From: an uncultured Candidatus Poseidoniales archaeon
GTDB taxonomy: Archaea > Thermoplasmatota > Poseidoniia > Poseidoniales > Thalassarchaeaceae
Direction of reading: 5' to 3'
Assembly (NCBI GenBank): GCA_964016325.1
Contig: CAXHFZ010000001.1
Location: 1-31,508, forward strand
DNA: 31,508 bases
Of the stretch, positions 1 to 31,508 are shown piece after piece (positions within the stretch are counted from its first letter, which is position 1; every line of letters begins with the position of its first letter). The position numbers and the translations under genes are program-made. Under the pieces are notes generated by a model. It made no database searches. It saw nothing but the letters and a program-made list of their open reading frames with translations, and was not told where the DNA came from.

Positions 1-166
1 TCAGGGTTACGAGACAGGTTCCACATGTTCCTGATGTACAATGTCTTGGAAGATTGACCCCTGCAACCTCGGCCACCTCAAGTATAGTTTGACCATCAAC
101 CAGAGTAGCCGCTCCAATCTCAGATTCTCCCCTGAAGAAACGAATTGTGAGAGTATCCTTGGTCAT
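1..166 (-). CDS. 2Fe-2S ferredoxin-like protein, N-terminal part, truncated by the window start (not in the ORF track)
   Basis: Manual translation from ATG at 166: MTKDTLTIRFFRGESEIGAATLVDGQTILEVAEVAGVNLPRHCTSGTCGTCLVTL. It contains the G-x-TILE-x-A segment and the C-x4-C-x2-C motif of plant/adrenodoxin-type 2Fe-2S domains. GAGGA lies 6 nt upstream, overlapping the stop of the previous gene. Confidence 0.75.
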   Translation of the reverse strand, partial: MTKDTLTIRFFRGESEIGAATLVDGQTILEVAEVAGVNLPRHCTSGTCGTCLVTL

Positions 167-174
167 GCGATTCC

Positions 175-1263
175 TCAGAGGTCGCCTCTAGACCACCTTC
201 CGGTCTGCTTGTTGAACCGTAAACCGGCCTTCTTCATCCACTTGTTGAACTTCGTGGCTCCAGCCCCTGTGGCGATGATGAAATCTTCTCGGTCTTCCTG
301 AGCCTGTATGTATCCCTTGGCGGCAAGTGTCTGGTCTATCCAATCGTCAATATCCATCAATCCGCCAGAGAGCTTGCTGGATTCTACAGCGGCTTCTAAT
401 TCCTCTGCTGACGCCCCGGTAGTCTCCAAGTCCTTCATCATGAGCTCGACAACGGATGAGCTGTCTACCTTCTTGGGGGGTTTTACAACTGGCAACCTTG
501 GTTTAATCTTCGGATCTATTGTAATTCTAGATCCGTTTGTAAGGCGTTCTTCCACGTGTTCTGCCATGGGTGACCTAAATTCTTTATCGCATTCCCAGCA
601 GATGAAAACGTAATCTGACATATCTTCCATTAGGTTACCGCCCCTTGGATCCATTTCTTCACCGCAGTGAGGGCAGGCGTGCAAACATAGAACCGGAGCA
701 ATCTTTCTTCTGAAGTCAACAATATCTTGTGGGGTTCCAACCAACTCCAGCATTTCGTGGTCCCTAGCCGCTTCCAGACCTCGGGTCTCTAACTGATCTC
801 TAATCTTGGATCGCTGTTCATCCTTAGACTCATCATCAAATGTATTCTCAAGTTTTACAATTAGCTCGATCGTTTTTCCCAGTCTGTTCATTACAAGTTT
901 CTTATTTCTGAAGGCCTCTACTCTGGCCATTCTAAGCTGTTCTTTCTTCTCCAAGAGCTCTGCAAGCAAATCTTTTTGCTCTCTTTTGAACCTCTGCTCT
1001 TCGATTTTGTCGACTTTTGGCTTTCCATCCTTGGAAAGAACATCCGCTAGGAACCTCTGCTTGCTGGATGTCCTTGGACCTGATTTAACAGCTTCAATCA
1101 CAGATGTGGCAATATCCTTCTTCAGACCATAATTATTGATTAGGGTCTCCTGGTCCATCTTCTTCAGATCACCGACCTTGATTCCTCCGTCTGATAGAAT
1201 CTGTGCGGTATTCTCGTCTATTCCCCTTCTCAATAGGGCGAGATAGGTGTCTTTCTTTGCCAT
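175..1263 (-). CDS. Hypothetical protein: N-terminal HhH/SAM-like helical domain, coiled coil, C4 Zn ribbon, C-terminal winged-helix-like domain
   Basis: Long ORF. ATG at 1263 is preceded by GGAGTGG. Contains CPHC...CWEC and a charged helical middle region. The family is not recognised; domain labels are by eye. Confidence 0.7.
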   Translation of the reverse strand: MAKKDTYLALLRRGIDENTAQILSDGGIKVGDLKKMDQETLINNYGLKKDIATSVIEAVKSGPRTSSKQRFLADVLSKDGKPKVDKIEEQRFKREQKDLLAELLEKKEQLRMARVEAFRNKKLVMNRLGKTIELIVKLENTFDDESKDEQRSKIRDQLETRGLEAARDHEMLELVGTPQDIVDFRRKIAPVLCLHACPHCGEEMDPRGGNLMEDMSDYVFICWECDKEFRSPMAEHVEERLTNGSRITIDPKIKPRLPVVKPPKKVDSSSVVELMMKDLETTGASAEELEAAVESSKLSGGLMDIDDWIDQTLAAKGYIQAQEDREDFIIATGAGATKFNKWMKKAGLRFNKQTGRWSRGDL

Positions 1264-1281
1264 ATTTTCCACTCCATCCGT

Positions 1282-1305
1282 GGCAGGCCGGGGGTTGGCC
1301 GTGCC
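1282..1305 (-). promoter_or_regulatory. GC-rich stem-loop in the putative 5' leader
   Basis: Minus strand GGCA(C)GGCC-AACCCCC-GGCCTGCC: 8 bp stem with one bulged C. TTGATA at 1331-1326 lies about 20 nt upstream. Confidence 0.45.
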
Positions 1306-1347
1306 CCGCCGAGAGGGGGGGAACCTATCAAGGCGATGATTATACTG

Positions 1348-2256
1348 TCAATTTTTAGACTCGAAGTCGGAAATATGGTTACATATTGATAACCATTCCT
1401 CGATAAACATATCATCTGGCCTCATTTCTAACCAGTCCGTCCTCATTCCTTCGGGAGTTGTCTCATTGAATTGTAATACAAGTCGCGCCCATCTTGACTT
1501 ATGCCAGCCTCTTATTCTACTGATTCTCTTTGGTGGCTTAGAGAGGAGTGTTCTCATCTTCCTTCTCCTATTGGCAAAACAATGGTGTGTGATAATTCTG
1601 AACATTTTTCTATCTTTTATATGAGGCTCTTCCTCTCTTGGCTGTAGCATTACTAATCTGGAGTTCACCCTGGGTGGAGGAGAGAAAGCACTTGGCGGTA
1701 CCTTCGATCCGAGGTGAACGACAAAATCTAACCACAGCGATAAACCAAGTGGACCTATGCTTCTGGGACCTCTGTTCATGGCCATCCTTTCCGAAAACTC
1801 ATCCTGAACTAATAGAACTACAGCTTTCAGCTGATTTTTACGAACATGAGACTGTATCCTTTCTAGGATAGGGCTGGAAATACCATATGGGATATTGGCT
1901 ATTATGTGCGTTACGTCTTCTGGCCAGTCAACTGTAAGTGCATCAGCATGTACTATGGAAAGATGGTCGTCCTCGGTTTCAAATACTCTATTCAGGTGCA
2001 ATACTGCTTGTTCATCTATTTCGAATGCGGTTACTTTAGCACCCTTTCTTAGCAGAAAGAGAGTCAGTGACCCGGGCCCGGGTCCAATCTCTAGGATATG
2101 TGAATCCTTAGTGACTTCCTGGCCAATTTGATCTGACATACTTACTGCTTCTGAAACGATATTCTCGTCTAAAATGAAATGTTGCCCCAGATTCCTATCA
2201 GGGTTAATCCTGTCTCTGAGTAAATCCACCAACATTCTTGAATCTAAGTCTTCCAA
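1348..2256 (-). CDS. rsmA: 16S rRNA (adenine-N6,N6)-dimethyltransferase RsmA/KsgA
   Basis: LGQHFILD, ILEIGPGPGSLT, IIANIPYGIS and FSPPPRVNS motifs. TTG start with GGAGGT 6 nt upstream. Canonical position after DUF655. Confidence 0.95.
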   Translation of the reverse strand: MEDLDSRMLVDLLRDRINPDRNLGQHFILDENIVSEAVSMSDQIGQEVTKDSHILEIGPGPGSLTLFLLRKGAKVTAFEIDEQAVLHLNRVFETEDDHLSIVHADALTVDWPEDVTHIIANIPYGISSPILERIQSHVRKNQLKAVVLLVQDEFSERMAMNRGPRSIGPLGLSLWLDFVVHLGSKVPPSAFSPPPRVNSRLVMLQPREEEPHIKDRKMFRIITHHCFANRRRKMRTLLSKPPKRISRIRGWHKSRWARLVLQFNETTPEGMRTDWLEMRPDDMFIEEWLSICNHISDFESKN

Positions 2257-2270
2257 AACAATACCTCCGA

Positions 2271-2876
2271 CTAGATCTCGGAGCGTACGAGAAGTTCTAG
2301 GAGGCTTGGAGACTCTGATGGATCGTTCATCTCCCCCTGGTACCTTTCAGCTAGTAGTCTGACTGATTCGATTCCACAGGAGCTGTCAATCTGCTCAAAC
2401 GAAGACCATCCTGATCCTCCTCTCTCTTTGACCATCTGAATAGCCTTCGAATTCCCAATACCAGGAAGTAGCTGGAATGCATGATACTTCAGGGAGAGGT
2501 TGTTAGCCCTATTGTAGAACCCTAGGTGCCTATCTGGATCTGAGTTTATCGATTCGATAATTGCCTCATTTAGATTATTCGAGGACTCTTCAGTTAAATC
2601 CCTGAATCTTATTTCCGATAGAGGCCCAATAGAGCCCGATGACGTATCCACATCTTTACCCGGAGAATCGACTGTCTCATCGTCTATTCTTGCTCTAACG
2701 AGATACATCGAAGGTTTTGACAATCCCTGAAGTTCGGAGCCTGATGGAATTCTATCAAGAACATCCAAGATAAATACTGATGATTCCCGATGAAGTGGTC
2801 CTTCATCAGAGATTCCAGAATCAGATGGGTCTTGCGCTGGCATACTTCTCAAATGTTGGAAGGGGTCTCCCCTCAT
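2271..2876 (-). CDS. DUF655 family putative RNA-binding protein (HhH)
   Basis: FYNRANNLSLKYHAFQLLPGIGNSKA...ERGGSGWSSFEQI resembles the DUF655 HhH motif. Sits between rpoF and rsmA as in many archaea. Confidence 0.8.
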   Translation of the reverse strand: MRGDPFQHLRSMPAQDPSDSGISDEGPLHRESSVFILDVLDRIPSGSELQGLSKPSMYLVRARIDDETVDSPGKDVDTSSGSIGPLSEIRFRDLTEESSNNLNEAIIESINSDPDRHLGFYNRANNLSLKYHAFQLLPGIGNSKAIQMVKERGGSGWSSFEQIDSSCGIESVRLLAERYQGEMNDPSESPSLLELLVRSEI

Positions 2877-2913
2877 CAATGGTTTAGTCGGAACAAATCG
2901 ATGGAAACCGGTA

Positions 2914-3267
2914 TCAAAGTACGTTCTGCCTTACGATTTCTATTATTTCCTCAATCTCAGAAGTGTCCATAGCAACTCTCTTGCTAGCTATTATTACTCT
3001 GACTCCTGAGACATCCATTGGAGCTAATTCAGCTATTTTAGCGCAAATATCTGGATTCTCTGCTAACTTCTCATTCTCCATTAGTCTTGAGAAGAGTGAG
3101 ACGAAGACTTCTGGATCTGTCTTGATTCCTCCTCTATTGGTGCTGGCTGCCCATGTTGCGTGTTGTAGAGCCATCATCTGCTCGTAAGATAGTTCTCCTC
3201 TTCGCTCGTTTGCGCTCTCAAGAAGATCTCTGACTGTTGCAAAGTCCACAAATTCACGGTCTGACAT
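2914..3267 (-). CDS. rpoF: DNA-directed RNA polymerase subunit F (Rpo4)
   Basis: 117 aa with ELSYEQMMALQHA and KIAELAPMDVSGVRVI (HRDC-like). Directly downstream of rpl21e. Confidence 0.85.
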   Translation of the reverse strand: MSDREFVDFATVRDLLESANERRGELSYEQMMALQHATWAASTNRGGIKTDPEVFVSLFSRLMENEKLAENPDICAKIAELAPMDVSGVRVIIASKRVAMDTSEIEEIIEIVRQNVL

Positions 3268-3277
3268 CTAATCACCT

Positions 3278-3568
3278 CTATGCTGGCCTCAAATGCTCCG
3301 GCCTAGCTACAACCGTCTTTACCATATTGCCTTGAAGGACACTGACTACGAAAGCGTTTCCCTGTGGCTTGACAATAGTTCCAGTCAGCCCGTGGAATCT
3401 CCTGTGAGGCATACCTCTTTGCTCTGCCCCATCCAGGACAATAGAAACCTTGTCGCCTTCCTTGTAAGGATGTAAAGCCCGGTTGATGAAGAGTCTTCTT
3501 TTCTGAGTCTTCTTCTTCTTGAGGATTGATCTAGTTCCTTGTCTAGTACCATGGGTCCGCGTCGCCAT
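3278..3568 (-). CDS. rpl21e: 50S ribosomal protein L21e
   Basis: 96 aa basic protein with GDKVSIVLD and GMPHRRFHGLTGTI...PEHLRP. GAAGGTGA ribosome-binding site upstream. Confidence 0.97.
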   Translation of the reverse strand: MATRTHGTRQGTRSILKKKKTQKRRLFINRALHPYKEGDKVSIVLDGAEQRGMPHRRFHGLTGTIVKPQGNAFVVSVLQGNMVKTVVARPEHLRPA

Positions 3569-3576
3569 TGTATCAC

Positions 3577-3598
3577 CTTCAACCAGAGGTCGTGGAAA
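3577..3598 (-). promoter_or_regulatory. Short hairpin just upstream of the rpl21e ribosome-binding site
   Basis: AGGTCG/CGACCT 6 bp inverted repeat. TTAATA TATA-like element at 3623-3618. Confidence 0.3.
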
Positions 3599-3647
3599 CG
3601 CTCGACCTGAGGCCCGCTATTAAGTCCGTCGGATTGTTATTTATCAC

Positions 3648-5072
3648 TCAATCAGCGTGTATCTCATTGACATCCAGCCAGAGGACCTCGCATTCTCTAT
3701 CAATTACAGACTTTACAGAGGGGACGGTCCTACCCTCATCAGAGTGGACCAGTTCTTTCACGTAGGTCCCGGCCTCACATCTCAAAGAGAACTGTATTTC
3801 CTGATTATCTACGATCACGTCCGATATAGAGACAATCTTTCTCTTGCGGGTTTTTGCAGCTCTCCGGTGTGAAACTCTTTTTGGAGTCTCTTGCTCCAAA
3901 ACTACTCCTGAGAGAGAGTTGATTGACTCAATTATTTGATCTTCGGGGAGAGCATCTTCAATCTTGAACCTGATAGTGTATGATTTCTCAGAACGTGTCT
4001 CTTTGACCCTACTGACATCCTTCTTATGAGACCACTTTAGAGAGTTTACTTTCACTTTCTCAGGATTGTTTGAGTTTATTTTAGACTCTAGATCTACAAG
4101 GTCTGTTTCTCTTATTTTGGGATTCTTTATCTCCAGAACGAACGGCCTTCCAGAACCCAAGCACCTCACATCGATATCCTCTCTGCCCATTCCGTGAAAG
4201 GACGTATCGAATGCTCCCATCTGTGCTTTTACTGGATCTCCAATAATATCTTGCACTGATTCTCTATACTGCAGACCGGTTCCCTCGCAACTTTCGCAAC
4301 CGTCTCCTCTACCTCTGCAGGACCGGCAGGGCCAGCGAGTTTGTGGTATCCCTCTGGCGAGTTTTTCATACCTACCATAGATGAATACTGGTCTAATATC
4401 CGTATCGACTCTGAGAGTCAAAGCATCCACTGTTACCATTACATCGGGATACTCCTTGACGAATGCGATTTCAGGAATTTTTCTCAGCATTTCTGCTTGT
4501 ATTGCCATGGCGAACGAGGCTTTCAGTGGCTTGGATCCACGCGCACCATGTTTTGTTCTAATCGCATCTTCACTCTGGAGGAGGTCTTTTGGAATATGAA
4601 TCCCTAGTTGCATTGACCTGAATTGGGTATCTTCAAGGGTCTCTATGATCCTCTCAACGATATTACCTACGTCATCAAATAGATTTTCACATAGCGGGCA
4701 CAAATCTGGTATATCAAAATCTGAAAGACTTGAATCCCTTGAGAATGCTTCTTTCCTCAGTGAAAATCCTCCTTCAAAGCCCGAGGATTGGGTTCTTCTT
4801 CCTCCTATTCTATGCAGACAATGGTCACATGCTCCAATCTTGATTACATGAGCGATTCCTAATGGGGCCGGACAGGGAGGGGCGTCCCAGTCAATGGAGT
4901 CTCCTTGCAGATAGAAATCATCACCATCGAACCACTCGTCATCGGTTTCCTCTTCCTTACTCGGCTCACTATTTTCAAGTGATTCAGCCACGCCATAGTC
5001 AGCACTCGCATAAAGAGTCCACTCGTCCTCATCTACACCGTTAGAGGTTTCCTTCGGGTCGTCTACACTCAT
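3648..5072 (-). CDS. pus10: tRNA pseudouridine(54/55) synthase Pus10
   Basis: Catalytic FHGMGREDIDVRCLG-GRPFVLEIKNP, QETPKRVSHRRA, CEAGTYVKELVHSDEGRTVPS, N-terminal CDHC/CPLC and THUMP-like region. Start set at ATG 5072 because GGTGA lies 5 nt upstream. Confidence 0.94.
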   Translation of the reverse strand: MSVDDPKETSNGVDEDEWTLYASADYGVAESLENSEPSKEEETDDEWFDGDDFYLQGDSIDWDAPPCPAPLGIAHVIKIGACDHCLHRIGGRRTQSSGFEGGFSLRKEAFSRDSSLSDFDIPDLCPLCENLFDDVGNIVERIIETLEDTQFRSMQLGIHIPKDLLQSEDAIRTKHGARGSKPLKASFAMAIQAEMLRKIPEIAFVKEYPDVMVTVDALTLRVDTDIRPVFIYGRYEKLARGIPQTRWPCRSCRGRGDGCESCEGTGLQYRESVQDIIGDPVKAQMGAFDTSFHGMGREDIDVRCLGSGRPFVLEIKNPKIRETDLVDLESKINSNNPEKVKVNSLKWSHKKDVSRVKETRSEKSYTIRFKIEDALPEDQIIESINSLSGVVLEQETPKRVSHRRAAKTRKRKIVSISDVIVDNQEIQFSLRCEAGTYVKELVHSDEGRTVPSVKSVIDRECEVLWLDVNEIHAD

Positions 5073-5081
5073 TAAAATCAC

Positions 5082-5114
5082 CAACGAGGAAGGGGGGTAC
5101 CCACATCCTCGTTG
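5082..5114 (-). promoter_or_regulatory. Stem-loop abutting the pus10 ribosome-binding site
   Basis: Perfect 9 bp inverted repeat CAACGAGGA/TCCTCGTTG (5082-5090 and 5106-5114) enclosing GGGTACCC. Confidence 0.5.
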
Positions 5115-5158
5115 CCATTACGGGGTGCCGATGTGTTTTGACATCTTCGTATCGAGAA

Positions 5159-5482
5159 TCATACTTTCTGACCAGATGATTCGGATATCTTTCTAAGATG
5201 TTCGAAGGAATGGATGCCACTTGAGCACCCGGTTGGCCACTCGAATCTTATTGCATAGTTCCCCACCTGTTCTACTTTCGGTTTCACTAGCATCATTCTG
5301 GAGATTTCCTCCTCGAACTCTATCTTAATCTGTTCATTTACCTGTCTAGGCTTACACTTCGCGCATTGGCAATTCTTTCTTACTTCCAAATAATCAAGAT
5401 TGTATGTGTTGTCGTCTGAAAACGCTAGTATACAATACGTGTCCTTTCTTTCAAGTGAGATTAATACCGGAGATTTGTCCAT
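5159..5482 (-). CDS. DUF971 / GBBH-like N-terminal domain protein
   Basis: LRKNCQCAKC...VGNYAIRFEWPTGCSSGIHSFEHLR matches the LR-x2-C-x-CA-x-C ... GNYA ... GIY pattern of the family. Confidence 0.78.
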   Translation of the reverse strand: MDKSPVLISLERKDTYCILAFSDDNTYNLDYLEVRKNCQCAKCKPRQVNEQIKIEFEEEISRMMLVKPKVEQVGNYAIRFEWPTGCSSGIHSFEHLRKISESSGQKV

Positions 5483-5484
5483 AG

Positions 5485-5934
5485 TTAGCCTTCCGAATGA
5501 CTCATCTTGTCCTGAGGGTTTAGGATCACATGCATGAGTAGGCCCACAGGCATTAGCATTACTCCGAAGAAGATGATTAGTCGAGTTTTGCTAATCCCTA
5601 TTTGGTTCTGTAAGGCCTTCCTCCACATCCACCTGGTAGCCATGATATCTCCTGCAACGAAGTGGGACCATGCTAGAACCGTGCCCGATTCGGTTCCAAG
5701 TATCTCTACCATAGTGTCGAGGAAATCAGTAGGATTGCCCGTAACTAGGTCAATCAGACCAGATGGTTCAAGGATGGCGGTGATTAGCCAAACTGCAAGT
5801 GGTCCGATGAATAGGGAGTTCCCTCGCATCCAATTTTTCGTTCTTTCAGATGTTGGCTCAGAAAGCATGAGGAACCAGTAAGGTCCAATCCAGATAGTAG
5901 GAACGATGAACAGGACAGTGTAGATTAACTCCAT
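5485..5934 (-). CDS. ABA4-like (DUF4281) membrane protein
   Basis: About four hydrophobic helices. LAWSHFVAGDIMATRWMW resembles W-x-H-x-L-x-x-D-L-F-x-x-R-W, and FFGVMLMPVGLL resembles the C-terminal motif of the family. Confidence 0.7.
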   Translation of the reverse strand: MELIYTVLFIVPTIWIGPYWFLMLSEPTSERTKNWMRGNSLFIGPLAVWLITAILEPSGLIDLVTGNPTDFLDTMVEILGTESGTVLAWSHFVAGDIMATRWMWRKALQNQIGISKTRLIIFFGVMLMPVGLLMHVILNPQDKMSHSEG

Positions 5935-5960
5935 GTCTATTACTCCTTCGTCTGTTAATT

Positions 5961-7520
5961 TTATGTGGCATTATTGGATATAATACGTGGCTTCTTGATA
6001 TCTTCAAACCAAGTGTCGGTACCGTTCCAGTCAGGTTCGACTCCCATGTCCGCACAGATCAACTTGGCAGAGATTCTCCCACTCTCCAATATCGTTGGTA
6101 GGCCACTTCCCGGATGAGTCCCCCCTCCTACTAGATACAGGTGGTCTAGTTCCTCAAATTTATTCTGTGGCCTTCTCCAGAGCATCTGATCCAGCCCATG
6201 TGCTAAGTTGAATACTGCGCCTTTGTATATGTCACGAGCGGCCCAGTCATCAGGGGTCACTATAGTCTGGGATACTATGTGATCTTTGATGCCTTCGAAG
6301 CCTAATTTTTCCATCTGCTTAAGAATCACATCCATGTAATCGTCTTTGATGTCTTCCCAATTAATTCCCTCATGAGAACTACTAGCGGGAACTAGGACGT
6401 AGATAGTGGAATGTCCCTCTGGGGCCATTGTAGAGTCTGTTACGCAGGCATTCTGGACATATATGGATGGGTCATCCCATGTGACTCTGTTCTCGGTGAC
6501 TTCTTTGAGATTTTTTTGATAGTCTTTAGCCGCATATATCTGATGGTGTGGGGTGTCGTATAATTTATCAATTCCCAGATAAAGCATGTATGTTGAGCAG
6601 GAGTATGACTTCTGGTCGAGTTTCTTGTTGGACCATTTCTTCCTGAGCTTGTCAGGGATTAGTCCCTTCATTCCTGTAGCGAAATCTGCATTCATCACGA
6701 ATTTGTCAGCGGTATACGTTCCACTGTCTGTCCTGGCCCCTATTACCTTCTTGCCTTCGAAAACAAACTCATTTACTGTCTCGTTGAGTATTATTTTAAC
6801 TCCGAGTTCTCTGGCTATATTGGCCATTTTCTGGGTTATTGTTCCTAGTCCTCCTTCGACATGGAATACTCCATGCTCGTACTCTAGATATGCCAAGATT
6901 GTGAAAAGGCTGGGTGCTTGGAAGGGGCTCATTCCAAGGTACTTAGTCTGGAACGACATGGCTAATTGCATTCTCTCATCAGTGAACATCTTGGAGAGAT
7001 CTGAAGATACGCTTCTCCATGGCCTCAATACTTTAGCGACCCTCAGAGCCCTTCTGCTAATGAGATCAGTCGGGCCTCTCCAAGGAGAATTTAGGCAGTT
7101 CTTTGAAAGAGTGAGCTTGGTTCTGTTATCCTCTATGTATCTCCTGAAGCCATTTGCGTTATCCTCCCCACAAAGTTCTCCAATTTGAGAAACCATATCT
7201 TCTAAATCCGTACTGGCGTTTATACTTCCTCCTGCTCCGAATACTAGCCTATAATTTGGATTCAATTCGATTAGCCCTAGCTCTTTCCTGGCATCTAGAC
7301 CGAGAGCCTCAAAGATTTCCTCCGCAATTTCTGGATAATGGAAAAAAGTAGGTCCGTTGTCGTACTTGAAACCATCTTTTTCGAATACCCGTGTTCTACC
7401 TCCGACATCATCTGATTTCTCAAGTATTGTGACATTGATTCCTGCCTTGGCTAGAAGCATTGAGCATGCTAATCCACCCGGTCCCGCGCCAACTACTACT
7501 ACATCACTATGCCCTGCCAT
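5961..7520 (-). CDS. crtI: Phytoene desaturase family (CrtI/CrtN-like) FAD oxidoreductase
   Basis: VVVVGAGPGGL...EK...GGR...DNGPTF, YLGMSPFQAPSLFTIL and YLVGGGTHPGSGLPTILESGRISA. The exact substrate (C40 or C30, or a modified carotenoid) cannot be determined from sequence by eye. Confidence 0.88.
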   Translation of the reverse strand: MAGHSDVVVVGAGPGGLACSMLLAKAGINVTILEKSDDVGGRTRVFEKDGFKYDNGPTFFHYPEIAEEIFEALGLDARKELGLIELNPNYRLVFGAGGSINASTDLEDMVSQIGELCGEDNANGFRRYIEDNRTKLTLSKNCLNSPWRGPTDLISRRALRVAKVLRPWRSVSSDLSKMFTDERMQLAMSFQTKYLGMSPFQAPSLFTILAYLEYEHGVFHVEGGLGTITQKMANIARELGVKIILNETVNEFVFEGKKVIGARTDSGTYTADKFVMNADFATGMKGLIPDKLRKKWSNKKLDQKSYSCSTYMLYLGIDKLYDTPHHQIYAAKDYQKNLKEVTENRVTWDDPSIYVQNACVTDSTMAPEGHSTIYVLVPASSSHEGINWEDIKDDYMDVILKQMEKLGFEGIKDHIVSQTIVTPDDWAARDIYKGAVFNLAHGLDQMLWRRPQNKFEELDHLYLVGGGTHPGSGLPTILESGRISAKLICADMGVEPDWNGTDTWFEDIKKPRIISNNAT

Positions 7521-7524
7521 TATA

Positions 7525-8757
7525 TCACTCCAAATCTAAGCCGGATTTGAACTCATCCAATGAAGCTCTCATCTCGGGAATCAGTTTTACATCTGGATAG
7601 GTCCTAATAACTAGTCCATCCATGTACATAAGTGAGCGTATTATGGGGAATCCCTCTTCCCCATAGTCAGCTCCAGCATTCTCAACTGCAGATCTCACGG
7701 TTTTCATCATCACTTCTGTCAAACTCTGCTGGCCAACACTCAAATTTTCGAAGTCATTGTAGATCAGATGCATATCTTTTTTGAATTGGTTTACTTCATC
7801 TGATCTTGGTCTTCTCTCTGCAAGAGAAATGAGGGATTCAAAGGCCAAGTCTTTGTCATCTGCAGACAAATGATAGAAGAAGTTGAAAAGGGATCTGCTG
7901 ACTTTTCTTGGGGCCTCGCATATCGCTCCGTTGTCAATAAAGACGAAATTTCCATCGGGATCCATTATACAGTTACCCGGATGAAGATCTCCATGGAAAG
8001 TTCCTATCCCGAACATGAAAGCACCATGAATTCTGAATAGCTCAAGAAGATCCTCCCATTCTAAGCTGGAGGACTCAATGCCTTGTTCCAAGGTTTGTCC
8101 TTTAACGAATTCAGAAACTAGGACATGTCTGTTGGAGAGATCTGGATAGTATACCGGGAATCTAAGTCTAGGCATAGGAAAATCACTTGATAGATCTTCC
8201 TTGATTGTACTGAGTCTGGAAGCTCCGTTTATCTCATTTCGTAGATCTAACTCACGGAGTGTATAGTCTTCAACATGCTCTAATAGAGCAATTGGATTTC
8301 CTACCTTTCTTAGTTTTGGGGAGATAACCAAAGCAATTTTGAGCCATCGGCTCATTCTTTTCACATCTCTCTTAAACTTCTTTTCATGATCATCTTTGAT
8401 TATTTTCACGACGACTTCTTCTCCTGATTTCAGTCTTGCTCTGTGTACCTGGCCGACTGATGCGGCGGCCAGAGGCTCTACATCAAACCACGAGATTTCA
8501 TCGTGATACGCATCTGGAGCCTTGTCTTTCAATATCCTAAACACATCTTCCGTTGGTATAGTGGAAGCATTACTGTACAAGGTCTGAAGTTGCTTGCACT
8601 TCTCTAGGCTGATGATGTCCGGTCTAAGAGCAAATATCTGAGCTAGTTTGACCGCGAGTAGTCCCTGACTCTCTATCCATCCCAGATTGGCAGGAGATTT
8701 TCGAGTAACCTGCCTCATGAAGAGTGTGAACTTGAGTAGACGCACAATAATACGCAA
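7525..8757 (-). CDS. ABC1/AarF/UbiB family atypical kinase
   Basis: VKLAQIFALRPD, PLAAASVGQVHRARL-GEEVVVK, ELDLRNE, FHGDLHPGN and FIDNG. Start uncertain (TTG 8757, GTG 8745 or ATG 8719). Confidence 0.87.
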   Translation of the reverse strand: MRIIVRLLKFTLFMRQVTRKSPANLGWIESQGLLAVKLAQIFALRPDIISLEKCKQLQTLYSNASTIPTEDVFRILKDKAPDAYHDEISWFDVEPLAAASVGQVHRARLKSGEEVVVKIIKDDHEKKFKRDVKRMSRWLKIALVISPKLRKVGNPIALLEHVEDYTLRELDLRNEINGASRLSTIKEDLSSDFPMPRLRFPVYYPDLSNRHVLVSEFVKGQTLEQGIESSSLEWEDLLELFRIHGAFMFGIGTFHGDLHPGNCIMDPDGNFVFIDNGAICEAPRKVSRSLFNFFYHLSADDKDLAFESLISLAERRPRSDEVNQFKKDMHLIYNDFENLSVGQQSLTEVMMKTVRSAVENAGADYGEEGFPIIRSLMYMDGLVIRTYPDVKLIPEMRASLDEFKSGLDLE

Positions 8758-8795
8758 GGAACTATGAATATAATGTGATGTATGTATTCTGATGA

Positions 8796-10154
8796 CTAAC
8801 TGTTGAAATTAATATCATATTTCACAGAGTTTTCAGCATTTTCAATCGTTGTCCTTGTAATCTCCACGCTTGAGTCATCAGAGTATCTTGAGAGAAGAGC
8901 TCCCTCGATTATTCCATCGTCCAAGGAGTGTATTGGGAGTCCGCCTGGCTTACTTGACGGGTGCTCTACTAAGATGTGGAATAGGGGATCTATATCGTAG
9001 CTGAGTTGTCCAAGTCCTGCATACTCCCACCAATCCATCATCTCATTTAGAAACTCAATATTTCCCTCAATATTCCTTAAGGAGAATGATAGTTCCTGAC
9101 CAACTCTATTTCCCACCTGTCTGAGAAGATGCTGGACGTCTATTCCGAATGCGGAAAGAGCCTCAATACCACCAGATTCTAGATTTCTTCTAGCATCACT
9201 TATTTCGAGTCCTGAAGCAAGGAACGCATCTGGATTGAATGGCGTATCTCCTTCTGGGATATCATCAGATATCTGAAGAACATCTCTGATTTTCTCGAGG
9301 AATGAGCCACTATCAATAGTTAGCTTCAGAGGGTCTACAATTCTCTCCTCGGTGAACCTTTTTGAGGCTACCTCGTAAGGTATTGCCTCCTCCCATATTG
9401 TATCCAGAAGATTTTTCTGCGATTCTGCGAAAGACTCAGATTCAACTGTCAGAGCTGCGTCATTCTTTCCTCTTCCAACGGGGTTCTCCTCCATACTGAG
9501 GTACTGAACAACCTCAAAGTCGTCTACTAATGCGCTCTGTGCGTCCAAGTCATCAGAGTGACGGATCTCTACTGATTCATGGAGATCGTTGTAGAATCTG
9601 ATAGTCCTTCTTTCGAGCTGTGAAAGTACCCTGACTCTGACTCCTCGGGAGGCCGCATCGTTTACTGCCTGCAATGCACTACTTCTGCACAGATGAAGAA
9701 TACCGAACTTTCCGAGAGTCAAGACAATCTCATCCTGAGCCTCTTCAGCCATCTTTTCGATCCTTTTCATAATGTGGACCCTTTCCTTCAGGACAGCAAA
9801 CTTGGGCTCATCGTCCGAGATTCCTTTCTCAACTGGAGACGAGTACTTTGATCCACTTTGAATATCTTCAAGCCCCTGCTCTATCCTCTTCAGTTGTTCC
9901 TTTCTGATTTCTATCAAGTGAGTGACAGCACTGTCCAGCGGAGGGCTAGAGAATCTCATTGGCCTATCAGCGGTTGTTGTTACTAGTCCTATCCTCTGCA
10001 GTCTCTCGAGCGAGTTGTAAGCATCTAGCCGCGTGGTATCAAGTTCTTTAGCTAGCTCACTAGCCTTGATGTTAGATTTTCTGGACAGTACCGTTAATGC
10101 GTTGATTTCCCTCTCAGAAAGACCGGCATCTGTGAGAATCTGGCTCCATGTCAG
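8796..10154 (-). CDS. TrmB-family transcriptional regulator with C-terminal V4R-like domain; probable CTG start
   Basis: The frame of ORF 8796..9959 stays open 65 codons further upstream and encodes the HTH (TWSQILTDAGLSEREINALTVLSRKSNIKASELAKELDTTRLDAYNSLERLQRIGLVTTTADRP). There is an in-frame TGA just upstream and no ATG/GTG/TTG in that stretch. CTG at 10154 overlaps the upstream stop as CTGA. Confidence 0.82.
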   Translation of the reverse strand: MTWSQILTDAGLSEREINALTVLSRKSNIKASELAKELDTTRLDAYNSLERLQRIGLVTTTADRPMRFSSPPLDSAVTHLIEIRKEQLKRIEQGLEDIQSGSKYSSPVEKGISDDEPKFAVLKERVHIMKRIEKMAEEAQDEIVLTLGKFGILHLCRSSALQAVNDAASRGVRVRVLSQLERRTIRFYNDLHESVEIRHSDDLDAQSALVDDFEVVQYLSMEENPVGRGKNDAALTVESESFAESQKNLLDTIWEEAIPYEVASKRFTEERIVDPLKLTIDSGSFLEKIRDVLQISDDIPEGDTPFNPDAFLASGLEISDARRNLESGGIEALSAFGIDVQHLLRQVGNRVGQELSFSLRNIEGNIEFLNEMMDWWEYAGLGQLSYDIDPLFHILVEHPSSKPGGLPIHSLDDGIIEGALLSRYSDDSSVEITRTTIENAENSVKYDINFNS

Positions 10155-10627
10155 GAGGATCGCCCCCCATCAGTTATTTTGCTGAGTGAGTCTAGAATCC
10201 TTGCAACATGCCTCCTGGGTCTGAAGAGCCAGTCATAGACATGATGGATTGTATTGTCAGGGCCTATAACAAAGGAAGATTTGGCGGGGAAAGCCCCTAG
10301 ATGAACTGGGACTTTGAACATGTCTGCAACCTTTCTATCGGAATCTGATAGAAGGATGAAGGGGAGTTCAAGTTCCTGCTTGAATTCTCTGTGTTGCTGG
10401 ACAGAGTCTTGACTTATTCCGATTACTTCTACCGATGGCTCCAGTGAGCGAAACAGGTCATATTGTTGCTTGAAGTTAAGACATCCTCTTTTGCACGTTG
10501 GAGAGCCAGCCTTAGCATAGAAGAATACCACTTTCCAGGATCCATCCAAGTCACTGAATTTGAATTCCTCACCGTCGCTAGTCTGCAACGAGAAATCTGG
10601 TGCTTTCTGACCTACCATTGATGACAT
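10151..10627 (-). CDS. bcp: Peroxiredoxin BCP/PrxQ-like (AhpC/TSA) protein with non-canonical active-site residues
   Basis: GQKAPDFSL, VVFFYAKAGSPTCKRGC, VIGISQDS...HREF...LPFILLSD. Start set at ATG 10627, after GGAGAG. Confidence 0.82.
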   Translation of the reverse strand: MSSMVGQKAPDFSLQTSDGEEFKFSDLDGSWKVVFFYAKAGSPTCKRGCLNFKQQYDLFRSLEPSVEVIGISQDSVQQHREFKQELELPFILLSDSDRKVADMFKVPVHLGAFPAKSSFVIGPDNTIHHVYDWLFRPRRHVARILDSLSKITDGGRSS

Positions 10628-10658
10628 TGACAATCTCTCCGGTGGCACGAACGGTTTC

Positions 10659-11273
10659 TTATATGTCAAGTATGTGGCCCATTCTCTTACCCTTAGTGGA
10701 TAGATAGTGTATGTTCTCTAGTGAAACGCCTGAGATGTGTTCAATTCTTCTTTCGACGTGAATACCATTGTTTCTGAGACCCTGAATTTTGAGTGGATTG
10801 TTCGTCATTAGCCTTACTCTCTCAACCCCAGCATCCTGGAGCATTTTGGCGGCAATCCCATATTCTCTTGCATCTGCTGGAAGGCCCAGAGCAAGGTTGG
10901 CATCAAGAGTGTCGTACCCTATGTCTTGAAGTGCGTAGGCCTGTATTTTTGAGTGTAGACCTATGCCTCTTCCTTCTTGTCTGAGGTACACTACCGCCCC
11001 GCATCCTTCTTCCTGGATTTTCCTCATCGCGGCTTCCAGTTGCGGACCGCAGTCACACTTCATGGACCCAAATGCGTCCCCTGTAAGACACTCTGAATGT
11101 ATCCTTACCAGAGGAGCCTCACCGTTAGATATGTCTCCTGTGTATAATAACGCGTGCTCTTTCCCGTTGGAGTCTTTGGTAACTCTTACTCTAAAGTTTC
11201 CAAACTCCGTAGGAAGGTAGGCATCTGCTTCAATTTCGATTGGTTCAGCATCTTTCCTGACTTGTATGGTCAT
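10659..11273 (-). CDS. ribA: GTP cyclohydrolase II (monofunctional)
   Basis: LPTEFGNF, VRIHSECLTGDAFGSMKCDCGPQL, YLRQEGRGIGL, LMTNNPLK and YLSTKGKRMGH. The true start is ATG 11273; the 92 extra codons in the ORF track run over the intergenic region and the photolyase start. Confidence 0.95.
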   Translation of the reverse strand: MTIQVRKDAEPIEIEADAYLPTEFGNFRVRVTKDSNGKEHALLYTGDISNGEAPLVRIHSECLTGDAFGSMKCDCGPQLEAAMRKIQEEGCGAVVYLRQEGRGIGLHSKIQAYALQDIGYDTLDANLALGLPADAREYGIAAKMLQDAGVERVRLMTNNPLKIQGLRNNGIHVERRIEHISGVSLENIHYLSTKGKRMGHILDI

Positions 11274-11297
11274 GTTAGTTCTGCGATCACATGAGGT

Positions 11298-11346
11298 TAT
11301 GAATGAGTGTTTGAAATCCAACAGGAAAGAAAACACCGCCTTATAT
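11298..11346. promoter_or_regulatory. Putative back-to-back promoters for ribA (TTCATA, minus strand, 11303-11298) and photolyase (TTATAT, plus strand, 11341-11346)
   Basis: TATA-like hexamers 24 nt upstream of ribA ATG 11273 and 22 nt upstream of photolyase ATG 11369. Positional inference only. Confidence 0.4.
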
Positions 11347-11368
11347 GGTTGAGTGAATGAATATGAAC

Positions 11369-12925
11369 ATGATTGGAGTATCGGGGGGTGTGGTTTGCGT
11401 GTCTTCTCCGAGAGTTCGGAGATTAAATGATGAGTCCATAGACGACTCGGGTGAGTTCGTGCTCTACTGGATGACCTCAGTACGAAGGTATCACTACAAC
11501 TCTGCCATGGACAGGGCAATCGAGTTATGCCAAGAGCTAGGAAAACCACTACTGGTGGTCGAGTGCATTTCTGTCAGACACGAGTGGTCCAGCGAGAGAG
11601 TTCTGACGTTTGTTGCGCAGGGAATGGTAGACAACATTTCCATTTTCTCAGATAATGGAATCACCTACTTGCCATGGATTGAGAATCACCTTGACTCGGG
11701 AGACGGTATGCTCAAGAAACTCTCAACAAAGGCTTGTGCAGTCATAATTGATGATTATCCCACATACCTACCTCGATGGGTCATGGAAAGAGCCAGCAAA
11801 ACGTGTAAGGTAAGCGTCGAAGCTGTGGATTCTAACGGGATAATTCCGATGAGTTACGCTGACAAGGCACACAAAACTGCATACTCTTTCAGAAAGCACG
11901 TGCAGAAGAGTCTGTACGGTGCCCTGTCTACAATTCCCAATGAGAATCCGATGAGTGGAATTAGCTCAGATTTATCTATGGACATGTCTAGATTTGATGA
12001 CATTGTCGAAGAGTTGGATATCGAGTTTCCTCCTCTGGAATGGATCTGGAGAGTTGCTGAGGGAGGTAGTGTTGGCAAGAAGGCCATGGCGCCTTTAACG
12101 ATGGATCATGAGGTGTACGCTGTAGACTCAATGAAGGGAGGATATTTCGAGGCAGTCTCAAGATTGGGGAGATTCCTCGAAAAGAGGTTGCAAAACTATT
12201 CCGAGGGAAGGAATGACGCAGATAATCCGGCAGTTAGTGGGCTATCTCCATGGCTACATTTTGGACATATCTCCAGCTTTAGGATCGTCAAAGAGGTCCT
12301 TGAAAAGGAAAACTGGACCTATGACTCGGTTTGTGTAGAAGACACTGGAAGAGGTTCTAGGTCAGGATGGTGGGGACTATCAGAATCTGCGGAGTCTTTT
12401 CTCGATCAAATTATCACATGGAGAGAGCTAGGATTCAACTTCGCACACTACAGGAGAGACCACAACACGCTAGATTCCATACCAAATTGGGCTAAGGAAA
12501 CTCTCAACGAGCATAGAGATGACGAGCGTGTAAAATATACTTTTGAAGAGATTGAAGGCGCGAAGACCAATGACGAGGTATGGAATTCAGCTCAGAGACA
12601 ATTACTCAGAACTGGACACATGCACAATTACTTGAGAATGCTCTGGGGGAAGAGAATCCTAGAATGGTCACCGGACCCTGAGACAGCAGCAGATTGGATG
12701 ATAAGGATTAATGATAGATGGGCCCTAGACGGTAGAGACCCAAACTCGTACACTGGAATCTTCTGGGTTCTGGGAAGGCATGACAGGGCATGGGGCCCCG
12801 AGAGACCTATCTTTGGAAAGGTTAGGTATATGTCTTCTGCGAATACAAAAAGGAAGCTGAAGCTGGATGGTTATCTCTCCAGATGGGCTGAGGATGCCCC
12901 TCTTCCTAAGAGTCTTCGAAGGTGA
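11369..12925 (+). CDS. phr: Class II CPD DNA photolyase
   Basis: [68 protein letters not shown] and [19 protein letters not shown]. Start uncertain (ATG 11369, or GTG 11399 after GGGGGGTG). Confidence 0.95.
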   Translation: [518 protein letters not shown]

Positions 12926-12929
12926 ATGA

Positions 12930-14327
12930 ATGTACAAGTACACGCATGAAACTGTAGTGGACTCAGATATCAAATCAACCTTCGATTGGTTCGAGCATGA
13001 AGGTTCTTTCAGAAGGCTAATGCCACCTTGGGAGGTAGCCGAGGAAGTCCGTGCAGATGATTCACTAGAGATTGGATCTCAGAGAGTTTTTCGATTTCCA
13101 GCTCCAGGTGCACCATTCCTGAAAATGACTTGGATCGCAGAGCATACTGCCTACGATCCACCTAATCACTTCGCTGATAAGATGGTAAAGGGGCCTTTTT
13201 GGTCGTGGAATCACAATCATGATCTGACTGAGAGTGGAGGTAAAACCACTGTTAGGGACGAAGTTACCTACCAAGTTCCGTTTGGACCTCTTGGGAATCT
13301 AGCAGATAGTATTCTGGGGGGGTGGCTCGTGAAGAGCAGGATATCGAGGATGTTCAAGGCCAGAGAGTTAAGACTTCAGAGAGACATGAAAGAACATGCA
13401 AAATTTTCACAACTTAAGAGGAAGAAAATACTAGTCGCTGGTTCTTCTGGATTAATAGGAACGCAACTAGTTGCATTCCTGGACACGGGTGGGCATGATG
13501 TCTGGAGATTGGTTAGGAGGCCCGCTAAAGAAGGTCTGAAAGAGCTAACTTGGGACCCGACACAGGGATTGATCAATCCTTCCGAGATAGAGGGTTTTGA
13601 TATTGTTATCCACCTTGGTGGTGAAAATATTGGAGAAAAGAGGTGGAGCAAGAAGAGGAAGGAGGCCATAATAGAATCTCGGAGGGACTCCACAATTCTA
13701 CTCTCTGATACTATCAGTAGTCTCAGCAAGAAACCAGAAGCATTCCTTGTAGCCAGTGCTATAGGATTCTATGGAAATAGAGGCGATGAGATCCTCACAG
13801 AAGATAGCCCACAGGGAGAAGGTTTCCTCACGGATACGGTGATAGAATGGGAGTCTTACGCCGAATCAGCTAGAAAGGCTGGAATCCGGGTGATCAACAC
13901 TAGGAATGGGATTGTTCTATCGGCGGCTGGAGGCGCTTTGGAAAGAATGCTCCTCCCATGGAAGTTAGGAGGCGGAGGCCCCCTTGCAGGAGGCAAGCAA
14001 TGGATGTCGTGGATTTCCCTTGATGACGAAATCTATGCCATTCATCATCTGATTATGAACGGAGAGTGCGAGGGTGTTTACAATCTTACTGCCCCTGAGC
14101 CCGTAAGGCAGAAGGTGTTCTCAAAAACTCTGGGAAGAGTTCTTCGCAGGCCCGCTTTCGCTCCGATTCCTGGTTTCTCCATGAAGATTCTTTTCGGTGA
14201 GCTTGCCGGCCCTCTCCTTATAGAAGGGCAAAGAGTACTACCTAGCAGACTTCAGCAGTCTAATTATGAATTCCTCCACAAAGACCTTGAGTCAGCGCTT
14301 AGAGACTCTCTTGGTGTTTGGAGGTAG
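12930..14327 (+). CDS. SRPBCC-domain / TIGR01777-family NAD-dependent epimerase fusion
   Basis: N-terminal START-like region (FDWFEHEGSFRRLMPPW, F-D-MVKGPFWSW-H-H, RDEVTY) followed by ILVAGSSGLIG, HLGGENI...RWS, GGGPLAGGKQWMSWISLDD and GQRVLPSRL. Confidence 0.9.
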   Translation: MYKYTHETVVDSDIKSTFDWFEHEGSFRRLMPPWEVAEEVRADDSLEIGSQRVFRFPAPGAPFLKMTWIAEHTAYDPPNHFADKMVKGPFWSWNHNHDLTESGGKTTVRDEVTYQVPFGPLGNLADSILGGWLVKSRISRMFKARELRLQRDMKEHAKFSQLKRKKILVAGSSGLIGTQLVAFLDTGGHDVWRLVRRPAKEGLKELTWDPTQGLINPSEIEGFDIVIHLGGENIGEKRWSKKRKEAIIESRRDSTILLSDTISSLSKKPEAFLVASAIGFYGNRGDEILTEDSPQGEGFLTDTVIEWESYAESARKAGIRVINTRNGIVLSAAGGALERMLLPWKLGGGGPLAGGKQWMSWISLDDEIYAIHHLIMNGECEGVYNLTAPEPVRQKVFSKTLGRVLRRPAFAPIPGFSMKILFGELAGPLLIEGQRVLPSRLQQSNYEFLHKDLESALRDSLGVWR

Positions 14328-14331
14328 TTTG

Positions 14332-14751
14332 ATGGAGGGCGGCGCCCGAGTAAGGAATATTTCTAACGCAGGAAGAAGAAATAGATTCTACGGTTCGATC
14401 ATATTGTTTTTGCTTGCGATTATCGTGAATATTGTGTATCTAATCGTAGGAAATCCGCCCACGCTGAATCCTGATTATAATCCGACTCTTCTCATCGTGA
14501 CAGCAATCACATTATCTGGTCTAAACATAGCAGGATTTCTAGTACTTATGGAGTCAGCCACTCAAGTGTGTGTTTACCATGGGTTCCTGGGAACACATGA
14601 GTCTTCATCCGGCGCCAAGAAGCACGAAGATGAGTCGGTTGCTCGAGCATGTAGGAGTAAAAGCTGGAGCATAATTTCTCAGTCGACAGTCTTCGGTATT
14701 ATTTTGACAACTATCTCACTTTGGCTACTCTCTAAATTTATGGTCAATTAG
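14332..14751 (+). CDS. Hypothetical membrane protein (about three TM helices, two Cys)
   Basis: ATG 14332 lies 4 nt after the previous stop, with GAGGT upstream. RNIS-x-GRRNR precedes hydrophobic segments. Overlaps the MMPL 3' end convergently by 8 nt. Confidence 0.68.
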   Translation: MEGGARVRNISNAGRRNRFYGSIILFLLAIIVNIVYLIVGNPPTLNPDYNPTLLIVTAITLSGLNIAGFLVLMESATQVCVYHGFLGTHESSSGAKKHEDESVARACRSKSWSIISQSTVFGIILTTISLWLLSKFMVN

Positions 14752-17700
14752 TATTTTTGTGAAGCATTCCGATGAGAGCGGGAGCGATTATCATGCTAGC
14801 AATCAATGACAGTATTATCATAATAGCACAGAATAACCCAAACGTCGAGAAGAATCCCATTTTTGACTGATTAATTACCATGAATCCTGCAAAGTCAGAT
14901 AGGGCGGAGCCGAATAGTGCAAGTCCAGACGCCCCCCCGACCACTGCTACAGATTCCAACTGGGATTTCCCTTCTTCAATCTCCTCCCGATATCTCTCTA
15001 TTAGGTGAATGACATAGTCAACACCGACTCCCAGTGAGATTGCCGCAATGGAAATAGTAACCATATTCAGGCCATATCCAAACAAATCAACAAGCGCATA
15101 CAGCCATATTATCATGATGAAAATTGGAGTTGTCGTTATTCCTGCGTAAATGAATGGCGTTGTTCCGAAGGATAGTGACAAAATTAGTGCGACAAGCATG
15201 AAATGTAATAGGTATTCATTACCAACCAGGGCTAGTGAAATTAATGCGAAAACTATCACATTTAGAAGGATTGATGGCGAGTTTTTTCTAATGTTAGAAA
15301 TATTCTTTTTTATCCTCTGAACGGCATTCCCATTATCTCTGAATCCCCACCAAAGTGTGAGGAAGCAAAGTAGAACTCCCAAGAGAATCGTATCTTGTAA
15401 ATCGTCTTGCATAGAATCAGCCGCTACAAATCTCACAACTGGCTCACCAGTGGGAATGGCCCACGAGACTGGATGTTTTTCATCCGTAAATGCGTTTTCC
15501 AGTGAACCTCTATTCCTAAGTTGACTAACAGATAGATTCTGTAGTGGCTCCATATCTGCCTCTAGTTGAGTTAGAGCCGGCTCTACCAATGCGAATTGTT
15601 CGGGACTGGATATTCCAAACCGAAGCGTGGCTCTTGGATACCTAGGTGAGTCTCCTTCTTCCGTAAGCCATGGCCTATCAAAGTCAAGCTTACCATCAAC
15701 CTGAAGGAATTCTCCGACTATGCTAGGAGATAATGCAGGATATCCCCCACTAGCTGGAACTCCTCTAGTCATCATGAAACCATACAGGAACTTCAGTGAT
15801 TCACTATCATTGGTGGATGGAATGAAAATAAACTCAAAGTCCCTATTTGGGATTACAACAGTTTCGCATCCTATGCCACCGTCGTTCAAATCAAAGTCCC
15901 ACCCTGCCTGCTCAAATGGGGTCTGGTTCCATGCCATAGCAGCTCTGAGATACCACAGCATCTGGTCCACGGCAAGTAACTCAACCTCGCCGTTTGGAGA
16001 CCTGGTAAATTGATTGGGTTCGTCCGGGGTATGAGAGTTCATATTTTCTCTGAGCTCCTCAATAGCGTCCAGAACTCTGGGATTTGTGAGATTGGCTTCA
16101 AGAAGTATGTATGCAGGTTCCCCCTCGTCACTGAATCTCTGATTTATTAGTCCGACTCCTACAGCTAAATCTGACTCTTCCTCAACAAAGTCTTCAACTT
16201 GGAAGTCTCCTTCAAGAGAAGTCATCAGTGGAACTGCGTATGCAGTGACGAGAAGTACGCAGATAATGACTAGCGGGTACAGCTTGAATGATTTAGTTGT
16301 AATAGAGGATAGCCACGATTTTGGGATCATATGAATTTTATCTGGATCTTCATCTTCAAGTCTGTCCCTGCGCTGCAGCCATTTATCGATATCTAGTCTT
16401 GCAAGAGGAACCCATAATCCTGTGAGGAAAAAGGCACACATTACCCCTATTCCTGCCTCTATACCAAACGATCTCAGAGCTGCGATACTAGATGTAAGAT
16501 TTGCCGAAAATGCGACTATTGTGGTCACAGAGGTCAACATGACTGCAAGACCAACCTTGCTAATTGAAACATGGCTAGACTCTTCTATGGTCTTTCCAGA
16601 GCGTCTCTCCTCCTTGTAACGATGAAGGGAGTGCAGACTGTCATCGATCTCTAGTGCCAGTATCAAAATCGGAAGGAGATTGGAGAACTGTGATCTGAAG
16701 ATAAACTCGAAACCTGTTTTTTGTCCGAAAATCATAGCCCATCCAATCAGTCCATACATCCAGAACAGAGAAACAACCAGACTCGTTGAGACTATTGCAA
16801 CATCGGAGATTCTTCGGAGATTAATCCAAAGGAGTCCCACGACAATGAATGCCATGGCGACTAGTAGATATGCGCTGGAAAGTAATTCTCTATTTATTTC
16901 AACATTTATTGACTCAGCAAACATCAGAGAGACAATATGTTCGTCAGTATCCCGAAGATCCTCTTCTATCGAAAGATACAGCCATTCTACTGAGCAGAGT
17001 GGCTGGTTGTTTTCTTCTCTTTCTTGGCAATATTCGAAAGAATATCTTATTGGGTCTGTTACTAGTGTCAGTCCCTCTCTCTTGTAACCGAAGTCTGTGG
17101 TCGCATTCTTCCATGAAAAGGTCCATCCACTTTCTTGCATTTGCTCCCTATCTAAGTTCACTATCAGCCACGCGGAGGAAGCTGACCACCTTCCTCTCTG
17201 CCAGATTTCAGACTCAAGGTTTCCGTCTTCTCCAATCGTGTGATTTACTGGTCCGATCACGGAGCTATTGGGATCTGGAGTAAATGCCCTGTCATTAGAA
17301 AGGAATCTTAGGAATGAGCCATTGCTACTGTTGGCCATCCTGTGGGCTGCTAGGTCTATGTGGTCTTGTGTTACATTTGGATCATCGAACCGCAGACACT
17401 CTAGTATTCCGCAGTCCGTCCAATTTGTCGGTGCTGGATCCATCGATTCCTCTAGATCCAACGTAAGTGCAAGCTTGTATGGGTTGATTCTTGGTTGTGT
17501 GAGAGAAGAGTTCCCGGACATGAACGATCTGAAGTCGGAAGCAAGATCTAACATTCCCACTGCCGGGTCTCCTGAGATTTCTGATGCGATTGGAAGGAAG
17601 AATCTTGATACGTTGTGGTTTCTCAAAGTATCAGCATTGATGTCAATTTCCCTTAATACTGTTAGATTCAGGATTCCTCCCATAGGAGATTCCAGTCCTG

Positions 17701-17995
17701 AGTTTTCACCGGTGTAGTCTGCGATCATGGAAACATCGGAGTCAGGGTTGCCAAATTCTGCCTCATCTCTTACGAATATTCCAAATCCCCAGATATTTCC
17801 AGCTGCTGTGAACTCTTCCCTAAATACCATGTTAGCATCCAGCTCGGGAGATTCCATCTCGTAGGATTCTATGTCAATTGGTTCAAATGTTGCCAGTATC
17901 CCAGGTATCATGAGAATGGTGAACATAAATACTGAGATGTGAATTCTCTTCCTCCTTGGAATTAGGTAGTCAGCTACCTTGGAGAAGTCACGCAC
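14744..17995 (-). CDS. RND superfamily MMPL/SSD transporter
   Basis: 1083 aa with two TM bundles (ILALEIDDSLH...LTSVTTIVAF and LGVGVDYVIH...SALSDFAGF), two large extracytoplasmic loops and many N-x-S/T sequons. Confidence 0.9.
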   Translation of the reverse strand: MRDFSKVADYLIPRRKRIHISVFMFTILMIPGILATFEPIDIESYEMESPELDANMVFREEFTAAGNIWGFGIFVRDEAEFGNPDSDVSMIADYTGENSGLESPMGGILNLTVLREIDINADTLRNHNVSRFFLPIASEISGDPAVGMLDLASDFRSFMSGNSSLTQPRINPYKLALTLDLEESMDPAPTNWTDCGILECLRFDDPNVTQDHIDLAAHRMANSSNGSFLRFLSNDRAFTPDPNSSVIGPVNHTIGEDGNLESEIWQRGRWSASSAWLIVNLDREQMQESGWTFSWKNATTDFGYKREGLTLVTDPIRYSFEYCQEREENNQPLCSVEWLYLSIEEDLRDTDEHIVSLMFAESINVEINRELLSSAYLLVAMAFIVVGLLWINLRRISDVAIVSTSLVVSLFWMYGLIGWAMIFGQKTGFEFIFRSQFSNLLPILILALEIDDSLHSLHRYKEERRSGKTIEESSHVSISKVGLAVMLTSVTTIVAFSANLTSSIAALRSFGIEAGIGVMCAFFLTGLWVPLARLDIDKWLQRRDRLEDEDPDKIHMIPKSWLSSITTKSFKLYPLVIICVLLVTAYAVPLMTSLEGDFQVEDFVEEESDLAVGVGLINQRFSDEGEPAYILLEANLTNPRVLDAIEELRENMNSHTPDEPNQFTRSPNGEVELLAVDQMLWYLRAAMAWNQTPFEQAGWDFDLNDGGIGCETVVIPNRDFEFIFIPSTNDSESLKFLYGFMMTRGVPASGGYPALSPSIVGEFLQVDGKLDFDRPWLTEEGDSPRYPRATLRFGISSPEQFALVEPALTQLEADMEPLQNLSVSQLRNRGSLENAFTDEKHPVSWAIPTGEPVVRFVAADSMQDDLQDTILLGVLLCFLTLWWGFRDNGNAVQRIKKNISNIRKNSPSILLNVIVFALISLALVGNEYLLHFMLVALILSLSFGTTPFIYAGITTTPIFIMIIWLYALVDLFGYGLNMVTISIAAISLGVGVDYVIHLIERYREEIEEGKSQLESVAVVGGASGLALFGSALSDFAGFMVINQSKMGFFSTFGLFCAIMIILSLIASMIIAPALIGMLHKNTN

Positions 17996-18037
17996 GTTAT
18001 TTCTCTGATGGACCTGTATTTGATTGGTTGTGATGAT

Positions 18038-19006
18038 TCATAAGCCGGCTTCTCTTAGTTGCTCAAGTATTTCTATCTGTTTCTTAGTTAGATTGTCGTT
18101 TTCATGGAGGACGAATTCAATATCCAAATCTCCTCCTTGATGACCATGACCGTTTACTCTTCTCCTGTCTCCTATTTTCGTTCGTTCAGGCACTTCGATC
18201 TGAATTCTCTTTCCCAAGGGCGTGGTAATCCTGACGCTACCTCCCAGAATGAGTGTGGATATTGGCACTGGGGCCTCCTGAATTAGTCTCCCATCCTCCC
18301 ATCTTCTACCTTCCTGAGCGTCAAGTCTTAACGTAATCAGTAAATCTCCTGGGACTCCTTGTGGATGCTCATGACCCATCCCTCTAAGTCTCAGTTGCTG
18401 TCCGTGAATCGCCCCAGGAGGTACCTTGACATTGATTGAGCTCCCCCTTGTCTGTACTCCTGTACCATTACAATCTTTGCAAGTTCTGGCGGTGCCAAAG
18501 CTTGATCCTTCACACTTTTGGCACCTCTTCATCCTTCTATGAGAGAAATTTACTTCCGTGCCAATGATTGCTTGCTCCAAAGTGACATCCAGGCCTGCCT
18601 CTATGTCAGCTCCACGAGATGATGCCTCTCGTTGATTTGAATCAGTGAATGGGGAATGTCTAGATTGCCTGGATTCTGGACCAAATCCAAAGTTTGCATT
18701 CGATCTCCCTCCGACAAACTGGGAGAATAAATCTCCAAAATCAAATCCACGGGAAGATCCCGATGGGGACCTGCCTCCTCTGAACATTTCCTCCATTCGC
18801 CTCTGTTGATCCCACTCCCTCCTTGCCTCGGGTGAGCCTATGGACTCATATGCAGTCTGTATTGATTTGAAGCGCTCTTCAGCGGCGGTATCATTTGGAT
18901 TCCTATCTGGATGATATTGCCTAGCAAGTTTCCTGTATGTCCTCTTTATCTCAGCATCTGAAGAGTCCTTAGAAACACCGAGAACACGATAGGGGTCCTC
19001 TGCCAT
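18038..19006 (-). CDS. dnaJ: DnaJ-family co-chaperone with a reduced Zn finger
   Basis: J domain (DPYRVLGV...YHPDRNP), G/F-rich linker, two CxxCxGxG-type motifs and a C-terminal substrate-binding region (VKVPPG...LRLRGMG...GDL). Confidence 0.88.
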   Translation of the reverse strand: MAEDPYRVLGVSKDSSDAEIKRTYRKLARQYHPDRNPNDTAAEERFKSIQTAYESIGSPEARREWDQQRRMEEMFRGGRSPSGSSRGFDFGDLFSQFVGGRSNANFGFGPESRQSRHSPFTDSNQREASSRGADIEAGLDVTLEQAIIGTEVNFSHRRMKRCQKCEGSSFGTARTCKDCNGTGVQTRGSSINVKVPPGAIHGQQLRLRGMGHEHPQGVPGDLLITLRLDAQEGRRWEDGRLIQEAPVPISTLILGGSVRITTPLGKRIQIEVPERTKIGDRRRVNGHGHQGGDLDIEFVLHENDNLTKKQIEILEQLREAGL

Positions 19007-19090
19007 CGAACCTCGTCAGTATGGCGGGTGCCTTCAACCTGCTGAGAGATTTATCGATGTGCTAATGAGATTGCAGGTAGTGCGAGAGTT

Positions 19091-19690
19091 ATGGCTGTGG
19101 GCTGGGCGGTATTCAGGAACTATGTTGGGCATGCGAAGGAAATTAAGGGAGATGTGACAGATTATCCGAGGTTCTTCCTAATGCCATCGACATCACATGT
19201 AGAATCTGATGAGCTTGGAAATAATGATATCTCACTACTAGTCGATGAGCACATAGACTACGAAGTTGAGATGGTTGTCAGACTCGGTGATAATCTAGAG
19301 CCTGTTGAGATGTGCATCGGGTGCGATACAACGAATAGAACCCGTCAAACCTTAGCTAAAGAGAAGGGTTGGCCATGGCTAGAAGGGAAGAGCTTCCGAG
19401 GCTCTGGGGTTCTGGGTACCTGGGCCCCATGGGACCCAAGAATCATGGAGATTGGTCTTTCTTTGAATGGGGAAACCAAACAATTAGCCACCACTGATCT
19501 GATGGTTCATTCTCTCGACTCAATAATGGAGCATCTTACAGACTGGTATGGATTATGTCCGGGGGATTTGATTTGGACCGGAACTCCCGAAGGAGTAGGG
19601 GCAATGAAAGTAGGCGATAGAGTGGATGCATGGATGAGAAATCCCGATGGGGTAAAGATAAGCATCCTCAGTGCGGAATGCGTCTTGTAG
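19091..19690 (+). CDS. Fumarylacetoacetate hydrolase family protein
   Basis: RNYVGHAKE, DYEVEM, PWLEGKSF and LCPGDLIWTGTPEGVG. Confidence 0.87.
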   Translation: MAVGWAVFRNYVGHAKEIKGDVTDYPRFFLMPSTSHVESDELGNNDISLLVDEHIDYEVEMVVRLGDNLEPVEMCIGCDTTNRTRQTLAKEKGWPWLEGKSFRGSGVLGTWAPWDPRIMEIGLSLNGETKQLATTDLMVHSLDSIMEHLTDWYGLCPGDLIWTGTPEGVGAMKVGDRVDAWMRNPDGVKISILSAECVL

Positions 19691-19701
19691 AATTCGTTTA
19701 C

Positions 19702-19707
19702 TTGATA
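19702..19707 (+). promoter_or_regulatory. Putative TATA-like element (TTGATA) for AIM24
   Basis: 23 nt upstream of ATG 19731 in an AT-rich intergenic region with no SD motif. Confidence 0.35.
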
Positions 19708-19730
19708 AGTACGAATAGTACGCGATAACT

Positions 19731-20441
19731 ATGGACGTTGAGTATGATTTCAGACCAGCCTTCACGCTAATGACTGCAAATTTGGGACCCGGAGAATCCC
19801 TCAAAGTTGAGCCTGGAGCTATGGTAGCCCAGTCTAGAGGTGTTGACATGAAAACTGGTATGGGCGGTGGCGGAGGAATCGGAGGATTCCTAAAGAGCGT
19901 GGTGAAATCCGCTGTCGGAGGAGAGTCCTTCTTTGTCAACACATACACAGCCAGCGGCTCTGGAGGATGGGTATCTTTGGGTCCTTCGGCTCCTGGTGAC
20001 ATAATGGAGTTCCACCTGGCCGCAGGAGAGGAGTTTTTCATGCAAGGTGGGGCATTCATGGCTTGCACTCCGAGCGTTGACATGGATACAAAATTCCAAG
20101 GTGCAAAGTCGCTGTTTTCAAGAGAAGGCGCATTTTTCTTGAGGGCACACACCCCGAGAGGAGTTGAGGGCAAGGTATTCTACACATCATATGGAGCTAT
20201 CAAGGAGATAGACGTCTCACCCAATGCCCCAGTAGTAGTTGACAATGGCCATGTTGTGGCATTCACCACTGGACTATCATATAGTGTGTCCAAAGTTGGT
20301 GGGATGGGATCTGCGTTTTTCGGGGGAGAGGGTTTTGTTCTGGAATTCAATGGTTCAGGCAAGGTATACATACAGACTAGGAATATGGAGAGCTTGGCGA
20401 CGAGATTAATGCCATTCATGCCGACTGCCAGAAGTAACTGA
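19731..20441 (+). CDS. AIM24 / TIGR00266 family protein
   Basis: VEPGAMVA, GGESFFVNTY, GGAFMA, SREGAFFL, VDNGHVVAF and GGEGFVLEFNGSGKVYIQTR. Confidence 0.88.
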   Translation: MDVEYDFRPAFTLMTANLGPGESLKVEPGAMVAQSRGVDMKTGMGGGGGIGGFLKSVVKSAVGGESFFVNTYTASGSGGWVSLGPSAPGDIMEFHLAAGEEFFMQGGAFMACTPSVDMDTKFQGAKSLFSREGAFFLRAHTPRGVEGKVFYTSYGAIKEIDVSPNAPVVVDNGHVVAFTTGLSYSVSKVGGMGSAFFGGEGFVLEFNGSGKVYIQTRNMESLATRLMPFMPTARSN

Positions 20442-20480
20442 CCATGAGAAACTTGAGGTGCGATATCCTCTGGGAGCATC

Positions 20481-21737
20481 ATGGAGCCTGGTGTCAGGAG
20501 GATTACAAGTACTCGTCTCATTGATCATGATGGTAGGATAAGAGAAGGTGATTTCCTTCTTCTCGAAGATGGTTCATACTCCCCTAGCTCTGGAGATGAG
20601 GATGTTAAAGAGACTGTAGATGGAAGGGACCTAGTGATTACTAGATCCCTTCAGAACTGGCATACCCATCTTCCAATGACCCTCAATAGGAGTATGGGAG
20701 AAGGTCTAGCTCTCATGGATTGGTTACAGACTAGTATTTTCCCCAGTGAAAGAAATCTAACCCCAGAGTTGGCATCAATTGGTACCAGGGCGTCATTGGC
20801 TGAGATGATTTCAGGTGGAACCACCTTTGCCTGCGATATGTACCACTTCCCAGGTTCAATAGCTCCAGTAGTCGCTGAATCCGGCATTAGAGGGGTTATT
20901 TGTGGCCCTACCACAGATTGGCCGCCGTCCGAAGAAGGTGAGTCGGATAGTGGGAACGCCCTCAAGGAGCTGGATTCTCTGATTCGCTCTGGTCCTCTTG
21001 GTTCGGGAAGGGTAGAGATAGGGATAGCAACCCATGCCGTTTACACGTGTTCAGAAGAGGTTTTGAGAAAGGCTAGCGAGATGTCTGGAGAATTAGGGGC
21101 AAGGTTGCATATTCATACCTCGGAGACTAGAGAGGAAGTAGCACAGTGCCATGAGAAGACAGGGATGTATCCCATCGAATACTTGGACTCAATTGACTAT
21201 TTTACCGAGGGGACTGTCTGTGCTCACTGTGGATGGGTAACGAAAAAGGAGATGAGGATTCTTGCAAGAAAAGGCGCGCATGCCGTTCACTGCCCGGTTT
21301 CTAACCAGAAGCTAGCTTGTGGTGGAACAATGTCTTACCCGGCGATGATCGACGCAGGTGTTGATGTTAGGTTGGGTACCGATGGTGCTGCTAGCAACAA
21401 TGGTCTTGATATGAGAGCTGAGGCCAGGGCAGCGAGCCTGATACAGAAGCACGATCATTGGGATGCGACAATATTAGATCCTTTAGAGACCTGGCAGCTT
21501 GCGACAAGAGGATCATCAGACTGGGTCACATGGGACTTATCTGATATTCGAATGCGTCCAAGGGGCAGAGGAGGTAGAAGGATTCTATCAAACCTAATTT
21601 ACTCCGGAGCACAATGCATGGATGTTTTTGTTGATGGAAGAGCGATAAGGAGAGATGGCAGGACCCTTACTCTAGACGAGGAAAAGCTGGCACACGAACT
21701 CGAGGATGCGGCTCAGGAATACTATTCTGAAATATGA
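20481..21737 (+). CDS. Amidohydrolase, MTA/SAH deaminase (MtaD/DadD)-like
   Basis: HTH metal motif (NWHTHLPM), EMISGGTTFACDMY, THAVYTC, LHIHTSET, HCPVSNQKL and LGTDGAASNN. Confidence 0.82.
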   Translation: MEPGVRRITSTRLIDHDGRIREGDFLLLEDGSYSPSSGDEDVKETVDGRDLVITRSLQNWHTHLPMTLNRSMGEGLALMDWLQTSIFPSERNLTPELASIGTRASLAEMISGGTTFACDMYHFPGSIAPVVAESGIRGVICGPTTDWPPSEEGESDSGNALKELDSLIRSGPLGSGRVEIGIATHAVYTCSEEVLRKASEMSGELGARLHIHTSETREEVAQCHEKTGMYPIEYLDSIDYFTEGTVCAHCGWVTKKEMRILARKGAHAVHCPVSNQKLACGGTMSYPAMIDAGVDVRLGTDGAASNNGLDMRAEARAASLIQKHDHWDATILDPLETWQLATRGSSDWVTWDLSDIRMRPRGRGGRRILSNLIYSGAQCMDVFVDGRAIRRDGRTLTLDEEKLAHELEDAAQEYYSEI

Positions 21738-21781
21738 TGAGGGCAAACACTTCTTGAAAAGCTAGGGCTCGATGTGGTGTT

Positions 21782-22075
21782 GTGTCCTTACTTGATTATC
21801 TCTTAGCGCCGAGAGAAGATCACAGGGGTTGGAAAACTCCCAGCGAAGCATCCAGAATACTGTTTGTAATGGTAGTGGGTTCGGTTTCTTACTGGGCTTG
21901 GCCGATTACCGAGGGAAATATAGTGATGTGGGCAGGGACAGTGATGATGGTCTCTACGGCTCTGCTTTCTCTGGGGTGGTGGTTACTATCACTGGCCGCC
22001 AAGAACAGGGCACCCAGAAAATTGACAGCTTCCGTAGAAAAGGTTACGAAAAGACGCCGTAAACACTCATCTTGA
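21782..22075 (+). CDS. Small hypothetical membrane protein (two TM helices, basic C-terminal tail)
   Basis: Fills the gap between two genes. GTG start after GTGGTG. Two hydrophobic stretches, then KVTKRRRKHSS. Confidence 0.62.
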   Translation: MSLLDYLLAPREDHRGWKTPSEASRILFVMVVGSVSYWAWPITEGNIVMWAGTVMMVSTALLSLGWWLLSLAAKNRAPRKLTASVEKVTKRRRKHSS

Positions 22076-22088
22076 TTCATTGAAACTA

Positions 22089-24188
22089 TTAAGCAGGTTC
22101 TATTGAATATTCAAGTGTGATCAACTCAACTAGATACTCGACGTCCTCACCGTCATCTGTATGAGTACATCCTATTGCTCCTCCAGTACCTGCTGTAACG
22201 CTAATGTCAAGTGCATATGCTCCTAATCCAATACCTCCAGAGTCCAGTCCCATTGTGATTTGTGATCTTGAAACATTGCTGACGTTTCCTATCATAGATG
22301 AGTCGTACCACTCCACTTCCACCGAGTGTGAGGAAGGGGGGCCATCGGAGTTCTGGCCACTCTCTGTCATATTCTTTTCATTGTGTACCATTGTAGAAGT
22401 GATGGTATCTGGATCCGAGTTGGAGGCCCCTGGTACATTACAGCCAATTCCATTACTGGTTTCATCCTCTGAATAAGTTAGAGTAGCCCTAACTCCAACG
22501 ATATTGAAGTCTTCAGCATCCTCTATCGAGTCTGTGTGCATATTAATGGAAATAGTCTCTCCGTCATTCACATATTCAAATCCATCAGCGAGTTGCTCAC
22601 TTCCGAAATCTGCCTCTACAATCCAATCCCCCGATGTGACGGAGACTGAATCTAATGAATCTGGTCCAGATATAGCATAAGTCGCTTCAATTGCTCCAAA
22701 TGGAATAATCAAGGCGGCTGCAATGGCTCTTGCCTTCCTATCATCTGGCCAATCATATCTGCCCAGTGGAGAGATTTCAGGAGATCTTATCTTATTCATT
22801 ACCAAGTGTGTTATGAAGGCAGCTCCCATTCCTGGAATTGACTCGAATACCTCATTATTCAATCCCAACAATCTCCAAGCAATTACCCCAGTAAGAGCGG
22901 CAATCATCATTGCCATCGTGTGAGTAGTATCAGGCTCATATTCGGCCCATCTGATGATGAGAATAGGTACGAAGATGGAGCCAAGCCCGTACACTGCAAG
23001 TACGACTAGGGAGAATACTGAGTCCCCCCCGGGAACGTAGAGGCCGAAAATCGAGATAGCAGTGGCGAAGGAAGCAACAGCTAAAGTGACTGTCTTCGTC
23101 TTCTTGTGGTCCTGACTAATCTCAGGCATAACATCGTCAGTGAAGGCTGCTGTACATGCCAAAACCTGACTGTCGGCTGTTGACATGGTTGCTGCGAATA
23201 TGGACGCGAGAATCAATCCAACCCAGAAGGGGCCTAGAGTTTCCATTGCCAGCATTGGAAGACCTAGCTCTGGATCGAAATCTGCCCCACTAAAAACCAC
23301 CCTACTAGCCAGTCCAATTATGACCATGATGAGAAGAAAAGGGGTCTGCCATGCAAAGAACCACAACATTGCACTCTTCCTGTCCTTGTCTGTACCTAGT
23401 GTCATAACACGGCTAACAACCTGTGGTTGTCCTGCCACGCTAAGTCCACCCAAGAAGAATGCGAAAGCCCAGAGAGTCAATCCGAATCCCAAATCAGCTG
23501 GGACAATGCTAGTCAGATTGGCGTTCTGTTCCTCCAGACCCGAGTGTAGGCCGCCAAAGCCACCTACCTCTCCCATGGCTACCCAGCATAGCAGAGAAGA
23601 GCCTACAATCATCACGCTCGACTGAGCAGCGTCGGTCCAAATCGAAGCCCTTATTCCGCCAGCATAACAGTAGGCAACGACCAAAACAAATCCGATTAGT
23701 ATTCCTACAACCTCTGACCACCCCAGCATCACATACAAAGCCTTACCACCGCTAGTTAGCTGAGCTGCAGCATACACTGAGAGGAATAGTATCGAAAGCA
23801 TGGCTGCTAGTTTTGCTTCTGGGGAGCCAGTTGCGTCCGAAACCAGGGATGATAGTGATCTTAGTCCTCTGTCATTAGCGGATTGCTGTATGAATTTGTA
23901 CAGCCATAGCCATGCTAAAATCTGTCCTATCATGGATCCTATCGCTATCCAAACTATTGAGTATCCCATCGTGAATGTGAAACCTATGAATCCGATGAAC
24001 ATGTATCCGGAGTTCCAAGTACTGACTGCGGACAAAGCGGCGAGTGCCGGATGCATCCCCCTTCCTGCCACTAAATAGTCATCAGTGGTATCCTCTTTGA
24101 CCAGCATGCTGGCCAGACCGACTCCAGCAAATGCGGTCATGAATAGCAGAAATGAGCCAACGAGAACTAGGTCCACGACTAGATGCAT
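22089..24188 (-). CDS. Sodium:solute symporter (PutP-like) with an extra C-terminal acidic domain
   Basis: DDYLVAGR, ALSAVSTWNSGYMFIG, YCYAGGIRASIWTDAAQ, GQPQVVSRVM and AATMSTADSQVL. Start set at ATG 24188 (alternative 24263). Confidence 0.9.
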   Translation of the reverse strand: MHLVVDLVLVGSFLLFMTAFAGVGLASMLVKEDTTDDYLVAGRGMHPALAALSAVSTWNSGYMFIGFIGFTFTMGYSIVWIAIGSMIGQILAWLWLYKFIQQSANDRGLRSLSSLVSDATGSPEAKLAAMLSILFLSVYAAAQLTSGGKALYVMLGWSEVVGILIGFVLVVAYCYAGGIRASIWTDAAQSSVMIVGSSLLCWVAMGEVGGFGGLHSGLEEQNANLTSIVPADLGFGLTLWAFAFFLGGLSVAGQPQVVSRVMTLGTDKDRKSAMLWFFAWQTPFLLIMVIIGLASRVVFSGADFDPELGLPMLAMETLGPFWVGLILASIFAATMSTADSQVLACTAAFTDDVMPEISQDHKKTKTVTLAVASFATAISIFGLYVPGGDSVFSLVVLAVYGLGSIFVPILIIRWAEYEPDTTHTMAMMIAALTGVIAWRLLGLNNEVFESIPGMGAAFITHLVMNKIRSPEISPLGRYDWPDDRKARAIAAALIIPFGAIEATYAISGPDSLDSVSVTSGDWIVEADFGSEQLADGFEYVNDGETISINMHTDSIEDAEDFNIVGVRATLTYSEDETSNGIGCNVPGASNSDPDTITSTMVHNEKNMTESGQNSDGPPSSHSVEVEWYDSSMIGNVSNVSRSQITMGLDSGGIGLGAYALDISVTAGTGGAIGCTHTDDGEDVEYLVELITLEYSIEPA

Positions 24189-24302
24189 GGGGGACTTGAC
24201 TATCAACAATGGGATTGATACAATTGCCGAGACAGGAGAAGGAGAGTAAATTACAAAATCCATTATTGAGTGTTTTGATGGTCAATGAACATTGAGAATT
24301 AC

Positions 24303-26039
24303 CTACAGTCTTCTTCTGAGTCTTTCCATCGCTGAATCCGCCTCGCCTAAGGACCTCAGGCATGACTGGACATCTCCTTCCTCTAGCATCTTCTCTGCTA
24401 TGGAGATAGCTCTGAGAGACGAGGACCTGTCAGAATCTTCAATTCCTATGCCTCTTGAGTCGAGCTTCTTACTCAGAGAAGACCATTCTGAGTTTACGAA
24501 ATCTATTAGCTCCCCAGCATCAGATAGCTCGGCCTCAAGTAATTGGAGATCGTTGGTTAGTGATTGTAATTCCGAGGATGCCTTTGACCATTCGGAAGAT
24601 TCGGAAAGATTGGCTACAATATCGAGTCTCTCCATCCAGTCTCCGTGCTTTGGAAACCTAGATTCTAGCTTATTTCTGTGCCTGAGCGCTCTAGTTACTT
24701 CGTTGGAAGATTCTGAAATGTCCCTTACATCTCTAACGATACTGTCAGAGATTCCCTTGGATAGCGGGTAGTTACCCTCCTCGTGTGCCTTTCTAGATTC
24801 TGAAATCATCTCCAAGTGCTTACTGAGAGACTCTCCTTCCAAGGACTTAATCGACTTTTCTGCTTCTTCCAGAGCCTTTAGTGAGTCAGATTGTAAACTG
24901 GTAAGACTCTCTATATGATTCGGGATGTTTGAAGCCATGCTCTTTGCCGTCACCGGATCTTCTGCATCAAGGGATTGCTTGGCAGATTCCAGAATACCTC
25001 TGATACTATCAGAGGAGTGTCCCTCGAGATTAGATAGTAATCTCTCACCTTCCGAAATTGCCTCGATGGCTTCTTGCCAGTGTTCAATCACCACGGATGC
25101 CTTCGTCTTGGCTGTTCTGAATAGTATCTCAGCCTCTCTCAGTGATCCTAGTTCAGATTCTCTTACTGCAATATCGTAGGCTTTGCGGGGCCCCCTTGCT
25201 GTCTTCGAAATATTCTCAGCGTCCATCACATATGTGAGCGCGTCTTCCTGTATGTCTCCGAGATCCTGCGAAATTGCGATTATACGCTTGGCCTCGCTCT
25301 CAGCCTCTTCGATCATCAGCAGACCCCTCTGGGGGTTTTTCCAGCCAATTTCTCTGGCAGTGGTTAAGAGAGAGTTGGCTTGCTCTAGCCCGGAGTTGTT
25401 TGATCTGAGTGTAATCATGAGATCTTCTGCATTTTCTAGACTGGAAGAAAATTGCTTTCTGATATCGTGCATCTCATCTTTGGAAAGTAAATCAGGAATT
25501 AGGGTGTAGGAAATTGATAGTCCTACTAATACCCAAATTTCAGGGTCAGAGCTCAAGGCCACCATTGTTGCGATTGCGAAAGCCAATCCCACTACACTTG
25601 TAATTCCTCTGAGCCTTCTGGTTGCGAGTGAATGATTCAAAATATATCGTGATACGCTCCACAGATAAAGTGCTACACTTAACATTAAGACAGAGGCGAT
25701 CTTCTCATCCATAGAGGAATATTCTGAACCGGCAACAGCAACTAAACTGGGCCAAACTATGTTTGATACTGACCCTACTCTTGATTTCTCTACTGGACCA
25801 AAATCAATCAAATCTGAGAGTAGTATTGCTGATCCAAATAGCAAGAAGACGTGACTTGATCTAGATAGCAGGTCGACCTCTCCGTTGACTGCCGGCCAAA
25901 GCCACCATGCTCCTCCAATTATTATCGACAGTAAGCCCAATAAAGCGATTTTCTCCACCCTTATCCTGTGCTCATTTACGACCCTCGCCGGGTAGTCAGG
26001 AAGCAGGACCATGTCTCTTGAGGTAGTATCATCTCTCAT
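24303..26039 (-). CDS. Hypothetical protein: about six N-terminal TM helices plus about 350 aa of alpha-helical repeats/coiled coil
   Basis: Long ORF with hydrophobic segments in the first ~200 aa, then E/A/L/S-rich amphipathic helices punctuated by G and W. Confidence 0.8.
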   Translation of the reverse strand: MRDDTTSRDMVLLPDYPARVVNEHRIRVEKIALLGLLSIIIGGAWWLWPAVNGEVDLLSRSSHVFLLFGSAILLSDLIDFGPVEKSRVGSVSNIVWPSLVAVAGSEYSSMDEKIASVLMLSVALYLWSVSRYILNHSLATRRLRGITSVVGLAFAIATMVALSSDPEIWVLVGLSISYTLIPDLLSKDEMHDIRKQFSSSLENAEDLMITLRSNNSGLEQANSLLTTAREIGWKNPQRGLLMIEEAESEAKRIIAISQDLGDIQEDALTYVMDAENISKTARGPRKAYDIAVRESELGSLREAEILFRTAKTKASVVIEHWQEAIEAISEGERLLSNLEGHSSDSIRGILESAKQSLDAEDPVTAKSMASNIPNHIESLTSLQSDSLKALEEAEKSIKSLEGESLSKHLEMISESRKAHEEGNYPLSKGISDSIVRDVRDISESSNEVTRALRHRNKLESRFPKHGDWMERLDIVANLSESSEWSKASSELQSLTNDLQLLEAELSDAGELIDFVNSEWSSLSKKLDSRGIGIEDSDRSSSLRAISIAEKMLEEGDVQSCLRSLGEADSAMERLRRRL

Positions 26040-26064
26040 GAGCTTCACTGATTGACGATTGCCC

Positions 26065-28209
26065 CTAAGGCCTCATTGATTCTTTTCCCCATAGACGGTT
26101 TGCGAGGAAGCTGAGGAAAGCCAATGCAGAAAGCACAGCGAAAAATGCCTGGACTTGATAGTCCGATACCTCATCATCTTGCTCTGAGGCCATTATTGAT
26201 TGATTGAGATTTAGAGTTCCTGATTCTCCATCTTCGTTTCCTATCCACTCTATTCTTATATCTAGAGGACCTGCCTCGAGGAGTTGGATATCAGCATCTA
26301 TTTCGAAATATCCCGAAGAGGAAGATGTTGCCCCCGGAATCATCACATAGGCCGAGCAGGTCTCTGCATAGCAAGCTCTAGCTGAGCCTACTGATGATTG
26401 GTGATTATTGATTGAAGCCCGGAAATTTATCGTATTACCGATAATCTGGTCGCCGGTAATCTCGGTTTGGATTATCTCAAGATTGAAGCCCTCCGTGGGT
26501 TCAATAGAGAATTGGAATGAGATGTATGCTGAATTTACCAGAGAGTCGATGGCCAGTATCTCCATAGAATGGATTCCTACTCCCAGATTTGACAACTCTA
26601 TCTTTTCTGCCTCTGTCCATAAGACGTTTGTATATTTTTGATCTCCATTTATCCAAACCGTCCACAGTGTGTTCATGATACTATCCAGATCATCGTAGGA
26701 CTCGGTGAGAGTGAGAAGGATATTATCCCCTTCTCGAGCAGGTTCTGAAGGACTCACACGGGTGGAGTTCGCAGTGATCTGTGGAATGATTACTGGTCCC
26801 GCAGAGTCCTCAACTACGATGTCCCACGTTCTCTTTACTGTATTCCCTGCTTCGTCTGTAACATTCAACAATAGCTCCCAGTGACTATTCGCTCTCTCTT
26901 GGTGCCTCTCATCAACAGATAGATGCATCCCATTGACCTGATCTCCTTGATTAAAGACGGCTGAGAAATACAGCTCATCATTAGAGAAATGTCTCCACCC
27001 CTGTGATTTATTTGACACTACCTGTACTGAAACGGGAAGATTCGAGTTGTCTGAAGTAATAACGTCAACAAAAAGCTCACTGTCCGATCTAATGATCATG
27101 CTGTGTTCGGATTCGTTACGCTGGACCTCGATTCCTTCAGATGTTATTTCTGTGAATCTGATATCGTAGCTAGGATTTTGTCCATCGATTATTATATCCT
27201 CATACCAAGTTGAGGAAGTCCCAAATGAGTCGATGCAGGTTAAATCTGCACTGAGAATATCTCCAGACAAGTAACCATTCTGTACAGGATTAACAGGGAT
27301 GACGACGCGCCCATCGGAATCATATTCTCCAACCGAGCTATTCAGAATTGTTCCGTTGTTGGAGAGTCTCCAGTTGAAGGTGGGAGTCTCCAATATGCTA
27401 TCATCACACTCTGAGATGAAATATATCGTACCATTAAGAGGAGCAGAAATAGACATCCCACCAGATCTACTGACTGTCACTGAAGGAGGGGAGTTCTCGC
27501 CTATTGCTATTCTGATTGTTGAGTAGACAGGAGATTCTGCTCTTAGAACAGTGAAGGAGCCGGGTTCACCGGATATTATCCCCTGCATTGCACTGAATCT
27601 GAATTCCCATGGTTCTTGGATTGAGATGAGAAGCGGAACTTCTTCAATCAGGGACCCTGTTCTGGGTAGATCGAGTAGCCTTGTGGTCCTCAGGTCAGTA
27701 TTAGCCATCAACTCGGCGGATTCCGACCAACCCCATGTTCCGGAGCTTGTACTATTCACTGGACCAACGGAAGGAGGGGAAACAAGCACCGTTACTGGCG
27801 ATAAGAGAGTTAGTTCGGTATAGTCGAACATACAACATCCAGCTACCTCTGAGTTAATCCATGATCTAGCGTTGGTCAACAGCTCTATGAAATCAGAAAT
27901 CTCAGATTCCGTGATATTCCCATCTGAGTTACCTAGGTGATTATCGATCTGCGATCTGATTCCAGTTGGCTGGTTGGGTAGTAAATCGGTGCCATATTCC
28001 TCTGGAATTACAATTTCCAAACTCCAAGTAGCATTAACCTGAGAGTCGGGAAGTAGGTCCCCTGTGAGAGAGAGGGTAGCCTGGCCGTTTATCTGAATTT
28101 GCTCGGAGTTGGTGACCTCATCATCAAACTCAGCAAAACTCAGGGGAGTCAAGATGACTATTATTGTCAAGAAGACAGCTACTGATTTATTCACGGGCAT
28201 TCTCATCAT
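26065..28209 (-). CDS. Secreted, C-terminally anchored surface protein with Ig/PKD-like beta domains
   Basis: Signal-peptide-like N-terminus, acidic S/T-rich beta-type sequence (LTCIDSFG, LNVTDEAGNT, ILAIDSLVNS), C-terminal TM helix with a short basic tail, and at least 11 N-x-S/T sequons. Confidence 0.8.
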   Translation of the reverse strand: MMRMPVNKSVAVFLTIIVILTPLSFAEFDDEVTNSEQIQINGQATLSLTGDLLPDSQVNATWSLEIVIPEEYGTDLLPNQPTGIRSQIDNHLGNSDGNITESEISDFIELLTNARSWINSEVAGCCMFDYTELTLLSPVTVLVSPPSVGPVNSTSSGTWGWSESAELMANTDLRTTRLLDLPRTGSLIEEVPLLISIQEPWEFRFSAMQGIISGEPGSFTVLRAESPVYSTIRIAIGENSPPSVTVSRSGGMSISAPLNGTIYFISECDDSILETPTFNWRLSNNGTILNSSVGEYDSDGRVVIPVNPVQNGYLSGDILSADLTCIDSFGTSSTWYEDIIIDGQNPSYDIRFTEITSEGIEVQRNESEHSMIIRSDSELFVDVITSDNSNLPVSVQVVSNKSQGWRHFSNDELYFSAVFNQGDQVNGMHLSVDERHQERANSHWELLLNVTDEAGNTVKRTWDIVVEDSAGPVIIPQITANSTRVSPSEPAREGDNILLTLTESYDDLDSIMNTLWTVWINGDQKYTNVLWTEAEKIELSNLGVGIHSMEILAIDSLVNSAYISFQFSIEPTEGFNLEIIQTEITGDQIIGNTINFRASINNHQSSVGSARACYAETCSAYVMIPGATSSSSGYFEIDADIQLLEAGPLDIRIEWIGNEDGESGTLNLNQSIMASEQDDEVSDYQVQAFFAVLSALAFLSFLANRLWGKESMRP

Positions 28210-29174
28210 CCTTCGAAGATAATTGTTGATCCAACATCATCTATCCCTAATGGAATAAGTCTATTTTTTGCGTGTAATTGACGAAGTCTGTCTCTGAGAT
28301 CTTTCTCCCCATGAACTAGGAAGAATCCTCCTCCTCCCGCACCAAGTAGCTTGGCTCCAGATGCCCCTAACGACATTATCTCATCGTGAAGGGAGTCTAT
28401 CTCATTACCAGATACCCCTGCAGAAATTCCTCTCTTCTCGTGCCAAGACTCGCCGATCAAAATTCCTAGTTTGGAAAGTTCACCTTCATTGAGAAATTGT
28501 TCTGCGGTATCAGCCTGATTCCTGATTTTTCTAAGTCTCGTTAACTTGTTGTTAGGATCTCTCGGGACCTCCCTTAGTACCTCAGAAGCACTCCTAGATA
28601 AACCAGTAAATACCAGTGTGAACTCATCTCTTATTTGTGACTCACAGGATACCATTATCGGTTCCACTCGTACTCCTTCAGAGTCAAAGGAGATTACATT
28701 GATTCCTCCGAAAGCTGCCGCATACTGATCCTGCCTGCCGATAGGCTGTCCAAGAATATCTATCTCTATCAAGCACGCTTCTTCCGCTAATTGATCGGGA
28801 GATGCGTCACGACCTGCAAATTTGTGCAGGGCATTCAGTAGTCCGACTGTTACCGTTGATGAAGAGCCCAGTCCTGTGCCTCTTGATGGTATATCTGCGA
28901 TAGTGGTAATCTCTACTCCGGAAGTAACTCCGGTTAGCCTCATAGCCTCCCTAACGAGCTCGTGTTTGAGATCCTCAAAGTCATCCACTAACTCCAGAGA
29001 GGAGTATGATACTCTGACTCTCTCATCGAATCTCTTGTTCACCAGAACGTGGATGTATTTGTCAATAGCCAGAGATACGACCTTTCCCCCGATCTCTTCC
29101 GATTTGGAGAACGAGTCGATATCCGTACCTCCTCCACAGAAGGAGGCCCTTAGGGGCGTTCGGCTGATTATCAT
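28206..29174 (-). CDS. GHMP sugar kinase, HddA (heptose-7-phosphate kinase)-like
   Basis: MIISRTPLRASFCGGGTDI, IPSRGTGLGSSS, GRQDQYAAAFGG and GAKLLGAGGGGF. Start set at ATG 29174. Confidence 0.87.
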   Translation of the reverse strand: MIISRTPLRASFCGGGTDIDSFSKSEEIGGKVVSLAIDKYIHVLVNKRFDERVRVSYSSLELVDDFEDLKHELVREAMRLTGVTSGVEITTIADIPSRGTGLGSSSTVTVGLLNALHKFAGRDASPDQLAEEACLIEIDILGQPIGRQDQYAAAFGGINVISFDSEGVRVEPIMVSCESQIRDEFTLVFTGLSRSASEVLREVPRDPNNKLTRLRKIRNQADTAEQFLNEGELSKLGILIGESWHEKRGISAGVSGNEIDSLHDEIMSLGASGAKLLGAGGGGFFLVHGEKDLRDRLRQLHAKNRLIPLGIDDVGSTIIFEG

Positions 29175-29199
29175 CAGACTAGTGGGGTCGTACACTACA

Positions 29200-29205
29200 C
29201 ATCAA
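29200..29205 (-). promoter_or_regulatory. Putative TATA-like element (TTGATG) for the GHMP kinase operon
   Basis: 25 nt upstream of ATG 29174, with no SD motif. Confidence 0.3.
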
Positions 29206-29287
29206 GACGACGGTTTACTGACAATATTCTGTTACTAGCTAATGACAACACATATGACCTTGCCACCACCGGAGCGAAGGGAGAGCG

Positions 29288-30220
29288 ATGTCCGACGTAG
29301 TGACCATGGATGACCTTAGTAACGAAGAAATATTGTCTATTCTGGAAGATTCAGTCAGACTTGTGCCTGTAGCGAGAGGCGCAGTTCACCTCCCTCTTCT
29401 AGAAGGGAAGGTTCTTGCAAACATGTTCTATGAAAACTCGACCAGGACAAGGATGTCCTTTGAAACGGCCATGAAGAGGCTTGGTGGGTCTGTTCTGAAC
29501 TTCAGCTCCATCGGAACCTCTGTCTCCAAGGGAGAGACGCTTTTCGACACCATGCAGATGGTCGAAGGTTATGCGGACATAGCCGTAATCAGGCATCCTA
29601 GGCAAGGAGCGGCCCAGTATAGTGCTGATGCGATAGATATCCCAATTCTGAATGCGGGGGATGGCGCTGGAAATCATCCTACTCAGACCATGCTCGACCT
29701 CTTCACAATAATGGAGGCTCATGGTACCATCGAGGGCCTTAATGTGGTTTTAGTAGGTGATCTGCGATACGGCAGAACAGTGCATAGCCTATCTCATGCT
29801 CTAATTCGTTTCGGAGCTGAGCTGACTCTTGTCTCTCCTGAAACACTTATGATGCCTGATGAGATTGTGAATGACCTTCGCGCTTCTGGTGCTACGATTT
29901 CAGAGTCAACCGATTTGGTCGAGGCTATTCCTGATGCCGATGTCATATACATGACGAGAATCCAGAAAGAGCGCTTTCCAGATGAGGATGAATATGCGAA
30001 GGTTGCAGGAATATACATGTTAGGCGCCAAGGATATGGACAATGCCAAGGATGGCATGATTGTGATGCACCCCCTCCCCAGGGTTAGTGAGTTACATCCC
30101 AGTTTAGACTCCACAGTAAATGCTAGATACTTCCAACAGGCATTCAATGGCGTACCGACTAGAATGGCACTTCTTTGCAGGAGTCTTGGCGTAGAGATAC
30201 CAGAGGAGGTGAAGAAATGA
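29288..30220 (+). CDS. pyrB: Aspartate carbamoyltransferase catalytic subunit
   Basis: FYENSTRTRMSFE, NAGDGAGNHPTQTMLD, GDLRYGRTVHSL, YMTRIQKERF and MHPLPR. Confidence 0.97.
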   Translation: MSDVVTMDDLSNEEILSILEDSVRLVPVARGAVHLPLLEGKVLANMFYENSTRTRMSFETAMKRLGGSVLNFSSIGTSVSKGETLFDTMQMVEGYADIAVIRHPRQGAAQYSADAIDIPILNAGDGAGNHPTQTMLDLFTIMEAHGTIEGLNVVLVGDLRYGRTVHSLSHALIRFGAELTLVSPETLMMPDEIVNDLRASGATISESTDLVEAIPDADVIYMTRIQKERFPDEDEYAKVAGIYMLGAKDMDNAKDGMIVMHPLPRVSELHPSLDSTVNARYFQQAFNGVPTRMALLCRSLGVEIPEEVKK

Positions 30221-30684
30221 GTGAGATGAGGAGGGTTACTGCAATCTGCAATGGTACGGTGATAGACCATATCCCAGCAGGTCACGCGTTGCAAGTAATC
30301 AAGATGCTCAGAATCGATACGAACAGATCGAATCCAGTCTCGCTAGTGATGAATGTCCCCAGTGACAAAATGGGAAGAAAAGATCTACTCAAAATCGAGG
30401 ACTTGGAGCTGAATCAAGAGGAGCTGGACAGACTAGCATTGATTTCGCCGAATGCAAGTGTGGCTATCATCAGAAACTACGGTGTTGCGGAGAAGAGGGT
30501 CGTTGAGCTGGCGGAGGAGCTTGTAAATGTCGCAAGATGCACATTTTCGAACTGCATCACCCAGAACCCCAGAGAGCCTCTTCCACAGAAACTGGTACTC
30601 TACAGCAGAGATCCGATTGAAGTCAGATGCTACTACTGCGGAAAAAGACAGGATTTGGATGATATCATAGATAATCTAATTTGA
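30217..30684 (+). CDS. pyrI: Aspartate carbamoyltransferase regulatory subunit
   Basis: ATGA overlap with pyrB. GTVIDHIPAG, SDKMGRKDLLKIE and the Zn ligands CTFSNCIT...CYYC. Confidence 0.96.
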   Translation: MSEMRRVTAICNGTVIDHIPAGHALQVIKMLRIDTNRSNPVSLVMNVPSDKMGRKDLLKIEDLELNQEELDRLALISPNASVAIIRNYGVAEKRVVELAEELVNVARCTFSNCITQNPREPLPQKLVLYSRDPIEVRCYYCGKRQDLDDIIDNLI

Positions 30685-30691
30685 CATGAGC

Positions 30692-31462
30692 TTACTTTAT
30701 TTCACTGTTGACTTCGATAATAATTGATTCAGGCATGTCAAGAGGTATTTGGGTCGAGAGTCTCTCCAGATTCAATGGATTGAGTAACACGAAAAATTTC
30801 GGGATGGCTACTATTGAAAAAATGACGGCGGCAATCAAGGCAATCATAGCACCACTGCCTGTGTCCAGCTCTGCTGAGAAGTAAAGTCCCAAGAAAACCG
30901 AGCTAAGAGCAAAAAACTGTGTCCAAGCCATACATGAGCGGAAGCTTCGACCGACTAACTGTGCTGTGGCTGCTGGGGTGACCAGTAAAGCTGTAACCAA
31001 AAGGGCCCCCACTACCTGAACCATACTAACTACAACTGCTGCGGTGATACAACTGAAAAGAAGACCAATAGCTCGTACTGGTATGCCCTGGACCAGGGAT
31101 GCCAGGGGGTCGACTGTAGTGGCTAGTAAGGCGCGTCCTATGATAATAATTGTGAACAGCGACACTATCGATATAGTTGCTATCAAATCCAGGTCATCAG
31201 ATGAGGTGAGGAGTAGGCTACCCCATAGATAACTCTCTACCTCTACTGTTATTCCGACTCCAGAATATCTCAGTAGCACGAGACCTAGTGATAGCGCTCC
31301 TGTGAGAAATATGGCAATCGAGGCGTCACCTGTTAGTATTTCTCTCGACTGGAGTTCGTATATGATTATGGATGCAAAGGTGCTGAATAGCAAGGCGTAC
31401 CATAATGGAGAAGTAGCGCCAATTACTATGCCAATGGCCACTCCGCCGAATGAAACGTGAGC
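30692..31462 (-). CDS. Metal (Zn/Mn) ABC transporter permease, ZnuB/MntB family; 5' end missing
   Basis: AHVSFGGVAIG, YLWGSLL, DPLASLVQG, VVGALLVTALLVTPAATA and LDTGSGAMI. The real sequence starts at AHVSF, where the adapter ends. Confidence 0.88.
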   Translation of the reverse strand, partial: AHVSFGGVAIGIVIGATSPLWYALLFSTFASIIIYELQSREILTGDASIAIFLTGALSLGLVLLRYSGVGITVEVESYLWGSLLLTSSDDLDLIATISIVSLFTIIIIGRALLATTVDPLASLVQGIPVRAIGLLFSCITAAVVVSMVQVVGALLVTALLVTPAATAQLVGRSFRSCMAWTQFFALSSVFLGLYFSAELDTGSGAMIALIAAVIFSIVAIPKFFVLLNPLNLERLSTQIPLDMPESIIIEVNSEIK

Positions 31463-31508
31463 CTGTCTCTTATACACATCTGACGCTGCCGACGAATGAC
31501 GTCGTGGG
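31463..31508 (+). other. Nextera/Tn5 sequencing adapter read-through (artefact)
   Basis: CTGTCTCTTATACACATCT (Tn5 mosaic end, 31463-31481) plus GACGCTGCCGACGA (31482-31495), an 8 nt index-like ATGACGTC, then GTG and G's. Confidence 0.97.

Follow-up and report, generated by a model that had tools for sequence, protein, structure and literature searches.

Poseidoniales (Marine Group II, MGII) are uncultured archaea abundant in the surface ocean, and to our knowledge almost nothing is known about gene regulation in these archaea. In Halobacterium, the Bat regulon comprises bop, brp, crtB1 and blp, which carry an upstream activator sequence and respond to light and oxygen. A short conserved element immediately preceding the TATA box joins the rhodopsin and carotenoid/retinal genes of this regulon. 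Bat, a GAF-PAS-HTH protein, is not related to the regulator described here and the sequence of its element is different; we know of no photolyase, ribA or peroxiredoxin gene in the Bat regulon.

Two archaeal protein groups resemble the regulator described here. TrmB, TrmBL1 and TrmBL2 of Thermococcales have in common with it the TrmB winged helix, a long coiled-coil helix and a PLD-like domain. MsvR of methanogens has a C-terminal V4R-type domain, is encoded beside oxidative-stress genes and is autoregulated. In bacteria, the CarH/LitR (MerR family, B12-dependent) and sigmaE-ChrR systems place photolyase together with carotenoid or lipid-protecting genes under one, often in-cluster, regulator, as is proposed for the locus analysed here. 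The CarH/LitR control of light-induced carotenogenesis has been summarised (PMC6739363), and the photolyase/cryptochrome operons of Vibrio cholerae are induced by blue light via ChrR-sigmaE and a MerR-type protein (PMC5241685). No published description of the cluster or of its promoter box was found in the MGII/Poseidoniales literature on photolyase, peroxiredoxin, diel expression or TrmB/V4R proteins.

The window analysed in this work is a 31,508-nt stretch of DNA from a Poseidoniales archaeon. Judging from sequence comparisons, its divergent gene cluster is on balance probably the local form of a Poseidoniales-wide regulon joining light use, photoprotection and photo-oxidative stress, in which an embedded regulator would act via a promoter box.

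Organization of the divergent gene cluster

In the initial annotation, ten ORFs of the window were proposed to form one divergent light/photo-oxidative-stress module. All ten ORFs were found in place and their families were backed by Pfam, NCBIfam and PDB sequence matches. The divergent spacer was confirmed to be 95 nt long (11274-11368), and so were the gaps of -4 to 38 nt in the left arm and of 4 nt in the right arm. The description of the left arm as a seven-gene unit held for its genes and gaps but not for its end, since same-strand genes (Pus10, L21e, RpoF, DUF655 and KsgA) continue beyond DUF971. The features are as follows:

5159-5482, minus strand: DUF971 / GBBH-like_N protein (Pfam PF06155, E 6e-15), at the end of the ABC1 unit in this genus
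5485-5934, minus strand: ABA4-like (DUF4281) membrane protein (Pfam PF14108, E 1.9e-16)
5961-7520, minus strand: CrtI-family phytoene desaturase (TIGR02734, 466 bits, cut-off 238)
7525-8745 (TTG ORF to 8757), minus strand: ABC1/UbiB atypical kinase (PF03109, E 2.6e-43)
8766-8786, minus strand: variant promoter box of the ABC1-CrtI-ABA4-DUF971 unit (ATACAT-CACA-TTATAT)
8796-10154 (about), minus strand: TrmB-like regulator of 452 aa (PF01978), with a CTG start overlapping the Prx stop
10151-10627, minus strand: BCP/PrxQ-type peroxiredoxin, Prx (PF00578, E 1.2e-31)
10659-11273, minus strand: predicted accessory GTP cyclohydrolase II, RibA (TIGR00505, 238.8 bits, cut-off 205.85)
11295-11315, minus strand: ribA-unit promoter box (TTCAAACACTCATTCATAACC; 26.5 bits)
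11328-11348, plus strand: phr-unit promoter box (AGAAAACACCGCCTTATATGG; 20.3 bits)
11369-12925, plus strand: predicted class II CPD photolyase, Phr (PDB 2xry, M. mazei class II, E 3.8e-67)
12930-14327, plus strand: fusion of SRPBCC and TIGR01777 (YfcH/SDR39U1) NAD-binding domains (TIGR01777, 305 bits, cut-off 207)
14332-14751, plus strand: small membrane ORF of 139 aa, without a Pfam match, in this genus only
21782-22075, plus strand: candidate outlying member, a 97-aa membrane ORF without a Pfam match, preceded by a weak box (21742-21762, matrix score 12.5)

Residues 11-507 of Phr match the class II structures 2xry, 8oet and 5o8d (E 1e-66 to 1e-68) as well as 3umv (E 1e-57), with 2xry and 8oet (E 4e-68) matched over the whole length; the score against TIGR00591 was 363 bits, under the cut-off of 550. 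By this full-length similarity to solved enzymes, the product of 11369-12925 is predicted to be a class II CPD photolyase. The product of 10659-11273, which exceeds the equivalog cut-off, is likewise predicted to be GTP cyclohydrolase II. The SRPBCC-TIGR01777 protein was matched by PDB 3oh8 over its full length (E 8e-60). Profile searches revealed no photoreceptor, MerR, B12-binding, LOV or anti-sigma domains in the ten proteins, and no riboswitch or other Rfam element was found in 4500-15500. A scan for bacterial sigma-70 promoters and terminators was set aside as not relevant to an archaeon.

The ATG of phr (11369) aligns with ATG or GTG of its orthologues, and two other start codons were corrected. 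The regulator ORF had been listed from ATG 9959, upstream of which the TrmB helix-turn-helix is encoded; when the ORF was read from upstream of this ATG, PF01978 matched residues 11-72 with 35.7 bits (cut-off 25.6). In the alignment, the codon equivalent to CTG 10154-10152 is an ATG, TTG or GTG start in all regulator orthologues, and the predicted start of the regulator is CTG 10154 rather than ATG 9959. For ABC1, the most likely start judged by alignment and promoter spacing is GTG 8745, located 41 nt from the start of the variant box; the orthologue alignments start at residue 4-5 of the TTG ORF.

Conservation of the cluster across Poseidoniales

Gene order was surveyed at 80 Poseidoniales loci from different species, with each count given over the loci assessable for that gene. 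Of the proposed ten-gene module, a five-gene core is conserved order-wide; a fixed ten-gene unit is not, the ten-gene form being specific to the genus. On one arm of the core, phr is followed by SRPBCC-TIGR01777; on the other arm, ribA is followed by prx and the gene of the TrmB-like regulator. This core is present in both families. Its order and orientation were kept in 53-76 of 59-76 assessable loci, an arrangement far beyond chance. The tightest pair was that of Prx and the regulator, adjoining each other in 76/76 loci, while RibA was in place in 64/74, Phr in 54/64 and SRPBCC-TIGR01777 in 53/59 loci. A tally from presence tables showed that about 117 of 131 Phr-bearing genomes encode the regulator orthologue within ~3.3 kb on the same contig.

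The remaining genes are linked to the core to different extents. ABC1 (39/67 assessable loci), CrtI and ABA4 are variable members with their own box-type promoter. ABA4 was in place in 14/61 loci and at most 10 kb away in 25/61, and in other lineages it ends a crtB-crtI-X-ABA4 operon under box control. DUF971 (12/59) and the 139-aa membrane ORF (9/58) are linked no better than the housekeeping neighbour Pus10 (12/50), and membership of DUF971 in the regulon beyond the genus is not supported.

A promoter box shared by the core units

A motif check of the 11274-11368 and 8758-8795 regions, recommended in the initial annotation, revealed RAACAS-N4-TNATAW on both arms of the spacer and a variant box before ABC1. 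In both core promoters, the box starts ~41 nt upstream of the start codon and is fused to the TATA position; the mRNAs would therefore be leaderless. The generic promoter box of the genome, deduced from ~590 first-gene upstream regions, is TTSAAR at -29. The possibility that AAACAC is the ordinary BRE of this organism was rejected, as the same regions showed no AAACA enrichment.

The ribA box is the best matrix match in the 1.38-Mb genome (26.5 bits) and the phr box is the second (20.3 bits). The former is kept in all lineages, ~41 nt from the ATG, and the latter across the order, 41 nt from the position of ATG 11369. The boxes on both sides of the spacer are conserved down to 55% regulator identity and the 18-nt stretch between them diverges; two loci (L056 and L059) carry a 44-nt insertion between the boxes. 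One palindromic operator, GTGTTT-N18-AAACAC, is unlikely to be essential because of these insertions and because single promoters do not have the second half-site.

A matrix built from the core sites gave 142 matches of at least 15 bits in 1.29 Mb of loci, compared with 2 for the reversed and 2 for the shuffled control. Promoter geometry was found for 135 matches, all of them before nine families: RibA, Phr, CrtI, CrtB, ABC1, Prx, Nudix, fasciclin and SRPBCC. Families not used for training were represented among these geometry-filtered matches by CrtB (7), CrtI (6), ABC1 (5), fasciclin (5) and Nudix (3). Where crtI forms a separate unit in other genomes (6 loci), the box lies upstream of it. 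The same geometry was observed before a Nudix gene, a fasciclin-halocyanin gene, DUF2892 and DUF523-DUF1722, and the box was not found upstream of housekeeping genes. In this genome, crtB (contig C89) has no box and seems to be located inside another operon. In a Poseidoniaceae genome (G056), a homologue of the 97-aa membrane ORF is preceded by a box at 41 nt.

The DUF523-DUF1722 genes of the box set are YbgA-like; in E. coli, ybgA is co-transcribed with phr.

The variant box before ABC1 has a 16-nt core (ATACAT-N4-TTATAT) which is invariant within the genus, its flanks being divergent; at the homologous position, the box of the next genus (L012) is canonical. The variant box belongs to the 7 matches in the genome that passed the geometry filter, with 0 in the reversed control.

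These data agree with the proposed shared control of the two arms, which have a common promoter element conserved order-wide and unlike the generic box. There is strong sequence support for a shared control of the core units through this specific cis element. Gene order inherited for historical reasons, with ten genes juxtaposed and no common control, is very improbable as an explanation of the cluster and for the core is already contradicted: in several genomes, the box precedes genes that are not homologous and lie at unlinked positions, with controls near zero. Such an origin would suit the continuation of the left arm into same-strand housekeeping genes and the conservation of DUF971 and the membrane ORF within the genus only.

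No second inverted half-site was present at single box promoters, the box is asymmetric and overlaps the core promoter, and in L056 and L059 the two boxes are separated by the 44-nt insertion. Dimeric proteins of TrmB type do not usually act at such sites, and the pattern would also fit promoters of a special TFB/TBP class. In that case, the box would be read by the second, divergent TFB, by a variant of TBP or by an unlinked factor, and the TrmB-like protein would have a narrower role, e.g., at the Prx operon. The box indeed lies exactly at the BRE/TATA position, with its TATA-like part included, and a divergent second TFB is encoded in every genome checked. However, this TFB is also present in cluster-less genomes, where the box is at or below the control level. 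The regulator, claimed earlier to be embedded in the cluster, does belong, in nearly all genomes, to an operon driven by the box, and its distribution follows that of the cluster; paralogous Prx-regulator pairs are box-bearing too. A special promoter class is accordingly regarded as distinctly unlikely. Whole-genome searches gave 42 matches in 8 cluster-bearing genomes (control 19) and 3 in 5 cluster-less genomes (control 9). This co-distribution of box and regulator is confounded, since cluster-less genomes lack the very genes that bear the box.

Domain architecture of the TrmB-like regulator

The regulator comprises a TrmB helix-turn-helix, a coiled coil, a PLD-like domain and a V4R/H-NOX-like C-terminal domain. 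Foldseek searches with its AlphaFold model (pLDDT 78.6) identified TrmBL2 (5bpd, E 1.9e-13) and TrmB (3qph, E 1.4e-9), as well as Nuc/PLD folds at TM 0.64-0.75 by target. According to the model, the protein would have the coiled-coil helix and PLD-like effector core of TrmB type. Residues 336-438 were matched by the NCBIfam MsvR model with E 1.6e-7 and 31 bits, far under the cut-off of 220. For the C-terminal domain, Foldseek indicated the V4R protein MJ1460 (2osd, E 1e-3, TM 0.39), with H-NOX and PoxR sensors at similar values (E about 1e-3). Pfam PF02830 gave no match at E of at most 0.1 and the Foldseek TM-scores were about 0.4-0.5; the V4R assignment of the modelled domain is weak. Cysteine is absent from residues 300-452, both in the regulator and in the orthologues aligned with it, which makes a thiol switch unlikely. 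A search of 100 Thermoplasmatota genomes from outside the order did not recover the full-length regulator.

Genome distribution, expression and the nature of the signal

Among rhodopsin-bearing genomes, Phr was present in 34/35 and the regulator orthologue in 33/35; the corresponding numbers for rhodopsin-less genomes were 4/26 and 5/26. This distribution of the cluster agrees with the photolyase reported in all rhodopsin-bearing genera (PMC6461757). The proteorhodopsin gene itself carries the box in some genomes, with scores of 23.3, 20.8 and 17.4 in G027, G008 and G040, respectively; no box was found for the proteorhodopsin of this genome and likewise in ~22/30 genomes checked.

Cluster-bearing genomes have two ribA genes and cluster-less genomes have one. 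The cluster ribA is an accessory copy, gained and lost with the cluster, and the claim that a flavin-supply gene is part of the unit was substantiated by its place in the core and by this extra copy occurring only with the cluster. Two TFB genes, the second one divergent, were present in every genome checked irrespective of the cluster, and an alternative TFB tracking the cluster was rejected on this basis. A supply of the F0 (8-HDF) antenna via CofH was also rejected; CofH-like matches were below the cut-off, both with and without the cluster, and the proteins concerned are probably menaquinone (futalosine-pathway) enzymes.

Metatranscriptome contigs cover all genes of the cluster and span the Prx/regulator (9519-10606) and Phr/SRPBCC (12772-13339) junctions; these are assembled contigs which may include DNA. 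The RNA depth of the 139-aa membrane ORF was low. In a published dark incubation, the cluster ribA (gene 717 of the O1 MAG) was unchanged (log2 +0.33, not significant), the coverage of Phr, Prx and the regulator was too poor to be assessed, and only crtD decreased (PMC9723583); for the core genes, this data set is uninformative.

The regulon could answer general oxidative or peroxide stress or the redox state, in the manner of MsvR, OxyR or PerR, instead of light, with the rhodopsin link reflecting an oxygenated sunlit habitat. In agreement with this, Prx and the regulator form the tightest pair (76/76 loci), lineages lacking photolyase still have Prx-regulator pairs and more distant regulator paralogues (35-37% identity), a match to the MsvR model was obtained for the C-terminal domain, and no photoreceptor domain is encoded in the cluster. 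Nevertheless, light-specific members dominate (photolyase and carotenoid genes, plus proteorhodopsin in some genomes), cysteine is absent from the C-terminal domain, in contrast to the redox-sensing V4R of MsvR, and the box-bearing genes observed did not include catalase, SOD or rubrerythrin. A purely general stress regulon is therefore considered rather unlikely.

Proposed mode of regulation

In the preferred reading, that of a light-related regulon controlled by the embedded regulator, this protein would bind the AAACAS element next to or overlapping BRE/TATA, setting the transcription of all box-bearing units, and would be autoregulated. In the window, the abc1-crtI-aba4-duf971 unit, downstream of the regulator, would be controlled through the variant box. 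The C-terminal V4R/H-NOX-like pocket may sense a ligand, small and hydrophobic or redox-related, that is formed under light, such as a photo-oxidation by-product, or a chromophore or its precursor. As no photoreceptor domain is present, the protein would respond to this ligand and would not capture photons itself. Photolyase would then increase and the flavoenzymes Phr and CrtI would receive additional flavin precursor, accompanied by peroxide removal and the synthesis of carotenoids, possibly including a retinal precursor.

A more far-reaching version, which we put forward tentatively, is that the TrmB/V4R-like protein represents a novel kind of archaeal transcription factor, restricted to Poseidoniales and responsive to light/photo-oxidation, acting via AAACAS as a master switch of photoheterotrophy, with the pocket sensing a tetrapyrrole, carotenoid-derived or lipid-oxidation ligand. 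Such a switch would jointly control photolyase, the accessory flavin pathway, peroxide removal, carotenoid/retinal precursors and, in some lineages, proteorhodopsin.

The analysis defines a cis element, points to a candidate regulator whose domain architecture is new, and predicts a gene set (phr, accessory ribA, prx, crtB, crtI, abc1, DUF2892, DUF523-DUF1722 and sometimes proteorhodopsin); in presence or absence of the cluster, lineages with rhodopsin contrast clearly with those lacking it. How these archaea respond to light therefore becomes directly testable.

Comparison with known systems

In relation to the TrmB family, the regulator described here carries an additional C-terminal domain (~150 aa), which is conserved, has a predicted V4R/H-NOX-like fold and replaces the sugar-binding subdomain. 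The candidate site is not a TGM-type palindrome and the targets differ, no sugar metabolism genes being found among the neighbours or the box-bearing genes. MsvR differs from it in the DNA-binding domain, and the V4R-like domain found here does not possess the redox-switch cysteines of MsvR. In comparison with the Bat regulon, proteorhodopsin is box-bearing in a minority of Poseidoniales genomes only.

The resemblance to CarH/LitR is functional only, as the MerR, B12-binding, LOV and anti-sigma parts of the CarH/LitR and sigmaE-ChrR systems are absent here. In contrast to bacterial light regulons, control would rest with an archaeal candidate regulator of TrmB type that ends in a V4R/H-NOX-like domain, the cis element forms one unit with the archaeal TATA/BRE of leaderless promoters, and the core includes RibA and Prx. 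In archaea, the proposed regulon would be the counterpart of the CarH/LitR and sigmaE-ChrR photoprotection regulons of bacteria, built from components unrelated to theirs.

Gene Content and Start Codons of the Divergent Cluster

The source MAG was archaeal, 1.38 Mb in 265 contigs and 83% complete, and the nearest public relatives of the window were Poseidoniales (Marine Group II) MAGs. The ten ORFs named in the initial annotation at 5159–14751 were all present, namely RibA, Prx, the TrmB-like regulator, ABC1, CrtI, ABA4 and DUF971 in the left arm and the class II photolyase (Phr), SRPBCC-TIGR01777 and a membrane ORF in the right arm. Their families were backed by Pfam, NCBIfam and PDB sequence matches, and the 95 nt spacer and the gene gaps agreed with the earlier description.

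Elements of the cluster
8766–8786 (−), variant box before ABC1
8796–10154 (−), regulator, 452 aa
10151–10627 (−), Prx, two cysteines spaced C-x3-C (SPTCKRGC)
11274–11368, spacer between ribA and phr
11295–11315 (−), box of ribA
11328–11348 (+), box of phr

In classical BCP proteins the cysteines are spaced C-x4-C. Reading upstream from ATG 9959, the first in the regulator ORF, the frame stayed open for 65 more codons; they included the TrmB helix-turn-helix, with no ATG, GTG or TTG 5′ of that domain. The protein start M-x-W-x-Q-I/V-L was found in every regulator orthologue with ATG or GTG as the start codon, or TTG in the near relatives at loci L007 and L010–L012, the corresponding codon in the window and its nearest relatives being CTG 10154–10152 (−). 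Since the orthologue starts align to it, this CTG, which overlaps the Prx stop (TC-CTGA), is the predicted start of the regulator. The ABC1 ORF was listed with a TTG start at 8757 (−); orthologue alignments and a 41-nt promoter geometry indicate that GTG 8745 (−) is most likely the true one. The left arm ran on into the same-strand genes Pus10, L21e, RpoF, DUF655 and KsgA, so its outer boundary is arbitrary. Past the rpoF–ksgA block, a 365-aa ORF (175–1272 (−)) had no Pfam match.

Conservation of a Five-Gene Core across Poseidoniales

The synteny survey used 80 loci from different Poseidoniales species of both families, anchored on the regulator, whose identity ranged between 99% and 55%; on these loci the window proteins were located by tblastn.

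Loci with the gene in window position and orientation, among those with a contig long enough to judge
Prx, 76/76
RibA, 64/74
Phr, 54/64
SRPBCC-TIGR01777, 53/59
ABC1, 39/67
CrtI, 22/62 (within 10 kb, 34/62)
ABA4, 14/61 (within 10 kb, 25/61)
DUF971, 12/59
Pus10 (housekeeping neighbour), 12/50
Membrane ORF, 9/58

The initial annotation had proposed a single ten-gene module; its divergent core of five genes (SRPBCC-TIGR01777 and Phr facing RibA, Prx and the regulator) was kept order-wide, and by these counts the full ten-gene layout was restricted to the genus of the window. ABC1 and the carotenoid genes often lie near the core, though not at a fixed place. A class II photolyase orthologue was present in 131 of the 201 genomes sampled, all with a completeness of 70% or more, and a hand count from the tables placed a regulator orthologue within about 3.3 kb of Phr on the same contig in about 117 of these; most of the remaining ones were interrupted at contig ends.

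In the lineage of L013, L014 and genome G169, no Phr lay between the SRPBCC gene and RibA, Phr being on another contig and the box standing directly before the SRPBCC gene. At the Poseidoniaceae loci L066, L068, L080 and L154 a box-driven Nudix hydrolase gene was located upstream of Phr, which accounts for the Phr–RibA gap of about 550 nt in this family. At L036 (8324–16879), ABC1 was followed by genes for PNP oxidase, SDR, FAD amine oxidase, a 278-aa unknown protein, HhH-GPD glycosylase and a Rieske protein, and beyond them lay a convergent box-driven operon, crtB-crtI-(227-aa unknown)-ABA4. The SDR and amine oxidase pair recalls genes of bacterial singlet-oxygen regulons.

A Shared Promoter Box

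A motif search in the intergenic regions of orthologous clusters had been suggested. Phr/RibA spacers of 47 loci contained two conserved blocks, one per side, each of the form RAACAS-N4-TNATAW and beginning 41–45 nt 5′ of the start codon, so the mRNAs would be leaderless. The approximately 18 nt separating the two boxes diverged from genus to genus. The other intergenic region named for the motif search, 8758–8795, contained a genus-invariant sequence before ABC1 (ATACAT-CACA-TTATAT), a variant rather than the canonical box, which occurred at the homologous place in the next genus.

The possibility that RAACAS belongs to the ordinary promoter of the organism was ruled out, as in approximately 590 first-gene upstream regions of the window's genome (G000) a TTSAAR box was found, with its peak at −29, whereas AAACA gave no signal. 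Generic promoters of G000 seem to use TTSAAR about 29 nt before ATG, which implies that most mRNAs are leaderless. Pooling all genes brought out an SD-like GG signal at −8/−9.

With a weight matrix trained on 97 Phr and RibA sites, the two window sites ranked 1 and 2 in the whole genome (26.5 and 20.3 bits). In the 80 loci (1.29 Mb), 142 matches of at least 15 bits were obtained versus 2 in the reversed and 2 in the shuffled controls. Promoter geometry (a start codon 34–49 nt downstream that opens an ORF of 80 aa or more) was observed for 135 of them, all within nine gene families.

Box matches with promoter geometry
RibA, 58
Phr, 48
CrtB, 7
CrtI, 6
ABC1, 5
Fasciclin-halocyanin, 5
Nudix, 3
Prx, 2 (four more sites at about 95 nt)
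SRPBCC, 1

The CrtB, CrtI, ABC1, fasciclin and Nudix sites were outside the training set and their genes are mutually non-homologous, so shared descent cannot explain the matches.

Box Promoters in Whole Genomes

In G000, a relaxed pattern with the geometry filter gave 7 sites versus 0 in the reversed control, located before Phr, RibA, ABC1, one doubtful ORF and three genes elsewhere in the genome (contigs C25, C54 and C227):

C25:953–1224 (−), DUF2892/YgaP-like 77-aa membrane protein
C54, about 1163 (−), 167-aa membrane protein
C227:1287–1960 (+), fasciclin protein

The first two were box-preceded in other genomes too. The strict pattern AAACASNNNNTNATAW occurred 42 times in eight cluster-bearing genomes (backwards control 19) and 3 times in five genomes without the cluster (control 9). 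Genes recurring 3′ of the box encoded RibA, Phr, DUF2892/YgaP-like, DUF523-DUF1722 (YbgA-like), a 79-aa membrane protein, a PKD protein, Nudix, MMPL and ABC1. In the window, a weak box (12.5 bits) preceded a 97-aa membrane ORF without a Pfam match (21742–22075 (+)), whose homologue in a Poseidoniaceae genome (L140) had a box 41 nt upstream. At L133, in genome G045 lacking the cluster and any Phr or regulator orthologue, a polyprenyl (GGPP-type) synthase-like gene had a 17.5-bit match 51 nt upstream, which may be due to chance or a relic.

Proteorhodopsin was preceded by the box in one complete genome, G027 (23.3 bits, 41 nt 5′ of ATG). Among 30 rhodopsin loci the box was strong in 3, weak in 4 and absent from the rest, including the rhodopsin gene of the window's genome; proteorhodopsin is therefore a lineage-specific member.

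Association with Rhodopsin and an Accessory ribA

Among genomes at least 85% complete, the 35 with a rhodopsin gene included 34 with class II Phr and 33 with the regulator orthologue, the respective numbers for the 26 without rhodopsin being 4 and 5; no P-value was attached because relatives are non-independent and MAGs incomplete. Within several genera (g1, g5, g6 and g8), some genomes had all three genes and others none. In agreement with this pattern, photolyase has been described as following proteorhodopsin among MGII genomes (PMC6461757, PMC10480650).

Cluster-bearing genomes carried, besides the ribA of the cluster, one further ribA that was 55–57% identical to it (56% in G000, C214:291–857 (−)). 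Only this further type was found in genomes without the cluster, which ties the accessory copy to the module.

Transcripts of the Cluster

Four marine metatranscriptomes yielded contigs 92–99% identical to the window and covering all parts of the cluster; being assemblies, these contigs give neither strand nor sampling hour, and they could include DNA carry-over. Depth was highest at RibA, Prx and Phr and dropped in the spacer. One contig (9519–10606) spanned Prx and the regulator and another (12772–13339) Phr and the SRPBCC gene. The same cluster forms genes 715–719 of the O1 MAG, in which dark incubation left the cluster ribA (gene 717) unchanged and lowered only crtD, coverage being too low to judge the other core genes (Damashek et al., PMC9723583).

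The Regulator and the Proposed Regulon

The predicted structure of the regulator (pLDDT 78.6) matched TrmBL2 and TrmB across the helix-turn-helix, coiled coil and PLD-like domain. The C-terminal domain, which is conserved and about 150 aa long, aligned with the V4R portion of the MsvR model (E 1.6e-7), with no match to Pfam V4R; modelled alone, it resembled the V4R protein MJ1460, H-NOX and the PoxR phenol-sensor domain (E about 1e-3, TM 0.4–0.5). The domain had invariant His, Trp, Glu, Asp and Arg and no cysteine. Full-length relatives were found only in Poseidoniales, six of 100 other Thermoplasmatota genomes giving weak matches that covered the TrmB part alone. Two further forms were recorded across loci L054, L055, L057, L058, L061 and L064 and genomes G002, G005, G017, G037 and others: Prx–regulator pairs that lacked Phr and RibA and preceded a box-driven fasciclin-halocyanin gene, and a more distant regulator paralogue (35–37% identity), which occurred in genera lacking photolyase and, in some Poseidoniaceae, as an additional copy.

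On balance, we favour the reading that the cluster and the box genes form a regulon that links light use with photoprotection and photo-oxidative stress. The TrmB/V4R-like protein, which would itself be autoregulated, would act at AAACAS, next to the TATA box, and would respond to a small ligand made in the light. The asymmetry of the box, with no second half-site at single promoters, counts against this protein as its reader, and the main alternative is that another factor or a divergent second TFB recognizes it; the second TFB, however, is present also where the box is missing. As to the signal, the chief competitor of light is general oxidative stress, to which the universal Prx–regulator pairing points, whereas the light-specific membership of the regulon and the sensor domain devoid of cysteines argue against it.

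Searches of open full-text literature recovered MGII photolyase and rhodopsin distributions but no account of the cluster, promoter box or regulator. The haloarchaeal Bat regulon is functionally similar to the Poseidoniales cluster. A functional likeness also links the cluster to the bacterial CarH/LitR and sigmaE–ChrR regulons (PMC6739363, PMC5241685). The Poseidoniales cluster differs from CarH/LitR, sigmaE–ChrR and Bat, however, in being built of unrelated parts.

Follow-up and report, generated by a model that had tools for sequence, protein, structure and literature searches.

The window analysed here, a stretch of 31,508 nucleotides from a Poseidoniales (Marine Group II, MGII) MAG, carries a run of genes for an ABC1/UbiB-family protein, a CrtI-family desaturase, an ABA4-like protein and a DUF971 protein, which raises the question of what such a set does in an archaeon. 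In the surface ocean, Marine Group II archaea rank among the most abundant microbes, and the four families have plant homologues that act in plastids, among them the ABC1 kinases, ABA4 and HCF101.

ABC1, CrtI and ABA4-like genes are linked and co-inherited

As a first-pass annotation of the window had stated, the four genes were co-oriented and tightly packed, all on the minus strand (Table 1), with intergenic gaps of 4, 26 and 2 nt from ABC1 to DUF971. A scan of all larger ORFs likewise confirmed that the window contains no crtB, crtY or blh; whole-genome searches for these families gave matches on other contigs, or none. The four-gene order is not a chance arrangement, because ABC1-CrtI-ABA4-DUF971-Pus10 recurred in all five other same-genus loci fetched (L055-L059). 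Metatranscriptome contigs from two studies covered the locus and spanned the CrtI/ABC1 junction (7219-7590 and 7237-7587) and the ABA4/CrtI junction (5706-6302), although contigs from RNA libraries may contain DNA and are no proof of a single transcript.

Table 1. Coordinates of the cluster and its neighbours, numbered from the first nucleotide of the window
Feature	Position	Strand	Product or remark
DUF971 / GBBH-like_N small protein gene	5159-5482	minus	107 aa
ABA4-like (DUF4281) integral membrane protein gene	5485-5934	minus	149 aa
CrtI-family desaturase gene	5961-7520	minus	519 aa
ABC1/UbiB-family protein gene	7525-8757	minus	410 aa
TrmB-like regulator	8796-10154	minus	Listed ORF 8796-9959 (387 aa) plus winged-helix N-terminus at 9960-10154
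AhpC/TSA peroxiredoxin	10151-10669	minus	Pfam assignment
GTP cyclohydrolase II (GCH2, ribA)	10659-11549	minus	Pfam assignment
MMPL/RND-type lipid transporter region	14744-17995		Near the carotenoid cluster in the window

We surveyed 201 Poseidoniales genomes, 99 of them in the window's family (f1); these are related MAGs, 79-98% complete, and the co-occurrence counts overstate their independence. In all 22 loci examined in this family and a small sister family (f2), CrtI and the ABA4-like gene were adjacent, either directly or with only an SDR and/or a Trx-like gene between them. ABC1 adjoined CrtI (or crtB-CrtI) in 15 of the 22, and did so in the other family, f3, as well (L087, L088 and L094). 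Both ABC1 and ABA4 were present in 134 genomes and neither in 56, with one only in 11, and this co-inheritance held even where ABC1 was unlinked from the cluster (G061, G067 and G087); CrtI accompanied ABA4 in 136 of 138 ABA4-positive genomes. The syntenic slot read TrmB-CrtI-DUF971-Pus10 in G007, which belongs to the window's genus, and in G085, while the stretch fetched from G049 read TrmB-CrtI, without ABC1 and ABA4. In all three, CrtI was thus retained while its neighbours on both sides were missing. These two genes, ABC1 and ABA4, behave as a pair, kept or lost together. In f3, most ABA4-like copies lay away from carotenoid genes, one as part of a thiolase-MMPL-ABA4-DUF2071 series and another with housekeeping genes around it, and in four contexts outside Poseidoniales the ABA4-like gene had no carotenoid neighbours.

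The expectation that all four genes would be linked in other genomes held for ABC1, CrtI and ABA4 but failed for DUF971, which follows Pus10. DUF971 adjoined Pus10 in G027 and G077, whose carotenoid cluster lies elsewhere, and also in G002, which is without CrtI, ABA4 and rhodopsin; in other genera it was divergent from crtB (L016, L060, L061 and L072-L074). Since DUF971 keeps its place next to Pus10 when the carotenoid genes are elsewhere or absent, it is a Pus10-tied syntenic neighbour and not a member of the carotenoid unit, and the plastid analogy through HCF101 is accordingly uninformative here. The protein itself matched PF06155 (GBBH-like_N) with 56 bits and carries C38-x-C40-x2-C43, in agreement with the Cys-x-Cys-x2-Cys pattern that we take to be the zinc motif of human BBOX1.

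A TrmB-like regulator lay immediately upstream of ABC1, in a conserved order GCH2-AhpC-TrmB-ABC1-CrtI; the peroxiredoxin and GTP cyclohydrolase II genes, which make up the upstream part of this island, had the same order in L056-L062, L087, L088, L133 and L134. Its listed 387-aa ORF gave weak, sub-threshold matches only (DUF7436, PLDc_2 and a weak MsvR), and its name is taken from homologues in relatives, which match PF01978. The reading frame continues without a stop codon ahead of the first canonical start, in a stretch that encodes the wHTH; relatives of the same genus begin with ATG or TTG at the corresponding position, with lengths of about 450 aa.

crtB and rhodopsin genes lie elsewhere in the genome

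The desaturase proved to be a true CrtI-family protein and not a non-carotenoid oxidoreductase, in line with its first assignment. It scored 466 bits on the CrtI family model TIGR02734 (cut-off 238) over residues 7-496 of 519, contained the Pfam domains Amino_oxidase and NAD_binding_8 (the latter at residues 9-71), and matched Pantoea CrtI (PDB 4dgk) over its full length with an E value of 7e-74, and 4rep with 3e-62. No equivalog model passed (CrtID, 330 of 640; CrtD, 238 of 580 and 224 of 500). This gene was the single strong CrtI match in its genome; some Poseidoniales have a second, bacterial-like CrtI beside crtB-crtY-blh, which scored 635-650 bits.

The genome also provides a phytoene-synthase-type (SQS/PSY) partner for CrtI. 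Two SQS/PSY genes form a tandem pair on contig C89 (180 and 241 bits on SQS_PSY), both conserved in five of five same-genus genomes, and in other genera crtB lies inside the cluster beside crtI (ABC1-crtB-crtI-SDR-Trx-like-ABA4). On account of these own-genome genes and of crtB beside crtI in relatives, the carotenoid capacity is de novo, not scavenging. The first-pass annotation had instead proposed a unit that modifies, mobilises or scavenges external carotenoids or other polyprenyl lipids with no synthesis of its own, as the lack of crtB in the window would suggest; MMPL/RND-type lipid transporters recur near the cluster (in the window, L020, L063 and L076), and lipid movement is a presumed function of UbiB-family proteins. 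In view of the SQS/PSY genes and the crtB-containing clusters, however, and with CrtI-type enzymes using phytoene-like precursors rather than environmental pigments as substrates, this proposal is extremely improbable.

The chain length of the product deserves separate consideration. The SQS/PSY partner scored highest on HpnD and HpnC, with 227 bits on HpnD and lower scores on the CrtB models. This preference, the tandem arrangement in the window's genus and the failure of the desaturase to reach the equivalog-level CrtI cut-offs would fit a product other than a C40 carotenoid, be it C30 diapocarotenoids or a lipid derived from squalene, with the ABC1 and ABA4-like proteins serving membrane-lipid or quinone metabolism; quinone synthesis is the classical tie of UbiB-family proteins. 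We consider this very unlikely, as both the HpnD score (cut-off 278) and the HpnC score fell under their cut-offs, and the HpnE model matched only the N-terminal FAD motif of the desaturase (45 bits), whereas the CrtI model matched it end to end. Moreover, ABC1 was not found in the listed CrtI-less Poseidoniales genomes, 86-98% complete (PF03109 at E <=1e-20, or the window protein as query), and strong CrtI was missing from only 2 of 141 ABC1-positive genomes; vanishing together with CrtI is not expected of a housekeeping quinone factor.

No lycopene cyclase was recognised in the window's own genome, where weak PF05834 matches were rejected as cyclases because they are geranylgeranyl reductases. 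CrtYcd occurred in none of the 201 genomes, and blh and crtY in none of the 99 of the window's family; crtY was always found together with blh, in 21 f3 genomes, and the canonical crtI / crtB-crtY-blh set was present in 21 of the 201. The suggestion that a rhodopsin might be encoded elsewhere was correct, with a rhodopsin gene on another contig. Taken together, searching this genome for crtB, crtY, blh and rhodopsin recovered the SQS/PSY pair and the rhodopsin gene and no recognisable lycopene cyclase.

The ABC1 and ABA4-like proteins as a candidate accessory pair

The ABC1 protein, encoded by the sole strong ABC1 gene of its genome, matched the ABC1 domain PF03109 with 148 bits and reached 154 bits on the UbiB equivalog TIGR01982, for which the cut-off is 487. 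Its closest solved chains were mycobacterial ABC1 proteins (5yjz and 7cy2) and COQ8A, and alignment to 5yjz showed intact nucleotide-binding motifs: the A-rich loop AAASVGQVH, the lysine of VVVK, HGDLHPGN and the Asp of ID-N-G. E. coli UbiB has a C-terminal membrane anchor; a hydropathy scan predicted no TM segment in the archaeal protein, and thus no anchor of this type.

The ABA4-like gene, also single copy, encodes a protein that scored 61 bits on PF14108 (gathering cut-off 27), with hydrophobic segments at residues 6-25, 43-64 and 112-140 in the hydropathy scan. Its AlphaFold2 model (pLDDT 94.6) superimposed on Arabidopsis ABA4 (Q8LFP9) with a TM score of 0.78 and an rmsd of 2.3 A over 139 aligned residues, and on rice MHZ4 with a TM score of 0.80; across the plant ABA4/MHZ4 comparisons the rmsd was 2.1-2.3 A and the identity 22-24%, while the model matched none of the solved folds. 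W20, P27, H91, D96 and P129 were invariant in 46 diverse family members. ABA4 has been known since 2007 to be genetically required for neoxanthin and ABA-precursor synthesis, its activity being biochemically unproven, and plant ABA4, NSY and NXD1 yielded no neoxanthin in violaxanthin-producing E. coli (PMC12317632). The precursor pathway for the plant-type role, the formation of neoxanthin or cis-xanthophylls, is missing here: with no recognisable lycopene cyclase the archaeon would have no epoxy-xanthophyll, and its ABA4-like protein must therefore act on another substrate. Because, to our knowledge, a biochemical activity is known for no ABA4-family protein, we can only infer its role, which is most likely to handle or isomerise the acyclic carotenoid together with the ABC1 protein.

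We consider it probable, at roughly 60%, that the window holds the core of a Poseidoniales carotenoid module in which the ABC1 and ABA4-like proteins are the accessory pair of an acyclic-carotenoid pathway. In such a pathway, the SQS/PSY-family synthase encoded on C89 would condense prenyl diphosphates, most likely the GGPP that archaeal lipid synthesis already provides, to phytoene, and the window's CrtI would desaturate phytoene to an acyclic, probably lycopene-type carotenoid. COQ8/UbiB proteins are thought to extract or present quinone precursors; by analogy, the soluble, TM-less ABC1 protein may use ATP to extract or present a very hydrophobic polyprene at the membrane. The ABA4-like protein, with its invariant Trp-x-His-x4-Asp in a long helix, may serve as a binding site for the CrtI product within the bilayer and then isomerise it or pass it on. 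Together with ribA, the peroxiredoxin and the TrmB-type regulator, the module would sit in a light-stress island.

The locus gives the ABA4 family the prokaryotic context that had been anticipated for it. An ABA4 homologue occurs within a three-gene core, ABC1-CrtI-ABA4, in an organism unable to make xanthophylls, and with so few genes the role of ABA4 can therefore be tested in E. coli. As far as we know, an action of ABC1 proteins on carotenoids has so far been inferred only from plant plastoglobule mutants; a TM-less UbiB-family protein co-inherited with an ABA4-like protein offers a prokaryotic example.

Association with rhodopsin and comparison with known systems

The light-driven pump rhodopsin was detected in 122 of the 201 genomes. 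Of the 142 genomes in which CrtI was accompanied by ABC1, ABA4 or both, 119 had it, against one of nine with CrtI but neither partner and none of the 47 without CrtI, ABC1 and ABA4; the carotenoid module is carried by the same lineages as rhodopsin. Among the 122 rhodopsin genomes, CrtI was found in 120, ABA4 in 115 and blh in only 19, and the window's family has neither blh nor a cyclase. MGII has been described as rhodopsin-bearing but without blh (PMC7734400). These counts would agree with an unrecognised chromophore route in blh-less MGII, in which the ABC1 and ABA4-like proteins, possibly helped by the Trx-like, SDR and Rieske proteins of relatives, make retinal or an acyclic retinal-like aldehyde from the CrtI product, and so would the ABA4-like paralogue found directly after blh in the crtB-crtY-blh operon of two f3 genomes (L093 and L121). 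Nevertheless, we regard such a route as unlikely. The blh-ABA4 adjacency was limited to 2 of the roughly 13 loci whose flanks were long enough, and the window encodes no candidate oxygenase or cyclase. Rhodopsin was undetected in 23 genomes with CrtI and ABA4, among them G015 and G004, which are 96% and 93% complete. The crtY-blh genomes (n=21) still keep ABC1 (19) and ABA4 (20), so that the pair and crtY-blh are not alternatives to each other. Rhodopsin and the pair may both merely mark sunlit-water lineages, and an Asgard study came to the conclusion that archaea of a similar kind obtain retinal from their surroundings (PMC12137139).

It is decidedly unlikely that the ABC1 and ABA4-like module turns the cell's own acyclic carotenoid into a usable chromophore, or otherwise loads rhodopsin, in MGII without blh and cyclase. 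If true, this would explain phototrophy without known retinal genes in the most abundant archaea of the surface ocean, and would disclose which biochemical activity is ancestral to the plant ABA4 family; most MGII have rhodopsin without known retinal genes, and a module that tracks rhodopsin is the obvious place for an explanation.

The preferred reading, an accessory pair of an acyclic-carotenoid pathway, can be set against several known systems. The window's desaturase matches Pantoea ananatis CrtI over its full length and passes TIGR02734, although it represents a divergent archaeal branch. UbiB, COQ8 (ADCK3) and the plastoglobule ABC1K proteins share with the archaeal protein the ABC1 domain, the A-rich loop, the catalytic-loop HxDxHPGN, the metal-binding Asp and an association with prenyl-lipid metabolism; compared with UbiB/COQ8, however, the archaeal protein is short, without a TM helix, and far under the UbiB cut-off, and its partners in inheritance are crtI and ABA4, not quinone genes.

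Arabidopsis ABA4 (At1g67080) and rice MHZ4 belong with the archaeal protein to one Pfam family and have a predicted helical membrane fold, the family-wide Trp-x-His-x4-Asp motif and a genetic association with carotenoid metabolism in common with it. The plant protein, in contrast, is made with a transit peptide and its substrates are epoxy-xanthophylls (violaxanthin to neoxanthin, and their cis isomers), whereas the archaeal gene shares a chromosomal locus with crtI and the ABC1 gene, a linkage of which we know no example in plants.

Among rhodopsin-bearing pelagic archaea, Kariarchaeum pelagium (Heimdallarchaeia) has genes for linear carotenoids only, and its crtBI operon carries unexplained extra genes (PMC12137139, Extended Data Fig. 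3). The canonical retinal operon associated with proteorhodopsin, crtE/I/B/Y-blh, resembles the window's cluster in serving rhodopsin-bearing marine plankton; in the window's family, however, crtY and blh are absent and the cluster has ABC1 and the ABA4-like gene instead, to which the cluster of other genera adds an SDR, a Trx-like lipoprotein and a Rieske protein.

Gene content and RNA-contig coverage of the cluster

The first-pass annotation had described four co-oriented genes, ABC1-CrtI-ABA4-DUF971, separated by gaps of 4, 26 and 2 nt, and both the ORF coordinates and the Pfam assignments confirmed this arrangement. The CrtI protein scored 466 bits on the NCBIfam CrtI family model (cut-off 238), and its alignment with Pantoea CrtI (4dgk; E 7e-74) covered the full length; the absence of crtB, crtE, crtY and blh from the window was borne out across its larger ORFs. 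The assembly is a MAG of 1.38 Mb in 265 contigs, with a completeness of 83%. The DNA of the window is archaeal, since Pus10, L21e, RpoF/Rpb4, DUF655 and KsgA are among the neighbouring genes; close homologues of the ABA4-like protein carry the labels Candidatus Poseidoniales or Thalassarchaeaceae.

Coordinates of the cluster, of neighbouring genes and of related loci on other contigs
Feature	Location	Positions	Strand	Description
ABC1	window	7525-8757	minus	410 aa; Pfam ABC1
CrtI	window	5961-7520	minus	519 aa; Pfam amine-oxidase/FAD
ABA4-like	window	5485-5934	minus	149 aa; Pfam ABA4-like
DUF971	window	5159-5482	minus	107 aa; Pfam GBBH-like_N (DUF971)
TrmB-like, 5' frame	window	9960-10170	minus	coding
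Gene pair divergent from ribA-AhpC-TrmB	window	11357-14327	plus	522-aa ORF overlapping the listed ribA start, no Pfam match; 465-aa epimerase/DUF1731 (YfcH-like) protein
MMPL/sterol-sensing-domain protein	window	14744-17995		1083 aa; 6 kb from cluster
GHMP kinase	window	28206-29195		20 kb from cluster
SQS/PSY tandem pair	own genome, C89 (L005)	1876-4214		331 and 416 aa
Rhodopsin	own genome, C28 (L006)	5234-7383		rhodopsin ORF of 298 aa, domain from residue 69, with the preceding 418-aa ORF
Trx-like paralogue	own genome, C262 (L023)	352-954		200 aa
SDR-Rieske pair	own genome, C16 (L024)	468-1608		overlapping genes
MMPL, ABA4-like, DUF2071	G003 (L076)	4864-10261		MMPL of 934 aa, overlapping the ABA4-like start
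crtB-crtY-blh	G146, C11 (L093)	2429-7495

Metatranscriptome contigs from four runs in two studies, 90-100% identical to the locus, spanned the CrtI/ABC1, ABA4/CrtI and TrmB/AhpC junctions; the ABA4/DUF971 and DUF971/Pus10 junctions were bridged (by at least 31 nt) by none of the RNA-contig pieces listed. Co-transcription of ABC1-CrtI-ABA4 is compatible with these data, which fall short of proof because the contigs are assembled and the libraries may contain DNA. The apparent gap of 192 nt between the TrmB-like regulator and AhpC is coding, and the same open frame encodes the N-terminal winged helix of the regulator with no ATG, GTG or TTG. Same-genus relatives start with ATG (or TTG one codon earlier) where the window has CTG-ACA, and the gene may use a rare start codon, be truncated at its N-terminus or contain an assembly error. 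The GHMP kinase is possibly a mevalonate kinase and hence part of the isoprenoid precursor supply.

Linkage and co-inheritance in Poseidoniales

In 40 Poseidoniales genomes we surveyed the approximately 18 kb surrounding the ABA4-like gene and labelled the neighbours by tblastn; four Pfam-annotated metagenome contexts supplemented this survey. In the window's family and its small sister family, CrtI was found beside the ABA4-like gene in 22/22 loci, either directly adjacent or separated only by a Trx-like gene of ~200 aa, with or without an SDR gene; in many genera this Trx-like gene separates crtI from ABA4. The cluster occurred as ABC1-CrtI-ABA4 (the window's genus and several others), as ABC1-crtB-CrtI-SDR-Trx-ABA4, and as crtB-CrtI-Trx-ABA4 with Rieske, amine oxidase, SDR, PNPOx and ABC1 genes a few kb off, within a conserved block ordered GTP cyclohydrolase II, AhpC, TrmB-like regulator, carotenoid cluster, DUF971, Pus10, L21e. 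Several genera of the other large family (f3) keep ABC1 adjacent to CrtI, and most f3 copies of the ABA4-like gene are located elsewhere, some adjoining a Trx-like gene, one among housekeeping genes and one within a thiolase-MMPL-ABA4-DUF2071 run. MMPL/RND-type transporters were recurrent neighbours of ABA4-like genes, and at two loci (L020, L063) an MMPL gene lies upstream of ABC1-crtB-crtI. Outside Poseidoniales, carotenoid genes were absent near ABA4 in the four contexts examined, on short contigs.

The proposal of a four-gene unit held for ABC1-CrtI-ABA4 and failed for DUF971, which stays with Pus10. DUF971 is co-directional with the ABA4-like gene in the window's genus only; in other genera DUF971 and crtB run divergently, with DUF971 still adjoining Pus10, and in two genomes (G027, G077) it precedes Pus10 although the carotenoid cluster sits elsewhere. 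The DUF971-Pus10 pair is also intact in a 98% complete genome (G002) in which CrtI, ABA4, ABC1 and rhodopsin were not detected. DUF971 is a bystander of the carotenoid genes, and the functional unit consists of three genes, not four.

Family searches across the same 201 Poseidoniales genomes gave matches for ABA4-like in 138, strong CrtI in 151, ABC1 in 141, rhodopsin in 122, Blh in 21 (every one in f3) and CrtYcd in 0. ABC1 and ABA4 were both present in 134 genomes and both absent from 56; the 11 discordant genomes fall within expectation for MAGs that are 79-98% complete. The co-occurrence persisted where ABC1 was unlinked from the cluster (G061, G067, G087). Nine genomes kept CrtI without ABC1 and without ABA4. 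The syntenic slot reads TrmB-CrtI-DUF971-Pus10 in G007, from the window's genus, and in G085, and the stretch fetched from G049 reads TrmB-CrtI, with ABC1 and ABA4 both missing. Since the two genes flank CrtI on opposite sides, losing both required two deletions, and this double loss argues for a function shared by ABC1 and ABA4 that is dispensable for CrtI. Among Thermoplasmatota outside Poseidoniales, including the Marine Group III sister family of the same class, 0/237 genomes had an ABA4-like gene; the distribution suggests that Marine Group II (MGII) acquired the gene at its base. The most interesting property of the unit is that a UbiB-type and an ABA4-type protein are inherited together on either side of CrtI and that they track rhodopsin.

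Pathway genes elsewhere and the relation to rhodopsin

A genome-wide check for crtB, crtY, blh and rhodopsin recovered a tandem pair of the SQS/PSY (crtB-type synthase) family and a rhodopsin gene, while family searches found neither Blh (PF15461) nor a CrtYcd-type cyclase (PF18916) in the genome. The synthase pair, directly after succinyl-CoA ligase, was present on a separate contig in 5/5 same-genus genomes and is therefore not a binning accident. The earlier reading of the unit as scavenging carotenoid or other polyprenyl lipid is contradicted by this pair: the unit belongs to a de novo pathway. The 416-aa copy, which has an N-terminal extension of ~100 aa, is orthologous to the crtB found within the cluster in other genera, and the 331-aa copy is HpnC/HpnD-like with low scores. 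The best NCBIfam scores were 227 for HpnD (below its cut-off of 278) and 188 for cyanobacterial CrtB, and the chain length of the product is not readable from sequence. The tandem arrangement is reminiscent of HpnC-HpnD pairing.

The window copies of CrtI, ABA4-like and ABC1 are the sole strong ones in the genome. Weak PF05834 matches were rejected as lycopene cyclases, being geranylgeranyl reductases. Trx-like and SDR-Rieske genes, whose homologues are cluster-internal in other genera, are scattered over contigs here; the Trx-like gene was rejected as a unit member in this genome, as it is only a paralogue (36-38% identical, on the 1.6-kb C262) whose relatives adjoin DNA polymerase B, not pigment genes. 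Upstream of the rhodopsin gene, a 418-aa ORF without a Pfam match overlaps its listed start by 4 nt; downstream lies a Polyketide_cyc2/SRPBCC protein gene, with an undecaprenyl-diphosphate-synthase-like gene nearby.

CrtI was present in 120/122 rhodopsin genomes and ABA4 in 115/122. Among genomes that combine CrtI with ABC1 and/or ABA4, 119 of 142 had rhodopsin, as did one of the nine with CrtI only and none of the 47 lacking all three. This association is suggestive and is confounded by shared ancestry and ecology: module and rhodopsin may be mere markers of sunlit lineages, and in 23 genomes that carry the module no rhodopsin was detected.

MGII has been described as having rhodopsin and missing blh (PMC7734400), and only 19 of the rhodopsin genomes carry blh. 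Where present, blh belongs to a bacterial-like cluster of canonical layout, crtI / crtB-crtY-blh (L093, L106-L125), and about a tenth of Poseidoniales genomes, all in f3, have this second, bacterial-like CrtI (635-650 bits). The full canonical retinal pathway is encoded there, and the general claim of a blh-less MGII needs qualifying accordingly. Of the 21 genomes carrying blh, 19 retain ABC1 and 20 retain ABA4. The possibility that the ABA4-like protein performs the lycopene cyclase or cleavage step for which no enzyme was found is weakened, because it is kept, with ABC1, alongside crtY and blh, and because a paralogue directly 3' of blh is rare (two loci only, L093 and L121). Pelagic Heimdallarchaeia are reported to have crtB-crtI plus two unexplained genes and appear reliant on external retinal (PMC12137139).

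The ABA4-like and ABC1 proteins

The AlphaFold2 model of the ABA4-like protein (pLDDT 94.6) superposed on Arabidopsis ABA4 and rice MHZ4 with a TM of 0.78-0.80. Against the PDB, Foldseek returned nothing below E 3.5 and the best VIA-align match had a Z of 8.2, which is helical-bundle background; these searches recognised no known enzyme fold, and an EBP/EXPERA-type isomerase fold found no support. W20, P27, H91, D96 and P129 were invariant among 46 diverse family members, and the Trp-x-His-x4-Asp motif, within the long helix 82-109, fits a putative intramembrane site for catalysis or ligand binding. No activity has been demonstrated for plant ABA4. Because the genome is without a recognisable cyclase, violaxanthin synthesis is impossible in this archaeon, and the function of the ABA4 family therefore cannot be neoxanthin-specific. 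Fusion partners gave no functional hint, as the ten candidates in a representative library (315-502 aa) lack a second Pfam domain. A full-text literature search on DUF4281 returned plant and algal papers only, and none was found linking ABA4-like genes to archaeal carotenoid clusters.

ABC1 retains the UbiB-family nucleotide-binding motifs, is distant from the UbiB equivalog and lacks a TM helix. A complex prediction for ABC1 with the ABA4-like protein scored 0.00, which counts neither for nor against binding. In the COQ8/UbiB model, prenyl lipids are extracted in an ATP-driven manner; by analogy with it, ABC1 and the ABA4-like protein would act jointly at the membrane on the substrate or product of CrtI.
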